Source of the DNA: Clostridia bacterium
Lineage (GTDB): Bacteria > Bacillota > Clostridia > Acetivibrionales > JAFADI01
Direction: 5' to 3'
NCBI GenBank assembly: GCA_026417615.1
Contig: JAOACY010000104.1
Coordinates: 37,892 to 101,891, forward strand
Length of the DNA stretch: 64,000 bases
Made by a program: the position numbers and the translations under genes. Below are positions 1 through 64,000 of this stretch, piece after piece; position 1 is the first letter of the stretch; every line of letters starts with the position of its first letter. The notes beneath the pieces were generated by a model. The model had not been told where the DNA came from. It did no database searches and saw only the letters and a program-made list of their open reading frames with translations.

Positions 1-145
1 CCGGTGCCGGAGCGGGTGCTGGAGCCGCAACGGGCGCAGAAGCCGGAGCTGCCGCAACAGGAGCAGAAGCAACCGAGCCATCCCTTATTTCTTCAACTTC
101 AACCTCATATTGATTTCCATTTACTTTTATTAAAAACTTCTTCAT
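1..145 (-). CDS. Biotin carboxyl carrier protein, N-terminal part (runs off the window start)
   Basis: Hand translation from ATG at 145 gives MKKFLIKVNGNQYEVEVEEIRDGSVASAPVAAAPASAP..., with GGAGG RBS. The 'VNG..YEVEVEE' motif plus Ala/Pro linker is typical of BCCP, and it lies downstream of a carboxyltransferase. Confidence 0.85.
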   Translation of the reverse strand, partial: MKKFLIKVNGNQYEVEVEEIRDGSVASAPVAAAPASAPVAAPAPAPAP

Positions 146-168
146 AATAACAAATCCTCCTTTATTTA

Positions 169-342
169 TCAATTCATCTTTTTCTGAATTCTGTCCAGTC
201 TGCCCGCAATATTCCATACAGGAGCTGTCTGTGGTATTCTTCTGAAAGACCTTACAACCAACCTGTGTCCTTCTCTGCTGTCCATATTGGCTAATGCGGC
301 TGATATAACCGCTAATACTTCCTGCTCATTTATTTTCTTCAT
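169..342 (-). CDS. Small acyl-CoA carboxylase/decarboxylase accessory subunit (epsilon/OadG C-terminus-like), 57 aa, not in ORF track
   Basis: Hand translation MKKINEQEVLAVISAALANMDSREGHRLVVRSFRRIPQTAPVWNIAGRLDRIQKKMN, with AGGAGG RBS. Has 'AVISAA' and 'W..AGR' motifs and sits between the carboxyltransferase and BCCP. Confidence 0.75.
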   Translation of the reverse strand: MKKINEQEVLAVISAALANMDSREGHRLVVRSFRRIPQTAPVWNIAGRLDRIQKKMN

Positions 343-377
343 ATTCGCCCTCCTGAACCTGACTTTCTTATAGCCCT

Positions 378-1928
378 TTACAGAGGTATATTGCCGTGCT
401 TTTTTGAAGGTCTGTTCTCTCTCTTGCTTGACAGCATTTCAAGAGAACTGATTAATCTTATTCTTGTTGTTGCGGGTTCAATTACATCATCAACATAGCC
501 TCTTGAAGCAGCAATATAAGGATTTGAGAATTTGTTTCTGTACTCCTCAATCTTGCTGTTCCTTGCCGCCACTGGATCTTCTGCATCAGCTATTTCCTTC
601 CTGAATATTATATTGGCGGCACCGTCAGGCCCCATAACTGCTATCTCGGCAGTGGGCCATGCAAATACCATGTCAGCGCCAAGGTGCTTGCTGTTCATGG
701 CAATATAAGCTCCTCCGTATGCTTTTCTTACTATAACATTGATTTTGGGAACAGTTGCTTCAGAGAACGCATAAAGCAGCTTGGCCCCATGCCTTATAAC
801 ACCGCTGTGCTCCTGCCCCACTCCTGGAAGATATCCAGGCACATCTGTGAAGGTAATAACGGGAATATTGAAGGCGTCGCAGAAGCGCACAAACCTTGCG
901 CCCTTATCAGATGAGTTAACATCCAGAGAACCAGCCATTACGCTCGGCTGATTCGCTATTATGCCTACAGTGCTTCCGTTCATTCTTGCAAAACCGATTA
1001 TAATGTTTTGTGCAAAATGCTTCTGTATTTCAAGAAAATCTCCGTTATCAACAACCCTTGTAATAATTTCCTTCATGTCATAAGGCTTGTTGGTTCCTTC
1101 GGGAATAATATCGCTTATTTCTTCGCTTATCCTGTTCATATCATCAGCAGACTGGTAAACAGGTGCATCACAAAGATTGTTTTCAGGCAGGAAGCTTAAA
1201 AGTCTTTTGATTTGCTCTATGCATTCCTTCTCATCAGCACTCTTGAAATGAGCAACACCGCTTATCGAGTTGTGGGTGTCTGCGCCTCCAAGCTTTTCAA
1301 AGGTTACGTCTTCACCGGTAACCGCCTTGATAACCTGTGGTCCGGTGATAAACATCTGGCTGGTTTTTTCAACCATGAATACAAAGTCTGTTATTGCAGG
1401 CGAATAAACAGCTCCTCCTGCACACGGCCCCATAATAACGGAAATCTGCGGAATCACACCTGATGCAAGAGTATTCCTGAAGAATATGTCACCGAAACCG
1501 CTAAGGGCATCAATTCCTTCTTCAATTCTTGCTCCGCCCGAATCATTGATGCTGATGAAGGGCGCACCCATCTTCATCGCCATATCCATTACCTTTGTGA
1601 TTTTCTTTGCGTGCATTTCACCCAGTGAGCCGCCTATAACCGTAAAATCCTGAGAAGAAACAAACACAAGTCTTCCGTTCACAGATCCATAGCCGGTTAC
1701 AACCCCATCACCCGGAACCTTCTTTTTCTGCATGTCAAATTCAATGCTTCTTGTTTCTACAAATGCATCAACCTCAACAAAGCTGTTTGCATCAAACAAA
1801 AGGTTAAGCCTTTCCCTGGCAGTCATTTTTCCCGCTTCGTGCTGCTTTGCTATTTTGTCAGCACCGCCGCCGAGTTCAAGTCTTTCTTTCCTTTCCACCA
1901 GCTCGTTCAATTTATCAGTTACTCCCAT
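378..1928 (-). CDS. mmdA: Acyl-CoA (methylmalonyl/propionyl-CoA) carboxyltransferase subunit
   Basis: Motifs GKMTARER, QDFTVIGGSLG, DSGGARIEEG, GPCAGGAVYSPA, RKAYGGAY and C-terminal KKHGNIPL. Confidence 0.9.
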   Translation of the reverse strand: MGVTDKLNELVERKERLELGGGADKIAKQHEAGKMTARERLNLLFDANSFVEVDAFVETRSIEFDMQKKKVPGDGVVTGYGSVNGRLVFVSSQDFTVIGGSLGEMHAKKITKVMDMAMKMGAPFISINDSGGARIEEGIDALSGFGDIFFRNTLASGVIPQISVIMGPCAGGAVYSPAITDFVFMVEKTSQMFITGPQVIKAVTGEDVTFEKLGGADTHNSISGVAHFKSADEKECIEQIKRLLSFLPENNLCDAPVYQSADDMNRISEEISDIIPEGTNKPYDMKEIITRVVDNGDFLEIQKHFAQNIIIGFARMNGSTVGIIANQPSVMAGSLDVNSSDKGARFVRFCDAFNIPVITFTDVPGYLPGVGQEHSGVIRHGAKLLYAFSEATVPKINVIVRKAYGGAYIAMNSKHLGADMVFAWPTAEIAVMGPDGAANIIFRKEIADAEDPVAARNSKIEEYRNKFSNPYIAASRGYVDDVIEPATTRIRLISSLEMLSSKRENRPSKKHGNIPL

Positions 1929-2091
1929 GCTATCCCACCTCGTGTTTTTTATATTGGATTTCTATTGAATATATAATTAATTATAATATGATAATAATAC
2001 CTGGTTATAATTATACTTGTTAAAATTATAACTTATTTAAGTTCAAGATGCAATAATTACCTAATAATTTAACATATTAATAATTTTGATT

Positions 2092-2160
2092 TTACAACAA
2101 AAACCAATTTACGGATTCTTCCTTGAAATCACCTGCACCTTGTCTTGCAATTCCCCACTC
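2092..2160. repeat. Partial copy (right arm, reverse orientation) of the 195-bp element at 7114-7308
   Basis: CACCTTGTCTTGCAATTCC is identical to the reverse complement of 7246-7264, and flanking bases align to the element end. Confidence 0.8.
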
Positions 2161-2168
2161 GCACCATT

Positions 2169-2735
2169 TTATTGGTATTTTTCTATGCAAACCAAAATAG
2201 GCGGACAATTAACCTGATTAATAAAATCAGTTTTCATTACTGTATAATGCCTGCAGTCAATGGTGGCAATATACTCCAAAAATTGCTCCTTTTCTTCAAA
2301 GCCGCTGTCTCCCCCGTAATATACAACCACAGTAATCAATCCGTTCATTGCCAGCCTATCCATGGATTTTTGAACCGCCTGTATAGTAGTGGGAGCTTTT
2401 GTGCATATGCCATGGTCCCCTTTTGGAAGATATCCAAGGTTGAACATTACAGCCTTTACACTTGTATTTATATATTTGTCCAGGTTCTCATGACCGTCAT
2501 TTATTAGTGTAACCCTCTCAAGCAAATTCAACTCATAAAGTTTTTCTCTTGTTTTATCTATGGCCTGCTGCTGAATATCAAATGAATATACTCTTCCAGT
2601 CTCCCCCACCAGCTTTGCAAGGAACGCAGTATCGTTGCCGTTTCCTGCCGTGGCATCGATGACTGTATCCCCCTCTTTTACAATCCTGGCTATAAGCTCA
2701 TGTGACTGAACCAGGGAGTTCTTTAAAATACACAA
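2169..2735 (-). CDS. mnmM: SAM-dependent methyltransferase, YtqB/MnmM family
   Basis: Motifs DATAGNGNDT, FDIQ, GHE, MFNLGYLPKGD and YYGGDSG.EEK. Confidence 0.75.
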   Translation of the reverse strand: MCILKNSLVQSHELIARIVKEGDTVIDATAGNGNDTAFLAKLVGETGRVYSFDIQQQAIDKTREKLYELNLLERVTLINDGHENLDKYINTSVKAVMFNLGYLPKGDHGICTKAPTTIQAVQKSMDRLAMNGLITVVVYYGGDSGFEEKEQFLEYIATIDCRHYTVMKTDFINQVNCPPILVCIEKYQ

Positions 2736-2753
2736 TGAATAATCTCTCCTTAC

Positions 2754-3584
2754 TTATATGATTCCTTTTTTCATCCAGTCAATTACTTCCCTTACGGCAT
2801 GCTCATCATGGTGACAGCAGCAGTGCTTTGCAATGCATTTCAATTCATCGTGGGCATTGGAAACTGCTATTCCTACTCCTGCGCATTCAATTAATTCGAT
2901 ATCATTTAGATTATCTCCCATTGCAACCACTTCAGAAATATTTACGCCAATATGCCTTACGAGCTCTCTTAATGCATGACCCTTTGTTGCATTTACATCC
3001 AGAAGCTCAACAAACTCAGGCTCAGAAAACACGAACCTGAAATTCCCGCCCCTGCTGTCCAAGTATCTTTTAACAGACTGCAAATTTTTGTTATCCCACA
3101 CAAATATAGCCTTGGTCCATGGATAGGGAACTTCTTCAAGAGGTAATCTTATCGGGCAAAAGTGTTCCCGCTCCAAATGTCTTTTGGTCTCTTCATTTTC
3201 TGCTATAAAATATGTGTATTTATCATGAAAAACCTCAACAGCTATACCCGGAAAAAGCTCAAGTATTTCTTCAACTATATATCTTGCGCTGTCATCCAGA
3301 TAACTGTTCCAAAGAACCTTTTCGGTGGAATAATCGTATACAAGCGCACCATTACTAGCTATCACAGGAGTATTTACGGGCAAATGCTCCAGAAAACGCC
3401 TTACTGATTCCTGGCTTCTGCCTGTGGCAACAGTAAATAGGCCTCCCATTTCGACAAAGCTATTTATTGCCGCTTTGTTTTCCTCGCTTACCTGCCTGCT
3501 GCTGTTTAAAAGCGTACCGTCCATATCGCAAACAAGCATCCTGCCATATAAAGGGGACATCTCCCCCACTTTATATCTATTCAT
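2754..3584 (-). CDS. Cof-type HAD-IIB hydrolase
   Basis: Motifs CDMDGTLLN, ATGR, NGA, KG and GDNLND. Start moved to ATG 3584, just after the aguB stop. Confidence 0.9.
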   Translation of the reverse strand: MNRYKVGEMSPLYGRMLVCDMDGTLLNSSRQVSEENKAAINSFVEMGGLFTVATGRSQESVRRFLEHLPVNTPVIASNGALVYDYSTEKVLWNSYLDDSARYIVEEILELFPGIAVEVFHDKYTYFIAENEETKRHLEREHFCPIRLPLEEVPYPWTKAIFVWDNKNLQSVKRYLDSRGGNFRFVFSEPEFVELLDVNATKGHALRELVRHIGVNISEVVAMGDNLNDIELIECAGVGIAVSNAHDELKCIAKHCCCHHDEHAVREVIDWMKKGII

Positions 3585-3592
3585 TCCAATCT

Positions 3593-4492
3593 CTAACCTC
3601 TCACATCTAACCTCAGATGAATATGTTCGCAACCGTCACAGGTAAGCAAGGTTCTGTACATTTCAGGGCGTCTGTCCCTGAATATTCCCCAGCCTGTCCG
3701 GTGCCTTTCTATTTCATCAAGGTCGAATTCCGCAGTCAAAACCGCTTCACAAACCCTGTCAGCCTCTGCTATTACCTCGCCTGTGTGGTTTGTTATAAAG
3801 GAAGAACCATAGAAGGTTATCTGAGAACCAGAAATATCTTCCCGACCTATCCTGTTTGAAGCAACAACAGGCATTATATTTGCCGCAGAATGCCCCTGCA
3901 TGCATACCTGCCAATGGCCTTTTGAATCTATTTCAGCTTCCTCAGGCTCAGATCCTATGGCTGTGGGATATAAAAGTATTTCGGCGCCCATAAGAGCCAT
4001 GCTTCTGGCTGCTTCCGGATACCACTGATCCCAGCATATGCCTACTCCGATTTTTGCATATTTGGTTTTCCAAACCTTAAAGCCCGTATCTCCGGGATTG
4101 AAGTAAAACTTCTCCTCATATCCAGGCCCGTCAGGAATGTGTGTTTTTCTGTACACGCCCAATACTTCGCCGTCTGCGTCTATTACAGCAACGGAATTAT
4201 ACCTTGCGTTATTCTTTCTCTCATAAAAGCTTATGGGCAGGACGACTTTCAGTTCAGCTGCAACTTTTTTAAAGTGCTTCACCGCATCATTCTGTTCAAG
4301 TTCAGCTGCCAAGTTAAAGTAGTCCATGATTTCCTTCTGACAGAAATAAGGCGTTTCGAACAATTCCTGCAGCAGAATTATATTTGCTCCTTTCAAAGCA
4401 GCTTCTCTTACAAGCTTTTCCGCCCTGTCCATATTTTCTTTTTTGTCCCATGAGCAAGCCATTTGTGTGGCCGCCACTACAACCTTCCGCAC
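3593..4492 (-). CDS. aguB: N-carbamoylputrescine amidase
   Basis: Nitrilase fold motifs LQELFETPYFCQ, YRKTHIPDGPGYEEKFYF, GICWDQW, YPTAIGSEP and FRDRRP; adjacent to agmatine deiminase. Confidence 0.92.
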   Translation of the reverse strand: MRKVVVAATQMACSWDKKENMDRAEKLVREAALKGANIILLQELFETPYFCQKEIMDYFNLAAELEQNDAVKHFKKVAAELKVVLPISFYERKNNARYNSVAVIDADGEVLGVYRKTHIPDGPGYEEKFYFNPGDTGFKVWKTKYAKIGVGICWDQWYPEAARSMALMGAEILLYPTAIGSEPEEAEIDSKGHWQVCMQGHSAANIMPVVASNRIGREDISGSQITFYGSSFITNHTGEVIAEADRVCEAVLTAEFDLDEIERHRTGWGIFRDRRPEMYRTLLTCDGCEHIHLRLDVRG

Positions 4493-4567
4493 TATACTCC
4501 ACCTCTTTATTATGCTGACATTTCACAGAAGGCTTAAAGCTCCTTGACAGTGAAGTGTCCCTTTTAA

Positions 4568-5611
4568 TTATATGCTGGCCGGTTTCCCTTCAGGTTTTTG
4601 CTGCGTTGCACAATGAACATTTCCGCCTCCTCGTGCTATCGGCATACCGTTAATTGTAACTATCCTTCTGTCAGGGAAAAGCTTTTTGAAGGTTTCAACT
4701 GCCTTTATATCAGTTTCTTCAGCCCTGCCCCCGAATACGGGAAGGATTATTCCTCCATTAACAAAATAGAAATTAACATAGCTTAAGGTAAGCCTTAAAT
4801 CTTCATAAAAGCTTTCTGGAGGCTGTTCAATTTCTATAATTTCAAACTTCCTTCCTCTTGCATCAACAGCATTCCTTAGTATTTCAAGGTTTTCGACAGA
4901 ATTTGAATAATTAGGGTCATCAGGATTTTGCGTTGTTTGAATTAGTATAACACCGGGGCGGGCAAAACATGCTACATTATCAACATGCCCGTCGGTATCA
5001 TCACCAAAAAGCCCATTTTTCAGCCAGATTATTTTTTCAACGCCCAAATATTTTTTCAAGTAAAATTCTATCTCTTCCCTGCCAAGGCTCGGGTTGCGGT
5101 TTGCATTCAGCAAGCATTCCTCTGTAGTTATAAGCGTTCCTTCGCCATCAACATGAATAGATCCGCCTTCCAAAACGAAAGGAGCATTAAAGCAATGAAC
5201 GCCGAACGCTTTAAGAATCCTTGGGGCTACCAGATTGTCCATATCACATGGATACTTTCCTCCCCACGCATTAAAGATCCAATTTATACCGGCAATTTCA
5301 CCCTTTGGATTTACGACAAAGGTTGGACCATTGTCACGTATCCACGAGTCATCGTGAGCTATCTGAAGCACATCAATATGAGAACCGCACTTTCTGGCAG
5401 CCTCTCTGGCTGCTTCAGGCCTGGCAATCATGGTTACAGGCTCAAAAGCAGAAATCTTTCTTGCAATATCTACAAAAACCTCGTGAATTTCTTCAAGTGG
5501 TCCTGGCCACACAGCTTCCCCGATTGGCCATTCCATAAAGGTTCGTTCATGCCTGGACCACTCCGGAGGCATCTTAAAACTGAGCTCTGCTGGGTACATA
5601 TTATTCTCCAT
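4568..5611 (-). CDS. aguA: Agmatine deiminase
   Basis: Motifs MPPEW..H, DSWIRDNGP, FNAWGGK, LEGGSIHVDGEGT, DTDGHVD and GGGNVHCATQQ. Start uncertain (5611 or 5599). Confidence 0.92.
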   Translation of the reverse strand: MENNMYPAELSFKMPPEWSRHERTFMEWPIGEAVWPGPLEEIHEVFVDIARKISAFEPVTMIARPEAAREAARKCGSHIDVLQIAHDDSWIRDNGPTFVVNPKGEIAGINWIFNAWGGKYPCDMDNLVAPRILKAFGVHCFNAPFVLEGGSIHVDGEGTLITTEECLLNANRNPSLGREEIEFYLKKYLGVEKIIWLKNGLFGDDTDGHVDNVACFARPGVILIQTTQNPDDPNYSNSVENLEILRNAVDARGRKFEIIEIEQPPESFYEDLRLTLSYVNFYFVNGGIILPVFGGRAEETDIKAVETFKKLFPDRRIVTINGMPIARGGGNVHCATQQKPEGKPASI

Positions 5612-5683
5612 GTCTGAATTAAAATTTAACAAACCAAACATTTCTATTCTAAATCTCATCGCAAATTTTGTCAAAAAAATTTT

Positions 5684-5917
5684 TTAATACATGTTGAAAA
5701 TCGCAAGATACAGATGATATATGTAGTAACATATCATAATCAGTGTTATGGCAATTAAAACCAATAGATATGTCATCCAGGCTGCCGGAGAATTCAAAGG
5801 AAAAAGCTGTTTCCTTTCCTCTTTTGACAGTCTCATATACTTCTCCTTCTGGAACCAATAGTTGAATACACAAAAACAAATGCAAACTATCAGAATTATA
5901 AATATTAGCGCAATCAC
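5684..5917 (-). CDS. Small two-TM hypothetical membrane protein
   Basis: GTG start with GAGGT RBS and two hydrophobic segments. Confidence 0.55.
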   Translation of the reverse strand: MIALIFIILIVCICFCVFNYWFQKEKYMRLSKEERKQLFPLNSPAAWMTYLLVLIAITLIMICYYIYHLYLAIFNMY

Positions 5918-6033
5918 ATTTTAACCTCACTTTCAAGAAAAAATTATCCCTGATTACATAATGTACATCTTTAAAATACTTAAATCTGAAGAAAATAATA
6001 TCATACAAAATAAATAACCGGAGGAATGGTAAT

Positions 6034-6210
6034 ATGCCTAGCTGCCAAAGAATATTATGTTCTGTAGGAAGCTGTATTTACAATTCAAAGGACGACAATT
6101 TCTGCACACTTGATTCCGTGCAAATAAGTGCCGCTGCGAAATCGGACAGCGGAGCGCCTTATGATGAAACACTCTGCGCCAGTTACAAAACACATCAAAA
6201 AAAGAAGTAA
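6034..6210 (+). CDS. DUF1540-family small Cys-rich protein, 58 aa, not in ORF track
   Basis: Hand translation MPSCQRILCSVGSCIYNSKDDNFCTLDSVQISAAAKSDSGAPYDETLCASYKTHQKKK. C.V..C.YN....C...ET.C.SY pattern, GGAGG RBS, followed by a terminator. Confidence 0.85.
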   Translation: MPSCQRILCSVGSCIYNSKDDNFCTLDSVQISAAAKSDSGAPYDETLCASYKTHQKKK

Positions 6211-6221
6211 TCAATCATTGC

Positions 6222-6256
6222 GGCAGTTGTAAAACATGCAACTGCCTTTTCTTTTT
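6222..6256 (+). terminator. Intrinsic terminator after the DUF1540 gene
   Basis: GGCAGTTG...CAACTGCC stem followed by TTTTCTTTTT. Confidence 0.75.
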
Positions 6257-6277
6257 GCGGCAGACTTATTTCCTTTC

Positions 6278-6997
6278 TTAATGAGTCCTTAATAAATCAA
6301 TCTCGGCATCCGTTAAATACCTCCACTGGCCTTCCGGCAATTCTCCAAGCTTCAAGCCGCCTATAGCGATGCGCTTCAGTGATATGACAGGATGCCCTAT
6401 TGCGCTGCACATCTTACGGATCTGCCTGTTCCTGCCTTCATGGATAATTATCTCGGCCACGGTAGAATCAGCCTTTTTCTCCATTATTTTAATTTTTGCA
6501 GGAGCGGTAATATAATTATCAATGCTCAAGCCTTTTTCAAAGCTGCTTAAATCTTGAGAATCAGGTCTTCCCTTTACTTCCGCGATATATACCTTATTGG
6601 TTTCATGTCTTGGGTGTGTCATCCGGTTTGTAAATTCGCCGTCATTTGTTAGAATTAAAAGTCCAGAAGTATCGTAGTCCAGCCTGCCGACGGGATAAAC
6701 CCTCTCTTCAACACCTTCCACAAGGTCTAAAACAGTTTTCCTGGAAAACTGGTCTTTTGCTGAAGTTATATAACCGCAAGGCTTATTAAGCATTATGTAT
6801 ATTTTTTTCGCCTCAAGGGCTGTTTTTTTTCCGTCAACTAGAACTATATCTCTTTCTGATATTTTCAGGCCCATCTCGCTTACCTTAATACCATTCACAC
6901 TCACACGACCCTGCTTGATAAGCTCTTCCGCCTTCCTCCTTGAAGCCAGACCGCACTGGGCAAGATATTTCTGAAGTCTCATTTCTTGCATAGTCAA
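6278..6997 (-). CDS. rluB: 23S rRNA pseudouridine synthase, RluB/RsuA family
   Basis: S4 domain RLQKYLA..G.ASRRKAE, catalytic VGRLDYDTSGLL and EGRNRQIRKM; near scpAB. Confidence 0.9.
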   Translation of the reverse strand: MTMQEMRLQKYLAQCGLASRRKAEELIKQGRVSVNGIKVSEMGLKISERDIVLVDGKKTALEAKKIYIMLNKPCGYITSAKDQFSRKTVLDLVEGVEERVYPVGRLDYDTSGLLILTNDGEFTNRMTHPRHETNKVYIAEVKGRPDSQDLSSFEKGLSIDNYITAPAKIKIMEKKADSTVAEIIIHEGRNRQIRKMCSAIGHPVISLKRIAIGGLKLGELPEGQWRYLTDAEIDLLRTH

Positions 6998-7113
6998 CCG
7001 CTTTCTTTTCCATGCTTGCTATCACAAAAATAATGGCAGGAAATATTCCCACCATCATTTTAATATATTTTTTGCAAATTAAGCAACTTATTCTGTGTTA
7101 AAAATAACTAATC

Positions 7114-7308
7114 CTACTGCAAAAACAGCTTTTCTTGAAACAAGATGAAAAAATCACTCACCTGCATCGCCGAAATTCCGACGTCAAAATGCCATGGATG
7201 GCATTTTGAGCATCACGTGACAGGAGGTCACATTGATGAGTGCGAGGAATTGCAAGACAAGGTGTTAGTGATTTCATCGAAGTTTCCGAAAATGGGTTTT
7301 TGCAGTAG
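7114..7308. mobile_element. 195-bp non-coding inverted-repeat element (MITE/REPIN-like, TwoAYGGAY-like fold)
   Basis: Perfect 13-bp terminal IR CTACTGCAAAAAC/GTTTTTGCAGTAG, long imperfect stem, two apical hairpins with ATGGAT and AGGAG loops, and five related fragments elsewhere in the window. Confidence 0.75.
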
Positions 7309-7311
7309 AAG

Positions 7312-7343
7312 AATAAGTGGGACTTTATCTTATCCCACTTATT
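7312..7343 (-). terminator. Hairpin at the ytfJ stop (probable terminator or stability hairpin)
   Basis: 11-bp stem AATAAGTGGGA/TCCCACTTATT. Confidence 0.5.
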
Positions 7344-7830
7344 GATTGTTTTTTTCGATTGTTGCCTGTCCGACAGTGTCTCCTGTTTTAATTTCCTTCT
7401 TGATTGCAATTTTCTTCCTTATAGTTTCGTTAGCCTTCTCAATAAGATCAGGCACCATATCAAGGATTTTATCCACAGAGGAGTTCACGTTGACAGGAAG
7501 GAGCTTTATTTGATTTTGTCCCACTACCATAAAGGCTACGGGATTAATGGAAACTCCTGCTCCACTGCCTCCGGCGAAAGGAAATTTCCCTGCTTTGCTC
7601 CCTGTTTTTTTATCCTCTTGGTCATCTTCCTCACTTTCTTCACTCATTATGCAGCAATTATTATACTCACCACCGCCTGCAGCAAAGCCGAAGGAAACCT
7701 TTGAAATAGGTATTATTACAGTTCCGTCAGGTGCCTGGACAGCATCGCCGACTATAGTATTTACATCAACCATGTCCTTGATGCTCTGCATCGCTGTAGT
7801 CATAAGACCTTGAATCGGATGTTCCGCCAA
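7339..7830 (-). CDS. ytfJ: GerW/YtfJ family sporulation protein
   Basis: Motifs EHPIQGLM, DVNTIVG, IIPISKVSFGFAAGG and FAGGSGAGVSINPVAF. TTG start at 7830. Confidence 0.9.
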   Translation of the reverse strand: MAEHPIQGLMTTAMQSIKDMVDVNTIVGDAVQAPDGTVIIPISKVSFGFAAGGGEYNNCCIMSEESEEDDQEDKKTGSKAGKFPFAGGSGAGVSINPVAFMVVGQNQIKLLPVNVNSSVDKILDMVPDLIEKANETIRKKIAIKKEIKTGDTVGQATIEKNNQ

Positions 7831-8416
7831 ACATATCACCGCCTGTTGCTTTTTTAAGCTTATCCCTGTTTTTCAGGAATAAAACTGCTAATCTCATTCC
7901 TACGACTATAATATTGACAATTTTTATACTAAATATGCAGAAAAAATCCATATTAAAAACAGCTTTAGAAAAATTTGTTTTTACGTTATATCTAAACCTG
8001 CATGTTTTAAAGACATTTGTAAATATAGACATCAAGTTCCCCAGCAGTGTCCATGCCAAGCCCGATACAATGCCTGACTGTGCCGCGTCTCCCGTTCCCA
8101 CCTCAAGTTCCGCAATTACTTTTTTCACAATTAATTTTTCCTTTAATAAATTTATCAAGTCCTTCGCAAGCACAAAAAAAGCTCTATAGTTAAGATATTT
8201 TTCGCGAAGCTCCCAAAGCTTTTTATAATTTTTATTTATTTTTTTATTCTTTTTTGAAATGCTTGCCGGTATTCTAACTAGTCCCCTGAAAACTGAGATG
8301 CTTATGAAGATATGGTTGGTTCCGCCACTATGGTTGTATCTTAAGTATATATCCACTCTCGAGAATAGTACAAACAATAAAATAATGAGAAATAAAAAAA
8401 TAACCAAATAAAGCAT
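7766..8416 (-). CDS. DUF2953 family protein (YtfI-like)
   Basis: N-terminal TM and GTGDAA..G..SG..W motif; directly upstream of ytfJ. Confidence 0.8.
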   Translation of the reverse strand: MLYLVIFLFLIILLFVLFSRVDIYLRYNHSGGTNHIFISISVFRGLVRIPASISKKNKKINKNYKKLWELREKYLNYRAFFVLAKDLINLLKEKLIVKKVIAELEVGTGDAAQSGIVSGLAWTLLGNLMSIFTNVFKTCRFRYNVKTNFSKAVFNMDFFCIFSIKIVNIIVVGMRLAVLFLKNRDKLKKATGGDMFGGTSDSRSYDYSDAEHQGHG

Positions 8417-8457
8417 TTCAACACCTCATTTAGTTATTTTTTCCTTAAATGCATATT

Positions 8458-9006
8458 TTATTCTATTGGCTGGTTTTCATTTACCGTTATTACTTCATTC
8501 ATGCTTAATATAGGCAAATCAGCAATGGTTCTGAAGCCGAAACATCTTAAAAACTCTTCCGTTGTTGCATATAGTATCGGTTTTCCCGGAGCATCCATCC
8601 TGCCTGCCTCCTTTATAAGGTTTCTTTCCAAAAGCTTTGAAATGGCGCTGTCAGAGTTAACGCCCCTGATTTGTTCAATTTTAGCTTTTGTAATAGGCTG
8701 ATTATAGGCAACTATGGATAGAACTTCAAAGGCTGCTTGAGACAATACCTGCTTTTGTCTTGGTTCATTAAGCCTCTTTATGAAATCAAAGTGTTCAGGT
8801 CTGGTGCACATTTGATAGGCGTTATTTATTTCCCTTATCATAATGCCTCGGTTTGAATTCTTGAAGCTGCTAATCATATTGTCCATTACAAGCCTTGCTG
8901 TTTTTTTATCAAGCTCAAGTATTTCACAAATGTCCTCGAGCGGCAAAGGATCTCCTGATGCAAATAGCAAGCCTTCGATAATGGCTTCAACTTTTTTTAT
9001 ATCCAC
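8458..9006 (-). CDS. scpB: SMC-Scp complex subunit ScpB
   Basis: Motifs IEGLLFASG, LSQAAFEVLSIVAYNQPIT, IRGVNS and PGKPILYATT..FL. Confidence 0.95.
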   Translation of the reverse strand: MDIKKVEAIIEGLLFASGDPLPLEDICEILELDKKTARLVMDNMISSFKNSNRGIMIREINNAYQMCTRPEHFDFIKRLNEPRQKQVLSQAAFEVLSIVAYNQPITKAKIEQIRGVNSDSAISKLLERNLIKEAGRMDAPGKPILYATTEEFLRCFGFRTIADLPILSMNEVITVNENQPIE

Positions 9007-9009
9007 TCG

Positions 9010-9804
9010 TCACTTTCCTCCAGTTTCAGCTGCCTTTTCATCCTCAAAATCAAGGAAGCTATCCTTGTTCCTGTACACGATAATTTCTGAAAACTGCCTT
9101 GATTGCTCCAGGATCACCTTTTTCATCCTGGAGAGTTCCAGAATGGCAAGAAAACCTGTTACAACCTCCGTCCTCGACTTCTTCTCAAGTGAAAACAAGT
9201 CCGAAAACCTGATGAAAACATTATTGAAAAGGTTCCTTAAAACCTCTCTCATTTTACTCTTTAATGAAACCTTTTCATGCTGTATAATTTGCGTAATACC
9301 GGTAACATTTCTGTTCATCTTCTTTTCATTTCGCTCCAGAATTCCAAGGTAAACGCTTCTAAGCTCGTCCGGCGAAAGCTCGAGCAGAACCTCCTCTTTA
9401 TCATATTCAATTGCTTCCGGCAGCTTGTACACTACCTTTTCCCAGTGCTTTTCCCGTTCCTTGAGAATTTCCGAGAATTCCTTGAATCTTTTATATTCAA
9501 CAAGCTTTAAAATCAGCTCTTCTCTTGGGTCTACCTCATCCTCCTGCTTTTCCTTCCTGTCGGGGAGCAGCATTCTGGATTTTATATGAAGCAGTGTGGC
9601 AGCCATAACCAGAAATTCGCTGGCAATCTCAAGATCCATTTGCTGCATGGCGAAAAGAAAGTCCATATACTGATCGGTTATCTCATTTATAGGAATATCA
9701 TATATATTCAGCTGATTCTTTTCGATCAGGTGAAACAGAAGGTCAAAGGGACCCTCGAAATTCTGTATTTTAATGGTACAGGCTTTTGTCAAAGCACTTT
9801 CCAA
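9010..9804 (-). CDS. scpA: Segregation/condensation protein A
   Basis: Motifs FEGPFDLL.HLI, SEFLVMAATLLHIKSRMLLP and FLAILEL. Confidence 0.95.
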   Translation of the reverse strand: MESALTKACTIKIQNFEGPFDLLFHLIEKNQLNIYDIPINEITDQYMDFLFAMQQMDLEIASEFLVMAATLLHIKSRMLLPDRKEKQEDEVDPREELILKLVEYKRFKEFSEILKEREKHWEKVVYKLPEAIEYDKEEVLLELSPDELRSVYLGILERNEKKMNRNVTGITQIIQHEKVSLKSKMREVLRNLFNNVFIRFSDLFSLEKKSRTEVVTGFLAILELSRMKKVILEQSRQFSEIIVYRNKDSFLDFEDEKAAETGGK

Positions 9805-9822
9805 TGCATTCCGACCCCTTAC

Positions 9823-10809
9823 CTACCAGTCTATTTTCATAGCCTTTCTGACTTCTTCCATGGTTTTCGCGGCTGCTTTGCAGGCTTCCTCACCGCCGTG
9901 GTTGATTATTTCTCTTAACAGCTCAGGCTTCTTCATGTACTCTTGTCTTCTTTCATAAATAGGAGCCATATATTCAGTCATCTTGCCAGCCAGATTTTTT
10001 TTGCATGCCACACAGCCTATTTTTCCGTCTCTGCAGCTTTCCTCTATTTCAGCCACTTCTCCTTCATTGAATACCTTGTGAAATGCAAAAACCGCACAGA
10101 CTTCCGGGTGTCCCGGGTCATCCTTCTTTATCCTTGCAGGGTCGGTAATCATCTGACTTACCTTTTTTCTTATTTCATCCGGGCTGTCTGAAAGAGCAAT
10201 TGTGTTTTGGTAGCTCTTGCTCATTTTTCTTCCGTCAATACCCGGCAAAACCTTCGCCTTTGTGAGTTTTGGCTGGGGTTCCGGGAAAATTTCTCCGTAC
10301 AGGAAGTTAAAGCGTCGCGCTATCTCTCTGGTAAGCTCCAAATGAGGGAGCTGGTCCTCTCCCACAGGAACTGCATCAGCTTTATAAACAAGTATGTCAG
10401 CAGCCTGCAAGCATGGGTAGCCTAAAAACCCGTATGTGGTAATATTCCTGTCTTTCATTTGTGCCAGCTGGTCCTTATAAGTCGGGCATCGTGTCAGCCA
10501 GGACAGAGGGGTTATCATGGAAAACAGGAGGTGCAGCTCTGCGTGCTCCTTTACATGGGACTGGAGGAATATTTTGCATTTTTCCGGATCCAGGCCAGCG
10601 CTCAGCCAATCTATAATCATTTCATTTATATTGTTTTTTATATCCGAGGTATCCTCATAACCGGTTGTAAGGGCGTGCCAGTCAACTATAGTAAAAAAGC
10701 AGTTGTATTCATCCTGCAGCTTAACCCAGTTTTCCAGAGCTCCGAAATAATTCCCCAGATGCAGGGAACCTGTAGGTCTCATGCCGCTCAAAATTGTTCC
10801 TTTTTTCAT
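9823..10809 (-). CDS. trpS: Tryptophanyl-tRNA synthetase
   Basis: Motifs SGMRPTG.LHLGNY, YPCLQAADIL, VPVGEDQ and KMSKS. Confidence 0.96.
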   Translation of the reverse strand: MKKGTILSGMRPTGSLHLGNYFGALENWVKLQDEYNCFFTIVDWHALTTGYEDTSDIKNNINEMIIDWLSAGLDPEKCKIFLQSHVKEHAELHLLFSMITPLSWLTRCPTYKDQLAQMKDRNITTYGFLGYPCLQAADILVYKADAVPVGEDQLPHLELTREIARRFNFLYGEIFPEPQPKLTKAKVLPGIDGRKMSKSYQNTIALSDSPDEIRKKVSQMITDPARIKKDDPGHPEVCAVFAFHKVFNEGEVAEIEESCRDGKIGCVACKKNLAGKMTEYMAPIYERRQEYMKKPELLREIINHGGEEACKAAAKTMEEVRKAMKIDW

Positions 10810-11005
10810 TGGTCTTTCACTCTCCTGTCAACATTTGATTAAACCAACCTTAAATAATAATAGCACATACATTTTGACATGTAAACTTTCATGAGGAATA
10901 AACAATAAATGCTTGAAATGTAGAATGAAGCAAAGACATATCCTAGACAACAACTTATTCATCTGATAAAATTTTGATTAACTTACAATGACAGGAGCTT
11001 AATAT

Positions 11006-11644
11006 ATGTTTGGTCGAGATATTACGGAAATATTGCTTACATTGCCCGGTATAATCATCGGTTTGGCTTTTCATGAATTTGCCCATGCAGCCATGTCTGA
11101 CAGGCTGGGAGACCCGACCCCCCGCAATATGGGGAGGCTTACTCTTTCGCCCTTGCCCCACATTGATCCTATCGGGCTTTTGCTTATAGTTCTGGCAGGC
11201 TTTGGCTGGGCACGACCTGTTCAGGTGAACCCAAGGTACTATAAGAATCCTAGAAGAGATGAAATTCTTGTGTCGGCTGCAGGCCCCATTATGAATCTTT
11301 TAATCGCTGTGTTATTCGGTATTGTTTTAAAGGCATTTTTAACCTTCGGAGTTCTCGAAAGCCTGAATAACAGCATGGGAAGAAATTTATACCTCATTAT
11401 GTATTACACCATATGGATAAATGTAATATTGATGATTTTCAACCTGCTGCCCCTGCCTCCCCTTGACGGCTCCCACATCCTTGCAAATATACTGCCCTAC
11501 CGCTATCTCGGAATAATATACAAGCTGGAGCAGTACAGCAATATTATTTTAATATTGCTTATTGTAACAAAAATAACCAGATATATCGTTGGTATACCGG
11601 CAGGAATTGTCATGACGGGTTTGAAGCTTCTTATAGGCTTTTAA
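11006..11644 (+). CDS. Site-2 protease family (M50) membrane metalloprotease
   Basis: HEFAH, LGDPTP..GRLTL, GWARPV and FNLLPLPPLDG motifs. Confidence 0.92.
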   Translation: MFGRDITEILLTLPGIIIGLAFHEFAHAAMSDRLGDPTPRNMGRLTLSPLPHIDPIGLLLIVLAGFGWARPVQVNPRYYKNPRRDEILVSAAGPIMNLLIAVLFGIVLKAFLTFGVLESLNNSMGRNLYLIMYYTIWINVILMIFNLLPLPPLDGSHILANILPYRYLGIIYKLEQYSNIILILLIVTKITRYIVGIPAGIVMTGLKLLIGF

Positions 11645-11685
11645 AAAAAGCAGCAGCTGAACTTAATTTCAGCTGCTGCTTTTTT
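11645..11685. terminator. Bidirectional intrinsic terminator between convergent M50 gene and lysA
   Basis: AAAAAAGCAGCAGCTGAA-cttaat-TTCAGCTGCTGCTTTTTT. Confidence 0.9.
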
Positions 11686-11696
11686 GAGGCATGATT

Positions 11697-13010
11697 TTAT
11701 AAATCCTCCGGCATTATGTCATTTCTTATGATATCCTCATACGTTTCCCTTTTTACAATAACTCTTGCAGTACCATCTTTTACAAGTATGACGGGAGGTC
11801 TCGGTATTCTGTTGTAGTTGCTGGACATTGAGTAGTTGTATGCCCCTGTTGCAAGAACAGCAAGAATGTCCCCTGATTTCATTTCCGGCATGGTGATATC
11901 CTTAATCAGCAAATCTCCTGATTCACAGCACTTACCGGCAATAGTAACCGTATCGCATCTTACGGCATCAGGCCTGTTTGCAATGACAGCATCGTAAGGT
12001 GACTGGTATAATGCATATCTTGGGTTGTCTGTCATCCCGCCATCAACAGAAACATATTTTCTTACATTCTTAATATCCTTCACCGCACCGATGGTGTACA
12101 ACGTAATACCTGCGGAAGCCACAATAGATCTGCCGGGTTCCATCACAATAAACGGAAGCTTTATTTTCCTGTCCTCACAAAGGCTTTTTACAACCTTTGA
12201 AACTGACTCAATGTAATGGTCATACTCAATAGGATCATGCTCGTTGATATATTTTATTCCAAAGCCTCCGCCCAGATTCAGCTCATCTATCTCGATACCC
12301 AGTTCATTCTTCAGCTTTGATATGAACTCAATCATAACCTTCGCCGCAAGCTCAAATGGAGCAAGGTCGAAAATCTGGGAACCGATGTGGCAGTGTACCC
12401 CGATAACCTTAACATTTTTTAATGAGGCTGCGTATTTGACAATTTCAAAAGCTTCACCATTTTCAAGGGCTACTCCGAATTTGGAATCAATCTGACCTGT
12501 CTGGATAAAATCATGGGTATGGGCATCAATACCAGGCTTTATTCTAAAAGAAATATTTACAACCTTGCCCTTTTGTGCGGCAATATCATTGATTCTGTCA
12601 AGCTCTTCCCTGTTGTCTACTACGAATCTTCTTATATTGTTGTCTATGCCCATGTTTATTTCATCCAAGGTTTTGTTGTTTCCGTGAAAATAAACCCTGT
12701 CCATGGGGAAGCCTGCTTTGATTGCCGTGTATAGCTCCCCGCCTGACACAACATCAAGCCCAAGACCTTCCTGCTGTGCAATTCTGCAAATCGCCATGGT
12801 GCAGAAGGCTTTGCTGGCAAAAAGCACCAATCCATTGCCGTTATAATAATTATCCATGGCATTCTTATATGTTCTGCAATTTTTTCTTATCAAGCCTTCA
12901 TCCATTACATAAAGGGGAGTTCCGTATTCCTTTGCCAGTTCAACACAATCGCAGCCCCCTATTTCAAGATGTCCCTGGCTGTTTATTTTTAGAGCTTCAG
13001 ATACAAACAC
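11697..13010 (-). CDS. lysA: Diaminopimelate decarboxylase
   Basis: Motifs YGTPLYV, ASKAF, DVVSGGEL, HCHIGSQI, EPGRSIV, CESGD and GAYNYSMSSNYN. Confidence 0.95.
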   Translation of the reverse strand: MFVSEALKINSQGHLEIGGCDCVELAKEYGTPLYVMDEGLIRKNCRTYKNAMDNYYNGNGLVLFASKAFCTMAICRIAQQEGLGLDVVSGGELYTAIKAGFPMDRVYFHGNNKTLDEINMGIDNNIRRFVVDNREELDRINDIAAQKGKVVNISFRIKPGIDAHTHDFIQTGQIDSKFGVALENGEAFEIVKYAASLKNVKVIGVHCHIGSQIFDLAPFELAAKVMIEFISKLKNELGIEIDELNLGGGFGIKYINEHDPIEYDHYIESVSKVVKSLCEDRKIKLPFIVMEPGRSIVASAGITLYTIGAVKDIKNVRKYVSVDGGMTDNPRYALYQSPYDAVIANRPDAVRCDTVTIAGKCCESGDLLIKDITMPEMKSGDILAVLATGAYNYSMSSNYNRIPRPPVILVKDGTARVIVKRETYEDIIRNDIMPEDL

Positions 13011-13199
13011 CTTTAATCACCTTCCTAACTATTTGACAAATAACATAAGCTCTTGTTTGACTTTAATTATGGTAACATTTATAAATGCAGGAGTCAAGAA
13101 GGAATCCTTCATTTTCCACGGTAAAATCACGAATAGTCATCTTGAATAAAATTCCCGTCAGAAATTTAAAAAAAGCACCGTTGCGGTGTATTATAAGGA

Positions 13200-13964
13200 T
13201 TATTTGAGAGCGTTCATCCGAACAATGTCTTCAAAGAATTCTGCAGGAGTGGTGTAGATTGGCTCAGGCAAGGCAAACTTCTCCATAAAATACTTATTCA
13301 GATGATATGCAAAGACCGGTTCTCTTGCACCAAGCGTTTCCTTTCTCGAAAGAAATTCCTTTAATATTCCATACTCATAGTTGGTTACCGGATAGATATT
13401 CACTGACCTTTCAAGGTCTTCCCCTGCCGAAGCCTTTTTAAGCAAATTTTCAAGGCTCACAGGCTGCTCGTTTCTTCTAATCTTGACAACTACGGTATTT
13501 GCCGCAAAATCACCAATTCTCTTGTAGTTTTTTGAAAACAGTATAAAAGCCGCGCCAAGCAAGTTCAAGGAGGGTAAAAAATCGGCGATTCTAAGTATAT
13601 TTCTTAATAATGATTCCCAAAACCCCACAGGCTCTCCGTTTTGCTTAATCACCCTGAGCCTGGCTGCCTTTTTTCCGGGAGTCTGGCCATTTAGCAGCAG
13701 CTCAAAAAGAATGTGGTATCCGAAGAATACAAAGAAAATCAGAAGTATGCCTACAGCAACAAGCCACAGGTTAAAGTACTCAAAGCTTTCTAAATCTATT
13801 CTTCCGGCAATGATTCCAACCGCAACCAGAGCAATTACCCCAAGCTGTATCAGAGTATCGATGAAAAACGCGATAAACCTTGAGCCTAAACCTGCCAATT
13901 CGTATTCAACATAAACATTTTCCGGAGTAAGTATATCGATGATTTTCCTCATTATTACCACCAA
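13200..13964 (-). CDS. RDD family membrane protein
   Basis: Motifs TPENV...LAGLGSRF.A..ID, GQTPGK and RIGD.AANT.V. Confidence 0.88.
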   Translation of the reverse strand: MVVIMRKIIDILTPENVYVEYELAGLGSRFIAFFIDTLIQLGVIALVAVGIIAGRIDLESFEYFNLWLVAVGILLIFFVFFGYHILFELLLNGQTPGKKAARLRVIKQNGEPVGFWESLLRNILRIADFLPSLNLLGAAFILFSKNYKRIGDFAANTVVVKIRRNEQPVSLENLLKKASAGEDLERSVNIYPVTNYEYGILKEFLSRKETLGAREPVFAYHLNKYFMEKFALPEPIYTTPAEFFEDIVRMNALK

Positions 13965-14059
13965 ATATAAAGTATTTTTTTTATTGTATCAGAAATTCAT
14001 TTTTGTTAAAATAGTTTTTGTATATTTACTTAAAGATGTATAATCGTGGGAGAAAATTA

Positions 14060-15016
14060 ATGAAGGAAGATAAGTTTATAAAGGAAAACCAAAGGGTTTG
14101 GATCCAACTTGAAGACACCTTGAAAAAATTGAAATCAAAGGGTATAAAAAGCTTTGAAAGCAGTGATTTTGAGCTATTGCTGACTAATTACAACAAAGCC
14201 TGCGGACATCTTTCATACAGTCGAACCTACTACGGCAATTCCGACACAACCAGCTATCTGAACAGGCTTGTTGCAGCTGCCCACAGCTATATTTACACAA
14301 CTGAAACCTCTACCGTAAAAAAGCTCAAGGACTTTTTCCTTATTGACTTTCCTTCATTAATAAGAAAGAACTCATTTTTTGTTGCTCTCTCCGCAGGTTT
14401 ATTTTTTCTTGGTATACTGTTAAGCTTCATCTTTACTTTAATTTCTGCGGAGAATGCTGCCGCCTTCATTCCTCAGCATATACTTGACAGTGTCAGCTTT
14501 GAAGGCAGTTCTTCTTCATGGAAAGGTCCTGTTGAATCTACGTTTATTTTAACAAACAATATCAGAGTAGGCTTTTCCGCCTTTGCCATGGGTATTACTC
14601 TCGGCATCGGCACCGTATATGTGCTGGTTTACAACGGGTTCATGCTGGGAACCCTTGCAGCGCTGGCTTTAATAAAGGGTGTGAATATAAAATTCTGGTC
14701 CATGATACTTCCGCATGGTGTGATTGAACTATTTGCCATATTTGTTTGCGGCGCAGCAGGATTAATAATAGGCTATTCCCTCATTAATCCGGGAAATTTC
14801 TCGAGAAAAGACAGCCTTATAATTAAAGGAAGGACAGCCATAAAGCTGGTATGCGGCACCATACCGCTTTTTACGGTCGCCGGCTTCATTGAAGGCTTCC
14901 TCACTCCATCTGGCCTTTCACAAAGCATAAAGCTCGGCTTCGCCCTCTTTACCCTGCTCCTGCTTTTTTTATATATGTTCTGGCCCCTGATCCCTCTAGC
15001 TTCCAGAAACAAATAA
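14060..15016 (+). CDS. SpoIIM-like (DUF95) membrane protein of MoxR clusters
   Basis: Motifs F..ENQ..W..LE, LS..RTYY, ILTNNI.V.F, NG.MLG, ILPHGVIEL and AGFIEGFLTP. Confidence 0.85.
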   Translation: MKEDKFIKENQRVWIQLEDTLKKLKSKGIKSFESSDFELLLTNYNKACGHLSYSRTYYGNSDTTSYLNRLVAAAHSYIYTTETSTVKKLKDFFLIDFPSLIRKNSFFVALSAGLFFLGILLSFIFTLISAENAAAFIPQHILDSVSFEGSSSSWKGPVESTFILTNNIRVGFSAFAMGITLGIGTVYVLVYNGFMLGTLAALALIKGVNIKFWSMILPHGVIELFAIFVCGAAGLIIGYSLINPGNFSRKDSLIIKGRTAIKLVCGTIPLFTVAGFIEGFLTPSGLSQSIKLGFALFTLLLLFLYMFWPLIPLASRNK

Positions 15017-15034
15017 CTCTTCATTCTTCTTTGC

Positions 15035-16339
15035 TTAAACAGTTGTTTTCATCGAAAGGTACTTGTTCAGCACCTCAATAGAAAGCTTATCCGGAGGTGC
15101 ATCAATGGCGGCAACACCTGACTCCGTAAGGGTCCTTCTTACCTTTTCCCTTTCTTCATGGAATCTTATCGCTGCTGTTTTGATAAAAACATCCTCTAAT
15201 TCTGCAACATCCGATTCAGCCTTTTCTTCTATTCTTGTATCGTTTATGGTGATAACCACAGGCATATGGTTCTTAGCGTGTGATTTGAGTGTGACAGCGA
15301 GATTTAATGCCTCTTCTGAATTAAAAAGCTCCGTAAAAATTAATAAAAGGCTTCTTCGTTTATGGTTCTGGTTCAAGTAAGTCAAAGCAGCCTTGTAATC
15401 AGCTGTTACCATGTTCTCTTGCACATTGTAAAGGTTTTCTGCAATCAGCTGGAAATGTGCCATACCCTTTCCGGGCTTGATGTATCTTTTTACGCTGCTG
15501 TCAAAGACCAAAAGTCCTATATTGTCGCCTTTCCTAATAGCAAAATCAGCAAAAAGGAAGGATGAGTTTATTGCATAGTCCAGCTTCTTAATAAAGTTTA
15601 TTTCTGAATTCATAACGCGGCTGGCATCTAAGAGAATAAAAATCTGCTGATTTCTCTCCGGCTCATAGGTATTGACAATAAGCTTATGTGCCCTGGCAGT
15701 GGCAAGCCAGTTTATTTTCCTGTAATCGTCACCTTCAGTGTACTCCCTTAGGCTCTCGAATTCAGTTCCCATACCATATGTCTTTACCTTCTTTACCCCC
15801 TGGATAAGCTGGCTTTTTTTCAATGCTGAGAGTGTATACCGTCTCAAATCCCTTATGTTTGGATAAACTTTGTAATCCCTGCCAGCGGCAAAGCTGCCTG
15901 ACTTTGAGCACAGCCCAAGAACCCCGTCGTAACGGCAGAATATTGAACCAAAGCTGAATTGTCCGCGTTTTTGGGGAACAACAGCATAAATTCCGATGCT
16001 TTCATGGTGAGGTACAAGCTGTATTTTAAGCAAAACATCCTCATGCTTGAAACAGTTTGGGACAGTATCTCTAAATTCAGCCTTCAACAAGTATCTGCTG
16101 GAATTTCTTACTTTAATGGCAACCATATTTTCAGCACCAAGAGAAAATTTCTCCTCACACTGCCTTGAAACCTCAAAATTACGAGGTCCCGGCGTAAGAA
16201 AAAAATCCAGAATCAAAAGCAATAATATAGTTGAATTATATATAATAAAAATGTGGAAGGCCCATCCCATTAGAGAGCCAATGACCAATGGCGCCACTCC
16301 TGCCAGAACCAGCAAAGCAAATCTTTTACTAAACGGCAT
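15035..16339 (-). CDS. DUF58 (vWA-like) protein
   Basis: Motifs KRG.F.FG, VYPN, GTEFESLREY.EGDDYRKINWLATAR and LDASR.M. Confidence 0.9.
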   Translation of the reverse strand: MPFSKRFALLVLAGVAPLVIGSLMGWAFHIFIIYNSTILLLLILDFFLTPGPRNFEVSRQCEEKFSLGAENMVAIKVRNSSRYLLKAEFRDTVPNCFKHEDVLLKIQLVPHHESIGIYAVVPQKRGQFSFGSIFCRYDGVLGLCSKSGSFAAGRDYKVYPNIRDLRRYTLSALKKSQLIQGVKKVKTYGMGTEFESLREYTEGDDYRKINWLATARAHKLIVNTYEPERNQQIFILLDASRVMNSEINFIKKLDYAINSSFLFADFAIRKGDNIGLLVFDSSVKRYIKPGKGMAHFQLIAENLYNVQENMVTADYKAALTYLNQNHKRRSLLLIFTELFNSEEALNLAVTLKSHAKNHMPVVITINDTRIEEKAESDVAELEDVFIKTAAIRFHEEREKVRRTLTESGVAAIDAPPDKLSIEVLNKYLSMKTTV

Positions 16340-16361
16340 TCCTTTAATAAACCTCCAGCCT

Positions 16362-17333
16362 CTATCTGGGTACTTCTACCTTGTTCAATATGCTTCTTGC
16401 AACATCATCTGTCTTTAGTCCGTCTATTCCTGCCTCAGGCTTTAATACAATACGATGCCTCAAAACCGGTATGGCAATATCCTTAACATCATCAGGAGTT
16501 ACAAAGCTCCTGCCCTGCATGGCGGCAAAGGTCTTTGCAGCAAGCAGCAAAGATATTGAAGCCCTGGGACTGGCTCCAAGTATGAGGCTTGGAGAATTCC
16601 TGGTGGCTCTTGTTATTGACGTTATATAATTTATTATTCCGCTTTCAACCTGAACAGCTTGAATCTCCTGCCGGCACCTCTTGATATCCTCAAAGCTGCA
16701 GACCGGAGAAATTTTTTCGTTTTCAAGATTATAGCTGCTAAAGCCTGAGTTGTATTTTACAAGCAGCATATTTTCGAATTTCTGAGGTATATAATCAACA
16801 ACCAGCTTCATCATAAACCTGTCAAGCTGTGCTTCGGGAAGAGGGTATGTACCCTCGTATTCCACAGGATTCTGAGTGGCAAGCACCATAAAGGGCTCTT
16901 GAAGGCTGTGGGTTTCACCGTCAATAGTTATTGCTCTCTCCTCCATAGCCTCTAAAAGCGCAGCCTGTGTTTTAGGCGGGGTTCTGTTTATTTCATCAGC
17001 CAGAAATATATTCGTAAATAAAGGGCCTTTTTTAAGATAGAAGCTTCCGCTCTTGGCATCGAAAACCTTTGTGCCTGTAATATCGGCAGGCATAAGATCA
17101 GGCGTGAACTGAACTCTTTTGAACTCCGAGCGTACGGTTTTTGCCATAACCTTGGCTGCCAGAGTTTTCGCCAATCCCGGAACCCCCTCAATCAGAGCAT
17201 GTCCTCCTGCAAGCATAACCACCACCATCTGTTCGATAAACTCATATTGTCCTATGACTATTTTTGAGACCTCGTCTATCACAGCTTTAGCTTTTTCCTG
17301 TGTAAATTCACAGCATTTCATTTGTTCCATCAC
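16362..17333 (-). CDS. moxR: MoxR-family AAA+ ATPase
   Basis: Motifs GHALIEGVPGLAKT, QFTPDLMPADI.G, DEINRTPPKTQAALLEAM, ATQNPVEYEGTYPLPEAQLDRF and GASPRA. Confidence 0.95.
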   Translation of the reverse strand: MMEQMKCCEFTQEKAKAVIDEVSKIVIGQYEFIEQMVVVMLAGGHALIEGVPGLAKTLAAKVMAKTVRSEFKRVQFTPDLMPADITGTKVFDAKSGSFYLKKGPLFTNIFLADEINRTPPKTQAALLEAMEERAITIDGETHSLQEPFMVLATQNPVEYEGTYPLPEAQLDRFMMKLVVDYIPQKFENMLLVKYNSGFSSYNLENEKISPVCSFEDIKRCRQEIQAVQVESGIINYITSITRATRNSPSLILGASPRASISLLLAAKTFAAMQGRSFVTPDDVKDIAIPVLRHRIVLKPEAGIDGLKTDDVARSILNKVEVPR

Positions 17334-18340
17334 TTAATCTCCTTTCGTATGTTTTCCAGAGCTGTTACGAGCCTTAATAACTCTTTCCCTTTTATTCCAT
17401 TATTTAAAATATAGTCCTCGCATTTCTTTAGTGTATATGCGGTATTCATTGATTCCAGCATTTTATTTCCCCTCAAATGCAAAATCAGTTCGCTTAAATT
17501 GCGTGTATGCCCAAGTCCAAGGTATTTGGAAAGCTGCTTTGTAAAATACCCTAAATAGCAGTCAAGGACCAGACGGTAGGACTTTGCTTTTATGTACATG
17601 CGTGACAGCGCATATAGATTCTCATTTTCCTTCCTTTTGACTATTTCCAATACCTGTACCGGTTTGCCAAGCCTACGTGATTTAATATGCATGAAAACAG
17701 CAACCGCTGCCAATGACTGGAACAGCACCAGAAGCCCTGTCTGCCCGAGAATGTCCCAAAGAGTAATTCCAGTTGTCCCTTGATTATGGTAGTATTCGTT
17801 GAAAAAAACAGTTTTATTGCCGGCATAATCAAGAACACGGATAAACTCAACCGAAGGGTCTATTGCTTTAAGCCCCTTGTTTGTAAAGTCTGCGGCGCCG
17901 TCTGAATATATAAGCTTACCCTTTCCCCAGGTGTAAACACTTACAGGTCTGCCCGCATCCAAATCTTCAACATGCTTTAAATCAAAATTCTCAAGTCTTA
18001 AATCACTCAAATTTCCAGCATCATGCAGAAGAATCAGTGTATTGCCTCTTTCCACCCAGGATTTAAGGTGCTTGATTTCCAGTTCGTTACCAAATCTTTT
18101 CAACTCAGGCTTTATAATCACATGGGTAACACCGTCAGGCAGGAACCTGGCCGGTCTTTCATACCTCACAGCATCAAATCCCATCTGTCCGGCAACAAGG
18201 TAAAGTGCTTTCAAACCCTGCGGCTTGCTGCTGTAGGTTGAATAGTCAGGATACTTTTCCTTTACCCTTCCTCCGTAGACATAAAGCCCAACAAGCATCA
18301 GAAACAGTATGCACGTTGAATATATAATCAGCTTCTTCAT
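17330..18340 (-). CDS. DUF4350 domain membrane protein
   Basis: N-terminal TM, 'STYS..P.G.KALY', 'FFNEYYH', TM followed by RRLG.P; coupled to moxR. Confidence 0.75.
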   Translation of the reverse strand: MKKLIIYSTCILFLMLVGLYVYGGRVKEKYPDYSTYSSKPQGLKALYLVAGQMGFDAVRYERPARFLPDGVTHVIIKPELKRFGNELEIKHLKSWVERGNTLILLHDAGNLSDLRLENFDLKHVEDLDAGRPVSVYTWGKGKLIYSDGAADFTNKGLKAIDPSVEFIRVLDYAGNKTVFFNEYYHNQGTTGITLWDILGQTGLLVLFQSLAAVAVFMHIKSRRLGKPVQVLEIVKRKENENLYALSRMYIKAKSYRLVLDCYLGYFTKQLSKYLGLGHTRNLSELILHLRGNKMLESMNTAYTLKKCEDYILNNGIKGKELLRLVTALENIRKEIK

Positions 18341-19116
18341 TTTTCAAGCCCCCTCGACAGAAGGTCATAATTCCGCTTCCAAAGCTCAAACCTTTCTCTT
18401 GCTGCAGGCTTGTTCCCATACCAGAACATATTGAAATCGTAAGTAAATTCCAGAATTAATTGAATTTTTTCAGGCAGCTTGTCCCTTATCTCATTTACAT
18501 ATTGCCTGTTTGTCTTCGACTTGTCAATTTTAATTATTTCGAACTCATTCAACTTAAGAAGCAGTGCGATATATAGAAATCTTATTCCTTGCCTGAAATC
18601 TCCATTGCTGCCGTATTCCAGCGCCTTTTGAAGCATAACGTCCGAGTCCGCAAGACTCAAAAGAAGGTCTGCATCCTCTCTTTCTCGCACATTCCCGGAT
18701 CTTCTGAAATTTCTTGCAGAAATATAGATAACCAGAAACAAAATGACTGCTACAAAAGCAATTCCAAAAGCCTTAAAAACACCGTTCAATGCAGCTCCCA
18801 ATCCGTCGTCAATTGGAGCAATCTTTGCTTCAGACGGAATAAGCTTTGATAAAAGCTGCTTAATCCTTTCCCATATACCGTCAACAAAATCTTTTAAACC
18901 CCTTGCAATATTGACCAAGACTTCGGATTCATTTTCCCTGGCAGCAAACTCCCTTGAATTTATAACACGTTCAGTTCTTGCCCTAACTTCCTTGTCTCTT
19001 GAACTGTCGGTTCCATCAGCCGCGAATGTATAAATTATTATCTGAGAAAGCAGGAATACCGTCAGGATAATTACAACTAATTTTATACACCTATAACTAC
19101 TACTGTAAAAGTCCAT
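18337..19116 (-). CDS. DUF4129 domain membrane protein
   Basis: C-terminal G.FR..IR.LY...L..L......KTN.QY..E...F...WYG pattern. Confidence 0.8.
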   Translation of the reverse strand: MDFYSSSYRCIKLVVIILTVFLLSQIIIYTFAADGTDSSRDKEVRARTERVINSREFAARENESEVLVNIARGLKDFVDGIWERIKQLLSKLIPSEAKIAPIDDGLGAALNGVFKAFGIAFVAVILFLVIYISARNFRRSGNVREREDADLLLSLADSDVMLQKALEYGSNGDFRQGIRFLYIALLLKLNEFEIIKIDKSKTNRQYVNEIRDKLPEKIQLILEFTYDFNMFWYGNKPAARERFELWKRNYDLLSRGLEK

Positions 19117-20128
19117 TCTCTTCCTTCCTTCTCTTTTCCTCAAGAAGTCTGTCCACCTTTACTTCCAGGTCAAGGCCTTCTTTCTCTACTTTAAGATTGA
19201 TAAAAAGCATTGTCATTAAAATCCATATGAAAGGGTAAAAAATCGAGCTTAAAAGCTGGGATGCAACATATCCAAGTATGAATGCTGCTTTCCCGAAGAA
19301 TCCTAGAGCAAAGGAACTCACAGTAACAATAAAAGGAATGAAATAGACCAGTCCTCCCCCGATGGTTAGCGTAAGTACTATCAGCCAGAATCTGCCTTTG
19401 GTAAGCTGCCAGCTTCTGCTTATACCCTTTGCTCCATCTATATCCTCAATTACAACAGCTATCTTTCCAAGCACAAACCTGACGGCGAAATATGCTGTTG
19501 TAATCAGAAAGCCAAGAAAAATCAATATTCCGACAATTACAGCCGCTGCAATCAGAAAAACGGACTGCTCTTTTTGGCCAGCTGCCACTCCAAAAAAAGC
19601 TATTGAAAAGAACACCGCGATAATAACTAAAACAATCAGTGACACAAAATATATGGCACCTACAATAAGCCAGTATATAAGCTTGTTCAGCGCAAGAGGT
19701 CCCATCTTTTTGAAGCTGTTTTTAAGGGTGGGCACTGCCTTTTCGCTGGTTCCTTTAATGACATCCGAATAGACAATTTTAATTATAGCAGCATCCATCA
19801 CCAGCATTATTGTAAAGGAATAGACAATATAAATGAGGTTCATAAGCTGGCTGAGTAAGTAAAAGACCCAGTAGCTTGTCCCGGGATTTTTTGCAAAGTC
19901 TTCAAATTCATTTGGTGATGCAGATATGCCTGAAAAAATATTTTTGAATAACGATCCATACTCAGAAAGCATTCCCCCTGCAAAAAATCCCTGCAGGAGT
20001 GTAAATGGCATATAGCAAATCAGCACCAGCAAGGTTAGCTGGCTGAAGTTCCTCTTATATACTTCGATAGAGTAATCCAGTACATCCCCCAGGGACATTT
20101 TGCTCAAAAATCTTTCCTTATCTCTCAT
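19100..20128 (-). CDS. Multi-pass membrane protein (GDPD-membrane-domain-like) of the MoxR cluster
   Basis: M.LGDVLD....YKRNF, 'VVIE......I.RSW.L.KG.FW' and 'LKV.KEG.DL' motifs with multiple TMs. Confidence 0.75.
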   Translation of the reverse strand: MRDKERFLSKMSLGDVLDYSIEVYKRNFSQLTLLVLICYMPFTLLQGFFAGGMLSEYGSLFKNIFSGISASPNEFEDFAKNPGTSYWVFYLLSQLMNLIYIVYSFTIMLVMDAAIIKIVYSDVIKGTSEKAVPTLKNSFKKMGPLALNKLIYWLIVGAIYFVSLIVLVIIAVFFSIAFFGVAAGQKEQSVFLIAAAVIVGILIFLGFLITTAYFAVRFVLGKIAVVIEDIDGAKGISRSWQLTKGRFWLIVLTLTIGGGLVYFIPFIVTVSSFALGFFGKAAFILGYVASQLLSSIFYPFIWILMTMLFINLKVEKEGLDLEVKVDRLLEEKRRKEENGLLQ

Positions 20129-20210
20129 TAGCCTCTCCTTATAAATATTGAATCCAGAAACTAACATTTATACCATACTAAAATATCACAAGTCGAGAAA
20201 TATTTCAACT

Positions 20211-21428
20211 TTATCTGCCCATACCGAACCAAGCGACAATCAGCTTGAAGAATAGCCTTAGAAAGGAAGCCTTTTCAACCTTGCCTTCAGCTACTACATC
20301 AAATTTCCCAAGCTCCTTGCCTTCTACGGAAAAAATAACCTCACCCAGCTTTTGCCCTTTTTCAACAGGCGCATTTACATTTTCCGGAAGCTTGACTTCC
20401 TTGGCAATGCTGTCCTTCCCTCCTTTAGCAACTACCAGGTTGACATCCCCATCCAATACGGCATTAACCTTTGTATCAAGGCCTTTTTTAACCATTACCT
20501 CCCCGATGCCATCACCCTTGCTGTTTATCTTTGCAACTTCATAATTTGCAAAACCGTAATTCAACAGTTTTTGGACTTCTGCAAACCTAGTATTGGAATC
20601 AGGCGCCCCCAATACAACCGCAATCAGCTGCAGCCCGTTTCTTTCTGCAGAAGCAGACAGGCAGTAGCGCGCAGCATTTGTGAATCCGGTTTTAAGTCCT
20701 GTAGCCCCCTCATAGAACCTGATGAGCTTATTTGTGTTATAAAGACCGATTTCACCCTTTGCTGCACCTTCTCTGAACTTTTTGTTCCACTGGCCGGTAA
20801 ATTCAATCACCTTTGGGTGCTTGACGAGAAGCTCCCTGGACATTAAGGCTATATCGTATGCAGTGCTGTAGTGCCCTTCATCAGTGAGGCCTGTGCAATC
20901 AAGGAAGTTGGTATTCACCATTCCCAATGCCTTTGCCTTTTCATTCATCATGGCTACAAAAGCTTCCTCGCTGCCTGCAATATGTTCGGCAAGAGCCACC
21001 GTGCAATCATTAGCGGAGCCTATGGCAACCGCATACATCATTTCTCTTACAGAAAAGGTCTCCCCTGGTTTTAGCCAAACCTGAGACCCACCCATGCTGT
21101 AAGAATGCTCCGATACTGTGACAATATCGTCATAGCCCAGCCTTCCCTCATCAATAGCCTCCATGATAAGCAGCATTGACATTATCTTGGTCACACTGGC
21201 AATTGGCAATTTTTCGTGGCTGTTCTGCTCCATAAGTACATTGGCGGACTTTGGCTCCATGAGTATTGCAGACTTGGACTTCAATTCGTTTAAATTTGTC
21301 CTGCTGATTATCTTGGTAACGGTTACCGCATCATAAGCATCAACTTGTGCAGCATAAGCAGGAAGAATAATTAAATTTACGGCAAAGCATATTATGAGCA
21401 GAAGGCTTAGTATGCTCTTTCTATTCAC
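20211..21428 (-). CDS. dacF: D-alanyl-D-alanine carboxypeptidase
   Basis: SVTK (SxxK), SAN (SxN) and LKTG motifs, GGSQVWL and a signal peptide; follows pdp. Confidence 0.85.
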   Translation of the reverse strand: MNRKSILSLLLIICFAVNLIILPAYAAQVDAYDAVTVTKIISRTNLNELKSKSAILMEPKSANVLMEQNSHEKLPIASVTKIMSMLLIMEAIDEGRLGYDDIVTVSEHSYSMGGSQVWLKPGETFSVREMMYAVAIGSANDCTVALAEHIAGSEEAFVAMMNEKAKALGMVNTNFLDCTGLTDEGHYSTAYDIALMSRELLVKHPKVIEFTGQWNKKFREGAAKGEIGLYNTNKLIRFYEGATGLKTGFTNAARYCLSASAERNGLQLIAVVLGAPDSNTRFAEVQKLLNYGFANYEVAKINSKGDGIGEVMVKKGLDTKVNAVLDGDVNLVVAKGGKDSIAKEVKLPENVNAPVEKGQKLGEVIFSVEGKELGKFDVVAEGKVEKASFLRLFFKLIVAWFGMGR

Positions 21429-21530
21429 AAGAACCCCTCCCCGGCAATTCTATAGATTTGTCTACATCTAATAAATTGTTATGCCAAAGAGGTCTATTAT
21501 ATGCTGTGTATTTAATACTTCTTAGCTTCA

Positions 21531-21585
21531 ACTGCAAAGCCCGTTTTCGGATATTTCCATGAAATCACTAACACCTTGTATTGCA
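21531..21585. repeat. Partial copy (right arm) of the 195-bp element, overlapping the pdp stop codon
   Basis: ATGAAATCACTAACACCTTGT (21559-21579) is identical to the reverse complement of the element's right arm. Confidence 0.85.
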
Positions 21586-22905
21586 CGTCCTTTTCACACC
21601 ATATGAGTCAACATAAGCTAAAATCAAAGGCTTTTGAGCGGGACTTGCCTGCGAAATGTTAATAGCGCTTTTTAATATGGAAATTGACTCTTTTATTTTT
21701 TCTTTATTATTGGTATATAATGTGGCTATGGTATCTCCTCTGGTGACTCTCATCCCTGTCTTTTTATAAAGCATTATCCCCGCGGAGTAGTCGATCGGGC
21801 TTTCTTTTGTTTCCCTTCCCGCACCAAGAACAAGGGATGCTGTTCCTAGCAAATCTGTTTTTACAGAATGTATATATCCATCCTCCTCAGCTATGAAATT
21901 AGCAATGCCGCAAGCCTGAGGGAACAGTCCGTAGTCTGACAATACACCCAGGTTTCCGCCCTGAGCTTCAATCATATCGCCAAGCTTTGCAAGCGCACTG
22001 CCGTTTTCAACGCATGCTTTTGCCATTTCAAGACATTTGCTCCGTTCGCCCTTTCCTGCAAGCTGAAGCATTTTTGCAGCCAGCTCAAAGGATACCTCCT
22101 GCAGATCCTTTGGACCATTGCCCTTTAACGTCTCTATTGCCTCAATAACTTCAAGAGAGTTTCCAATTGCATTGCCCAAAGGAATGTCCATTTCCGTTAT
22201 AATGGCAGCAGTTTTTCTGCCGATACGCTCTCCTATATCAACCATAGCTTTCGCAAGCTCCACAGCCTGGTCAAGAGTCTTCATGAAGGCTCCGCTTCCT
22301 GTTTTTACATCCAGCACAATGCAATCAGCACCGGAAGCTATTTTTTTACTCATAATACTGCTTGCGATCAAAGACAGATTGTTTATTGTTGCCGTAACAT
22401 CCCTTAGTGCATACAGCTTCTTGTCAGCAGGGGCAAGATTCCCTGTCTGTCCTGCGATAGCTATCCCAAGCCTTTTTACATTTCTAATAAATTCCTCCCG
22501 CGTCAGTGATGTGTTGAAACCGGGTATTGCTTCAAGCTTGTCTATTGTGCCGCCGGTATGCCCAAGGCCCCTTCCGGACATCTTTGCGACAGGTACTCCG
22601 CATGCAGCAACAATAGGAGCAAGGATCAGAGTTGTCTTGTCTCCGACTCCTCCCGTGCTGTGCTTGTCAACCTTGATTCCGGGAATTTCCGACAAATCCA
22701 CACGATCACCTGAATTGGCCATGATTTCTGTCAGATCAGCAGTTTCACGCTGATTCATACCCCTGATGAATATAGCCATCAAAAGAGCAGAGGCCTGATA
22801 ATCGGGGATGCTGCCGTCGCAATAGCCTTTTATAAAAAAACTGATTTCCTCGTAGCTTAGCTCCCTGCCATCCCTTTTCTTTTCAATGATATCATACATT
22901 CTCAT
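21568..22905 (-). CDS. pdp: Pyrimidine-nucleoside phosphorylase
   Basis: Motifs [38 protein letters not shown] and SIMSKKIA. Confidence 0.95.
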
Positions 22906-24070
22906 GGCATACCTCTTTCAAAAAGCTTGTACCATTTGCAAGCTCTTCCGTTCCAAGATATTGCGCCACAGTTGCAGCTATGTCGGCAAAGGTTTTCCTG
23001 GTTCCTAAGTTTACACCTTTTTTAAGGCCTTTTCCATATACCAGCAAAGGAACATATTCCCGGGAATGGTCGGTGCTTTCTGTCGTAGGATCACAGCCAT
23101 GATCAGCTGTAATTATCAGAATATCCTCTTCCTGAAGGCGTTCTATAATCTCCGGCAGACGTGAATCAAACTCCATAAGGGAATCTGCATAACCCTTTAC
23201 ATTGTTCCTGTGTCCATATATCATGTCAAAATCAACGAGATTTGTGAATAGTATGCCTTCAAACCGCTCTTTAATATACTCAAGGGTTCTGTCAACACCG
23301 TCCATGTTGCTATGTGTATGTATATGCTCTGTAATTCCCCTGTTATTGAATATATCAACTATCTTGCCCACAGCTTTCACCTTAAGGCCTTTTTTAACAG
23401 CTAAATCAAGGATTGTAATACCTGTCGGATCAAGAGAAAAGTCATGCCGCCTGTCTGTTCTATTATAATTTCCCGATGAGCCTGCAAATGGCCTTGCAAT
23501 AACCCTTCCAACCGCATGCTCTCCAGATAGCAGCTTGCGGGCTGTTTCACACATTTCATAAAGCTTGTCAATCGGAATGACTTCTTCATGGGCTGCAATC
23601 TGGAATACACTGTCAGCAGAGGTATAAACAATCGGATATCCTGTCCTTACATGCTGATCTCCTAACTGCTTAATAATCTCGGTGCCTGAAGCAGGATAAT
23701 TCCCAATGGTTTTAGTGCCTATAGCCTTTTCAAAGCTTTCAATCACATCTTTTGGAAAGCCATTCGGGTATACCGGAAACGGACGGTCGAGAATAATTCC
23801 TGCTATCTCCCAGTGGCCTGTTGTTGTATCCTTTCCGGCAGACATCTCAGCCATCCTTCCAAAACAGCCCTGAGGCAAAGCCGAAGGGTCAAATCCGCTT
23901 ATATTGTCTATATTGCCAAGTCCCAGCATCTCCATGTTTGGCAGTCTTAAGTTTTTTACTTCTTTTGCAATATTTCCAAGGGTATTGCTTCCTTCGTCAC
24001 CGTATTTTCCGGCATCAGGCAGCTCCCCCATACCAACGCTGTCCAAAACTATGATTATTGCACGTTTCAT
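22892..24070 (-). CDS. deoB: Phosphopentomutase
   Basis: Motifs [39 protein letters not shown] and TADHGCDP. Confidence 0.95.
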
Positions 24071-24106
24071 TTGCGTACCTCCTGAAATTTTTTATCTTGT
24101 TAATGA

Positions 24107-24164
24107 ATCTGCTGCAACAGAGGTGAGTGATTTACTCATCTTGTTTAAAGATTTTGCAGTGGAT
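24107..24164. repeat. Internally deleted copy of the 195-bp element retaining both ends
   Basis: AGGTGAGTGATTT..TCATCTTGTTT matches the reverse complement of the left arm; ends ATCTGCTGCAA / TTGCAGTGGAT are inverted. Confidence 0.75.
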
Positions 24165-24267
24165 TTCATTAATGTATTTTACCATAATTAATCATATTTT
24201 AAGTAAAATAGGCAAAAAAAAAGAACGAACATGCTGTCCGCTCCTGTTTCTGCCTTTTTAATTGTTT

Positions 24268-25152
24268 TTACGCCCTGGGGTGGGTTTTTTTATATATTTC
24301 TTTTATCTTATTTTTAGCAATCTGCGCATAGATTTGGGTAGAGGAAATATCCGAATGCCCCAGCATTTCCTGAATGGATCTCAAATCAGCACCATTTTCA
24401 AGGAGATGTGCTGCAAAAGAATGCCGCAGTGTATGAGGAGTTATATCCTTACTAATCTGCGCCTGATTTTTGTACTGCTTTATTATTTTCCAAAAGCCCT
24501 GCCTGGTCAGCCTTTTTCCGTTGATATTAACAAAAAGTGCTTTTTCATTATTGTTTTGAAGCAGAAGTCCTCTTGCTTTACTTATGTACTCCTGCAACGC
24601 GGTAAGAGCAATGGAACCGATAGGTATCACTCTTTCTCTTGCGCCCTTGTTGCACCTTATGTATCCTGCCTCAAGGTTCACGTCAGACATATCAAGGGAG
24701 ATAAGCTCTGTTACCCTTATACCGGTTGCATAAAGCAGCTCCAGCATCGCTTTATCTCTAAACCCCTTAAGGTCAACACATTTTGGCTGCTCCAGAAGCA
24801 GCTCCACTTCCTGTGTTGACAAAATCTGCGGAAGCTTCTTCTCTACCTTAGGAGATTCCAGATCGGATGTAGGATCATTTTCAATGAGCTTATTCTTTGC
24901 AGAATACTGATAGAAGGACCTGATTGAAGCAAGGTTTCGCGAAATAGTTGAAGTAGCTCGACCTTTCTTCTGCAGGTGGAGAAGATAAGCAATAACAGTT
25001 GTTTTATTGGTGTTGCTGATATTGTTAAGGTTCAATTCGCTCAAATAGGAGATGTATTGCTCAATATCCCTTTTGTATGACTGAAGAGTATTATTCGACA
25101 GCCTCTTATCTTTCTCTAGAAAATTAATAAATTTTTGTACTAAAGCTTCCAT
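24268..25152 (-). CDS. xerD: Site-specific tyrosine recombinase XerD
   Basis: RDKAMLELLYATGIRVTE, TPHTLRHSFA.HLL.NGADLR.IQE.LGH.DISSTQIY; in the nudF-spoIIM-xerD-deoB context. Confidence 0.93.
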   Translation of the reverse strand: MEALVQKFINFLEKDKRLSNNTLQSYKRDIEQYISYLSELNLNNISNTNKTTVIAYLLHLQKKGRATSTISRNLASIRSFYQYSAKNKLIENDPTSDLESPKVEKKLPQILSTQEVELLLEQPKCVDLKGFRDKAMLELLYATGIRVTELISLDMSDVNLEAGYIRCNKGARERVIPIGSIALTALQEYISKARGLLLQNNNEKALFVNINGKRLTRQGFWKIIKQYKNQAQISKDITPHTLRHSFAAHLLENGADLRSIQEMLGHSDISSTQIYAQIAKNKIKEIYKKTHPRA

Positions 25153-25416
25153 TAACCAACTACCCCTTTTGTTTCTGTTAAATTAGTTTATTCATAATTT
25201 TATTGAATTTTCAATTTTATTCCATAGATAGATTGTAATATATTTCTAATCGTTTTTAAAGAAAATTTTGCTATAATTTATAAAATAATCTGATATTTTG
25301 TAATAATATTCTAATATTAAGCATAATACAATTAAAATTCTATAAATTTAATATTTTGTTTTTTTATGTAATCGTAATTTATTTGTATTATTAACGTATA
25401 ATACCATAAATATACA

Positions 25417-26058
25417 TTAATTTGCAATAATTGGTGAAATAATTCTTATAACCACAGGTGTAATATATGCCTCCAGAAAAATCCCTCCAAGTATGAAGCA
25501 GGAATAGAACAATGTAACAAAACAATAGGCCAGAAAGCTGGTTCTAAGGCTTTCCTTGAAAAGATGCTTTGCAGACCTGCTTTTTATTATATTTAGAGAA
25601 AAGTTTATCCCATTTACACCCAGAGCAATAATGCACGGGACAAATATAATTTCCTTTGGGAACAGAGTTAATAATGTAAACAGAACACCTTTAAATCCCA
25701 AGGCTTCAACAAGAAAGCCTGATGCAAAGCCTGTTATGAAGCCGCGTATTCCGATAATGAGATAAATAAACGGTATTCCGATGATTGTAACACCAAGTAT
25801 CCACAATACGGCAACTATTTTTAAATTTTCCATCATAGACAGCTTTAACAGTTCTACATTATCAACCTGCTGGTTATCAAAAAGCTGTAGAAAGCCTTGG
25901 AAATAATGGGTAAGCTCATCTCTCTGCATAGCGCTTAGTCCATTTACAGTGAAAGCCCCCGCAGAAAGCCCTGTGATAAAGACAAGGAACAATGCAAAAT
26001 AGGTGCTTGAGTTGTTCTTTACATGTTTTACGAGCATGTTGCCAATTTTAGAGAGCAA
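25417..26058 (-). CDS. spoIIM: Stage II sporulation protein M
   Basis: LG.TIIGIP......RGF..GF, 'P.EII.VP' and 'EAYITP' motifs; between nudF and xerD. Confidence 0.9.
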   Translation of the reverse strand: MLSKIGNMLVKHVKNNSSTYFALFLVFITGLSAGAFTVNGLSAMQRDELTHYFQGFLQLFDNQQVDNVELLKLSMMENLKIVAVLWILGVTIIGIPFIYLIIGIRGFITGFASGFLVEALGFKGVLFTLLTLFPKEIIFVPCIIALGVNGINFSLNIIKSRSAKHLFKESLRTSFLAYCFVTLFYSCFILGGIFLEAYITPVVIRIISPIIAN

Positions 26059-26162
26059 GCTTATTTCCCCTTTGCCATAATTTCGCCTATTATGATTCTA
26101 TGCCCGTTAAAAATAAAAAATTACAACACAGGTGTACTGTAATTTTTAAAAGTCAACATGCC

Positions 26163-26711
26163 CTAAAATTTGATTGCTCCCTTTATTATCTTATCTGCCA
26201 TCAATATCCCTATTATACTCTTTGCGTCTGTTATTTCACCCTTCAGCACCATGGCAAGCAGTTCATCCACCTTATATTTTTCTGTAGATAAAAACTCATC
26301 TTCATCGGTGCAGGACTCTCCTTCTTCCAGCCCTGTTGCCACATACATATGCAGCAATTCATTGCAAAAGCCCGGAGTGGTGTTGAAGCTCAGCACATGT
26401 CTGATTTGCGCCGCCCTAAGCCCTGTTTCCTCTCTTAGCTCCCTTTTCGCACATTCTGCCGGGTCTTCGCCCTGATCAAGCTTTCCTGCCGGAAGCTCAA
26501 GCGAAAATGCTTCCAATGGCTTTCGAAACTGTCTTACCATATAGACCTCGCCGTTTTCGTTTATAGGTATCACAAACGCACCTCCCGGATGAAGCACTAT
26601 GTCTCGCTTTGCAGTTTTCCCATTTGGAAGGATAACCTCGTGTACCTCCACATCTATTACTGCTCCATTAAAAACTTTTCTTTTTGAAATGGTTTTTTCC
26701 TCGTAGTTCAT
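26163..26711 (-). CDS. nudF: ADP-ribose pyrophosphatase (Nudix)
   Basis: Nudix box PAGKLD.GE.P.ECAKRELREETG, plus QFR.P and TPGF.NE. Confidence 0.9.
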   Translation of the reverse strand: MNYEEKTISKRKVFNGAVIDVEVHEVILPNGKTAKRDIVLHPGGAFVIPINENGEVYMVRQFRKPLEAFSLELPAGKLDQGEDPAECAKRELREETGLRAAQIRHVLSFNTTPGFCNELLHMYVATGLEEGESCTDEDEFLSTEKYKVDELLAMVLKGEITDAKSIIGILMADKIIKGAIKF

Positions 26712-26724
26712 TTAAATCCTCCAA

Positions 26725-27177
26725 TCAGCCCTGAGCTTCCTTTTTGCGTTTTTTTATTTCGTCAACGGCCAGCTTGTCACACCTGTTATTAAATTCATTG
26801 TCAGAATGGCCCTTAACTTTAATCCATTTTATTGAGTGTATTTTATTAAGCCTGTCCAGTTCCTGCCACAAATCAATATTTTTTACCGGATCTTTGCCAG
26901 CCGTTATCCAACCGTTGCGTTTCCAGTTGTAAATCCAGCCCTTTTCAAAACCGCTTATCAAATAAGCACTGTCGCTGTAAAGCTCAACCTCGCAAGGAGC
27001 TTTTAAAGCTTTCAGTCCTTCTATGGCAGCTATCATCTCCATTCTATTGTTTGTTGTCTCGTCCTCAGAACCAGTCAATATCTTCTCATGCTCCCCATAC
27101 TTAAGTATGGCTGCCCATCCTCCCATTCCAGGGTTTCCAGAGCAGGCTCCGTCCGTGTATATTATAACCCTTTTCAC
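26725..27177 (-). CDS. rnhA: Ribonuclease HI
   Basis: Motifs YTDGACSGNPG.GGW, TTNNRME, DSAY and KVKGHSDN..N.RCD.LA. Confidence 0.95.
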   Translation of the reverse strand: MKRVIIYTDGACSGNPGMGGWAAILKYGEHEKILTGSEDETTNNRMEMIAAIEGLKALKAPCEVELYSDSAYLISGFEKGWIYNWKRNGWITAGKDPVKNIDLWQELDRLNKIHSIKWIKVKGHSDNEFNNRCDKLAVDEIKKRKKEAQG

Positions 27178-27204
27178 AAGCCTCTCCTTATTCTTATTTC
27201 TTTA

Positions 27205-28023
27205 TTATTTCCCATAAGCTTCGGCTATCTCCCTTGCCCTTTTTGTGCATTCTCTCATTGCATCCATGACAGCATATCTGAATCCATTTTTTTCTAAAGC
27301 CGCTACGGCTTCAATGGTCGTTCCTGAAGGGGAACATACCTGATCCTTCAACTCGCCAGGATGCTTATCCGTTTCCAGAACCATCTTCGCTGAACCAAGT
27401 AGTGCCTGGGCTGCAAGCTTATATGCCAGCTTTCTCGGAATTCCAGACTGCACGGCTGCATCAGCCATAGCTTCAATAAACATATATACATAAGCTGGAC
27501 TGCTGCCTGTAAGGGCTGTTACCTCGCTCATCAGCTTTTCCTCAAGAAACTCTACCTTTCCAATGCATTCAAAAAGCTTTTTAACCTCTGATATTTCTTC
27601 TGCACCAATACTGTTATCGAAGGAAATCAAAGTCATTCCTTCTCCGACCAAAGCTGGTGTATTTGGCATTGTCCTTATTATTTTGCTGCCATTGCCCAAT
27701 ATGCTTTTATAAAAGCTGATTGGTATGCCTACTGCAATAGAAACAAGAATTTTTGCCTCGTTAAATGCGGTTTTGCAATTCTCCAGTACATTTTTTATGA
27801 CATTTGGTTTAACTGCAAGAATAATAATGTCGCTTTCTTCTACTACCTTCAGGCTGCTTTCCTGCAAATTGATATCGATTTCTTTTTTTAATTCCTCCAG
27901 CTTAAACATATCCAAATCATATATGTATATATTTCCCGCCGGAACAATGCCTGACCTTGCGATGCTTTTAATCATAGCGGCCCCCATATTCCCCGCTCCA
28001 ATAAAGCCTAGCTTTATATTCAT
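27205..28023 (-). CDS. proC: Pyrroline-5-carboxylate reductase
   Basis: Motifs GFIGAGNMG, AVKP, RTMPNTP, GSSPAY and VCSPSGTTI. Confidence 0.95.
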   Translation of the reverse strand: MNIKLGFIGAGNMGAAMIKSIARSGIVPAGNIYIYDLDMFKLEELKKEIDINLQESSLKVVEESDIIILAVKPNVIKNVLENCKTAFNEAKILVSIAVGIPISFYKSILGNGSKIIRTMPNTPALVGEGMTLISFDNSIGAEEISEVKKLFECIGKVEFLEEKLMSEVTALTGSSPAYVYMFIEAMADAAVQSGIPRKLAYKLAAQALLGSAKMVLETDKHPGELKDQVCSPSGTTIEAVAALEKNGFRYAVMDAMRECTKRAREIAEAYGK

Positions 28024-28153
28024 ATCAAAATCCTCCTGAATGATGAGTATAAATTTCAATTACCATATTACCACAAAATTTATTTAAATCCATATTTTTT
28101 TAGCTTTTAGATGGAAATATGAGATAATTTAGATTCTTACTACAATTTACCCG

Positions 28154-28182
28154 TTGACACATATTTTTCGCTAGTGTATACT
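28154..28182 (+). promoter_or_regulatory. SigA promoter of tRNA-Trp
   Basis: TTGACA-17 nt-TATACT, 12 nt upstream of the tRNA. Confidence 0.85.
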
Positions 28183-28194
28183 AGTAAAGCGCGT

Positions 28195-28269
28195 AGGGGA
28201 GTAGTTCAATGGTAGAGCAACGGTCTCCAAAACCGTGTGTTGCGTGTTCGAGTCGCGTCTCCCCTGCCA
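28195..28269 (+). tRNA. tRNA-Trp(CCA)
   Basis: Acceptor stem AGGGGAG/CTCCCCT, anticodon arm ACGGT-CTCCAAA-ACCGT, GTTCGAGTC T-loop and encoded CCA end. Confidence 0.95.
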
Positions 28270-28273
28270 GTAT

Positions 28274-28305
28274 AAACCGCTAACCGTAAGGGTTGGCGGT
28301 TTTTT
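28274..28305 (+). terminator. Terminator of tRNA-Trp
   Basis: AAACCGCTAACC-gtaa-GGGTTGGCGGTTTTTT. Confidence 0.85.
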
Positions 28306-28651
28306 ATAATGAATTTCAAAATAAAAAGACACCCTTATGGGTGTCTCACAACAAAATCTAAATTTAACTTTTTTTTGGGTCTTATGCCCAAGGCTATATT
28401 CCTTTGCTGTCCACAACCGCTGCATTGTAATGTGTACTTGCTTACCACAATGCGTCTGTCTGAAACGCTCCTTAACTCAGAATGCTTTTCTTTACAACAG
28501 CTTAAGCAGAAATCAGCCATATGTTCCCCCCGTATTCTATTTTTTATGTGCCACTCAATTTATCGACCTGTCTTCACAGAAAAGGTCTTTTTTTTATTAT
28601 ACCATGTCTTTTTAATAATTCCATATAAATTTTAATTTTACAATTCCAAGC

Positions 28652-29764
28652 CTAGCACCTGGTTGGATTTTTTTCAGTTGCCTTCCTGCTTTTTTTTATA
28701 CGTGCTGCCATTAGTATTATTATAGTCAATCCAAACGACAATATCCAGGACCATCTTCTGAAATATTGAGAATCTATCTGGATTGAAGCCATAAGACTTG
28801 GGGACAACAGGGCAATAGTTGATACAATTGCAGCAAAGGGTAAAGCTAGAGGTCTTGAATACTCAAGCCTGAAGGTTTTTCTGAAAACCTCAAGGCAGAA
28901 GTAAAATGCCACAGATATATATAAAAGTCCTGCCCCGGCCCAGATAAACACAAACACCGATTCAATCCTTTGGAAGAACCTGCCGTAATCAATAAGCCTT
29001 GACATTGGATATATCGGAAGGATTCTTTCCAGTGCTACGGGATATGTCATTACTCCGATGTATGTTATTGCCCCTGTTAACAGAAAAAAGCATGAAAATC
29101 CAAGAGCCGTATATCCTGATATTTTTAAATTCCTGTTGGATCTTAAATATGGAGCCATAAGGAATAGAAGTATCAATTCTGCAAAAATCGATAGCCTGCT
29201 AAAGCCTTTTATAAAAATTTCATACGGACCTGTGCCAAGAACAGGCAAAATGTTTTCAAACCGGAACAACGGCAATACTGCAAGTAAAATAATCAAATAC
29301 CCTGTGGCGATAACCGGCACATAGATGGAATGCAGCCTCACAAGAGACTCAAGTCCGGTTTTGGCCGATACCAGCATGCCTGTTACAAAAAATAACATTA
29401 CATAGCTTATTGGTGAAATGCTAAGACTTATAATTTTCAGGTTCTCTGCGTACAGCCTTAGATGATATGCAGTAAAGTATAGCATAAGCAGAGTAAGCAC
29501 AATGCCCGCTGCTACCCTGCCTGTGTTGCCGGCCGCCAATTCCGCAAGCTCAATAGGGTCCTTTCCCTCAAAGCCCTTGTAAAGACCTGATATTATATAG
29601 AAACCAATAAAGGCAAGAATTGAAATATAAATCGTCAGCAACCAGGAAGCCGTACCAGCATCCTCAACCATAAATCTGGGAAAGCTTATGAAGATTTTTG
29701 TGCAAATCATATTTATTATAACTGTAATTGCTTCCCAATTTCCAAATACAATTTTCTTGTTCAT
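28652..29764 (-). CDS. Spore germination permease, GerAB/GerKB family
   Basis: About 10 TMs with 'DAG..SW', 'F.N.LP', 'FFQRIES.F...W'; part of the ger operon. Confidence 0.88.
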   Translation of the reverse strand: MNKKIVFGNWEAITVIINMICTKIFISFPRFMVEDAGTASWLLTIYISILAFIGFYIISGLYKGFEGKDPIELAELAAGNTGRVAAGIVLTLLMLYFTAYHLRLYAENLKIISLSISPISYVMLFFVTGMLVSAKTGLESLVRLHSIYVPVIATGYLIILLAVLPLFRFENILPVLGTGPYEIFIKGFSRLSIFAELILLFLMAPYLRSNRNLKISGYTALGFSCFFLLTGAITYIGVMTYPVALERILPIYPMSRLIDYGRFFQRIESVFVFIWAGAGLLYISVAFYFCLEVFRKTFRLEYSRPLALPFAAIVSTIALLSPSLMASIQIDSQYFRRWSWILSFGLTIIILMAARIKKSRKATEKNPTRC

Positions 29765-29799
29765 TTTTACTCCTTTATTACTATCAATAAGTATAAATA

Positions 29800-29976
29800 T
29801 CAACCTTCTCTGAAAAGCAATGCATAAACCGGCAGCGCTAATGAAGCGGCAGCCAAAAGCATAAGCATTATGGCACCAAGCTTATTTTCTCTTTTCCATG
29901 TCCACACACCATAGCTTGCTGTATAAATAAAAATCCAAATGAGAAAAACCAAAATAAAAATTCTTCCTATGTTCAT
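29800..29976 (-). CDS. Small two-TM protein inside the ger operon, 58 aa, not in ORF track
   Basis: Hand translation MNIGRIFILVFLIWIFIYTASYGVWTWKRENKLGAIMLMLLAAASLALPVYALLFREG fills the gap between gerC and gerB. Confidence 0.75.
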   Translation of the reverse strand: MNIGRIFILVFLIWIFIYTASYGVWTWKRENKLGAIMLMLLAAASLALPVYALLFREG

Positions 29977-29998
29977 TTTATTGCTCTGCCTTTCCTTC

Positions 29999-31282
29999 TT
30001 ATGAATTGGGAGGTGATGTCCTAACCATCAAGCCTGGCCTTCTGATCTTAAGATCAACCTCAACATCGAACTTACAATCTTTGTACCTGCCTGGCCAGTC
30101 GAATTTTACCCAATCCTGCCAGGTAAGGAAGTTCTTTTTCAAATGGGCTCCGAAACCGCAAATATCTGAATTTAATTCCCTGGCTGTGCGGTTTAGGTAC
30201 CTCAGCATACCTTCCTTAATTGAGTTTTCAGCCGCTTCTTCAAGTTTGCTTAAGTTTTCGGGTTTTTCATAGTTTATTCCTGATTGAATTGACATTATAT
30301 CCGCCTCAAGGATTAATTTTGTGTAAATGTGGGGATTATCACCTTCCATTTTTATCCTTTGTTGAGGCATTCTGCTTTGCTTTACATTCAGTACAATAAA
30401 GTTGTTCTTTGTAACGGGATCAAGAAAAGTCATGGAGGAATAGTTATACTCACCCGTTGCCATAAGATACATACCGGCTTCCTCTCCGTCAAGCTCTCCA
30501 ACCATTTTATCTCCTCTGAATACAGCAAGACCCATTACCTCTGCCTTCAAACCACCAGAGTTTGGTATTTTCCCCGCTTTAAAATCTCCTTCAAAGGGTA
30601 AATCTCTGCCTTTGTCCTTATATGTCGAATCCTCAAGCTTTATATCTTCTGAACCCTCGTATGAACTAACTGCAGCAAGTATTGCGACAGGCTGCTGGTC
30701 AATAGCTACGGATTGTCTGTAAAATTTATGAAAATCAGTATTTGCTATAAAACCTGTGTAGTTAAAGCCAGCAAGTGTCAACTCGTAGTATCTGGCAGTA
30801 TTGGCCTCCAGCCTGGGTTTTACGTTGCGGATGAACTTCTCTGCTGAGGTTTTGGATACCAGTACATTCATATCAGGCCTGAACTCCCTGTTCCTGGTAA
30901 TTGCATTAATATAAGGCTTCACACCCTCTCTGGCCAATTCCTCCGAAAAAATCAGCGCTTTGGTGTGAGACAGGTTAAGCTGCCTGCTTACAAAAGTATT
31001 GGCTATATTTATTCCCGAGTAAATGGTTGGTGTTTCTACAGTAATTTCATAGGAACTCTCACTTCCTCCTTCACCTCCTCCGTTTTCTTTCCCTCCTCCT
31101 GTTGCTGCCGAAGGAATAGCAATCTGCAGGGTCATTCTGAGAGCATTAGTTTTGCCCTTGTCAAGTCCTACAGCCATTACATACGCAAGCTCATCTATTT
31201 CTCTTCTGTCAAAGCAGCCAGAAAACATTGAAAATAAAATTGAAATCATCAAAAGTAAAGAAATCTTCTTTATCAAGCACAA
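29999..31282 (-). CDS. Ger(x)C family germination lipoprotein
   Basis: Lipobox FSGC, D.REIDELAYV.A.G.D, LSH.K..IFSEELA and DI.GFG. Confidence 0.9.
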   Translation of the reverse strand: MCLIKKISLLLMISILFSMFSGCFDRREIDELAYVMAVGLDKGKTNALRMTLQIAIPSAATGGGKENGGGEGGSESSYEITVETPTIYSGINIANTFVSRQLNLSHTKALIFSEELAREGVKPYINAITRNREFRPDMNVLVSKTSAEKFIRNVKPRLEANTARYYELTLAGFNYTGFIANTDFHKFYRQSVAIDQQPVAILAAVSSYEGSEDIKLEDSTYKDKGRDLPFEGDFKAGKIPNSGGLKAEVMGLAVFRGDKMVGELDGEEAGMYLMATGEYNYSSMTFLDPVTKNNFIVLNVKQSRMPQQRIKMEGDNPHIYTKLILEADIMSIQSGINYEKPENLSKLEEAAENSIKEGMLRYLNRTARELNSDICGFGAHLKKNFLTWQDWVKFDWPGRYKDCKFDVEVDLKIRRPGLMVRTSPPNS

Positions 31283-31289
31283 TTACCCC

Positions 31290-33116
31290 TTACTCTTTAC
31301 TATTATCTGCATTTTTGTTTTCTTCATTTTGTTTTTTTGTTTTTTCTTCAGCCTGCGTCCATTCCCTGCTTATTTTGGGCTGCTTTTTCAAGTCCTTTGT
31401 GTTAAGATAATCAGGCCGCGTCTCCTGCTTCCATATGGGCGCCCTTGTAAGCTCGTCTGCAAATCCGCCTTTAGTCCTTGGGGCAAAAGGAGCCAGGAAG
31501 GGCACGCCGAAGGATTTTGCTGATGTCAGCCAAAGTCCCTGTATGAACAGTCCCGTGGTTATACCCAGAAAACCAGATATCGCTCCAAGGAATATATAAA
31601 CAAACCTTAGAATCCTGAATGCTATAGCCAGTGAATAATTCGGTATGGCAAAGGAACCTATTCCTGTTACAGCTACAATTATAATCAGTATGGGACTTAC
31701 TATATTGGCTGCAACTGCAGCCTGACCGAGAATAAGAGCTCCGATAATACCAAGCGTAGGTCCAATAGGCCCCGGTATTCTAATACCCGCTTCTCTTATA
31801 AGCTCAAAAGAAAACTCCATTATCAAAATTTCAACAACTGACGGGAAGGGCACTTTTTCACGGGCTGCTTCAATTGCCAGAAGCAAATCCGTAGGGATCA
31901 TTTCATGATGATAGTTTGTTATGGCAACATACAATCCCGGCAGCAAAAGTGACATAAAAATGGCTACAATTCGTATGGTTCTCAAAAAGTTAGTGTACGG
32001 GAACCTTAGAAAGGCATCCTCCGCCGAGTGCATAAGGTCGTAATTTGTTGCTGGCATAATCAGAGCAAAGGGACTGCCGTGCATGATAACAGCTACCTTG
32101 CCCTCAGTAAGTGCTGCCGCCACTCTGTCCGGTCTTTCGGTTGCAATGATCTGCGGTGCAGGAAGGAAGGTGTGGTCTTCAAGATATTGCTCAAGCATTC
32201 CGGAGTCAATTACATAGTCAGTTTTTATGCTCTTTATCCTTCTCTTCACTTCTTTCACAAGATCATCGTTTGCAATATCCTTTATATAGAGTATTGAGCA
32301 TGGGGTTTTGCTTCTTCTGCCCAGGGATGCGTTTTCGGCTACAAGGTCTTCATCCTTTAGTATTTTCCTGACTAATGCAGTATTGCATCTTAATACCTCA
32401 TTGAAGCCCTCCTGAGGGCCTCTTATGATTATTTCCGTATTCGGCCTCTCTATGCCCCTGTGTTCCCAGCCCTTAACATCGCACACAAAAGCAATTTCAG
32501 AACCATCGACAAACAATCCGACTCCACCGAAATTTACTTCTTCAATAACTTCATCGAATTTTGTGGTAACCTTCAATTGGTTGTGAGGAAGCAAGCGTTT
32601 CTTTACCTGTTCCCCAACTTCATCTTCTCTTTGCTCTATTTCAATGTTTGAGAGCAGCATAAGGGGTTGAAGTATATTTGTATTAATAATTGTACGGTCT
32701 ATCATTCCGTCAATCAAAATTATAAAAGCTTCAGCCACTTTGTCTTTTTTTAATGTTACTGCAAATTCACGAATAACAATATCACCGTTTTCAGGAACAT
32801 AGAATACTTTCTTCATGTAATCAAGATTTTCATGAAGGTGCTTGCTGATATATTCCTTTGGCTGTGAATGGTCATCCTCCTGCTTTGTTTTCTGTTCTTT
32901 GCTCTCTGATGAGGCATATTTCTCCTCGTTTGGATCAAAGAGCTTCTTTATTACACTCCTGTCTCTCTTCTTTTTCTGCTGCTCTTGCTTAATTTCAATT
33001 TCTTCTTTTTTTATCTGATTCTTTTCTTCTTCTGTTTCCTTTAATATGAATTTATCATCTTTTTTAGGCTCATTAAACAAGAACAGTTCTTTAAGCATTT
33101 TTTTTATATCACGCAA
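31290..33116 (-). CDS. Spore germination protein GerA/GerKA family
   Basis: Motifs RGPQEGFNE, TERPD..AAAL.EGK, ELIREAGIR.P, IIGALILGQAAV.A and SFGVPFLAP. Confidence 0.93.
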   Translation of the reverse strand: MRDIKKMLKELFLFNEPKKDDKFILKETEEEKNQIKKEEIEIKQEQQKKKRDRSVIKKLFDPNEEKYASSESKEQKTKQEDDHSQPKEYISKHLHENLDYMKKVFYVPENGDIVIREFAVTLKKDKVAEAFIILIDGMIDRTIINTNILQPLMLLSNIEIEQREDEVGEQVKKRLLPHNQLKVTTKFDEVIEEVNFGGVGLFVDGSEIAFVCDVKGWEHRGIERPNTEIIIRGPQEGFNEVLRCNTALVRKILKDEDLVAENASLGRRSKTPCSILYIKDIANDDLVKEVKRRIKSIKTDYVIDSGMLEQYLEDHTFLPAPQIIATERPDRVAAALTEGKVAVIMHGSPFALIMPATNYDLMHSAEDAFLRFPYTNFLRTIRIVAIFMSLLLPGLYVAITNYHHEMIPTDLLLAIEAAREKVPFPSVVEILIMEFSFELIREAGIRIPGPIGPTLGIIGALILGQAAVAANIVSPILIIIVAVTGIGSFAIPNYSLAIAFRILRFVYIFLGAISGFLGITTGLFIQGLWLTSAKSFGVPFLAPFAPRTKGGFADELTRAPIWKQETRPDYLNTKDLKKQPKISREWTQAEEKTKKQNEENKNADNSKE

Positions 33117-33197
33117 GGAATCACCTCTGATATTGTATTTCCAGATTATTATGGATTATTAAATATTAAAATATTCAAATTGGATTTTAGCCCCTTA

Positions 33198-34043
33198 TTA
33201 AAATTTTATATCCTCCACATATCCTTTTCCCATCTTGACAAGATAAACATCCCACTGCTTCGAACCCAGATTTTTTGCAAAATTCTTGTCAAACACAGCA
33301 AAATCAAATCGTTTCTGCCCTTTTATTGCACTTCCTGTGTCCATTGCCACAGCATACCCAAGGCCTTTGATGTAGAAAACCGTGCCGTAAGGCCAGTGAT
33401 TTTTATCCACTGCTACAGAAATTCCCGGAACTATAGGCTTGCCCGAATTTGTAATACCCTTGTTATTCCCGCATTCGTCGGCGCTTGGGGTATACGCTGT
33501 GCCCAGAAACTTTCCCAGATAACTTCCTCTATCAAGCTCCCCCCTGGAACTTATGCCATCGAAGTTTGTGTAGTTTTGAGGCTTAATCCCAACCGCTGCT
33601 GCCTTTTTCAGTGAGTTTTGGAGAGCTATATTGTCATCTACCAGTTCTTTGTTCTTCCTTGCAAGTTCTTCATTTGTTTTTTTAATCTCCTCCATCTGTC
33701 GCAAAATCTCCTGATTCTGCGCAGACAATACTGAATTAAGCTCTTTTAAACTGTTGTTTTCTTTTTTTATTATCAGATTTTCTTCCAATAACTTTTTATT
33801 ACTTCTGGTTAATTCAGACCGCTCGTGATTTCCGGCTTTCATGCCGTTCAATGATTCCTCAAAGCTTTGCTTGAAGTTCTTATAGGAAATGAAAAGATAT
33901 AAATTGTTTACACATAATATCATTACCGTAATAAGCAAGACACAATAGGTTAAGAAATATCTGTTTGCAGGCCTTGTTTTGGCTTTGTGCCTTAAAGCTT
34001 TTATTTGAGGCTTTATATCAGCTGCAGCCTCATAATCAGACAT
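33198..34043 (-). CDS. Membrane-anchored coiled-coil protein with C-terminal 3D domain
   Basis: TM and coiled coil, then SRG, TAYT, G.T.SG, VAVD, A.DTGSAIKG..RFD. Confidence 0.85.
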   Translation of the reverse strand: MSDYEAAADIKPQIKALRHKAKTRPANRYFLTYCVLLITVMILCVNNLYLFISYKNFKQSFEESLNGMKAGNHERSELTRSNKKLLEENLIIKKENNSLKELNSVLSAQNQEILRQMEEIKKTNEELARKNKELVDDNIALQNSLKKAAAVGIKPQNYTNFDGISSRGELDRGSYLGKFLGTAYTPSADECGNNKGITNSGKPIVPGISVAVDKNHWPYGTVFYIKGLGYAVAMDTGSAIKGQKRFDFAVFDKNFAKNLGSKQWDVYLVKMGKGYVEDIKF

Positions 34044-34216
34044 ATTAAAGCCCTCCCGTAATTTTTGCGTAAATTATAAAACGCCATAAATACTTTTATA
34101 GCGTTCTATAATCAAGATTATTTTCAAATTTCTATATCTTTATTCACTGCCATATAATGTAAATATTTCACTCTTTACAATAGCAAAATGTGTGTGCTAT
34201 AATAATTAAGCGCCGT

Positions 34217-34294
34217 CGGGGTGTGGCTCAGTTTGGCTAGAGTGCTTGCTTGGGGTGCAAGAGGTCGCTGGTTCAAGTCCAGTCACTCCGACCA
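34217..34294 (+). tRNA. tRNA-Pro(GGG)
   Basis: Acceptor CGGGGTG/CACTCCG, anticodon arm CTTGC-TTGGGGT-GCAAG, GGTTCAAGTCC and CCA end; upstream TG-N-TATAAT. Confidence 0.95.
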
Positions 34295-34297
34295 GTA

Positions 34298-34335
34298 AAA
34301 TAAAGGGCTTGCGGATTCGCAGGCCCTTTATTTTT
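34298..34335. terminator. Terminator after tRNA-Pro (likely bidirectional)
   Basis: AAATAAAGGGCTTGCG-gatt-CGCAGGCCCTTTATTTTT. Confidence 0.85.
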
Positions 34336-34385
34336 ATAATCATATGGTTCTTTTATGTACTTATTAGAAACATATACTTACTCAA

Positions 34386-35555
34386 TTATGTCAAGATGAT
34401 TACATACCCTCCAACTGCTATAAGTACAAACGCAGTAGCCAGCTTGATAATCGGAAGCCTTTTTCTCAATGCTTCAGACAATTCCATGAGCCTTTTAGTT
34501 CGAACCAGTACAAGCAGTATAAAAAGAGATGGAATGATGAAGCTTAAGGAATAAATTGTTAGATATGCAAAAGCACTTAGATTAAAGTTTCCTTCAGCCT
34601 GAACAAAATAAATTATTGTAGCCAGGTACACCTGACCAGTACAAAGAAATTCACCAATTGAGACTACAATTCCTAAAATACCTGCAGCAACTGATAGACC
34701 AAGCTGTCCATTGATTAGTTTGGTTTTTGATATAATAGTATGATTAAATTTACGCAACAAACTAGGCAATTGATTTTTTATTTCACCATATTTCTCTTTC
34801 TTTGCACTAAAATAATCTCTTATATTCAAATAAGCAGTAAAAGAAATAAAGACACCCATAACGAGCTTCATAACGAGACTGTATAGGTTCATGTCAATTA
34901 CCTTTAAAAACTCATACAAAACAGTACCGAGAAAAATGTATGTGATAAGCTTGGCAAATATAAATATCATGCCTATAGACAATATTTTCATATCTTTTTT
35001 TACAATAAGCAGAGAGAGCAGAAAAAGCAGCATTGACAGTGAGCAAGGGTTTAAACCGTTAATAAGACCTGCGGCGCACACACTAGCAAGTTTAAGGGAA
35101 TTAAAGCTTTGCATGATTATATCTGCGCCTTTTTGAGAATGGTTTGCAACCAAAAGCTCTGGGATTATTCCTGTATCTAATTGTTTTCCAAGCTCATTCA
35201 GACCTTTTTCTATATTCTCTTCTCCCTGGAAATATTGCCTGCCGACGAAGAGTAGGGGCACCCTGTTTGCATCATCCGGTACGCCATAAACATGGCAGTA
35301 CTCCTGCATAAGTTCAAGACCTTCTCTTTGAGAAATATTGTAGCTATAAAAGCCAAATTCAAATTGCGGGCTTTTCTTTGTTATTAGACTGATGTAATGA
35401 TCTATTCTGTCTTCGGCCTCCCTGCATTCATCACATGTATTGACGTAGAAGTAACAAAGCCTGATTACTTTTTTCTCAGCAAAGGAGTATGATGTAAACA
35501 AGCTTAAAAAAACAACAACACAAATTGCCAGACTTAAAATCTTAAATTTGTTCAT
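34386..35555 (-). CDS. Glutaredoxin/thioredoxin-like CxxC domain fused to a CcdA/DsbD-like membrane domain
   Basis: Signal/TM, 'YFY..TCDEC', 'VPLLFVG', membrane Cys motifs 'GLNPCSL' and 'EFLCTGQVY'. Confidence 0.75.
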   Translation of the reverse strand: MNKFKILSLAICVVVFLSLFTSYSFAEKKVIRLCYFYVNTCDECREAEDRIDHYISLITKKSPQFEFGFYSYNISQREGLELMQEYCHVYGVPDDANRVPLLFVGRQYFQGEENIEKGLNELGKQLDTGIIPELLVANHSQKGADIIMQSFNSLKLASVCAAGLINGLNPCSLSMLLFLLSLLIVKKDMKILSIGMIFIFAKLITYIFLGTVLYEFLKVIDMNLYSLVMKLVMGVFISFTAYLNIRDYFSAKKEKYGEIKNQLPSLLRKFNHTIISKTKLINGQLGLSVAAGILGIVVSIGEFLCTGQVYLATIIYFVQAEGNFNLSAFAYLTIYSLSFIIPSLFILLVLVRTKRLMELSEALRKRLPIIKLATAFVLIAVGGYVIILT

Positions 35556-35883
35556 TCCACTTAACTGAAACAGCTGCAATAGGTTTTTCTCCATACAGAA
35601 TATTTTTAAATCCGTCCTCAAGCTCATCCCATTTATAACTAGTGTTTTGACCCGAAGATAAAGCCTTAAGACCTTCTTCAAGTTCAAAGAGGATTCTGTT
35701 CACTGATGCAGAACGGTGAATAAAGCAGGGGTTTTGATCATTAAAGTACTCAATACACTTATTTAGAATGAGTGACTCTCTTAAAGACAGTGCTGAAAAA
35801 GCACCCTCGTAAATTTTTTCGCCATTTTCACCATGAAGTATTATTATATTTGCCGTTTTTTTACTGCTTTTCTTAAAAAACAT
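35542..35883 (-). CDS. Hypothetical protein, 113 aa
   Basis: AGGTAG RBS, 11 nt after the phnE stop, overlapping the next gene; contains 'F.D..PCFIHRSA'. Confidence 0.7.
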   Translation of the reverse strand: MFFKKSSKKTANIIILHGENGEKIYEGAFSALSLRESLILNKCIEYFNDQNPCFIHRSASVNRILFELEEGLKALSSGQNTSYKWDELEDGFKNILYGEKPIAAVSVKWNEQI

Positions 35884-35894
35884 AGCTCTACCTG

Positions 35895-36764
35895 TCAGTC
35901 AAATCCGCTGAGCTTTACCTTCATCCTGGTTGATATGACTTCAAGAACTAATGCGACAGCAAGAATAATGTATGTAATGAAGCCAACCTCTCGAAGGTCA
36001 AAATAATGGCCGCCGGCCATATACAGGTCAAAACCTATGCCGCCTGCTCCGGCAGCAGCTCCCATAAGGATAGCATAGGTAAAGTTTATCTCAAACCTTA
36101 GAAATGTCCAGGAAATCAGGTATGACGCACAAGAAGGAATGACTGCCTGGAATACTATCTGCCACCAGTTTGCTCCGCTTCCCTTCAGAGCTTCAATAAC
36201 TCCCTTGTCCAGTTCTTCAAAGGACTCGGAAAAGGCTTTTATAAGATATCCAATAGTATGGAAGGTAATTCCTATTACTGCTGCCACGCTCCCTAAGCCT
36301 GCCGCCACAGCAAATATAAGCACCCACAGTACTGTAGGCACTGCTCTTATAAAAGCTACAACAGCTTTAATTATATTGGATGCTAATTTGGTTGAAAGAT
36401 TTTGTGCAGCGAAAAGACCGAAGAAAAGTGCAATAACGCTACCTATCAGAGTTGTAAGAACAGTAAGCCCCAAGGTCACAATCAGCTGCCATATTGTTTC
36501 GTGAACACTGAAATGCTTTAAATGGGGCTCAAGAAATACAATTTTCAGATTATAAAATGTACTCGAAAACGCTTCAATTAAATTAACATTCTTATAATCA
36601 AATGTAAAAAAAGCATATATGGAAACTATTGCCAGAAATAATAAAGTAGCATTCATAACAATTGATGCTTTGCTTATTTTTCTTATGCTCATCGGCCTCT
36701 CATCATTGCTGATGTCATTTGAAGGCTCTTCCCAGGCTGTATTCAAGGTTTCTTCCATTTGCAT
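35895..36764 (-). CDS. phnE: Phosphonate ABC transporter permease
   Basis: RAVP..LW, E.LD.GVIEAL..SGA, RFEIN and GAGGIG motifs. Confidence 0.9.
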   Translation of the reverse strand: MQMEETLNTAWEEPSNDISNDERPMSIRKISKASIVMNATLLFLAIVSIYAFFTFDYKNVNLIEAFSSTFYNLKIVFLEPHLKHFSVHETIWQLIVTLGLTVLTTLIGSVIALFFGLFAAQNLSTKLASNIIKAVVAFIRAVPTVLWVLIFAVAAGLGSVAAVIGITFHTIGYLIKAFSESFEELDKGVIEALKGSGANWWQIVFQAVIPSCASYLISWTFLRFEINFTYAILMGAAAGAGGIGFDLYMAGGHYFDLREVGFITYIILAVALVLEVISTRMKVKLSGFD

Positions 36765-37549
36765 TATATAATCACCCTTCTCACATAATTTGAAATGAAC
36801 TCTACCGCAAAAACAACAATAACCACAACAAGAACAACAAGGCTTGCTGCATTATAATTCATACTCTTGTAATAAAGCTCAAAGGAAAATCCTATTCCCG
36901 TTCCCGTCAGTATTCCAACAAGTGTGGCGCTCCTGATATTGGTTTCAATGGTATAAAGCACCCAGCTTATCATCTGTGGTGCAGCAGAAGGAAGAACAGC
37001 CTGAAAAATAGTTTGCAGGTAGCTTGCGCCTGAAGCTCTGAGAGCTTCAACAGAGCTTGTGCTTGTTTCATCCATTGTCTCAATAAAAGCCCTGACAAGA
37101 AAGCCAAAGCTGGTAAAAAACAAAGCCAGATATCCAGTCATTGCACTTTGACCGAAAGAAAAAAGCAGCACCATAGCCCATGCTACTATAGGAACATTTC
37201 TGAATATTGATGCAATGAGTCTGCTCACGGAACCAAGTATATTGTTTATCTTAGTGACCTTAGAACCAAACAATGCAAAGGGTATCGAAAATATTGCAGC
37301 AAAGGTAGTTGAGGATATTGACATAAGTATTGTTTCCTGAAGCTTTGGAAGAATATCAGGCAACTTGGCCATTGCCTTTGCATTCGGATAAAAATTTGCC
37401 ACTGCCCAGACTGCCGCCTTAAAAACACTGGTAAAGCCTTTAACCACATCGTATTCTGTAACAATAATTGATGCAATAGTTATCAAACCAAGCAAAGAAA
37501 AGAATATAAGATTGTCCTTCCTTCTTTTTGCAAAAATGTCAGCTTGCAT
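36764..37549 (-). CDS. phnE: Phosphonate ABC transporter permease (second copy)
   Basis: RNVP, VEALRASGA and ETNIRSATLVG motifs. Confidence 0.9.
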   Translation of the reverse strand: MQADIFAKRRKDNLIFFSLLGLITIASIIVTEYDVVKGFTSVFKAAVWAVANFYPNAKAMAKLPDILPKLQETILMSISSTTFAAIFSIPFALFGSKVTKINNILGSVSRLIASIFRNVPIVAWAMVLLFSFGQSAMTGYLALFFTSFGFLVRAFIETMDETSTSSVEALRASGASYLQTIFQAVLPSAAPQMISWVLYTIETNIRSATLVGILTGTGIGFSFELYYKSMNYNAASLVVLVVVIVVFAVEFISNYVRRVII

Positions 37550-38324
37550 TTCTACCTCCGATATCGATATCAAGCTCTTCGGCTTCCGAACCATAAATGC
37601 TGTAAACTATATCGGAAGTCATTTCCGAAGGTGCTCCGTCAAAAACAACCTTGCTGCTGTTTATACCTATTATCCTGTCTGAGTATTTTAATGCAACATT
37701 CACCTGATGCAGATTTACAAGACAAGTTATACCCATTTTTGAAGATATGTTCCTTAAATGATCCATTATTATTTTTGAGGCGTTCGGATCAAGTGAAGCA
37801 ATAGGCTCATCGCAAAGCATAAGCCTTGGCTTCTGAATAAGGGCTCTTCCGATTCCTACACGCTGCTTCTGGCCTCCGCTTAGCTGATCGCACCTTTTGT
37901 ATACCTGCTCCTTAAGTCCTAGTATTTCTATAATTTTAAATGCGGATTTTTTTTCTTCTTCATTGTATATGCCAAATATTCCCTCAAAAGTATTTTTATA
38001 TCCAAGTCTTCCATGCAATATATTCTCTATTACACTCAGTCTGTCAACAAGGTTGTAATGCTGAAATATCATACCAATCTTTGTTCTTAAATTTCTCAAC
38101 TCATTCTTGCTTAATGTTGAAACGTTCACTCCATCAAAAAGGATGTATCCGCTGCTGGCTTCAATCATTCTGTTTATACACCGAAGGAGAGTTGATTTTC
38201 CTGCACCGGATGGACCGATGACAGAAACGAACTCCCCTTCATTAATAGTCAGGTTTACATCGCTTAAGGCCAATGTATCAGCATTATACTTCTTCGTGAG
38301 ATTTTTTATCTCAAGTAACGGCAT
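37539..38324 (-). CDS. phnC: Phosphonate ABC transporter ATP-binding protein
   Basis: GPSGAGKSTLLRCINR, FQHYNLV.RLSV.EN..HGRL, LSGGQKQRV and DEPIASLDP. Confidence 0.95.
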   Translation of the reverse strand: MPLLEIKNLTKKYNADTLALSDVNLTINEGEFVSVIGPSGAGKSTLLRCINRMIEASSGYILFDGVNVSTLSKNELRNLRTKIGMIFQHYNLVDRLSVIENILHGRLGYKNTFEGIFGIYNEEEKKSAFKIIEILGLKEQVYKRCDQLSGGQKQRVGIGRALIQKPRLMLCDEPIASLDPNASKIIMDHLRNISSKMGITCLVNLHQVNVALKYSDRIIGINSSKVVFDGAPSEMTSDIVYSIYGSEAEELDIDIGGRNAS

Positions 38325-38351
38325 AGTTACTTCCCCATTTCATTTATAAAT

Positions 38352-38380
38352 TGCAGGGGACAACATAGCCGTCCCCTGCA
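38352..38380 (-). other. Intergenic hairpin between phnD and phnC (probable mRNA stabiliser)
   Basis: 10-bp stem TGCAGGGGAC/GTCCCCTGCA. Confidence 0.6.
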
Positions 38381-38389
38381 TATAATATA

Positions 38390-39484
38390 TTATTTTGATA
38401 ATTCTCTTATAGGATTGAACCACTCGTCATTAACTTCAACAAATCTCTCTTTTTCTTTAAAGAGCCCCTTGAACTTGGAATCCTTTGGAACGAATATTTC
38501 CTTGTTTGCAGCAGTTTCATCAGACATCATTGCGTCTTTTATTGCCTTGACTGTCTTTTCGCTGAGCTTTTCTGTGTTGACTGCAAAAGGAGCGTTTAAA
38601 ACAGGTGTAACAGATATAACTACAAACTCCTGTCCAGCAAAATTTTTGAAAGGATCAACCGCATCCTTCTTTACTCTGTATACCGCACCTGCAGTGTTTT
38701 CTTTACCTTCAGCAAGCTCAACATAGTTTGCTACGCAAGTATCACAGAAAGCCGCAACATCTGCTTTTCCAGAAAGAAGATTAACTGCGGAGCCCTGATG
38801 TGAACCGCCGAAAAGAACTTCGCTGAAGAACTTGTCCTTTCCGCCTTCAATAAGATTTTCTGATTTGAGATTCTTCCATTTGTCTTGCTTTGAAAAGTGT
38901 GACACAATGCCTGCAGATGGAACCTTAAAACCAGATGTTGAGCTGTTTGAAACAAAGGAGAATTTTTTCCCCTGGATGTTGTCTATGGTGTATTTTCCAT
39001 CCTTCATGTACTCGCTTTCTTTTCCCTTCTTAACATTTAACCAGCTGTAATACATGGCATCCTTAAGCGTGCCTGATGCTCCGCTGTTTACAACGAGAGG
39101 TATTACCTTAGGGTTTTTGTTGTGCGCTTCTATGTAACCCTGAGCCCCCATAAATGCGACATGTGCATTTCCTGTTGCTATTGCTTCAATAGCTATTACA
39201 TAATCTGTAGTAAGCTTGTGCTGAATTTTCTTTCCTGTTGCTTTTTCAAGCACCATGCCGATAGCATCACGAGCAGCTTTTAATTCTTCCCCTGATTCAT
39301 TAGGGTACCATACCATGGTTAATGTGTCTCCCTCGCCGCTTAAAGCTGAGTCTTTTGATGTACCGCTCTGAGTGCTTGATGAAGCATTGGTTGTGTTGTC
39401 TTTCCCGCCGCTTGTTCCTGAACAGCCAGCAAAAGAAGCAAGAATAACTGTGACAGCTAGCAAAAGTAATAATATCTTCTTCAT
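38390..39484 (-). CDS. phnD: Phosphonate ABC transporter substrate-binding lipoprotein
   Basis: Lipobox FAGC, TDY..AIEA, SSTSGF.VP and GSHQGS motifs. Confidence 0.9.
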   Translation of the reverse strand: MKKILLLLLAVTVILASFAGCSGTSGGKDNTTNASSSTQSGTSKDSALSGEGDTLTMVWYPNESGEELKAARDAIGMVLEKATGKKIQHKLTTDYVIAIEAIATGNAHVAFMGAQGYIEAHNKNPKVIPLVVNSGASGTLKDAMYYSWLNVKKGKESEYMKDGKYTIDNIQGKKFSFVSNSSTSGFKVPSAGIVSHFSKQDKWKNLKSENLIEGGKDKFFSEVLFGGSHQGSAVNLLSGKADVAAFCDTCVANYVELAEGKENTAGAVYRVKKDAVDPFKNFAGQEFVVISVTPVLNAPFAVNTEKLSEKTVKAIKDAMMSDETAANKEIFVPKDSKFKGLFKEKERFVEVNDEWFNPIRELSK

Positions 39485-39554
39485 ATTGAATCTCCTTTCA
39501 AATTTATATTTAATGAAAGTTTATATGTAAATTATTAGGTATATATAAACACAA

Positions 39555-39581
39555 TGTTAATTGATGTTAATAAATCATTAA
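39555..39581 (-). promoter_or_regulatory. Candidate Pho box upstream of phnD
   Basis: Minus strand TTAATG-N5-TTAACA-N4-TTAACA resembles PhoP TT(A/T/C)ACA repeats, but the region is AT-rich. Confidence 0.45.
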
Positions 39582-39622
39582 TTTATCTTTGTAAATAATA
39601 ATTTCAATTTCTGTAAAATAAT

Positions 39623-40498
39623 CTATATATATAGCTTGAGCATTTCTCTTCGGCTCTTTATGCTTCTATCCTTCAGTTCTTCAATATGCTGCATTCCAAG
39701 CTTTCTGCACCCTGGTTTAACTGGCTTCTCACCATATGCGCCGTGAAAATCACTGCCTCCTGTTAAAACCAGGTTGTATTTTTCCGCAATTTCAAGGCAC
39801 CTATCCTCATTCTCGGCGTTGTGTGAAGGATGATAGGCTTCTATACCATCAAGTCCTTCACTTACCCATTCACCAACCGCGTCAAAATTTCCATATTGTC
39901 CCGGATGCGCCAGGACAGCAACTCCGCCCGCTGCCTTGACAGCCTTTATAGCTTGAATTACATCAATATACTCAATCGGAGTATATGCTATGCCAGGTAT
40001 GCCTGAGTCGTAACTTCTGGAAAAGAGTCTTTTATATAAATCACAATAAATCTGCGTGCAATAGCCCATATCTAAAAGAGCATGCATTATATGCTGCTTA
40101 TAAACTCCAGTACCTCCTTCGGCATAGCTCTCGACCTGCTTCCAGGTTATTTTGTACCCTGCGTCAATAATTCTGTTCACCATGTTTTGTGATGCAATAC
40201 TCCGTCTTTGCACCATGGTTCTGCATATGTTTTCAATTGCCGGATGTCCCGCTTCAATGTAAAAGCCGAGTATATGTGCTTTTTTATTTCTTTTGTAATC
40301 AAAAGCTGATATTTCTATTCCCGGTATTATGTTTACTCCTGCTTCAGCCCCCAGAATTACAGCTTCCTTTAAGCCTGAAGTTGTATCATGATCCGTAATT
40401 CCAAGGTATTTTACACCCACATTCTTGGCAAGCTGTATTACGTCCCGGATTGTCATGGAACAATCAGATATTTTTGTATGGCAGTGAAGATCATTCAT
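39623..40498 (-). CDS. phnPP: PHP-family phosphoesterase, probable phosphoribosyl 1,2-cyclic phosphate 1,2-diphosphodiesterase (PhnPP-like)
   Basis: DLHCHT..SD, ITDHDT, GIEIS, HILG, LAHP and GGSDFHG motifs; inside a C-P lyase operon lacking phnP and phnN. Confidence 0.72.
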   Translation of the reverse strand: MNDLHCHTKISDCSMTIRDVIQLAKNVGVKYLGITDHDTTSGLKEAVILGAEAGVNIIPGIEISAFDYKRNKKAHILGFYIEAGHPAIENICRTMVQRRSIASQNMVNRIIDAGYKITWKQVESYAEGGTGVYKQHIMHALLDMGYCTQIYCDLYKRLFSRSYDSGIPGIAYTPIEYIDVIQAIKAVKAAGGVAVLAHPGQYGNFDAVGEWVSEGLDGIEAYHPSHNAENEDRCLEIAEKYNLVLTGGSDFHGAYGEKPVKPGCRKLGMQHIEELKDRSIKSRREMLKLYI

Positions 40499-40934
40499 GA
40501 TCCTTCACCTCAACCATAAAACTAATACCATGCTGTTCAAAGCCCAATTCCTCATAAAACCTGTGAGCTCTCACGCGCTTTTTGTTGCTCGAAAGCATGA
40601 GCTTGTAGCAGCCTTGTTCTCTGGCGCGTTTCATCGCATCCTGCATGAGCTGTCGTCCTATGCCCTTGCTTCTGTAGTAGGGGTGAACAACCACACTTTC
40701 AACAACAGCGAGGGGTTTCCCTCCATGCCCCAGGTTGTCAATCACTATGATGCAGTACGTTCCTATTATTGTTCCATCAAGCTCAGCTACCAGCATCTTG
40801 TAATAAGGATAGCTCTTTATTCTATCCCATATGTGCGCGATTTTTTCGGCAGTGATTTCTTCACTGTCACCTATATCAGTATATAGCTCCAGTATATTCG
40901 CGATATCATCAAATACAGCCTCTCTTATAAGCAT
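40491..40934 (-). CDS. phnO: GNAT acetyltransferase, probable aminoalkylphosphonate N-acetyltransferase
   Basis: VVV...YRSKGIGRQL, 'L.S...R..AHRFYE.LGF'; inside the phn operon. Confidence 0.6.
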   Translation of the reverse strand: MLIREAVFDDIANILELYTDIGDSEEITAEKIAHIWDRIKSYPYYKMLVAELDGTIIGTYCIIVIDNLGHGGKPLAVVESVVVHPYYRSKGIGRQLMQDAMKRAREQGCYKLMLSSNKKRVRAHRFYEELGFEQHGISFMVEVKDHE

Positions 40935-42133
40935 AGCTTCTCCTCCTCAAGGCACTTAATTATATGGAAGTTATTTTGATATACAGTTTCACCTTCGACT
41001 ATTGTCCTTCTTACCAGGGGATAGCCGTTATGCATCTCCACCAGAACAAGATTCGCCTTTTTGCCGGCCTCAATTGAGCCAAGTTCCGAATCAATGCCAA
41101 GTGCCTTTGCGGGATTTAGGGTAACCATGTTTACTGCTTTATGAAGTCCTACCCCCTCCTCGTGTACTATAAATACAGCCGGAATCATGGATGAGGGAAG
41201 ATAGTCGGAACAAATTATATCGGCAGCTCCTTCCATTACTGCATCCATTGCCCTCATGTTTTTACTGTGAGAGCTTCCCCTTACTATATTGGGAGCTCCG
41301 ACACAAACGTGTATACCCTTATCCTTTGCGTACCTGGCAGTCTCAATGTTTATAGGGAACTCCGAAACGTTACCCTTATAGCATACCAAGGCATCTATCT
41401 TTCCCATGCAGTCATCATCATGGCTTGCAAGCTTTATTCCAAGCCTGTTTGCCTTATTTGCAAGGGCAGCGAGTCTATTCCAATCTATTTTCTCCTTAAG
41501 GTTTAAAAGTTTTTCCACTGACGCCTCCGCCATATCAGCAGTGAACCCGTATGACTTCATCATGAACTCATGATACGCCCCATTCTTTGCAAACTGTCCC
41601 TGTCCGGGCGTATGATCCATAAAGGACAGAAAATCAATCAACTCCTTATCAAGCATTTCATCAATCAATTCCAATCCCTCAAGAAATGTAACCTCATATC
41701 TTAGATGAATCCGATGGTCGATCATTGCACGAATTTTTTGATAATTCCGTATACCCTCTATTATTTCAAGCACTGTGCTCCTTCCTCTTACACCCCACTC
41801 ACTGCTAAGGCTCAGAGAATGATACATTGTTGTTATCCCGCATCCGGCCAGTTTCTTTTCCAACTCCCGGAAGGACATATACAGCGGAAACATGGCATTT
41901 GGCCTGGGCTGAATTTCCTTTTCCATCGCATCACTGTGAATATCAATAACACCTGGCATCAGGTACATTCCATCTGCCTCGATAACTTCCAAAGGCCTTT
42001 CAATAGACATTGCACTGTTGCAATCCTTATATATGCCTTTTATTCGTCCATCCTCAATATGAACGTCCCCCTTTATAACTTCATCAGGAAGAACAATATG
42101 AGAATTTCTTATCAATTTGCTCGCACTAATCAT
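40925..42133 (-). CDS. phnM: Alpha-D-ribose 1-methylphosphonate 5-triphosphate diphosphatase
   Basis: PGVIDIHSD..EK...PRP, H.RYE, MDHTPGQGQ, ASHDD, SEFP, GAPN.VRG.SHS and SDY.P. Confidence 0.95.
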   Translation of the reverse strand: MISASKLIRNSHIVLPDEVIKGDVHIEDGRIKGIYKDCNSAMSIERPLEVIEADGMYLMPGVIDIHSDAMEKEIQPRPNAMFPLYMSFRELEKKLAGCGITTMYHSLSLSSEWGVRGRSTVLEIIEGIRNYQKIRAMIDHRIHLRYEVTFLEGLELIDEMLDKELIDFLSFMDHTPGQGQFAKNGAYHEFMMKSYGFTADMAEASVEKLLNLKEKIDWNRLAALANKANRLGIKLASHDDDCMGKIDALVCYKGNVSEFPINIETARYAKDKGIHVCVGAPNIVRGSSHSKNMRAMDAVMEGAADIICSDYLPSSMIPAVFIVHEEGVGLHKAVNMVTLNPAKALGIDSELGSIEAGKKANLVLVEMHNGYPLVRRTIVEGETVYQNNFHIIKCLEEEKLCL

Positions 42134-42168
42134 ATCACCCTCCGCTAAACCTCTCAATAAATTCATTT

Positions 42169-42867
42169 TCAAGCATATACGCAGCCCCTTCCTTCTTTTA
42201 AGTCAATACGGCTGTCTGCCAGCTTGTTAAGAGTATCATAATCATGAAATACCCCTATCATGGCTGTACCCTCACTTTTTAGCTCCAAAATCAGATTTAC
42301 AACCTCATGCCTTGTCTTTGGGTCGAGAGATGCTGTCGGTTCATCAAGCATAAGCAGTCTGGGTCTGGTTATGATTGCATGGATGATGTTTAGTCTCTGC
42401 TTTTCTCCTCCGCTAAAGGTAGATGGAAACATATCCCAAAGAGAAGGAGAAATATTCATCCTCTCAAGCAGCTCTTTTGCTCTTTCAATGCTTGCCTGTC
42501 TATCCTGCCCCCTGGATATAAGGGCCCCCGAAAGTATTTCAAGAGCAGACACGCGTGGTATTACATGAAAAAACTGTGAAATATATCCCAATTCATTTCT
42601 TCTGAGCTTTAGCACTGTATGATCATCTGCAGAGGAAAGATTGTATTCCTTACCTGTCGAGTCGGTATACCAGATATCTCCCTCAGTTGGAAGGTATGTC
42701 CTGTAAATGCACTTAAGCAGCGAAGACTTTCCTATTCCACTTGGTCCGGTTACGCCGATAAATTCGCCCTTAGCTGCACTAAAGCTTACATTCTTGAAGC
42801 TTAATATCTTCTTGCCTCCACGTATATGCATTGTAAATGTCTTTGATAAATTAACTACATTAAGCAC
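42169..42867 (-). CDS. phnL: C-P lyase ATP-binding protein PhnL
   Basis: KTFTMH, GKSSLLKCIYRTY.P, SQF..VIPRV and P.TFSGGEKQR.N. GTG start. Confidence 0.93.
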   Translation of the reverse strand: MLNVVNLSKTFTMHIRGGKKILSFKNVSFSAAKGEFIGVTGPSGIGKSSLLKCIYRTYLPTEGDIWYTDSTGKEYNLSSADDHTVLKLRRNELGYISQFFHVIPRVSALEILSGALISRGQDRQASIERAKELLERMNISPSLWDMFPSTFSGGEKQRLNIIHAIITRPRLLMLDEPTASLDPKTRHEVVNLILELKSEGTAMIGVFHDYDTLNKLADSRIDLKEGRGCVYA

Positions 42868-42886
42868 GCGTTCAACCTCTTTCCTT

Positions 42887-43729
42887 TTAAAGCATTGAAT
42901 GTACAAGCAGCTGGGCATAGGCATGCTGAGGGTCTTCCAGCACCTGATCCGTCAATCCTTTTTCTACTATCCTTCCATTCTTCAGTACGATTGTCCTGTT
43001 TGTAAGAAGTCTTATAACACCAAGGTCATGTGATACCACTATCATGGATATGTTTAAATCCTGCTGCAGGCTTTTTATAAGATCCAGTACCTTTGCCTGA
43101 ACGGAAACATCAAGGCCTGTGGTTACTTCATCCAGAAGGAGAAGCGGAGGATTGTTGGCCAGGGCCTTTGCAATCTGAACCCTTTGCTGCATGCCTCCAC
43201 TGAGTCTCTTAGGCATTTCATCCATATAGTAAAGAGGTATCTCTGTTTTACCCAGAAGTTCTTTTCCCCTTGCCCTTATGGATTCAAAATGAAACATATC
43301 TGCCGAAAGCAGCTTTTCTGCAATGTTTCCTCCGCTGGTAACATTAAGTCTCAAACCTCTCACGGAATTCTGATATACCATGCCCATCATATGGTTTCTG
43401 ATAAATCTCTTTTTGCTTTCTGGAGCTTTCAGGATATTCGAAAGTCCATTATCAAAGCAGCACAGGTAAGCTTCGCCATGTGAAGCCTCCTGGTCAAAGT
43501 AAAGGCACTGCACCAGACTGCTTTTCCCAGAGCCGCTTTCTCCCACTATCCCAAGGATTTCTCCCTGGTAAAGTTCGAAGCTTATGTCCTGCAAAGCCAC
43601 AACTGTTCCGCACTTTGGGCAAACATTACTGTTATGCTCAGGCCCAGTGAGCTTTTCACATTGACTGCAGCCTTTTCCGAATTTCTTGCTGAGATTGTTC
43701 ACCTTTAAGATTAATTTATCACAATCCAT
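42887..43729 (-). CDS. phnK: C-P lyase ATP-binding protein PhnK
   Basis: GIVGESGSGKS, SGGNIAEKL, SGGMQQRVQIA, DEVTTGLDVSVQA and GLTDQVLEDPQH.Y.QLLV. Confidence 0.95.
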   Translation of the reverse strand: MDCDKLILKVNNLSKKFGKGCSQCEKLTGPEHNSNVCPKCGTVVALQDISFELYQGEILGIVGESGSGKSSLVQCLYFDQEASHGEAYLCCFDNGLSNILKAPESKKRFIRNHMMGMVYQNSVRGLRLNVTSGGNIAEKLLSADMFHFESIRARGKELLGKTEIPLYYMDEMPKRLSGGMQQRVQIAKALANNPPLLLLDEVTTGLDVSVQAKVLDLIKSLQQDLNISMIVVSHDLGVIRLLTNRTIVLKNGRIVEKGLTDQVLEDPQHAYAQLLVHSML

Positions 43730-44570
43730 TTCTTTCCAAACCCCCAAGCCGGCTGTCACAGTATCCTGTGTCAGAACACACATGATACTTGCAGCCTGTT
43801 TCTTCATCGTATATTTCATCCAGATAAGCATCAACTGCTCCGCACCTGCAGCAGCAAAGCCCCTCAAAGCTTTCCACCTCAAATGGCTTGTCGGCAAACT
43901 GCAATGGCTCAACATCAGTGTAAGGAGGCACAGCGTATATACGTTTTTCCCTGCCGGCTCCAAAAAGATACAGGCACTCTGACTGGTGCAGCTTATAGAT
44001 ATCCCATTTTGGAATAGGTGAAGGGGACATAACATAGTGTCCGTTAACCTTACATGGGTAGCTTGCTCCAATTGATATGGAACCCCATTTCACAATATCC
44101 TCATACAGTGTAACCCACAGTCGGCTGTAATCCTTCTCCGAATGCATCCTTCTCGTTTCCGCTTCACTGGGCTCAACCAATCTCAAGGGTTCTGGAAGTG
44201 GTACCTGGAATACTAAAATCTGCCCTTCTTTCATGGGCACTTCAGGTATCCTGTGCCTTGTCTGAATTATTGTTGCCTTATGTGTCTCAAAAGTAGTTCT
44301 TACACCTGTGGTTTTAGAAATAAGCTTTCTTAGGTTTACTGCGTTAACGCTTCCGTCGCATCCCTGGTCTATTACTTTAAGCACATCTTCGGGGCCTATT
44401 ATTGCCATTGTTATCTGCAGCCCCCCAGTCCCCCAGCCCCTGGCGATAGGCAGCTCTCTTGATGCAAATGGCACCTGATGTCCTGGAATAGCAATTGCCT
44501 TCAGCAGCTTCCTCCGTATTTCCTTTTTGGCATTTTCGTCTATGAAAGCAAAATTATACTCAAAGGTCAT
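43719..44570 (-). CDS. phnJ: C-P lyase radical SAM subunit PhnJ
   Basis: YNFAF.DE, AIPG.QVPFASRE.P..RGWGTGG (glycyl radical Gly), GAGREKRIYAVPPYT and CxxC...CSDT.YC. Confidence 0.97.
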   Translation of the reverse strand: MTFEYNFAFIDENAKKEIRRKLLKAIAIPGHQVPFASRELPIARGWGTGGLQITMAIIGPEDVLKVIDQGCDGSVNAVNLRKLISKTTGVRTTFETHKATIIQTRHRIPEVPMKEGQILVFQVPLPEPLRLVEPSEAETRRMHSEKDYSRLWVTLYEDIVKWGSISIGASYPCKVNGHYVMSPSPIPKWDIYKLHQSECLYLFGAGREKRIYAVPPYTDVEPLQFADKPFEVESFEGLCCCRCGAVDAYLDEIYDEETGCKYHVCSDTGYCDSRLGGLERNGL

Positions 44571-45684
44571 TAATGTTCTCCCCTGTCTTAACTTCTTTTT
44601 TGGATTTTTTCTCCTGGGTTGCTCTTAGCCTGTCAAGATCCGATTGAAAGGTAATATAGTGGGGAAGCTTGAAATGTGCACAAAAGCCTGATGACTCAAT
44701 CCCATCGGTATGCATCAGGACGAATTCCTGATCCTGAGCGGGTGCATCAGCCTTTTCCTCCTTCATAGTCCTGTCCAGCACTGCCATTGAAATTGCTTTG
44801 ACTTCATTGCACCCAAAACAGCATCCGTAACCCAACGTAAAATAAGGCTTCTCATCCTGTCCGCAAGACTCAAACTTTGCAAGTATTTCCGCTTCAGTCA
44901 CTTGTATTGAACCTATTGTAACAGTTTCATTCTCTCTGAACGGATGAGGAATGCGCACCGGAACATGTCCGACTCTTAGCTCTGCAATTGTCGGGTGGAT
45001 GCTGCCATAACCCCTCATACTGCTGTATGCCAGGGCGAGCACTCCTCCCGTCTCGCTTCTGGAAAGCATTTGAAGGCTTGAGCTTCTATCTGCGGGAAAT
45101 GCTACAGATTCCTTCGTGATATCCGCCGCAGCTTCCTCCGTCTCTCTAGCCGCCTCTTTCACAAGGCCCTGGCTCTTTAATATGTCAACAACCTTAACAA
45201 AGCCTTTTTCTCCAATGGGCTTAGGTTTTAATTCCGCTTCATAGTCAGACAGAGCCTTGTGCATTGCTTCCTCGTCTTCCTCAACGAGCGAAAAATCCAG
45301 CATGCGCTGTTTGTAATCCTGGGTGGGGCCCAGTATTTGCCCCCCCGGAATATCTTTAAAAGCAGAGGAAATTCTTCTTGTAATTCTTTGTTCCTGCATA
45401 TTGAGAGGCAATGTGTCAACAATTCTTTTCAAGGTTGACCTGTAAGCTCTGATATAGAAAGCCGCCTCCAGAGGATCCCCTTCAGATTGCTTAATTGCAA
45501 GAGCTGCATGAAAAGGAGAATAAAGGCTGCCCTCCCCCATGACACGGTCAACCAAAAAACGCAGCTGGTCTTGAATCTGTTTTACCGTCAATGGCAGGCT
45601 TTTTCCTTTCAGCCTCAGATAGTTTGAAAGCTTTTCTGAGTTTTCTATGGCGTCCGTTCCGCCTTGAACCGCTACATAGCCCAT
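44560..45684 (-). CDS. phnI: C-P lyase subunit PhnI
   Basis: YVAVQGG..AI, EGSLYS, RAYRSTL, RRISSAFKDIPGGQILGPT.DY and HFKLPHY.TFQS.L. Confidence 0.97.
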   Translation of the reverse strand: MGYVAVQGGTDAIENSEKLSNYLRLKGKSLPLTVKQIQDQLRFLVDRVMGEGSLYSPFHAALAIKQSEGDPLEAAFYIRAYRSTLKRIVDTLPLNMQEQRITRRISSAFKDIPGGQILGPTQDYKQRMLDFSLVEEDEEAMHKALSDYEAELKPKPIGEKGFVKVVDILKSQGLVKEAARETEEAAADITKESVAFPADRSSSLQMLSRSETGGVLALAYSSMRGYGSIHPTIAELRVGHVPVRIPHPFRENETVTIGSIQVTEAEILAKFESCGQDEKPYFTLGYGCCFGCNEVKAISMAVLDRTMKEEKADAPAQDQEFVLMHTDGIESSGFCAHFKLPHYITFQSDLDRLRATQEKKSKKEVKTGENINDL

Positions 45685-45687
45685 AAT

Positions 45688-46317
45688 TTATGCCACCTCC
45701 ACCTTCGATGTCCTCGGAATGCAAACAATATTGCCCGACCAGTCTATAAGCATAACATCAATACCTATTGGAAATTCTGAATTTATTTCGGGCAATGCTG
45801 TAAGATAATTCAAATCCAGTCCCTCTAAAGCAAAAAGGTTTTCTGATTTTACACCCGGTCCTTTTATTCTGACCCTCATACCATTCTCATCAACCCTGCC
45901 GTTAATTCCCGTATATATTCTTTCTACTGATATAATGGCAGTTGCGCTGTTCTCCGGAAATTCCGAAGTGCCTTTGTTTAACCTCTCATAAGCGCAGCTG
46001 TAATCATTTCCTTCAAACAGCACAAAATCAGCAGCTTCTTCCTTATCAAATCCAGCACCCGTATTAATTTCTATGTATCTTTTCCATTCGTCACTTTTTT
46101 TCGAAGAAATCCCAAACTTCACACAATTGTCGCATAATGTTTTCAATATTAGCAAAGAGTATGGGTTTAAGCCATCAGCCACCTCTTTAAAGCAATGCTC
46201 ACCCAGGTTCTTAATTCTGCCCGGGTAACTCATTGCTTCCATAATAACCCTGAATATTCTCTGAGAGTCAAACACCTCGTCAAAGCCTGCTTCTTTAACA
46301 ATCTGCTGCATTTTCAA
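45688..46317 (-). CDS. phnH: C-P lyase subunit PhnH
   Basis: SQ..FR..M.AMS.PG, TLCD, GT..FPE.SAT, GPGV, FP.GID and IPRT. Confidence 0.93.
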   Translation of the reverse strand: MKMQQIVKEAGFDEVFDSQRIFRVIMEAMSYPGRIKNLGEHCFKEVADGLNPYSLLILKTLCDNCVKFGISSKKSDEWKRYIEINTGAGFDKEEAADFVLFEGNDYSCAYERLNKGTSEFPENSATAIISVERIYTGINGRVDENGMRVRIKGPGVKSENLFALEGLDLNYLTALPEINSEFPIGIDVMLIDWSGNIVCIPRTSKVEVA

Positions 46318-46727
46318 CCCTTCTTTACATCAAAATTAACCCTGGTGGAAGCTACCCTTGCCGCTTCCTGTTCCCATAAGCTGTATAAAGCTTTCTCCAG
46401 GTCATCAATCATGGGCTTGATTTGGTCTGAAAGCTTATGACCGGATCCCAAAACCGCATCAACAACTGCTGCATAAAAAGCCCTCTCGGGCTCATATCCA
46501 AGCACGCACCCATATCCAAGATTTCTGTCAACCTCGACCTCACATTCCAGCACGAATGCCTCTCCCATGTAAAAAGGAGTACCCTCCACGGAATCCCTGT
46601 GTCTGACCATAACCATGGCAGGCGTAACATTTCGTATTATTTTTATCTGTGCATTTTGGGAAATGTGATCAAATATCTTTTTGAGTCCTTCCATGCTGCC
46701 TTCTGCCACTACTTGTGAATAATGCAT
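46314..46727 (-). CDS. phnG: C-P lyase subunit PhnG
   Basis: MV..RDSV.G.PFYMGE..V.EC.V, GYG.VLG, A.VDA and STRVNF. Confidence 0.92.
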   Translation of the reverse strand: MHYSQVVAEGSMEGLKKIFDHISQNAQIKIIRNVTPAMVMVRHRDSVEGTPFYMGEAFVLECEVEVDRNLGYGCVLGYEPERAFYAAVVDAVLGSGHKLSDQIKPMIDDLEKALYSLWEQEAARVASTRVNFDVKKG

Positions 46728-46800
46728 ATGTGCCTCCCTCCGGGTCACTTCATTTTTATCCTGCTTTCAGGAACAGCTGAACTGCTCCATTTCTTAAAAC

Positions 46801-47550
46801 TCAGCGCAAAAGTCCCTTTTCTTCGTCGAAACGCACTGATACTTTGACTATATCCGACCTAAACTTGGATATGCACTGTTCAATCGGGACACCTGCCTGA
46901 TCAACCGCAATGCTTGTTACCTGAAGCAGCGGGGAGTTTAATCTTATGGATAGCAGCTTGCTTTCCTTTTTATCAGCCAGCGAGGCTTCATATACCGAGC
47001 TTATCCTTACAGGCTTGATACCGTATTCATTTTCAAAGGTTTTATACAAAGAAAGATATTTTACTATATGTAAATTAAGATCAGGCACACGTTTTTCAGG
47101 GATAAAGGAGCGGGTAAGGATTGCAGGTATATTATTGTAATGTCTTAAAAAATAAATCAACCAGACAACTTCACCCCTGTTCATGCCGAAAAGACTCACT
47201 TGCTCCTCTGTTGGATATACAGTCTGAATCTCCAGAATATTTACGCAAGGAATCATATTGTTCTCAATTATGGTATTCGAGTAGCTGGTATTCTTGTTTA
47301 TAGTAAGATTTATACAGTCAGTTTTAACAAAATAACCCTTTCTCCTTATTGTGTATACGTAGCCGTCAGCAATAAGCTTTTCAATCGCTCTTCTTACTGT
47401 AAATCTGTTTACACCCATTTTTTCAGACAAAGCCCTTTCCGAAGGCAGCTGCTGACTGGTGTCATATTCACCCTTTTCGATACTGTTCTTTATGAATTGA
47501 TAAACTTGATAATAACAAGGTATAGGACTATCCTTGTTTACAATATTCAT
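46801..47550 (-). CDS. phnF: GntR/HutC-family regulator PhnF
   Basis: wHTH LPSER.L....GVNR.TVRRA and C-terminal UTRA domain; first gene of the phn operon. Confidence 0.85.
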   Translation of the reverse strand: MNIVNKDSPIPCYYQVYQFIKNSIEKGEYDTSQQLPSERALSEKMGVNRFTVRRAIEKLIADGYVYTIRRKGYFVKTDCINLTINKNTSYSNTIIENNMIPCVNILEIQTVYPTEEQVSLFGMNRGEVVWLIYFLRHYNNIPAILTRSFIPEKRVPDLNLHIVKYLSLYKTFENEYGIKPVRISSVYEASLADKKESKLLSIRLNSPLLQVTSIAVDQAGVPIEQCISKFRSDIVKVSVRFDEEKGLLR

Positions 47551-47585
47551 TTTCTTTCTCCTCATAATTTATGAAACAAAAGGCC

Positions 47586-47607
47586 CTGGTATATATTTGT
47601 ATACCAG
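47586..47607. promoter_or_regulatory. Candidate PhnF operator (inverted repeat)
   Basis: CTGGTATA-tatttg-TATACCAG lies between the -10 box and the phnF start. Confidence 0.6.
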
Positions 47608-47632
47608 CACATTCAAATAATATACTTAAAGT

Positions 47633-47691
47633 ATTATAGTTGTATTATTGAAAGGTAAAATAGGATTAATTGAATGTTAAAGAAATGTTAA
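47633..47691 (-). promoter_or_regulatory. Pho-box array and -10 element for the phnF-phnG... operon
   Basis: Minus strand TTAACA/TTAACA/TTAATC/TTACCT at exact 11-bp spacing, followed by TATAAT (47638-47633). Confidence 0.7.
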
Positions 47692-47750
47692 TATACGCAA
47701 TAAATAAGCAGTTGAATTCAGTAAGTTTTTCTATGAGTTAATCAAGATTC

Positions 47751-48905
47751 TTAATTTTTTTGTACTTCCCTTGAAATTTCATTTAATGCAGAAATGGTAA
47801 AGTCAATTTCCTCCACCGTATTAAAGCAGCCTACGCTTAGCCTGACAAGCCCGCACTTTAGCGTGCCAAGGCTTTTATGAGCCAGAGGAGCACAGTGCAA
47901 GCCAGCTCTTGTTGCAATGTGATATTTCCTGTCAAGCAGGCTGCTTATTTCATTAGAGTCCATATTTTTAAAACAAAGAGCCACAATGCCCGAATTCTTA
48001 TTGATATCACTTTTGCTGTAGAGCTTTGCTTCCTTTATATCCACGATACCTTCATGCAGCCTCTTAATAAGCTCAGACTTGTAATGCTTGATATTTTCAA
48101 TTCCGAAGCTTTTAATAAAGCTGGCGCCAAACCCTAAACCAACTATCCCGGGTGTGTTCAAAGTGCCGCTTTCCATGTAATCAGGCATAAATTCAGGCTG
48201 CAGGACACTTTCGGAGCTGCTTCCTGTTCCCCCCTGCATCAGACAGTTTATATGCACTCCCTCCCTGACGTACAGACCTCCTGTGCCCTGTGGCCCAAGC
48301 AAGCCCTTGTGGCCCGGGAAGGCAAGCATATCAATATTCATATCTTCTACATCAATTGTTACGCTGCCGGCTCCCTGGGATCCGTCTACCAGAAAGGTTA
48401 TGCCTTTATCCCTGGCAATTGCGCCTATTTCTTTTACAGGTAAAATGATTCCGTTTACATTTGATGATAAGGTAGCAGCAATAAGCTTTGTATTCGGCCT
48501 GATGCATCTGCCTATATCCTCGGGCTGTATCTCTCCGAAATCATTTCCTCGTACAATGGACAGCTCAACACCAAAGTCTCTTTCAAGGGTTTTTAAGGGT
48601 CTTATTACAGAGTTGTGCTCCATGCCGGTGGTTATGGCATGGTCTCCTGGCTTAAGACCCCCCTTGATTGCAATATTCAAAGCTTCTGTCGCATTTTTGG
48701 TAAAAACAAGCTGCAAGGGATTACTAATATTAAACAGGCTGCTGATTGTGTCTCTTGCTTGCATAACAGCCCTTCCCGCTTCAATGGACATGGCGTGTCC
48801 GCTTCTGCCGGGGTTGGCACAGTACTCCCGCATGCATCTTGCTATTTCTTCATAGACCTTTTCAGGCTTTGGAAATGATGTTGCGGCATTATCAAGATAT
48901 ATCAT
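47751..48905 (-). CDS. Cysteine desulfurase (class V aminotransferase)
   Basis: IYLDNAATSFPKP, NPGRSGH, EHNSV, PGHKGLLGPQGTG and R.GLHCAP. Confidence 0.92.
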   Translation of the reverse strand: MIYLDNAATSFPKPEKVYEEIARCMREYCANPGRSGHAMSIEAGRAVMQARDTISSLFNISNPLQLVFTKNATEALNIAIKGGLKPGDHAITTGMEHNSVIRPLKTLERDFGVELSIVRGNDFGEIQPEDIGRCIRPNTKLIAATLSSNVNGIILPVKEIGAIARDKGITFLVDGSQGAGSVTIDVEDMNIDMLAFPGHKGLLGPQGTGGLYVREGVHINCLMQGGTGSSSESVLQPEFMPDYMESGTLNTPGIVGLGFGASFIKSFGIENIKHYKSELIKRLHEGIVDIKEAKLYSKSDINKNSGIVALCFKNMDSNEISSLLDRKYHIATRAGLHCAPLAHKSLGTLKCGLVRLSVGCFNTVEEIDFTISALNEISREVQKN

Positions 48906-48977
48906 CCTGGCCTCCACAATGTATCTTAAAATATGGGCTTTTATATTATTTTATGTTTGGGAGGCAGGAAATGATTA

Positions 48978-49505
48978 TTATTCTTTTATTGCTTTACCCA
49001 GAGCTTTTATTATTAAAAGTGCAACAGCTCCGCCAAGGAGTGCCGTCCAAAGCTGCGCAACCCCGAAAAGAACACCTAGAGTCTTTGCCAGTTGGGGCTT
49101 TACCGTAACAACCCCAAGGAATATATTAATTCCGACAAAGAGGACTGCAAATTTAGTTATTGCACCGGCAGCAACCCCGAGTATCTGATTTTTATTTTTT
49201 AACAGGTAAAACAGAACGACTAGAACCGCATTGCCAAGAGCTATAACCGGTGCAAATGAAAGCAGCACAGTTGCGATTGGAGCATGATTGTTAATAAGGG
49301 ATGTAAAGGGTGATAGTACCGCTATCAAAACACCGCCCCAAAGCCCCGCAAATGCAGCAGCCACTATAAGGCAGGCGTTTACCAGTGGTCCGACGATAAA
49401 GTTGCTTACACCGGGAGGAAGCATCCTTCCTATCATCTGTACAGAAACTACTAAAGCCAGCAGTATTGCCGTTCTTGTTATAAATCTTACCTTTGAATTT
49501 TTCAT
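48978..49505 (-). CDS. ECF transporter S component (substrate unknown)
   Basis: About 175 aa, very hydrophobic, 'TRTA.LLAL', 'G.LVNA.L', 'GNA.LV' and 'QL.TAL.GG'. Confidence 0.8.
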   Translation of the reverse strand: MKNSKVRFITRTAILLALVVSVQMIGRMLPPGVSNFIVGPLVNACLIVAAAFAGLWGGVLIAVLSPFTSLINNHAPIATVLLSFAPVIALGNAVLVVLFYLLKNKNQILGVAAGAITKFAVLFVGINIFLGVVTVKPQLAKTLGVLFGVAQLWTALLGGAVALLIIKALGKAIKE

Positions 49506-49540
49506 ACACAATACCTCCGCAAATAAATTTTTAACCAATT

Positions 49541-49683
49541 AAACTAAAAACTCCCCTCGACACAAGCTTTCAGCACCAGGTCAAGAAGAGTTCGCATATG
49601 TATTTCTCATAACATTCTCCCCCTTCGCATTGGAACCTACCTTCACGTCAGGCCTTTTATTCAACTTCCTCGAGGAAGGAGAA
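49541..49683 (-). ncRNA. Candidate cis-regulatory attenuator/riboswitch leader of the ECF-S gene
   Basis: 13-bp P1 (49683-49671 with 49627-49615) enclosing AGGAAG...CCTGAC-GTGAAG-GTAGG, then a 13-bp terminator (49592-49549) with a U-tract; P1 3' strand can pair with the terminator 5' strand. Confidence 0.6.
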
Positions 49684-49720
49684 TTCCCGCCTCTCAGAAA
49701 ATTAGAAAAATTTATTTTTT

Positions 49721-49760
49721 ATTCCGCTGCAAAAACAGCTTTTCTTGAAAGCAGTGGAAT
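49721..49760. repeat. Minimal 40-bp derivative of the 195-bp element
   Basis: CTGCAAAAACAGCTTTTCTTGAAA is identical to 7117-7140; ends ATTCCGCTGC/GCAGTGGAAT are inverted. Confidence 0.85.
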
Positions 49761-49766
49761 CTTTTT

Positions 49767-50018
49767 TTAGCACATAAGAGCTACTTTTACTTTAATACCT
49801 TTAATATTGCCCAGCTTTCCTGTCAAAGCCCCTATTTCATCATTGGTGCCGTCTGCTATTACCGACATGACCGAAAGCTCTCTTTCCTTATATGGTATAC
49901 CCATTCTCCCCACTATTATATTGCCGTAATTACTTAGTATTTCATTGACTTTTTTGGCTGCTTCTTCCCTGTTGCCCACAATTATTCCTATGACGGCAAC
50001 CCTGTTTTCCTTTTCCAT
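49767..50018 (-). CDS. TM1266 family putative iron-only hydrogenase system regulator (ACT/NikR-C-like)
   Basis: RVAVIGIIV, VN.ILS.Y..IIVGRMGIPY, 'I.ALTGKLG...G..VK'. Preceded by a TTTACA-17-TATTAT promoter (50084-50056). Confidence 0.88.
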   Translation of the reverse strand: MEKENRVAVIGIIVGNREEAAKKVNEILSNYGNIIVGRMGIPYKERELSVMSVIADGTNDEIGALTGKLGNIKGIKVKVALMC

Positions 50019-50115
50019 AGACCACCTGTGTTATTTTTTTAACTATTATATGTCTATAATATACCAATAATTTTTCTGTGTAAACAGATTTTTGTTCAAC
50101 GAATACGAGACCTAT

Positions 50116-50155
50116 AAAAACAAAAGCACCAGCCATTTAAGCCGGTGCCTTTGAT
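50116..50155 (-). terminator. rnpB terminator
   Basis: Minus strand GGCACCGGC-ttaaat-GGCTGGTGCTTTTGTTTTT. Confidence 0.75.
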
Positions 50156-50164
50156 ACTTTGTTC

Positions 50165-50596
50165 GAGTAAACCTGTAAGCCGGGTTCTGTATTAAACAAT
50201 CATCTATCTAGGCCATGCATTTCTGCAAGGCTCAAGCCACCTTCACGGAACTGGCGGGCAGCCTTAACGTCCCAATCGAGGTGTTGCTCCGGGTGGGGTT
50301 TACATAGACCGGCAAGTCGCCATGCCGCTGGTGAGCTCTTACCTCACCTTTCCACCCTTACAAACCAGAGACTAGACACTAGAGACCAGGCACCAGATTT
50401 AAGAACGGCCATAAAGCCCTTCCAGCTTTCTAGTATCTAGTTTCTAGCATCTAGTTTCTAGTATGCGGTATATCTCTGTTGCACTTTCCTTGAAGTCGCC
50501 TTCACCGGGAGTTACCCGGCACCCTTGCCCTATGGAGCCCGGACTTTCCTCATGTGCGGCCTTGCGGCGCTGCACACGCGATTGTCTGGTTTACTC
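50165..50596 (-). ncRNA. rnpB: RNase P RNA, type A
   Basis: Minus strand has GAGGAAAGTCCGGGC, GGAAAGTGCAACAG, TAAACCCCAC..GGAGCAA and ACAGAACCCGGCTTA; P1 GAGTAAACC/GGTTTACTC. Confidence 0.96.
50364..50462. repeat. Inverted heptamer tandem repeats (5+5 units) within rnpB helix P12
   Basis: ACCAGAG ACTAGAC ACTAGAG ACCAGGC ACCAGAT ... TTCTAGT ATCTAGT TTCTAGC ATCTAGT TTCTAGT. Confidence 0.85.
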
Positions 50597-50623
50597 AACA
50601 CTATTTTTCAGATAACAATTATG

Positions 50624-50678
50624 ATTCCGCTTCAAAAACAGCTTTTATTAAAACAGGTTGCGAAAATCACTCAACCTG
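50624..50678. repeat. Partial copy (left arm) of the 195-bp element upstream of rnpB
   Basis: ATTCCGCTTCAAAAACAGCTTTTATTAAAACAGGTTGCGAAAATCACTCAACCTG aligns to 7111-7164. Confidence 0.75.
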
Positions 50679-50691
50679 AGCAGCAAAGTTT

Positions 50692-50720
50692 ATTATACTA
50701 TTTTAAATAGTTGAGGTCAA
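50692..50720 (-). promoter_or_regulatory. SigA promoter probably driving rnpB
   Basis: TTGACC-17 nt-TATAAT on the minus strand. Confidence 0.7.
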
Positions 50721-51820
50721 TAGTAGATAAATGGGTCTTTTTCCACCGTGCTTCCAACAACCTCAATACCCGGGAACCTCTTTGAAAGAATATATGCCAG
50801 CTTCTCGACAATTATGCGTTCAGTACCAAAATGGCCCGCATCCATAACACATATGCCAGCCTGAACAGCATCTACTGCAGAATGGTGCTTAACGTCTCCG
50901 GTTACAAGTATATCGCACTTATTGGCTACACTATTGACAAGTCCATCATCAAAGGCTCCGCAAAATACCCCAACCTTTTTTATCACACCAGTCATACCAG
51001 CAATCCTCAGGTTGCTCACCGCTATTTTTCCCTTGACATATGCGGCAAAGCTTTCGAGATTTAAGCCTTCCTGCAGTTCTCCTACCCTGCCCAAGCCATA
51101 CGCTTTGCCTTTGATTTCCAAAGGATAAATGTCATAGGCCGCTTCTTCATAGGGATGAGCTTCAAGCATTGACTTTAAGGCTCTATTTAAGTGTTCTTCC
51201 GGTATAATTGTTTCAAGCCTGTATTCATCCACTTTTTCAAGTGTGCTTTTTGTTCCGATATAAGGGGTCGCGCCTTCAAGCGGTCTGAAGGTACCTATCC
51301 CCTGCGTCATAAAGGTACAGTCGCTGTAATTGCCGATGCAGCCTGCACCTGCTTGACAAAGCGCTTCCCGCACCTTTTCCATTGCCTCACCGGGAACAAA
51401 AACCACCAGCTTGTAAAGCTTCTCTGATTTATATTCCTTAAGGATTTGTATATTCTGCAGCCCCAGTTTTTCCGCCAGCCAATCATTTAAGCCTCCCATG
51501 GCAAAATCCAGGTTGGTGTGAAGACTGTAAACCCCTATATCATGCTTTATCAGTTTATGTATCAAAAGTCCTTTCGAATCTTCATCGCTTATTTTTTTTA
51601 AAGCTTTAAATATTAAGGGATGGTGAGAAATAATCAAATCCGTCCTGCTAATAATTGCCTCCTCAGCAACATCAGGCGTAACATCCAGGCATACCAAAAC
51701 TTTTTTTACAGCTCTGCCTGCCCCCCCAACCATTAAACCTGTATTGTCCCATTCTTCTGCCAGCTTTTTAGGCGCCAGGCTCTCTAGATATTGAAAAATC
51801 TCGCTGCATTTTAAGCTCAT
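50717..51820 (-). CDS. Nif3-like dinuclear metal centre protein (YqfO)
   Basis: AEEWDN.GL, HHPLIF, HTNLD, PII-like insert with HPYEE, TGDVKHH and DAGHF.TE. Confidence 0.93.
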   Translation of the reverse strand: MSLKCSEIFQYLESLAPKKLAEEWDNTGLMVGGAGRAVKKVLVCLDVTPDVAEEAIISRTDLIISHHPLIFKALKKISDEDSKGLLIHKLIKHDIGVYSLHTNLDFAMGGLNDWLAEKLGLQNIQILKEYKSEKLYKLVVFVPGEAMEKVREALCQAGAGCIGNYSDCTFMTQGIGTFRPLEGATPYIGTKSTLEKVDEYRLETIIPEEHLNRALKSMLEAHPYEEAAYDIYPLEIKGKAYGLGRVGELQEGLNLESFAAYVKGKIAVSNLRIAGMTGVIKKVGVFCGAFDDGLVNSVANKCDILVTGDVKHHSAVDAVQAGICVMDAGHFGTERIIVEKLAYILSKRFPGIEVVGSTVEKDPFIYY

Positions 51821-51831
51821 AATGTCCTCCT

Positions 51832-52524
51832 TCATTTTATGGCATTCAATAATCTACTTAACAGTTCAAGTACCTTCATATTCTTTTCAAGAATCTCCCC
51901 AGTGTATTTTGAACTATTTCTTATTTCATAAATCACCTTCACCGTCTGACTTATTTTTTTATCCAGGTATTTTGCAAGCAACGGGTCCTGCTTTTCGATT
52001 AGCTTTTCTCCTATAATGCAGTCAAGCTCTTTTCTTGCAACCCTAACTCCTGTGTACCTGGAACAAAGCACCACATATACCTTGTCATCCTCTGCCTCAA
52101 GTTCCTCATCATATATTTCAAAGCCTTCGGCATAGAGCCACTGCCTCAACGCCTCAACCGCATACATAGGCTGAAGTACAAGTGTACCTGTGGCGCAGGC
52201 CTTTTTGTATTCCTCCGACAGTATATTCCTGATCAAAAGCCCTCCCATTCCGGCAATCACAACAGTGTCACATTCACCCATCCCCAAAGGCTGAAGACCG
52301 CTGCCCATCCTTGTCTCAATGAGTTCATCCAAACCGTGGCTTTGAATATTCTTCTTCGCAGTGTTAACAGGACCTTCCTTAATATCAGCTGCAACTGCTT
52401 TTTTACATATACCCTTTTGTATTAGATAAATGGGTATAAATGCGTGGTCTGTGCCAACATCTCCAACCGTGTGACATCTGGGAACCTTGTCTGCTATTAA
52501 TTTGAGCCGTCCCTTTAATTCCAT
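51832..52524 (-). CDS. trmK: tRNA (adenine(22)-N1)-methyltransferase
   Basis: DVGTDHAFIP, IAGMGG.LI and LVLQPM; adjacent to the Nif3 gene. Confidence 0.92.
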   Translation of the reverse strand: MELKGRLKLIADKVPRCHTVGDVGTDHAFIPIYLIQKGICKKAVAADIKEGPVNTAKKNIQSHGLDELIETRMGSGLQPLGMGECDTVVIAGMGGLLIRNILSEEYKKACATGTLVLQPMYAVEALRQWLYAEGFEIYDEELEAEDDKVYVVLCSRYTGVRVARKELDCIIGEKLIEKQDPLLAKYLDKKISQTVKVIYEIRNSSKYTGEILEKNMKVLELLSRLLNAIK

Positions 52525-52623
52525 ATTACCACCTTGTTCTTTTCATTTGCAAAAATACATAAATATTATATATCTGCTTATACTTTTAAAAAAGGGCTAG
52601 TTGTAAAAAGGAGTATAGATCTT

Positions 52624-52806
52624 ATGCAAAATTTTAGGGGTAAAAACTCAAAGGACATTGAAGCTGCGAAAGAAACTGTGATAATTAATGTTAAATCACC
52701 TGAGCTTTACTTCAGCAGAATTAACCCTGAGCTTGATAAGAGTGTTTCAGCCCAGCAGATAAAAGATGAGGAATTTGAAGGGGAAATGGAGAAAAGAAAG
52801 CGATAA
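52624..52806 (+). CDS. Small hypothetical protein, 60 aa
   Basis: AAGGAG RBS before ATG 52624 and a terminator-like palindrome after the stop. Confidence 0.5.
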   Translation: MQNFRGKNSKDIEAAKETVIINVKSPELYFSRINPELDKSVSAQQIKDEEFEGEMEKRKR

Positions 52807-52831
52807 AAAGGAGTTCAATTGAACTCCTTTT
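52806..52831. terminator. Perfect 26-bp palindrome, bidirectional terminator at the left boundary of the element
   Basis: AAAAGGAGTTCAATTGAACTCCTTTT. Confidence 0.75.
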
Positions 52832-54281
52832 ATGGTGGAGTGGATAAGTCTAAATCCGAAACAGTTATAGTGTTGTTATCACCGCTGTAATTGTAGGTTA
52901 TAACAACCTTATCCTCATACACGAACACAGCATTTATAAATGTGTCTATGATTTGTTGGCAATATTTTTCATCATCAATAGAGCCGCCTTTGAAGCTGGA
53001 GAGGAAAAATATAATTTGCTCTTTCGTTATGAGTTTTTGGGAGATATTTTCTTTAGCAATCTCAATTTCAAGTTGTTGTTTCTGCTCCTCCAGCTCAACA
53101 AGACGTTTTTTCGTGCTTTCGGTAATAATGCCCTGTTCAATAGCGGTAACAACATTCTTTACTGAACGCTCAACCTCAATCAATGTACTCTGCAAGTATT
53201 TTAGAGTGTTATTATTGGACAACTCACGCTCTTGCACTTCTATAGCCTTTCCAGCTATATACTCTATTACATCATCTTTCAATATTTCATTGATTGTATG
53301 AAGCACTACAAGCCGCTCAATCCAATCTTTTTTAATATTAGATTTATTGCAAGCCTTTTCTTTTTTTCTCTTAGTACATTTGTAATAGTGATATTTACCG
53401 CCATGCCTACCAGTACCACTCTCACCAACCATATTAGAGCCGCACTCACCGCAAAATAATTTTGTTGATAACATATAATTTACATTTGCTTTAGCTCTTG
53501 CAGGAGCTTTTTTATTTTTGTCCATCTTCTCACCTACACTATAGAATAATTCTTTATCAATAATAGCGGGTACGCCATCGGGAATGGCTATATCTCCAGA
53601 CTTGTAAACGCCAATATATTTTTCATTCCTCAATATGGTATGTAGGCTATTTTTATTAAAAGAAACGCCACGAGAAGTTTTTAGCCCTTGTCTATTCAAT
53701 GTATCGCAAATTTGAGTTACTGTCTTACCTTCATTATACATTTTATATATCTGAATGACTATAGGAGCGGTTTGCTCGTCAATTATAAAATGCAGATCCG
53801 CATCAACTTTATAGCCGAGCGGCAAGTTACCACCTGTAGCCTTACATTTTAAGGCATTTTCCCTCATTCCTCGCTTTATTTTCAAAGACAATTCGGCACT
53901 ATAATACTCTGCCATGCCCTCTAACATACTCTCCAGAATAATACTCTCTGGTGTACCGTTCAAGTTTTCCATTGCTGAAAGGACTTTTACGCCATTCTTT
54001 TTTAGCTTCTGCTTATTAACGGCACTATCATAGCGGTTACGAGAGAAGCGATCCAGACGATACACAATAACCGCTTCAAATTGCTTTTTAGCACTATCAA
54101 TAAGCATTTGTTGAAATGCTGGGCGGTTATCTGTTTTGCCACTTATTGCTCTATCTATATAAGTATCAATTATAGTTATTTCGTTAGCTTCTGCAAACGA
54201 ATAGCATTCCCTTAATTGCCCTTCTATACTCTGCTCTGTTTGCCTATCGCTGGAGTATCGGGCATATATTACCGCCCTCAT
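52830..54281 (-). CDS. Large serine recombinase (integrase)
   Basis: AVIYARYSS..Q...SIEGQ, D.AISG....RP.FQ, LDRFSR, recombinase domain, Zn ribbon LFCGECG...YYKC...C and coiled coil. Confidence 0.95.
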   Translation of the reverse strand: MRAVIYARYSSDRQTEQSIEGQLRECYSFAEANEITIIDTYIDRAISGKTDNRPAFQQMLIDSAKKQFEAVIVYRLDRFSRNRYDSAVNKQKLKKNGVKVLSAMENLNGTPESIILESMLEGMAEYYSAELSLKIKRGMRENALKCKATGGNLPLGYKVDADLHFIIDEQTAPIVIQIYKMYNEGKTVTQICDTLNRQGLKTSRGVSFNKNSLHTILRNEKYIGVYKSGDIAIPDGVPAIIDKELFYSVGEKMDKNKKAPARAKANVNYMLSTKLFCGECGSNMVGESGTGRHGGKYHYYKCTKRKKEKACNKSNIKKDWIERLVVLHTINEILKDDVIEYIAGKAIEVQERELSNNNTLKYLQSTLIEVERSVKNVVTAIEQGIITESTKKRLVELEEQKQQLEIEIAKENISQKLITKEQIIFFLSSFKGGSIDDEKYCQQIIDTFINAVFVYEDKVVITYNYSGDNNTITVSDLDLSTPP

Positions 54282-54493
54282 TTCTGATCGCCTTTCTGTA
54301 TGTCAACTTTTTTAGTAAGAAAATCAAAAGTTTTTAAAACGGCAACTTGATCCTTTCTATCTAAAGAACGAAAAGCCAGCTCCATTTTGCATTTATCAGA
54401 ATTTAAAGCATTACTTATACTCTCACGTTGAGCTTGCGTTATATCTTTATTAAGCAAAGACATTATAAGGAGGTTAGTAATTCGACTGTTCAT
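54278..54493 (-). CDS. Hypothetical protein coupled to repressor and integrase
   Basis: ATGA overlaps at both ends. Confidence 0.65.
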   Translation of the reverse strand: MNSRITNLLIMSLLNKDITQAQRESISNALNSDKCKMELAFRSLDRKDQVAVLKTFDFLTKKVDIQKGDQK

Positions 54494-55011
54494 AATTTAT
54501 CACCTTTTTCAATATTTTCAGTATACAGGGGGAGCATAAGCAACTCATTAAGATAATCCCTTAGCCTATTAAAACCTCTATCATTCAATTTCATAGCATC
54601 AAATAAAATTTTAATAATATCACTATCAATTACGCCAGCTAATACAAGCGATAAACGTATTGTTTGTAACTGTCCTTCATCAAATGAGAATTTATCTTCA
54701 AAAAATTTCATAACCTCATTTGCAAAATCATCACCAAATTGCAAAGCGAGCCTTTCTTCATTGCTCAAAGCATTATTATCCATAGAAGCAAAATTAATCA
54801 TATCATTTAAGGTATAGTCACCAATTAAATCACTTGGAGTAATGCCAAGTGCATCACATAGCAGTTTAATAGTGTCAATGTCGGGCTGATTAGTATTGTT
54901 TTCCCAATTACTAATTGTAGAGTTTGCAACCCCAATCATTTTCGCTAATTCCTTTTGCTTTATACCTCTATTTTTTCTAACTTCTTTTAGCCTATCACCA
55001 AAGGTTTTCAT
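54490..55011 (-). CDS. XRE-family (cI-like) repressor
   Basis: FGDRLKEVRKNRGIKQKELA...GV..STISNWE....QPD HTH. Confidence 0.9.
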   Translation of the reverse strand: MKTFGDRLKEVRKNRGIKQKELAKMIGVANSTISNWENNTNQPDIDTIKLLCDALGITPSDLIGDYTLNDMINFASMDNNALSNEERLALQFGDDFANEVMKFFEDKFSFDEGQLQTIRLSLVLAGVIDSDIIKILFDAMKLNDRGFNRLRDYLNELLMLPLYTENIEKGDKL

Positions 55012-55035
55012 ACTCAACACACTCCTATGATTTTG

Positions 55036-55160
55036 ATTATAATATAAAATTCCGAATTTGTAAATTAAAAAAAACAGAAAATCGGAATTTATTTGCAAAA
55101 TCATATTGACATTTCCGAATGTCGGAACTATAATGAAAATAAATACAGCAAGTCGGAATT
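55036..55160. promoter_or_regulatory. Divergent promoters and operators of the genetic switch
   Basis: Rightward TTGACA-17-TATAAT (55106-55134) with palindrome TTCCGA-atg-TCGGAA in the spacer; leftward TTTACA-17-TATAAT (55064-55036); further TTCCGA/TCGGAA half-sites. Confidence 0.85.
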
Positions 55161-55203
55161 TTAGACAGCAAAATTTATTAATTTGCAAAGGAGGTTACTT
55201 TTT

Positions 55204-55419
55204 ATGCGAGTTGTTGACAAAATTAAAATTTACCTTGTAAAAGAGCATATTTCACAAAAAGAACTATCTGAAAAAACAGGTATTCCACAACCTAAATTAA
55301 GTATGTCACTTAATGGAACACGAAAATTAACGGTTGATGAATTTGAAACAATTGTAAATGCATTAAGCATTAGTGCTAATGAGTTTATCGAAGAAAAAAT
55401 TTTGGAGAAAGGAGCTTAG
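55204..55419 (+). CDS. Cro-like HTH protein
   Basis: ISQKELSEKTGI.QPKLS..LNG.RKL HTH with GGAGG RBS; divergent from cI. Confidence 0.88.
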   Translation: MRVVDKIKIYLVKEHISQKELSEKTGIPQPKLSMSLNGTRKLTVDEFETIVNALSISANEFIEEKILEKGA

Positions 55420-55422
55420 AGC

Positions 55423-55851
55423 ATGGATAACAATTATTTAAAGCTTAATAACCAGCTTACCAATCTAAAGGCAGATCTTCAAAAGCTTATTGATACAGGA
55501 AGTACGAAAAGTTTTGAAGATAAAATTGCATATGGCTATATCGAAAGCCTTTTTGATAGCGTTGATATGGCTATCTACAAAATTGAGCATTTTTCAAAGC
55601 CCACTATTGAAGGTACTTTGCACGAAAACGCAAGCGGCAAATTTGATTTACTGGACAGGAGCGGCAAGTATATTACTTATTTCTCTTGCGGATCGCCTAT
55701 TGAGTGCTTTATAGAAGAGGACGGCGAGAAACAATGGATTGCTGGGCGTGTTGAGCATACAACAAAGAACGGCAATTCGGGCTATTACTTCTATGGCGGC
55801 GATAAGCCATTTTTACACAACGGAATGAGAGCCAGAATAAGAAAAGACTAA
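55423..55851 (+). CDS. DUF5348-like phage protein
   Basis: C-terminal 'SCGSPIE......W..GRVEH....GYYF.....L..GM.ARIR'. Confidence 0.7.
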   Translation: MDNNYLKLNNQLTNLKADLQKLIDTGSTKSFEDKIAYGYIESLFDSVDMAIYKIEHFSKPTIEGTLHENASGKFDLLDRSGKYITYFSCGSPIECFIEEDGEKQWIAGRVEHTTKNGNSGYYFYGGDKPFLHNGMRARIRKD

Positions 55852-55888
55852 CCCCAAACTATATTTTATAACGAAAGGAAGCGGAAAT

Positions 55889-56260
55889 ATGAATTACAAA
55901 GAGATTTGCACAAACTTAGAGGAAACATTTTTAAAAAGCGGCTACAAGATGGTCTACAAGAGGTTTAATGATGACTCTATCAATTGCTTAGGTACATTAA
56001 TGCTACTTAATGAAGGTACTGAAAAAGAAGAAAAAAGGCTCATTATCAATCTGAATACAAGCTATGAAGAAAGGCTACAGGTATTAATTGCTTTAATACT
56101 CAAATTAGAAGCAAGTACACCATTTGAAACTAAATGTTTCCACATAACAAAGGAATTCAACTTAAAGCCAAGCTATATTAAAAATTTAACCGATATTGCT
56201 ATGAAAATTATACTTGCAACGCATGGTAAAGATTTGAAAGCATTTGCAAAGGCAGTTTAG
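55889..56260 (+). CDS. Hypothetical protein (paralog A)
   Basis: GAAAGGAAGC RBS; aligns with the downstream ORF and ends in AFAKAV. Confidence 0.75.
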   Translation: MNYKEICTNLEETFLKSGYKMVYKRFNDDSINCLGTLMLLNEGTEKEEKRLIINLNTSYEERLQVLIALILKLEASTPFETKCFHITKEFNLKPSYIKNLTDIAMKIILATHGKDLKAFAKAV

Positions 56261-56296
56261 CCCACAACCACAAACAAATTGAAAGGAAGCGATATT

Positions 56297-56701
56297 ATGA
56301 GAAGATATAAAGATCCTATCAGAAGGTACAAAAAAGAAGAATTTGAGGATGCTTATACAAGGCTTAAAAACTCAATAATAGAAGTTGGTGGAAATTACAG
56401 GGTTAAAGAAGAAATCATTGAGAAAAAAGGTTATACAGGAGCGTTAATTGTTGTTGGTGAGGATAAAAAGGACAGGCTTATTGGATTAATGGTTGATCCA
56501 ACGGCAAGAGCCGAAGAAAAATTCTATACTCTTCTCCGCCTTATACTTGTTGCTCAATTCAACTTATCTTTACAGGAAAATAAGGCTTATTATGTAAATC
56601 CGTATGATGCAATTATTGGCAATATTAGAACATTTACAGCCATTATTACAGAAACCATTATGAATGGCGGAGAAATACCAGCCTTTGCAAAAGCGGTTTA
56701 G
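56297..56701 (+). CDS. Hypothetical protein (paralog B)
   Basis: GAAAGGAAGC RBS; aligns with the upstream ORF and ends in AFAKAV. Confidence 0.75.
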   Translation: MRRYKDPIRRYKKEEFEDAYTRLKNSIIEVGGNYRVKEEIIEKKGYTGALIVVGEDKKDRLIGLMVDPTARAEEKFYTLLRLILVAQFNLSLQENKAYYVNPYDAIIGNIRTFTAIITETIMNGGEIPAFAKAV

Positions 56702-56717
56702 CGGAAAGAGGGATTAT

Positions 56718-56906
56718 ATGAGTAATACTATTGCGATAAACACAAAAAGCATACCAAACGCCGTTATGGACAAGCATTGTCTTACTCTATTGAGTTGCGT
56801 TGCTAAATTCTTTGAAGATCCGAAGAATAACGCCGCTTACATAGAATGGCACAAGGAAAAGTACGGCAGAATGCCAGAGGAAGCTAAGAAATGCATAAAA
56901 AAATAG
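56718..56906 (+). CDS. Small hypothetical mobile-element protein
   Basis: GAGGG RBS; 'FF.DP.N..AY..W' motif. Confidence 0.65.
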   Translation: MSNTIAINTKSIPNAVMDKHCLTLLSCVAKFFEDPKNNAAYIEWHKEKYGRMPEEAKKCIKK

Positions 56907-57159
56907 TGATTACTCCAAGTTCGCCAACCCGATAATCACTAATTTCTACAAACACTTGCAAAAGTGCTTACAAATTCACTTATAGTATAGCATAAGTGCG
57001 GTACTTTTGCAATTTATTTTGCGAGCCTAAGTGCTTATTATCCTCGTAAAAAACATTAACTTATGGGATATAGATACCCATAGGTAAAAAATGTTAATAC
57101 AAGAGGATGGAAAAAGCTCTTTACTCTATTAAATATTATTGACAGGAGGAAAAGAAATT

Positions 57160-57945
57160 ATGCCTTACTATGAGAAAAAAATAATAAGTGGAGATCTGAT
57201 TGAGATAGAAAGATATTTTGCAACAAAAACAGGAAATAAAATGCCGAGGAGTGTTGGGCTGAATGAAAGTAGCAAGGGGCAAGAGGATTTAAATAATAAA
57301 AATGCACAGAAGAGGTTAATTCGATTGCTGAATGCAAACTTTAGCGGCAAAGCTGGAGATTTATTTGTAACCCTAACCTATAAAGATCCTGTTGAAGAGG
57401 AAGCGGCAAAAAGAGAAGTAACAAATTTCATTAGGAGGGTACGCCGCCACAGAAATAAAAAAGGGCTACCAGAAATGAAATACATAATTATTACTGAAAA
57501 CCAAGGGCGTTGGCATCACCATATTATTATGAATGCTATGCCAATGGAAGATATAACAGAATTATGGGGGCATGGCAGGACAACTATATCAAAAGTTGAC
57601 CAAGCATATAACTTTGAGGATTTAGGGCGTTATCTGATTAAAGGCGAAAAAGCTTCTAAGAATACCCCAGATATTGAGAATGCAAAAGAGAAGCGAAAAA
57701 AGCATTCTCGCAGATGGATAAGTAGCCGTAACCTAACACAACCAATTATTGAGATAAAGGAAATTAAGAAAGGCATAACAAAGACACCGCCGAAAGCTCC
57801 AGAGGGTTATTACCTCCTTCCCGACTGGAGAATAGGAACGGATGTACAAGGCAATTTATATCAATCCTTTAAATGTGTGAAGCTGGAGGAAAAGCCAGTT
57901 AACCATAAAAGCAAAGCAAGGAGGAGGAAAGAAAATGTATTATAG
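57160..57945 (+). CDS. HUH-superfamily rolling-circle replication initiator (Rep)
   Basis: Motif I FVTLTY, motif II WHHHII and motif III LGRYLIK; AGGAGG RBS. Confidence 0.85.
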   Translation: MPYYEKKIISGDLIEIERYFATKTGNKMPRSVGLNESSKGQEDLNNKNAQKRLIRLLNANFSGKAGDLFVTLTYKDPVEEEAAKREVTNFIRRVRRHRNKKGLPEMKYIIITENQGRWHHHIIMNAMPMEDITELWGHGRTTISKVDQAYNFEDLGRYLIKGEKASKNTPDIENAKEKRKKHSRRWISSRNLTQPIIEIKEIKKGITKTPPKAPEGYYLLPDWRIGTDVQGNLYQSFKCVKLEEKPVNHKSKARRRKENVL

Positions 57946-58081
57946 GCAATGTGATATATGCGGATCACACCTTGATCCAAACGAAAAATGCGATTGTCAA
58001 AGTAACAACCAAAGGAGCAATCAAGCAATAAAGGAAAAGCAAGCTCCAGAGAGAAAGGCGGTGCAAAATGAGAAAAAGTAA
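57935..58081 (+). CDS. Small Zn-finger protein, 48 aa, not in ORF track
   Basis: Hand translation MYYRQCDICGSHLDPNEKCDCQSNNQRSNQAIKEKQAPERKAVQNEKK with GGAGGAGG RBS. Confidence 0.75.
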   Translation: MYYRQCDICGSHLDPNEKCDCQSNNQRSNQAIKEKQAPERKAVQNEKK

Positions 58082-58107
58082 AATAAAAATTAGTGAGGGG
58101 GTTAAGC

Positions 58108-59358
58108 ATGGCGAGCATATTTTCAAGGATATTTAAGAAAAAGCCCTCTCCAGAGGGTATTACAACAAGTGCGGAAGTCATAGGAAGCGGCGGGAATGTC
58201 TTTACAGCATGGAGCGGCGATGCATACGCAAATGATATTTACCGAGGAGCGGTTGACAGCATAGCGAGAAACGGTGCGAAGCTAAAAGGCTCTCATGTTA
58301 TCAAATATCAAGAGCATAACAGGGTTGAAGGTGATTGCAAGCTCAATAGAGTATTGCAGATTGAGCCTAACCCTTATATGAGTGCGTTTGATATGCTTTA
58401 CAAGCTCATTACACATTATTTTCTTTACAACAATGCGTTTGCGTTTATTCAGAAAGATAACAAGGGGCAGTTATTAGGCATATACCCTCTTAACCCTCTT
58501 CATGTTGATTTTATGAGTGATGAAAACGCAAATTTGTATTGCAATTTTTTATTTACAGGCGGTAAAGAAGTATTATTGCCGTATACCGACATTATCCATT
58601 TACGCCGCAATTTCAATGATAATGATTTATTGGGGGATCTGAATACTGCCCTCTCTCCTACTCTACAGCTTGCACACACTCAAAACGAGGGAATTATTCA
58701 AGCAATAAAAAGCAGTGCGAATATTAGAGGGATATTAAAGCGTAACCAGCTATCATCAGTGGATAAGCTCAAAGAAATTCAAGAAAATTTTATAAAAGAT
58801 TATCTCAACATTGCTAATAATGGCGGCATTGCGGTTATAGATCAAGGAGCGGAATATATACCGATAGACAACAAGCCCTATGTTATTGACGAAAAGCAAT
58901 TACAGACAGTCAAAACGAAAATATATGATTATTTAGGCATTTCGGAAAAAATCGTAAATAGCAGTTATACCGAGGATGAATGGGCGGCGTTTTATGAAAG
59001 CACTATTGAGCCTTTAGCGGTGCAATTCAGCCTTGAATTTACAAGAAAGCTCTTTAATGATAGAGAGCGGGCGTTTGGTAACTCTATTATGTTTGAGAGC
59101 GGGCGTTTGCAATTTAGTAGCAATGCAACAAAAATAAATCTAATAGCTCAAATTATGCCGTATGGCTTACTTACAATAAATCAAGCATTAGAGATACTTA
59201 ATCTTCCTGCTGTAAACGGCGGCGATATTCGATTACAAACGCTCAATGTAGTTAATGCAGATAAAGCAGAGCAATACCAGCTTAATAATAAAACAATGTC
59301 CGAAACGGACACCGCAAAAGCGAATAATAAAAGTGTGTCCGAAAATAGCACAAAATAA
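58108..59358 (+). CDS. Phage portal protein (HK97 family)
   Basis: L...PNPYMS..D, NNAFA, IYPL.P, IIHLR, FYESTIEP and INQ..E..NLP.V.GGD. Confidence 0.93.
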   Translation: MASIFSRIFKKKPSPEGITTSAEVIGSGGNVFTAWSGDAYANDIYRGAVDSIARNGAKLKGSHVIKYQEHNRVEGDCKLNRVLQIEPNPYMSAFDMLYKLITHYFLYNNAFAFIQKDNKGQLLGIYPLNPLHVDFMSDENANLYCNFLFTGGKEVLLPYTDIIHLRRNFNDNDLLGDLNTALSPTLQLAHTQNEGIIQAIKSSANIRGILKRNQLSSVDKLKEIQENFIKDYLNIANNGGIAVIDQGAEYIPIDNKPYVIDEKQLQTVKTKIYDYLGISEKIVNSSYTEDEWAAFYESTIEPLAVQFSLEFTRKLFNDRERAFGNSIMFESGRLQFSSNATKINLIAQIMPYGLLTINQALEILNLPAVNGGDIRLQTLNVVNADKAEQYQLNNKTMSETDTAKANNKSVSENSTK

Positions 59359-59378
59359 TGATTTTGGAGGTGCATAGC

Positions 59379-59945
59379 ATGAAAGAATTAAGAATTTGCG
59401 AAATAAGAGCAGAAGCGGCGGCAGGTGCGGAAGCTCTTAAATTAGAGGGTATGCCGATTGTGTACGATCAGCCTACCACTATAAACGATCCAAAAGGGCA
59501 GTTTATAGAAATAATCAGATCTGGAGCATTAGACGGAGCGGATCTTACTGACTGCCGCCTACTCTATAACCACGATCTAAACAAAGTACCTTTAGCAAGA
59601 ACGCCTAAAACAATGCAATTTACCAAGAGTGCGGCAGGACTTAAAATGATTGCATCATTGCCAGATACACCAGAAGCCAGAAGCGTACATACGGCAGTAT
59701 TGCGGGGCGACTTATCGGGAATGAGTTTTGCGTTTAAAGTGCCAAAAGGCGGCGACAGGTACGATCCAAAGACCAACACAAGAGAAATCTTGAAAATTGA
59801 GAAGGTTTATGAGGTTAGTGTTGTGCCTTTTCCAGCATACCCCCAAACAAGCGTTGAAGCAAGAGCCACAATGCAACCGCAAAGAAACCAAGCAAAAAAG
59901 CAAGCCATCATAATGGCAAATAAAATTTTAATGAAAGAGGTATAA
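59379..59945 (+). CDS. HK97-family prohead protease
   Basis: F.EII..GA, LYNHD....LART, RGD.SGMSFAF and YEVS.V.FPAY.QT. Confidence 0.95.
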   Translation: MKELRICEIRAEAAAGAEALKLEGMPIVYDQPTTINDPKGQFIEIIRSGALDGADLTDCRLLYNHDLNKVPLARTPKTMQFTKSAAGLKMIASLPDTPEARSVHTAVLRGDLSGMSFAFKVPKGGDRYDPKTNTREILKIEKVYEVSVVPFPAYPQTSVEARATMQPQRNQAKKQAIIMANKILMKEV

Positions 59946-59949
59946 AAAT

Positions 59950-61197
59950 ATGAAATTTAAAACTATTGGAGAAGCTTTTAACCACTACAGAACCGCAACA
60001 TTAGAGGAAATTGAAAAAAGAGCGGGAGAAATCAAAGGATCTATTGAAACAGATGCCGAAGCGGATATTATAGCACTCAATATTGAATTGAGCGGATTGA
60101 AACAGGCAAAGGAAAATCTTTTAAGCAAAGAACCTTCACCAGCTCCAGGACAAAGATCGGCATTTAACCCAATTACAGGCGGCGACATTAAAACTAATCT
60201 CTCACAGGAAGCGGCAGAGGGTGATGTATTTGCAAGCCAAGAGTATAGAAGTGCATTTTTCAAAAGCCTTTTAGGGCAGAAGCTCACAGAAAACGAGAAT
60301 AAAGCTTTTACCAGAGCAATGGAAATTGTAGAAGCTGAAAAAAGAGCGGATGCATTCAATACCGTTACGAGTGCCGCCGCCGTACTGCCTACCGCAACAC
60401 TCAATGAAGTAATTAAGAAAGCCAGAACAATGGGCGGGCTAATATCTGCTTGCCGTAACTTCAATATACCAACCAAAATTAGCGTACCTGTAGGCACTCC
60501 AAGCAATAAAGCAAGTTGGCATACCGAAGGAGCGGCGGTTGAAAGTGAAACGAATACCGTTGCAAGTGTAAGCTTTAGCGGCTATGAAATTTTGAAAGTA
60601 TTCTCTATTTCTGCCGCCGCTAAGAAAATGAGCATTACAGCATTTGAAGCCTACATTGTAGAGGAGCTAAAAAATACAGTTCTGGAGTGTATCGCTGATG
60701 CAATCGTTAACGGCACAGGTGAAGCACAAGGCACAGGCATTTTAGAGGGTATTACATGGACACCAGACGTTAACCATTTCACATTTCATAAGACAAACGG
60801 CTTGAAGTATGCCGATTGCGTGAAGATTGTTGCCGCTTTAAAGCGTGGTTATGCCAACGGTGCAAAGTGGGCTATGAATAACTCTACTCTCTATACTCTT
60901 TTCTATGGGCTTGTTGATACTACAGGCAGACCGATTTTTATAACAGATCCTAAAGCCGAAAATATCGGAAAAATATTAGGATTTGAAGTTATTGTAGATG
61001 ATAACCTTGCAAATGAGGTTATTTTGTTCGGTAACTTTAATTACATGGGCTACAATATCCCAGAAGGAGTTATTATTGAAGTGTCAAGGGAGAGTAGCTT
61101 TAAAAGCGGCTTGATTGACTACAGGGCAATGGCTGTAGCTGATTGTAAACCGATTGTAGAGGAAGCTTTTATTAAGCTTACAAGAGCCACAGTGTAA
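59950..61197 (+). CDS. Major capsid protein (HK97 fold with N-terminal delta domain)
   Basis: Coiled N-terminus, EYRSAF.K.L, W..EG, I.NGTG..Q..GIL, W.MN, GRPIF, ILG..V and FGNF. Confidence 0.92.
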   Translation: MKFKTIGEAFNHYRTATLEEIEKRAGEIKGSIETDAEADIIALNIELSGLKQAKENLLSKEPSPAPGQRSAFNPITGGDIKTNLSQEAAEGDVFASQEYRSAFFKSLLGQKLTENENKAFTRAMEIVEAEKRADAFNTVTSAAAVLPTATLNEVIKKARTMGGLISACRNFNIPTKISVPVGTPSNKASWHTEGAAVESETNTVASVSFSGYEILKVFSISAAAKKMSITAFEAYIVEELKNTVLECIADAIVNGTGEAQGTGILEGITWTPDVNHFTFHKTNGLKYADCVKIVAALKRGYANGAKWAMNNSTLYTLFYGLVDTTGRPIFITDPKAENIGKILGFEVIVDDNLANEVILFGNFNYMGYNIPEGVIIEVSRESSFKSGLIDYRAMAVADCKPIVEEAFIKLTRATV

Positions 61198-61209
61198 AGG
61201 TGTGATTAA

Positions 61210-61488
61210 ATGATACTATCACTTGATGAAGCAAGAGAAATATTAAGGATTGACGGCACAGACAACGACAATATTATAACGTCATTGGTTGAAGCTATAC
61301 CAGATTACATTACACTTACAACAGGGATTAAGCCCGAAGAAATGAGCGGCATTCCTCTTGTAAAGACGGTAGCAAAGTTTATATTGCAATTCTGGTATAA
61401 CGCTGAACAATCAGACGGCGACAGGCTACAACGGACAATAGACAGCCTGTTAAAGACATTATCACTTATGGCGAGTAGGAGCGTGTAA
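61210..61488 (+). CDS. Head-tail connector (gp6-like)
   Basis: LSLDEA...LRID..D.D..I..L..A...YI...TG and 'WY'. Confidence 0.88.
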   Translation: MILSLDEAREILRIDGTDNDNIITSLVEAIPDYITLTTGIKPEEMSGIPLVKTVAKFILQFWYNAEQSDGDRLQRTIDSLLKTLSLMASRSV

Positions 61489-61491
61489 GAT

Positions 61492-62244
61492 ATGGCTAAG
61501 GACTATGCAAGATCGTTTTATGATAGTAGTACATGGAAGAAAACCCAAGCACTCTATTTAAGCAGTCAAAACTATATATGCGAAGATTGCGGCGGCGTTG
61601 CTTGCATAGTCCACCATATCAAGCACATAACGCCAGACAATATTAACGATCCCGATATAACATTAAATTGGGATAACTTAAAGGCGGTATGTACTGAATG
61701 CCATGCGATAGAGCATATGGGAAAGGATGCAAGGCTTAACGGCATTTCGTTTGATGAAGAGGGAAATGTTATCAAGCAACCAAATGTATATCTTATTTGC
61801 GGAAGCCCAGCAAGCGGCAAGACGGCGTATGTCAACAGGAATAAAACAAATAGAGATCTTGTTATAGATTTAGATTTGATTTGTGCGGCTTTAATGGGTG
61901 AAGAAAATAATAATTACTTAAATAACGAGCCAATATTAAGCGTTGCAATTGAAGTTCGTACCCTTCTCTATAGTATCGTAAAAACAAGGCGTGGTAATTG
62001 GGATAAAGCCTATATCATATCAACAATATCCAATATTTTAGAGCAAAAGGCATTAGCAAACGAGCTTAACGCCGAAATTGTTATTATAAATACACCTTTA
62101 GAGGAGTGTATAAGACGGCTACATAAAGACCAACAGCGAGCAGGAAAAATTAAAATGTTAGAGGAGCTAATAAGCAAATGGCATGAAAACTATAATAAAT
62201 CGCTTGAATTTTCAAAGCATCCCCCCTATTCCATCACAGATTGA
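61492..62244 (+). CDS. HNH endonuclease fused to a P-loop (AAA_33-like) domain
   Basis: FY.S..W, CEDCG...VHH...NL..VC..CH..EH, then LICGSPASGKT and D.D. Confidence 0.85.
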   Translation: MAKDYARSFYDSSTWKKTQALYLSSQNYICEDCGGVACIVHHIKHITPDNINDPDITLNWDNLKAVCTECHAIEHMGKDARLNGISFDEEGNVIKQPNVYLICGSPASGKTAYVNRNKTNRDLVIDLDLICAALMGEENNNYLNNEPILSVAIEVRTLLYSIVKTRRGNWDKAYIISTISNILEQKALANELNAEIVIINTPLEECIRRLHKDQQRAGKIKMLEELISKWHENYNKSLEFSKHPPYSITD

Positions 62245-62310
62245 GAGGGGGGCGACACCGTAGGGCGAGGTTTTCCGTACCCCTCCATGAGTTTTCGCAT
62301 AAGGGGAGGG
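62221..62310. other. Candidate cos packaging region
   Basis: GC-rich inverted repeats CCCCCCT/AGGGGGG and CCCTCC/GGAGGG between HNH and terS. Confidence 0.55.
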
Positions 62311-62341
62311 TTAAAAATTGAAGGATATGAGGTGATTTACT

Positions 62342-62695
62342 TTGACAGTTGCCAAAGATAAACAAAACTTGCAGAACATACGAAAACTAAAAAAACTATT
62401 AAGGCTAATTCCAGAGGATCGAAAGGCAATAGGCGAAAAGCTTGTTGAAGAAATCTCTTTTATGTCTGAAACCCTTATGGAGTTGAAAAAGACCGTTTCA
62501 GAGAAAGGCGTTGTAGATCTTTTTGAGCAAGGAAAGCAAAAGTTTATGAGGGAAAGCCCCGCATTGAAAGCATACAATACAACGATCCAACGTTACAGCC
62601 TTTTATATAGACAGCTTACCGATCTATTACCCAAGCCAGAGCCGAGCGACAAGGCAAAAGATGAATTGCTGGAGCATTTACAAGGGAAGGGCTAA
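62342..62695 (+). CDS. terS: Terminase small subunit
   Basis: 'EE..FM..TL..L...V...G....F.QG.Q...RESPALKAYN....Y...Y.QL..LLP'; directly before terL. Confidence 0.8.
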   Translation: MTVAKDKQNLQNIRKLKKLLRLIPEDRKAIGEKLVEEISFMSETLMELKKTVSEKGVVDLFEQGKQKFMRESPALKAYNTTIQRYSLLYRQLTDLLPKPEPSDKAKDELLEHLQGKG

Positions 62696-62698
62696 CGA

Positions 62699-64000
62699 TT
62701 GAATTATCTTTTAGAATACTGGAAAGAGATAGAGGGCGGTAAATGTGTTGTATCGAAGAGGGTTAAAAAACAATATGAGAAGCTTATAGATAACATTGTT
62801 AATCCTAAAGACAAATTTATATTTGATGAAAAAAGAGCGGAAGATCCAATAATTTTTATTGAAAAGTTTTGCAAGCATAGTAAAGGCGAATGGGCGGGAA
62901 AGCCTGTTAAGCTGGAATTGTTTCAAAAGGCGTTTATATCTGCTCTTTTTGGCTTCATAAACAAAGATACAGGATTAAGACAATACCGAGAAGCTATGTT
63001 TTATGTAGCAAGGAAAAACGGTAAAAGTACAATGCTTTCGGGAATTGCTCTATATATGCTGATTGCCGATAATGAAATGGGATCAGAAGTCTACAGCACT
63101 GCAACCAAGAAAGACCAAGCGAAGCTAATATTTGATGAAACGCATAACATGATTAAACAAAGCCCTTGCTTACGGAAGCATATAAAGAAGCGGAAAACAG
63201 ATATATACTTCCCCCTCACCCTCTCCAAGTTCCAAGCATTGGGAAAGAATAGCGACACCTTAGACGGCTTAAATGCTCATTGCGTTATTATTGATGAATT
63301 ACATGGAATTAAAGACCGTAACCTATACGAAGTTATGAAACAGTCGCAGAGTGCAAGGCGGCAACCATTACTAATAATGATAACAACGGCGGGAACGGTT
63401 AGAGAGTGTATTTTTGATGATATGTATTCCTATGCTTGCAATATAGTTGACGGAAATTTTATAGATAACAGCTTTTTACCTATCCTTTACGAATTAGATA
63501 ATCGGGAGGAGTGGACATATCCAGAAGCATGGCAGAAAGCTAACCCAGCTTTAGGAACAATTAAGAAGCTGGACGATATGAGAAGTAAAATTAGCAGAGC
63601 CGAGAATAGCCCCAATGATTTAAACGGAATATTGGTAAAGGATTTTAATATAAGAGATACCATAAATACAGCATGGTTAACCCTTGATGATATTATAAAC
63701 GAGGAAACATTTGATTTATCGCAATTTTGTGATTATTACGCTATTGGGGGAGCGGATCTTTCAATTACAAATGATTTAACGTGTGCCACTCTGCTAATGA
63801 TGGATAAAGCAACGCAAAAGAGGTATGTAACCCAAATGTATTGGCTACCCAAAGAGAATTTTGAGAAGCGGGTTAAAATAGACAAGATCCCCTATGACAA
63901 ATGGCACGAAAGAGGGCTATTAAGGCTATGTAATGGAAATACAATTAACTACGGCGATATTACAGCATGGTTTATTGAAATGGCTAACCAATATAAGATA
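62699..64000 (+). CDS. terL: Terminase large subunit (truncated by the window end; not in ORF track)
   Basis: Hand translation from TTG 62699: MNYLLEYW...FIEKFCKHSKG...LELFQKAF...YVARKNGKST...LDGLN....IDELH...ITTAG...W.KANP.LG...GGADLS. Confidence 0.95.
   Translation, partial: MNYLLEYWKEIEGGKCVVSKRVKKQYEKLIDNIVNPKDKFIFDEKRAEDPIIFIEKFCKHSKGEWAGKPVKLELFQKAFISALFGFINKDTGLRQYREAMFYVARKNGKSTMLSGIALYMLIADNEMGSEVYSTATKKDQAKLIFDETHNMIKQSPCLRKHIKKRKTDIYFPLTLSKFQALGKNSDTLDGLNAHCVIIDELHGIKDRNLYEVMKQSQSARRQPLLIMITTAGTVRECIFDDMYSYACNIVDGNFIDNSFLPILYELDNREEWTYPEAWQKANPALGTIKKLDDMRSKISRAENSPNDLNGILVKDFNIRDTINTAWLTLDDIINEETFDLSQFCDYYAIGGADLSITNDLTCATLLMMDKATQKRYVTQMYWLPKENFEKRVKIDKIPYDKWHERGLLRLCNGNTINYGDITAWFIEMANQYKI

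Follow-up and report, generated by a model that had tools for sequence, protein, structure and literature searches.

Described attenuators and the layout of the locus

The hut operon of Bacillus subtilis contains a promoter, a small regulator gene, a leader with a terminator, and the structural genes, in this order. The regulator HutP is an oligomeric ligand-binding protein that binds RNA without a classical RNA-binding domain. It recognises UAG triplet repeats, and its binding prevents termination. In the pyr operon, a hairpin bound by PyrR, which is an enzyme homologue, competes with an antiterminator, and this leads to termination. Several such sites occur per operon, both before and after the regulator gene. 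Ribosome-mediated attenuators use short leader ORFs, as in the trp-type leaders, the tna leader with TnaC, and antibiotic-responsive leaders in Firmicutes. The label 'putative iron-only hydrogenase system regulator' was given to TM1266 on the basis of its gene neighbourhood alone, and the structure of the protein has been solved (2NZC). To our knowledge, it has no known mechanism or target.

The window is the whole 64,000-nucleotide stretch that was analysed, from a Clostridia bacterium of the order Acetivibrionales (contig JAOACY010000104.1). One locus in the window has the same order as the hut operon: promoter, small TM1266 gene, terminator leader, and structural genes. The promoter and genes are as follows:

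50056..50084, minus strand: promoter-like TTTACA-17-TATTAT, sigma-70-like, 5' of the TM1266 gene; a consensus match only (10/12 positions)
49767..50018, minus strand: TM1266-family gene, 83 aa, the proposed trans-acting factor (PF21699 and TIGR03959)
48978..49505, minus strand: ECF transporter S-component (ECF-S), putative first regulated gene (PF12822 at 30.2 bits, just under the cut-off of 30.7)
47751..48905, minus strand: cysteine desulfurase family protein, putative second regulated gene (TIGR01977 at 471.8 bits, cut-off 377; PF00266)

The SigA promoter, the TM1266-family gene, and the cysteine desulfurase named in a preliminary description of this DNA were all recovered. The TM1266 protein matched PF21699 in Pfam (E 1.2e-33, 115.3 bits, cut-off 27) and the NCBIfam equivalog TIGR03959 (114.5 bits, above the cut-off of 60.8). 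It also matched the PDB entry 2NZC, which has four chains, at E 1.6e-15. The residues N25, L28, G37, R38, G40, P42, Y43, and K68 were invariant among 28 homologues. No recognised RNA-binding domain was found in the protein: Pfam gave just PF21699 and a weak NikR_C match (E 0.003) under its cut-off. The ECF S-component call agreed with the Atlas label 'ECF transporter S component' (0.94) but fell narrowly short with the Pfam profile. Its fold resembles riboflavin-type S-components (TM 0.75), and neither an NCBIfam match nor a solved relative by sequence was found. The cysteine desulfurase scored 348.5 bits with the SclA profile, below the cut-off of 525. No second promoter-like site was found on the minus strand between the promoter at 50056..50084 and the ECF-S gene.

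The leader between the TM1266 and ECF-S genes is roughly 260 nt long. We propose that it controls the [FeFe]-hydrogenase maturation regulon by transcription attenuation, most likely with the adjacent TM1266 protein as its effector, acting in the manner of HutP or PyrR. The probability of this reading is about 0.55.

Apart from the gene order, the proposed system differs from hut. HutP prevents termination, whereas TM1266 binding would promote it, and purine-loop hairpins take the place of the UAG triplet repeats. No HutP family was among the Pfam matches of TM1266, and a leader ORF overlaps the terminator in the window system. The likeness to PyrR lies in a hairpin that competes with an antiterminator, with protein binding predicted to cause termination. 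It also lies in several RNA copies per operon (TM1266 - RNA - ECF-S - RNA - hydG in L002, L003, and L015) and in autoregulatory layouts, found here in two sister variants of the RNA, 2a and 2b. PyrR belongs to another protein family, acts on another RNA motif, and regulates another pathway. The window leader resembles ribosome-mediated attenuators in its short ORF, which has its own Shine-Dalgarno sequence and ends inside the terminator/antiterminator region. However, it has no run of regulatory codons, its Shine-Dalgarno sequence is part of a conserved structured domain, and the sister variants appear to do without an ORF.

The leader had been presented as an RNA without recognised riboswitch or T-box signatures. 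Rfam gave no family for the leader at E up to 10, and the sole significant Rfam match in the region was the RNase P RNA, which lies upstream. Rfam 15 gave nothing at E up to 0.1 for 15 loci with variant 1, 2a, or 2b leaders (variant 1 being the form in the window). Judged by these searches and the alignments below, the leader is a real and conserved element that matches no Rfam family. No description of it was found in the published literature on TM1266, on riboswitches or attenuators of hyd genes, or on ECF together with hydG. The word 'hydrogenase' is absent from the main text of the GC-IGR discovery papers, whose supplementary tables could list such a motif.

Structure and alternative pairings of the leader

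The following features were annotated in and around the leader:

49721..49761, minus strand: hairpin AUUCCACUGC...GCAGCGGAAU, just 3' of the TM1266 stop codon (sequence and fold)
49667..49698, minus strand: module A hairpin UCU-GA-GAGG-CG-GGA-(AUUC)-UCC-UU-CCUC-GA-GGA (alignment A4)
49621..49652, minus strand: module B hairpin CCU-GA-CGUG-AA-GG-(UAGGUU)-CC-AA-UGCG-AA-GGG (invariant CCUGACG / CGAAGGG)
49617..49623, minus strand: Shine-Dalgarno-like GGGGGAG of the leader ORF, which is also the antiterminator 5' strand (ORF spacing and pairing energy)
49581..49610, minus strand: leader ORF AUG AGA AAU ACA UAU GCG AAC UCU UCU UGA (MRNTYANSS-stop), with its stop inside the terminator 5' arm
49541..49592, minus strand: intrinsic terminator, 5' arm AACUCUUCUUGAC, 3' arm GUCGAGGGGAGUU, then UUUUUAGUUU (-20.4 kcal/mol)

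The first hairpin appears specific to the window; in relatives such as L002, the TM1266 stop codon and module A are only about 10 nt apart. Module A has a tandem G.A internal loop close to the hairpin base and an energy of -12.6 kcal/mol in the window. Its helix was 96% paired in alignment A4 (20 sequences), with 4 pairs changed on both sides, and 0/500 shuffles reached the observed values. By this alignment, the module A helix is covarying. Module B is a two-fold pseudo-symmetric hairpin, CCUGACG...CGAAGGGGG, with two tandem purine loops, and it contains the Shine-Dalgarno sequence. Its CCUGACG and CGAAGGG strands were invariant in 20/20 aligned sequences and therefore give no covariation information. 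The energy of module B alone was only -7.4 kcal/mol, and its inner helix (AGAY/RUCU) was only 69% paired across the alignment. The 3' strand of module B is the beginning of the Shine-Dalgarno/antiterminator strand. The CUGA-helix-RAAGG unit of module B was also found in variants 2a and 2b, and the variant-2a hairpin was 99.3% paired with 2 compensated pairs.

The preliminary description had built the structure around a helix P1, UUCUCCUUCCUCG/CGAAGGGGGAGAA. This helix exists in the window (13 pairs, -17.1 kcal/mol) as part of the single-sequence minimum-energy fold, but it is not conserved. Only 2/20 aligned relatives reach -12 kcal/mol, the median is -7.2, and according to the comparative data the 5' strand of P1 belongs to a different hairpin, which covaries. 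P1 was thus dropped as a conserved helix and as the structural core. Other foldings were also rejected. An RGGA/UCUY pseudoknot, a UAAG/CUUA pairing, and a UCGA/UCGA pairing were inconsistent among sequences by eye, and the module A hairpin was preferred. A K-turn reading had no Rfam support and no 3-nt bulge. The CUGA...GAA strands had prompted a comparison with the hammerhead ribozyme, which is defined by the core CUGANGA / GAAA in a three-way junction and by its cleavage site; no Rfam hammerhead match was obtained, and stems I/III were not evident in the alignments.

The terminator proposed before ECF-S was confirmed in sequence and energy, with a U-run (49550-49541) behind its 3' arm, and ends 35 nt ahead of the ECF-S ATG at 49505. 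The loop of its hairpin is long and in part structured, and the U-run is interrupted; the hairpin is absent from the output of a simple terminator scan. Five pairs of the helix showed compensatory changes (alignment A2). The 5' arm carries the stop codon of the leader ORF and can pair with the GAAGGGGGA strand. The antiterminator, AAGGGGGAG with CUCUUCUU, was also borne out: the duplex has -8.9 kcal/mol, and nascent RNA adopts this pairing in its minimum-energy fold when the terminator 3' arm is left out. For the Shine-Dalgarno strand paired with the terminator 5' arm, the mean energy is -9.4 kcal/mol versus -7.2 kcal/mol for shuffles, a narrow margin that is due to base composition for the most part. 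The two strands change together in L005, L179, L182, and L184. Terminator and antiterminator are mutually exclusive and share a strand with the putative regulatory site, in the window and, by inspection, in variants 2a and 2b.

A terminator of this strength might merely end the TM1266 transcript, with the downstream genes read from their own promoter and the conserved sequences serving as a processing or stability element. We consider this very improbable. The 35-nt gap to ECF-S has no promoter-like site, the alternative pairing and the terminator 5' arm are conserved, and variants 2a and 2b place the element between the promoter and the TM1266 gene itself.

In the attenuator that we propose, transcription from the promoter before the TM1266 gene would continue into the leader, where the 3' purine strand CGAAGGGGGAG would have two alternative fates. 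In the ON state, the free purine strand would pair with the pyrimidine-rich terminator 5' arm to give the antiterminator, and it would double as the Shine-Dalgarno sequence of the 9-codon leader ORF. The stop codon of this ORF lies within the terminator 5' arm; therefore, a translating ribosome would also block the terminator hairpin. RNA polymerase would then read through to the ECF-S and cysteine desulfurase genes. In the OFF state, the purine strand would be held in the weak pseudo-symmetric module B (CCUGA...GAAGGG) with module A flanking it, and the terminator would form. We infer that modules A and B are bound and stabilised by a TM1266 oligomer, either alone or together with a small ligand, and that the downstream genes are repressed in this way.

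The leader ORF

A short ORF that ends at the terminator arm was found in 36/44 copies of the leader, compared with 4.1 expected, and the start codon was 9–13 nt past AGGG in 36/44 copies. The ORFs were 6–11 codons long and all in frame. This ORF, which overlaps the terminator, had been overlooked in the preliminary description. A Ser-Ser-stop ending, in its fuller form (N/D/G)-S-S-stop, was present in 34/46 copies. The Ser codons were synonymous (UCC, UCU, UCA, and UCG, with UCA UCA in L019), and the stop was UGA or UAA. The interior of the ORF was variable, and some copies had other endings (PFVT, WLFL, and DVFT). The variant-1 copies L002a, L003a, L179, and L181–L184 had no leader ORF. By eye, no comparable ORF was seen in variants 2a/2b (L196 only). 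As in leader-peptide attenuation, the window has a short, putatively translated ORF that is preceded by a Shine-Dalgarno sequence and extends into the terminator/antiterminator region.

The regularity of this ORF allows a purely ribosome-mediated attenuation, in which the leader peptide would be the sensor, the upstream hairpins would tune its translation, and a ribosome stalled on the terminator 5' arm would cause read-through. The signal could be the supply of Ser-tRNA at the UCU UCC codons or, as is known from TnaC, a small molecule that sits in the exit tunnel and arrests termination, here at ...Ser-Ser-stop. The excess of ORFs over expectation and the (N/D/G)-S-S-stop ending, which is kept through synonymous codons and either stop, speak for this reading. 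Serine is also given as the source of the H-cluster bridgehead in one paper (PMC8148037). We nevertheless regard this reading as improbable. Variants 2a/2b share the RNA unit and the terminator logic, and no comparable ORF was seen in L196, the one such locus inspected by eye for it. The ORF is also missing from some variant-1 copies, and other copies end differently. There are just two Ser codons, and both helices place constraints of their own on the conserved nucleotides AACUCUUCCUGA. The invariant upstream modules and the link to TM1266 would be left unexplained.

Distribution of the RNA and its link to TM1266 genes

Covariance models were made for the window variant (R1, variant 1), variant 2a (R2), and variant 2b (R3), and were used for genome-wide searches of 149 genomes of the order. 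Strong matches to R1 (E up to 1e-5) were found in 42/149 genomes. In 41 of these 42 genomes, the first copy shared its strand with a TM1266 gene and lay 70–390 nt past the stop codon of that gene. Variant 1 is carried by Pseudobacteroides cellulosolvens DSM 2933 (L074) and Thermoclostridium caenicola DSM 19027 (L056), among others. For R2, 18/18 matches in the order were 27–320 nt upstream of a TM1266 gene, and 5/5 checked matches in a class-wide sample were also upstream of TM1266 (23/23 in all). R3 had 39 of its 41 matches upstream of TM1266. The three models together matched 99/149 genomes, all among the 125 with TM1266 over the cut-off, and the RNA was found in 0/24 genomes without TM1266 over the cut-off. 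The genomic link to TM1266 is thus exclusive, and these counts overstate independence because the compared genomes are related. No match to R1, R2, or R3 was obtained in 26 of the 125 TM1266 genomes. By eye, no leader was seen beside the TM1266 gene at L205, L209, and L211.

The position of TM1266 differs among the variants, being upstream of the RNA in variant 1 and downstream in variants 2a and 2b. If the ancestral operon had the order RNA-TM1266-hydG, a simple rearrangement could account for the move of the RNA from upstream to downstream of TM1266. Four genomes, namely Thermoclostridium caenicola (L056, L250), G143, G208, and G212, contain two TM1266 paralogues, each with a separate RNA copy next to it. 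In all four, one copy is R1-type and the other R2-type. The gene directly after the RNA, in 46 distinct copies, was hydG (26), ECF-S (17), or another radical-SAM gene (2), with no data for 1. The earlier suggestion that the signal is whatever the S-component imports is not supported by this count, with more copies directly before hydG than before ECF-S. Copies before hyd genes without an adjacent TM1266 were found in L184, in G281, and in the complete genome G004, which has a second, distant RNA copy before hydE-hydG. This distant copy fits a factor acting in trans. The window genome itself has a second hyd operon (aspA-hydF-hydG-hydE, contig C67), whose leader reached only 20 bits with R1 and had no BLAST relatives in the order.

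The preliminary description had offered two readings, an OFF-type orphan riboswitch or an RNA target of TM1266. The conserved, uncatalogued leader of the OFF type with its terminator, antiterminator, and TM1266 link held up, and the choice between the two leans to the TM1266 target. In the riboswitch reading, the two purine-loop hairpins would be an aptamer for a metabolite or metal of H-cluster assembly (a HydG or HydE substrate, an intermediate, or Fe2+). The ligand would lock the GAAGGGGGA strand and cause termination, and TM1266 would merely be co-regulated or a neighbouring small-molecule-binding protein of the pathway. The RNA has an invariant core, CCUGACG / CGAAGGGGG, which would be no less expected of a ligand pocket, and this core is flanked by covarying helices. 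The expression platform of the RNA is of the classic terminator/antiterminator kind. Known riboswitches include tandem similar domains, and constant adjacency to one gene family is also known for some riboswitches. The hyd-gene copies without an adjacent TM1266 and the lack of a recognised RNA-binding domain in TM1266 point the same way. However, the RNA practically never occurs apart from a TM1266 gene, which adjoins it at the frequencies given above, and no RNA was found in the genomes without TM1266. It lies up- or downstream of TM1266 while the other neighbour gene varies, each paralogue in the four two-paralogue genomes has its own RNA of a different type, and the minimal unit, being a short symmetric duplex, looks more like a binding site for a protein. 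We therefore consider a riboswitch possible but rather unlikely. On the genomic evidence, which is not decisive, the RNA is more likely to be a TM1266 target than an orphan riboswitch.

The two-fold pseudo-symmetry of the CUGA-helix-RAAGG unit would suit an oligomeric protein, and the entry 2NZC has four chains. We speculate, at about even odds, that the TM1266 family comprises RNA-binding attenuation proteins of a new class that share an ACT/NikR-C-like fold. Its oligomers would clamp two-fold symmetric hairpins with tandem purine mismatches and switch off hydG, hydE, hydF, the ECF importer, and the cysteine desulfurase, probably in response to a ligand of H-cluster assembly. Pairs of paralogue and RNA variant would co-evolve, and one lineage would be wired through the leader ORF.

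A widespread RNA element beside the TM1266 gene gives a concrete, testable hypothesis for TM1266 function. If TM1266 does bind this RNA, a new fold would join the few RNA-binding attenuation proteins, the timing of H-cluster maturation in Clostridia would be explained, and there would be a point of intervention for engineering cellulolytic thermophiles that produce hydrogen. A riboswitch would instead represent a new class, and its ligand would be a reporter of H-cluster assembly. Under either reading, the ECF S-component and the EF2568-type desulfurase are candidate members of the maturation pathway.

A scan of genome contigs with a DNA pattern gave 99 stretches. About 16 of them were judged by eye to be copies from low-GC Clostridia that have the full motif, and the remaining stretches were rejected as GC-rich chance matches. 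Upstream of clade-2 TM1266 genes, a YUGA-helix-RAAGR unit was present in 43/79 regions, compared with 4/79 reverse complements and 5/79 coding controls.

Structure of the leader

The leader is an RNA of about 260 nt located between a TM1266-family gene and an ECF S-component gene. The features of the locus are as follows.

Features of the leader locus in the window
50597-50160, minus strand: RNase P RNA (RF00010, 275 bits)
50153-50121, minus strand: terminator of the RNase P RNA
50084-50056, minus strand: promoter-like site, 3′ of the RNase P RNA terminator and 5′ of the TM1266 gene
50018-49767, minus strand: TM1266-family gene (83 aa; PF21699 and TIGR03959)
after the TM1266 gene, minus strand: leader, about 260 nt
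49698-49667, minus strand: module A of the leader, hairpin UCU-GA-helix-loop-helix-GA-GGA
49652-49621, minus strand: module B of the leader, invariant CCUGACG and CGAAGGG strands
49610-49581, minus strand: leader ORF, MRNTYANSS
49505-48978, minus strand: ECF S-component gene, after the leader
48905-47751, minus strand: EF2568-type cysteine desulfurase gene, after the ECF S-component gene

The terminator, U-run and antiterminator pairing proposed in a preliminary description were all found in the window leader. The leader has no Rfam family; the cmscan suggested there gave no match in Rfam 15 even at E = 10. A full-text search, covering the main text of large motif-discovery papers, found no paper on a leader of TM1266 or of the hyd ([FeFe]-hydrogenase H-cluster maturation) genes.

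The long helix P1 of the preliminary description did not prove to be conserved. It reaches −17.1 kcal/mol in the window, yet −12 kcal/mol was attained in just 2 of 20 relatives. P1 takes up the 3′ strand of module A, and was treated as a local coincidence of pyrimidine-rich and purine-rich strands. Module A was 96% paired in 20 aligned sequences, with four pairs changed on both sides. None of 500 shuffles reached these values, and slid registers dropped to 41–65% paired. The linker between modules A and B is variable: the window has 14 nt, and other copies have as many as about 120 nt, frequently including a separate hairpin.

The invariant strands of module B can pair into a helix that encloses tandem G.A/A.A mismatches. 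These invariant pairs hold zero covariation information, and the inner helix was just 69% paired across relatives. The window sequence is CUGA-CGUG-AAGG ... CCAA-UGCG-AAGG. From this sequence and the sister variants we infer that module B may form a two-fold pseudo-symmetric duplex with two purine loops.

Distribution and adjacency to TM1266

Upstream regions of ECF S-component homologues were taken from 23 relatives, and a shared motif occurred only where a TM1266 gene immediately precedes. The core and terminator of 22 sequences gave the covariance model R1 (variant 1, the window type). Of 149 genomes from the same order, 42 had an R1 match with an E-value of 1e-5 or lower. The window leader was the only strong R1 match in its own assembly. 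Named isolates with the leader include Pseudobacteroides cellulosolvens ATCC 35603 and Thermoclostridium caenicola DSM 19027. Removal of duplicates left 46 distinct copies, and TM1266 lay at most 900 nt upstream in 43 of them. The first R1 copy was located 70–390 nt past the TM1266 stop codon in 41 of the 42 genomes with a match. The exception, G019, carries the RNA before a radical-SAM gene on a different contig from TM1266, and in this genome a desulfurase gene comes after TM1266 with no leader.

A second TM1266 clade, about 50% identical, has a related RNA element (variant 2) upstream of TM1266 itself. The order is promoter, often GCUGA-hairpin-AAAGC, CUGA-helix-RAAGG(C), terminator, TM1266, and then hydG or hydE; the RAAGGC strand can base-pair with the terminator 5′ arm. 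YUGA-helix-RAAGR was present in 43 of 79 regions upstream of second-clade TM1266 genes, compared with 4/79 in reverse complements and 5/79 in coding sequence. The shortest forms are a near-perfect direct repeat, CUGA-CAC-AAAG ... CUGA-GUG-AAAGG, folding to a symmetric duplex. In some variant-2 loci, among them L195 and L223, short tandem DNA repeats separate the leader terminator from the TM1266 start codon. In one variant-2 example a unit of about 30 nt, GGUAUUCUGUAUGGAUGUGAAGAGGAAUGG, occurs three times in a row, and L310 has an array of 40-nt repeats at a contig end.

The models R2 (variant 2a; helix 99.3% paired) and R3 (variant 2b) were built from leaders adjoining TM1266 and then searched genome-wide. 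All 18 genome-wide R2 matches in the order were situated 27–320 nt upstream of TM1266. A class-wide sample of 151 genomes gave 7 R2 matches; all five new matches checked were directly upstream of TM1266, and a sixth was before hydE-hydG at a contig start. R3 gave 41 matches in 40 genomes, 38 of them upstream of a listed TM1266 gene. The remainder were one with the TM1266 N-terminus at a contig end, one cut by a contig break, and one second copy before hydE-hydG elsewhere in a complete genome. Together the three models marked 99 of the 149 genomes, all within the 125 with TM1266 over the cut-off, and none of the 24 others; thresholds and variant definitions were our own choice, and the compared genomes are related and mostly metagenome bins.

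Four genomes (T. caenicola with L056 and L250, G143, G208 and G212) have two TM1266 paralogues, each adjoining its own RNA copy, one of R1 type and one of R2 type. In G212, which is of another order, the RNA immediately preceding one TM1266 paralogue (C14:19098-19325) is of R1 type (C14:18968-19096, E = 3.8e-10). Thus variant-1 RNA occurs in the autoregulatory layout too.

Leader ORF and proposed switch logic

The GGGGGA after module B is a Shine-Dalgarno-like sequence, with a start codon 9–13 nt past AGGG. A leader ORF of 6–11 codons with its stop at the end of the terminator 5′ arm was found in 36 of the 44 copies whose terminator was detected; shuffled spacers gave an expectation of 4.1. 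Each length of 6, 7, 8, 9, 10 or 11 codons is in frame. The ending (N/D/G)-Ser-Ser-stop occurs in 34 of 46 copies; the final Ser codon is UCC, UCU, UCA or UCG (UCA UCA in one copy), and the stop is UGA or UAA. PFVT, WLFL or DVFT replaces this ending in a few copies, owing to a different arm sequence or reading frame. Since the peptide interior shows no conservation and a few endings differ, we read the ORF as a probable device to put a ribosome on the terminator arm, rather than as a sensor peptide.

The window folding energies were −12.6 kcal/mol for module A, only −7.4 kcal/mol for module B and −20.4 kcal/mol for the terminator. In the window, RNA stopping short of the terminator 3′ arm adopts module A together with the GAAGGGGG : CUCUUCUU pairing. 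The antiterminator pairing averaged −9.4 kcal/mol across copies compared with −7.2 kcal/mol for shuffled purine strands, a modest gain, and its two strands vary in concert in L005, L179, L182 and L184. The folding of nascent RNA to the antiterminator and the weakness of module B argue for read-through as the default state, through RNA pairing and the ribosome. Termination would then have to involve something that stabilises module B.

Putative regulated genes and the predicted role of TM1266

The first gene after the 46 leader copies was hydG in 26, the ECF S-component gene in 17 and another HydE/HydG-like radical-SAM gene in 2, and one copy had no downstream data. After the ECF S-component gene comes either the desulfurase gene or another RNA copy with hydG behind it (L002, L003 and L015). 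Past hydG are genes for a protein of about 440 aa and a hydF-like GTPase, named by eye and tblastn. This gene content indicates that the leader belongs to an H-cluster maturation regulon. With hydG first more often than the ECF S-component gene, the S-component substrate cannot be the general signal that had been proposed. The genetic linkage of the ECF S-component (48978-49505, plus 17 related loci) with TM1266, hydG and the EF2568-type cysteine desulfurase suggests that its substrate is imported for use in H-cluster maturation. NCBIfam gave no family for this protein, and a sequence search gave no solved relative.

The RNA copies can come twice per operon or at a distant hyd locus. By position, the partner gene of the RNA appears to be TM1266, on whichever side it lies, while the regulated genes vary. 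Because TM1266 is constant, targets vary, copies are repeated or distant, and paralogues each have their own copy, the layout matches the pattern of a regulator gene with its RNA operator. HutP, PyrR and ribosomal-protein leaders are such pairs, and share a regulator gene adjoining its own RNA operator. Symmetric purine-loop hairpins would suit an oligomeric protein. The most conserved TM1266 residues make up two Gly-x-x-Gly loops, GRMG (then Pro-Tyr) and GKLG, both of which contain a basic residue and may resemble KH-type nucleic-acid-binding loops. The sole solved relative of the window protein is 2NZC.

Our reading is that TM1266 is the predicted stabiliser of the OFF state of the leader. 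TM1266, perhaps ligand-bound at its ACT-like domain, would stabilise modules A and B; the stabilised modules would hide the Shine-Dalgarno/antiterminator strand, and transcription would terminate. Much of the same evidence also fits a riboswitch that works independently of protein, in which case TM1266 would be a co-regulated protein that binds a ligand; this alternative has a substantial probability.

The same genome has a second hyd locus on contig C67 (L142:1490-1640 and L213), with an aspA-like lyase gene, hydF, hydG and hydE. Upstream are a promoter-like site, a CCUUGA...CCUGAGAGAGAGG region and a strong terminator, GCCCUUUCCUU...AAGGAAGGG. R1 scored this leader at just 20 bits, and BLAST found no relatives within the order. 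Possibly the same TM1266 acts on it in trans as a diverged target.

The window RNase P RNA is class A, with 438 nt against a 367-position model. Within one model helix it has an insertion of about 90 nt, composed of recurring units like CUAGAAAC / CUAGAUAC together with complementary ones. A GntR/UTRA regulator gene (46801-47565, minus strand) lies downstream of the ECF S-component/desulfurase operon. The ORFs after it, in 42887-47565 on the minus strand, resemble a phosphonate C-P lyase (phn) cluster, as named by eye from translations. The N-terminus of a 483-aa ORF (52830-54281, minus strand) looks by eye like those of large serine recombinases, a hint that the edge of a mobile element or prophage lies within a few kilobases of the locus.

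Follow-up and report, generated by a model that had tools for sequence, protein, structure and literature searches.

The right end of the window, the 64,000-nt stretch of a Clostridia bacterium contig that we analyzed (G000:C71:37892-101891), very likely carries an integrated 12.4-kb capsid-forming phage satellite of the cf-PICI type, which would fall in the broad Firmicutes cf-PICI group as part of a serine-integrase and HUH-Rep sub-lineage. In the early module of this sub-lineage, a large serine integrase and an HUH rolling-circle Rep in all likelihood replace the tyrosine integrase and primase-helicase. The reading as a cf-PICI rests on a complete head and packaging set, the lack of any tail or lysis gene, and host genes on both sides. 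The element runs from window position 52833 to about 65243 (12,411 bp, combining the window with DNA fetched past its end). Host trmK lies on one side; on the other, past the last element gene, are tRNA-Met and tRNA-Asn, then rpoD and dnaG on the opposite strand. GC content is 0.42-0.45 in the left flank versus 0.30-0.40 in the element interior, and all ORFs of the element are intact (Table 1).

The genes are ordered as serine integrase, cI/cro, small ORFs, HUH Rep, zinc-ribbon ORF, portal, S78 protease, HK97 capsid, Ad1, HNH-AAA, TerS, TerL, head-closure Hc1, and an ArpU/RinA-like regulator. Every gene that the sequence-only reading had listed from int to terL was recovered in place by ORFs, Pfam, and PHROGs, and its observation that the terminase follows the head genes stands, with portal, protease, and capsid first and hnh-terS-terL later. 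That reading had seen no tail or lysis genes and allowed that a full tail and lysis module might follow terL. Downstream DNA shows none up to the host tRNA-Met, rpoD, and dnaG, with only Hc1 and the regulator between TerL and the host tRNAs. These results support a tail-less, lysis-less integrated element of satellite size with its own capsid and terminase, not a prophage. The primase-replicase component listed in published cf-PICI descriptions is absent from the element. Its small ORFs lack membrane-like segments (in the four early ORFs, Kyte-Doolittle(19) peaks at 1.07), and the 71-aa ORF between integrase and repressor had no match in Pfam, PHROGs, or NCBIfam.

Table 1. Features of the element in window coordinates; positions beyond 64000 are window-equivalent.
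Feature	Position	Strand	Evidence or remark
Large serine recombinase (integrase), 483 aa	52830-54281	-	Pfam: Resolvase 2.8e-28, Recombinase 1e-18, Zn_ribbon_recom 2.1e-14
attL core TGGTGG	52833-52838	.	Identical to 3' end of tRNA-Met at other element end
P' arm of attachment site	52839-52864	.	Contains AAATCCGAAAC, inverted relative to GTTCGGATT in right-end arm
71-aa ORF	54278-54493	-	Family-less
cI-like HTH repressor, 232 aa	54490-55188	-	HTH_3 1.2e-18; Phage_CI_repr 2.9e-4 (below its cut-off)
cro-like HTH protein	55183-55419	+	HTH_3 2.3e-7; divergent from repressor
DUF5348 protein, first of four early ORFs	55423-55851	+	Pfam
Early ORF 2	55889-56260	+	No assigned function
Early ORF 3	56279-56701	+	No assigned function
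Early ORF 4	56664-56906	+	No assigned function
Candidate double-strand origin	56907-57138	+	Hairpin and conserved motif, upstream of rep
HUH rolling-circle replication initiator (REP_ORF2-G2P family), 268 aa	57139-57945	+	PF23343 5.4e-17; phrog_3584 1.5e-57
Zinc-ribbon-like ORF, 48 aa	57935-58081	+	CxxC...CxC; homologues adjoin Rep or portal in L054, L069, L076
Portal protein	58093-59358	+	Phage_portal 1e-54; phrog_12 6.9e-72
Prohead serine protease (S78)	59358-59945	+	Pfam 1.9e-28
HK97-fold major capsid protein	59950-61197	+	Phage_capsid 8.6e-37; phrog_10 5.4e-51
Head-tail adaptor Ad1 (gp6-like)	61210-61488	+	Phage_connect_1 4.7e-5; phrog_40 1.7e-10
HNH endonuclease fused to P-loop AAA_33 domain	61492-62244	+	HNH 2.2e-4, AAA_33 1.2e-6; phrog_4581 1.4e-65, phrog_119 9.3e-17
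Candidate cos or terminase recognition site	62250-62312	.	GC-rich, non-coding, between hnh and terS
Small terminase candidate, 117 aa	62342-62695	+	phrog_1066 5.9e-30 (function unknown); phrog_2343 terS 3.7e-5
Large terminase TerL, 547 aa in full	62699-64342	+	phrog_9 1.3e-158; open at window end 64000
Hc1 head-closure/head-completion protein	64352-64702		Phage_HCP 1.6e-16; phrog_25 2.6e-20
DUF1492/ArpU/RinA-like regulator	64708-65148		ArpU 1.8e-9 (below cut-off)
P arm and attR core	~65200-65249	.	Right end, then host tRNA-Met

The final two integrase codons overlap the attL core, which corresponds to the CCA, the discriminator, and 2 nt of the tRNA-Met 3' end. A second att site, anticipated downstream by the sequence-only reading, was found as a TGGTGG core at window-equivalent 65244-65249 (L002:2636-2641), beside the host tRNA-Met. 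Both arms and the core are intact, and two other, independent elements share the layout: L045 (core TGGTGGAC, tRNA-Ala) and L095 (core TGGCGG, tRNA-Ser). The right arm is conserved among relatives. Aligning the P arm with the reverse complement of the P' arm gave a local score of 27, matched by 15 of 1,000 shuffles; from the alignment alone the putative arm inversion is weak, but it recurs in the three elements. Elements of the sub-clade take as att core the CCA end encoded by tRNA or tmRNA genes, and for relatives in other hosts the RNA gene at the insertion site differs.

Rep carries the motifs FVTLTY (76-81), HHHII (126-130), and YLIK (165-168), and the HxH motif and Tyr are kept in all homologues covering those positions. 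The candidate origin contains a hairpin (56977-56998; stem CACTTAT/ATAAGTG, loop AGTATAGC) nested inside a longer stem. Its DNA fold has a z of -2.94, and none of 200 shuffles was as stable. The conserved motif AGTATAGCATA(A/T)GTG lies upstream of Rep in five of the six Rep elements compared (this one, L041, L045, L095, and L076) and is absent there in the sixth, L054. The sequence-only reading regarded rolling-circle initiation feeding cos packaging as special to the lineage, a claim we do not retain. Initiators of the same REP_ORF2-G2P type (26-39% identity) serve the tailed phages PhiS63, phiSM101, Butyrivibrio Arawn/Idris, and Latilactobacillus phages, and occur in the related phage-order loci L077, L082, and L091, so the combination is not new. 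In these phages the initiator gene adjoins an HNH-terS-terL packaging module whose TerL is of the element's family. Unlike it, they are full temperate phages of 28-38 kb, ordered terS-terL-portal-capsid followed by tail-sized genes, and their TerL proteins are at most 55% identical and fall outside the satellite group.

Between hnh and terS, the cos-like site has an inverted pair, CCCCTCC (62280-62286) and GGGGAGGG (62303-62310), and 17 chosen loci from different host classes align there with six invariant and six nearly invariant columns. The adjoining 117-aa protein is tentatively named TerS from its position and a weak family match; relatives of both the satellite and the phage order keep it upstream of terL. 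Among deposited phages, the best match of the capsid protein reached only 30.5% identity.

The element's arrangement, with hnh-terS-terL behind the head genes, is shared by 46 of the 77 related genome loci and 64 of the 80 IMG/VR contigs, many of them 12-15 kb. These relatives mostly carry primase-helicases, and every integrase tested beside their repressors was of the tyrosine type. Loci with TerL identity of 55% or less show the classical order HNH-terS-terL-portal, then ORFs of 700-900 aa. Our tail test of downstream ORFs in relatives covered 10 large ORFs and 10 Cohnella ORFs; two Cohnella proteins had weak tail-labelled matches (phrog_46, 5e-10 over a LysM stretch; phrog_5555, 9e-5).

Four of five Rep-bearing relatives carry a homologous serine integrase at their left end. 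In a quick IQ-TREE analysis of TerL, the serine-integrase/Rep relatives and the element form one clade (SH-aLRT 99), and a group of 48 satellite-order and allied rows (SH-aLRT 90) is separate from 12 long-branch phage-order rows. FastTree gave an 18-row clade (support 0.974), of which 12 rows are Rep-bearing and the other six too short to show the region. These comparisons support the serine-integrase and HUH-Rep pairing as a real, co-inherited sub-lineage. Supports are SH-aLRT and FastTree values, and placement in the published Firmicutes cf-PICI clade rests on gene order and host genera, as no named reference cf-PICI is among the tree rows. The sequence-only reading proposed a distinct clostridial satellite lineage, but the lineage is not limited to Clostridia: its packaging module is found in both Bacilli and Clostridia, with TerL identities of 65-78%.

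This recurrence bears on whether the element is instead a defective prophage remnant that has lost its tail and lysis modules and its mobility, which we consider improbable. In favor of a remnant, the head genes resemble those of tailed phages at about 25-30% identity, and we found neither a helper phage nor evidence of excision. In the 84%-complete MAG, the only TerL_ATPase, Phage_capsid, and Phage_portal matches came from the element itself, and there were none to PhageMin_Tail, Sipho_tail, Prophage_tail, or Phage_sheath_1; in the source-run contigs, all tRNA-region joints had one side shorter than 30 letters. However, the tail-less architecture ending at Hc1 or the regulator recurs across many host families in the loci and contigs counted above, the ORFs are all intact, and the att arms and core have the same intact anatomy in three elements. 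Its gene order is also unlike that of related true phages, and its TerL lies in a separate group.

The assemblies of three family members (L121, L176=L065, and L178), one belonging to a Bacillus isolate, are 13-14-kb circles whose terminal repeats span 95-127 nt. A capsid-forming replicon that is autonomous and tail-less or plasmid-like, spreading without a helper as, for example, a circular episome or tail-less particles, might account for them and for the element's own initiator, capsid, and terminase, and a 2026 paper (PMC13669383) speculates in its text on small HK97 genomes with Rep-like initiators. We nonetheless find this highly improbable: circles are also expected from excised or replicating satellites, and the element encodes an integrase, a cI/cro switch, intact att sites, and parts known for joining a tail (portal, Ad1, and Hc1), but no lysis gene for cell exit. 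A domesticated, gene transfer agent-like particle system under host control that packages host DNA is barely credible, since, although a tail-less head and packaging module sits in a conserved housekeeping neighborhood, it has its own integrase, repressor switch, initiator, att sites, and conserved terminase recognition site, its GC is below that of the flank, its relatives sit at different RNA genes, and a search of the 40 nearest genomes did not recover it (best portal identity 27%).

As a satellite, the element would be kept silent by its cI-like repressor until induction, presumably by a helper phage or stress, when the integrase and a putative directionality factor would recombine attL with attR at TGGTGG. 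Rep would then nick the hairpin origin just upstream of rep, and rolling-circle replication would yield concatemers. Small proheads may form from the portal, S78 protease, and HK97 capsid protein that the element encodes, and its TerS, TerL, and HNH would package unit genomes into them after recognizing the conserved hnh-terS site. Ad1 and Hc1 would complete the neck; since the element has no tail or lysis genes, tails and lysis would have to come from the helper phage.

Elements of this kind are already described, and the unusual features of this one are limited to its integrase, its replication gene, and its insertion at a tRNA end. The sequence-only reading had allowed that the architecture might be catalogued, and it largely is: in its text, the cf-PICI preprint of Alqurainy et al. 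(10.1101/2022.09.08.507074) gives a Bacillus/Clostridium/Staphylococcus group with portal-protease-capsid first and hnh-terS-terL after. As described there, Firmicutes cf-PICIs share with the element a left-end integrase, a regulatory switch, very distant Firmicutes hosts, a size of about 12-15 kb, and their own portal, protease, capsid, head-tail connectors, HNH, TerS, and TerL with no tail genes. The element differs in its large serine integrase (theirs is usually of the tyrosine type), its HUH rolling-circle Rep in place of a primase/helicase-type replicase, its cI/cro pair instead of AlpA, and the location of its att core, at the CCA-encoding end of tRNA or tmRNA genes. These differences are drawn from the preprint's text; variants of this sort may already appear among the Firmicutes in its maps and table (Fig. 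S7, Table S4). The prototype E. coli cf-PICI, EcCIEDL933, has the same functional parts list according to that text; it makes its own small capsids, self-packages via HNH-TerS-TerL, and steals only tails. Unlike the element, it falls in another clade of independent origin, measures 15.4 kb, and has a tyrosine int, with alpA and rep genes also found in classical E. coli PICIs.

The SatelliteFinder cfPICI model, as set out in de Sousa et al. (NAR 2023, PMC10085698), has 11 core components, forbids tail and holin, and has a median of 14 kb; its models can treat functional analogues such as tyrosine and serine recombinases as exchangeable. With the primase-replicase component missing, the element would therefore be at best Type B or C. 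By that account, cfPICI occur in Lactobacillaceae and Enterococcaceae and rarely in Bacillaceae and Streptococcaceae, and the passage naming Clostridium concerns PICI, not cfPICI. Firmicutes cfPICI variants there tend to have capsid and protease merged, whereas the element has separate genes. Vibrio cholerae PLEs and marine VEIMEs are described in PMC9618062 as integrating by serine recombinases, some VEIMEs with plasmid-like replication initiators, so serine recombinases in satellites are already known; unlike the element, they have no major capsid protein or large terminase, use helper capsids, and have unrelated hosts and gene sets.

Reading past the window end, over C71:100500-111834 and thus up to the end of the contig, we found the element to be closed on both sides by host genes. 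The host genes trmK and NIF3 lie on the left, while tRNA-Met and tRNA-Asn (opposite strand) lie on the right and are followed by host rpoD and dnaG. The GC content of the element is 0.30-0.40, compared with 0.42-0.45 in the left flank. A second att site is present at the tRNA-Met 3' end, and the two att cores together with their arms give exact ends and a length of 12,411 bp. After TerL there are only Hc1 and an ArpU/RinA-like regulator before the host tRNAs. The lack of tail and lysis genes that the sequence-only reading reported therefore extends beyond the window. No ORF between attL and attR matched a tail, holin or endolysin family in Pfam, PHROGs or NCBIfam, and no membrane-like segment was present in the element's ORFs of unknown function. 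The first refutation named in that reading, a full set of tail and lysis genes behind terL, therefore fails, so the element does not qualify as an ordinary prophage.

Every gene named in the sequence-only reading was recovered in its place by ORF calling, Pfam and PHROGs, and the features are collected in the table. The assignments of HNH and TerL are firm, whereas the TerS candidate was assigned by its position and a weak match. NCBIfam returned no family match for six small ORFs. Family members retain the HNH-AAA_33 fusion with 40-66% identity; in PHROGs it bears the label "terminase small subunit" (phrog_4581), and its P-loop half is kinase-like.

Features of the element and its borders (window positions unless stated otherwise)
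Feature	Position	Strand	Basis or description
60-aa ORF	52624-52806		host DNA by att analysis
Perfect hairpin 3' of the 60-aa ORF	within 52624-52831		host DNA by att analysis
Left att core, TGGTGG	52833-52838		adjoins integrase stop codon, covers its last two codons
Large serine recombinase	52830-54281	-	Resolvase, recombinase and zinc beta-ribbon domains (Pfam)
71-aa ORF	54278-54493	-	no family match
cI-like repressor	54490-55188	-	HTH_3 1.2e-18
cro-like gene, divergent from repressor	55183-55419	+	HTH_3 2.3e-7
Four small ORFs	55423-56906	+	first contains DUF5348; other three without known family
Hairpin in rep-upstream gap (candidate origin)	56977-56998		232-bp gap 5' of rep
HUH Rep	57139-57945	+	PF23343 5.4e-17; phrog_3584 1.5e-57
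48-aa ORF	57935-58081	+	cysteine pattern CxxC...CxC
Portal, S78 protease, HK97 capsid	58093-61197	+	Phage_portal 1e-54; Peptidase_S78 1.9e-28; Phage_capsid 8.6e-37
Tandem repeat in portal gene	59050-59109		two 28-nt copies, 86% alike, spacing 32 nt
Second repeat pair, near portal stop	~59284-59344		22-nt copies with small hairpin
gp6-like adaptor Ad1	61210-61488	+	Phage_connect_1; phrog_40
HNH-AAA_33 (P-loop) fusion	61492-62244	+	Pfam, PHROGs
Inverted pair in hnh-terS gap (candidate cos)	62280-62310		GC-rich gap
TerS candidate, 117 aa	62342-62695	+	position; weak match phrog_2343 3.7e-5
TerL, 547 aa, complete	from 62699, past window end	+	Pfam, PHROGs
Hc1 head-closure protein	3' of TerL, beyond window		Phage_HCP 1.6e-16; phrog_25
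DUF1492 protein, ArpU/RinA-like late regulator	after Hc1		phrog_36 1.1e-16; NCBIfam ArpU 1.8e-9, below cut-off
Right att core, TGGTGG	L002:2636-2641 (window-equivalent 65244-65249)		tRNA-Met 3' end

This gene content resembles that of phage-inducible chromosomal islands of the capsid-forming type (cf-PICIs). The cf-PICI preprint (Alqurainy et al., 10.1101/2022.09.08.507074) describes islands with int, a regulator, rep, capsid, protease, portal, head-tail connectors, HNH, TerS and TerL, without tails, and places portal, protease and capsid at the operon start in Bacillus, Clostridium and Staphylococcus. Like them, the element has its own capsid, protease, portal, Ad1, Hc1, HNH, TerL and TerS candidate, carries its integrase at one end beside a regulator (the cI/cro-like pair), and, unlike a tailed prophage (Caudoviricetes), has no contiguous tail and lysis modules. 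The interpretation given in the sequence-only reading is supported in part, but the architecture is not new: portal-protease-capsid followed by hnh-terS-terL is the Firmicutes cf-PICI order already published in the same preprint. The element departs in its integrase and its replication module. The integrase is a serine enzyme, unlike the tyrosine integrase of the usual cf-PICI, and, unlike the cfPICI model of SatelliteFinder (de Sousa et al., NAR 2023, PMC10085698), the element lacks a primase-replicase (pri-rep): no element ORF contains a primase or helicase domain, and the HUH Rep (PF23343) stands in that place. The SatelliteFinder article catalogues 969 cfPICI and notes that its models are able to accept functional analogues in place of one another, with tyrosine and serine recombinases as an example (PMC10085698), and another source reports serine recombinases in PLEs and marine VEIMEs (PMC9618062). 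The available literature text yielded no cf-PICI with an HUH Rep or with a serine integrase aimed at a tRNA CCA end, and the preprint's Firmicutes maps and table may already contain such elements. The element is very probably a capsid-forming satellite of the described Firmicutes group, belonging to a sub-lineage whose back-end for integration and replication differs. Its novelty is modest, and it is no new kind of system.

In order to place the element among its relatives, we searched species-representative genomes with TerL and classed the resulting 77 loci by synteny, using BLAST comparisons with the proteins of the element. The satellite order portal-protease-capsid-Ad1-HNH-terS-terL-Hc1 was present in 46 loci, with TerL ~62-78% identical. 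Their hosts include Anaerotignum, Lachnospiraceae, Oscillospiraceae, Christensenellaceae, Clostridium and Acetobacterium, as well as Cohnella, Niallia, Cytobacillus, Priestia, Alicyclobacillus and Aerococcaceae. Thirteen loci had the phage order terS-terL-portal-capsid. In 12 of them TerL is at most 55% identical, and ORFs of tape-measure size lie downstream; the thirteenth, the 12.8-kb contig L052, is circularly permuted and groups with the satellites. The other 18 were assigned no order, being too short or without a portal or capsid match. In an IQ-TREE phylogeny of TerL, 48 satellite-order and allied rows grouped together (SH-aLRT 90, from a quick search only), and 12 phage-order rows stood apart on long branches; the rows of the TerL trees hold no named reference cf-PICI.

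At ten loci, the large ORFs located downstream of Hc1 encode host or cargo proteins (FliF, UvrA, a T2SS ATPase, transglutaminase, M23 peptidase, an MmeI-type restriction-modification enzyme and LysM proteins). Two Cohnella loci, L032 and L033, carry ~7 kb more same-strand genes after Hc1 (12000-19500), including LysM proteins of 743-916 aa, and this region has a "minor head protein" match (phrog_4311, 2.5e-36). When the two loci were considered as possible tailed relatives, ten of their ORFs matched no tube, tape-measure or distal-tail family in PHROGs or Pfam; the matches were LysM-driven, with two weak tail-labelled ones. These loci look like larger variants with cargo. In another locus, a complete MmeI-type restriction-modification enzyme (L096:12075-14828; 917 aa, five MmeI domains) lies directly 3' of Hc1 and may be defence cargo.

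Most early modules of the satellite-order loci differ from that of the element. For 37 of the 46 loci, we surveyed the largest ORFs lying upstream of portal and found that primase and helicase families dominate: DUF5906 (15), D5_N (14), NrS-1 polymerase (8), Pox_D5 (6), DUF3987 (4), Prim-Pol (4), DUF927 (3) and DnaB_C (2), with REP_ORF2-G2P in four. Rep was detected by BLAST in only five of the 46. In each of the nine primase-type loci examined for their integrase, a tyrosine integrase adjoins the repressor; one of them has an additional serine recombinase further out. By comparison, a homologous serine integrase (70, 69, 46 and 46% identity) stands at the left end of four of the five Rep-bearing relatives; the fifth, the 12.5-kb contig L054, has no integrase.

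The element and its four serine-integrase/Rep relatives form a TerL clade with SH-aLRT 99. With the IMG/VR contigs included, FastTree gave an 18-row clade (support 0.974) in which 12 rows carry Rep; the remaining six, whose sequences start no earlier than portal, cannot show the Rep region. L120 (11.9 kb; TerL 82%) is the nearest relative, and this contig carries serine integrase, cI, Rep, head module and TerL. The pairing of serine integrase and HUH Rep noticed in the sequence-only reading is thus a real, co-inherited sub-lineage. As judged from these comparisons, the back-end of serine integrase, HUH Rep and putative tRNA-CCA-end att site forms a lineage of its own, ranging from gut Clostridia to a hot-spring MAG. 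Firmicutes capsid-forming satellites are modular, in that one conserved head and packaging cassette is paired with integration and replication back-ends of at least two unrelated kinds, and satellite finders that demand a primase-replicase would under-score the HUH-Rep elements.

The Rep protein carries the motifs FVTLTY, HHHII and YLIK, which we take to be motif I, the HUH metal-binding motif and the catalytic tyrosine motif, respectively. The HxH motif and the tyrosine are conserved in all Rep homologues covering those columns, and no solved structure matched Rep at E up to 1. The family also occurs in ordinary tailed phages (26-39% identity) and in related phage-order loci. Two small faecal "Bacteriophage sp." records match Rep, MT837226.1 and MT836660.1; the former was rejected as a small relative, since its ORF sizes and order, with an open-ended long ORF, look like an ordinary-phage fragment. 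The gap 5' of rep has a fold stabler than 200 of 200 shuffles (z -2.94), and the loop-and-stem motif AGTATAGCATA(A/T)GTG of its hairpin lies upstream of Rep in five of six Rep elements. This hairpin is a candidate double-strand origin.

A second conserved non-coding site lies between hnh and terS. An alignment of 17 loci from different host classes, picked because they show the motif, has six invariant and six nearly invariant columns in this gap. Scanning with a stringent regular expression recovered the cos-like motif in 15 of 65 loci, which is clearly an under-count. We propose the site as a candidate terminase recognition (cos) site. The att cores and arms, the origin hairpin and the cos-like site are exact candidate sites for testing.

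At the right end, the core TGGTGG corresponds to tRNA-Met's CCA, its discriminator and two bases of its acceptor stem. Here an element-derived arm, conserved in three relatives, abuts an RNA gene's encoded 3' end; this gene is tRNA-Met in the element, tmRNA in L041, tRNA-Ala in L045 and tRNA-Ser in L095. Inverted arms, GTTCGGATT... and ...AAATCCGAAC, flank the element's two cores, and the same anatomy recurs in L045 (core TGGTGGAC) and L095 (core TGGCGG). In these three elements, the repeated core is the exact encoded ...CCACCA or ...CCGCCA end. The arm-to-arm alignment is weak in the element alone (15 of 1000 shuffles were equally good), so the case for inverted arms is carried by their recurrence across three elements. 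The element's two ends share the 6-bp core but no long direct repeat, as expected for a serine integrase. The three domains, the short shared core and the inverted arms are all features by which a large serine recombinase is recognized.

The integrases of two Rep-bearing relatives, L041 and L045, are 98% identical (447/455 residues) and sit at different RNA genes, tmRNA and tRNA-Ala. The right ends of both lie near 12730 and their left ends in the sequences L110 and L109, respectively; a ...TCCACCA 3' end at the junction is common to both. More distant integrases of the sub-lineage sit at tRNA-Met and tRNA-Ser. Based on these pairs, one could speculate, though we regard it as rather doubtful, that the integrase of this sub-lineage targets the near-universal tRNA-like 3' acceptor/CCA end and not one gene, and that with its own initiator and capsid the satellite would be portable across distant Bacillota. 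If true, such targeting could help explain the spread of one packaging cassette over distant hosts. Among the titles listed by a literature search on large serine recombinases at tRNA genes, none dealt with CCA-end targeting.

The position of the core also has a predicted consequence for the integrase itself. In L045, the integrase frame continues into host DNA (L109:200-260; open frame 559 aa), whereas in the element a stop codon directly follows the core. Because the attP core overlaps the last int codons, the C-terminus should differ between the integrated and circular forms. The hairpin left of the element would lie directly behind tRNA-Met in the empty site, probably as a two-way terminator.

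We also looked for a helper phage and for signs of mobility. The host MAG (2.46 Mb, 127 contigs, 84% complete, an assembly type in which prophages are often left unbinned) contained no helper: there was no TerL_ATPase, Phage_capsid or Phage_portal match besides the element's own, and no match to the tail profiles PhageMin_Tail, Sipho_tail, Prophage_tail or Phage_sheath_1. No close copy of the element was found in the nearest 40 genomes. The best trmK identity among 40 relatives is 54%; with the host lineage this isolated, the intergenic DNA of the empty site is not comparable with theirs. The source run, labelled hot springs metagenome and available as contigs, yielded no reliable junction: each joint was shorter than 30 letters on one side and touched the tRNA region common to many organisms.

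Among the viral genomes of IMG/VR, hundreds of relatives (343) are already filed. Eighty were kept, comprising 64 with the satellite order, one permuted contig and 15 that are too short. Many are 12-15 kb long. Three contigs of 13.1-14.3 kb (L121, L176 and L178) have terminal direct repeats of 95-127 nt, which means that their assemblies are circular. The sequence of L176 is also that of L065, which makes up a whole contig in the genome assembly of a Bacillus isolate, suggesting that this family member occurs free and circular in culture.

Short, low-depth contigs of a 2023 run labelled marine metagenome match L108:5185-9643 (window ~56690-61150, the Rep-to-capsid region) with a few differences per contig, indicating a close relative in another habitat. 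Two relatives come from MAGs assigned outside Bacillota: L034, from a Gastranaerophilales/Melainabacteria MAG (TerL 77% identical), and L090, from a Saccharibacteria MAG (about 70%). L034 is nearly identical to the Eubacteriales contig L037, and the two cases reflect either mis-binning or spread beyond Bacillota. Finally, the repeats inside the portal gene and near its stop codon may be chance or a coding repeat.
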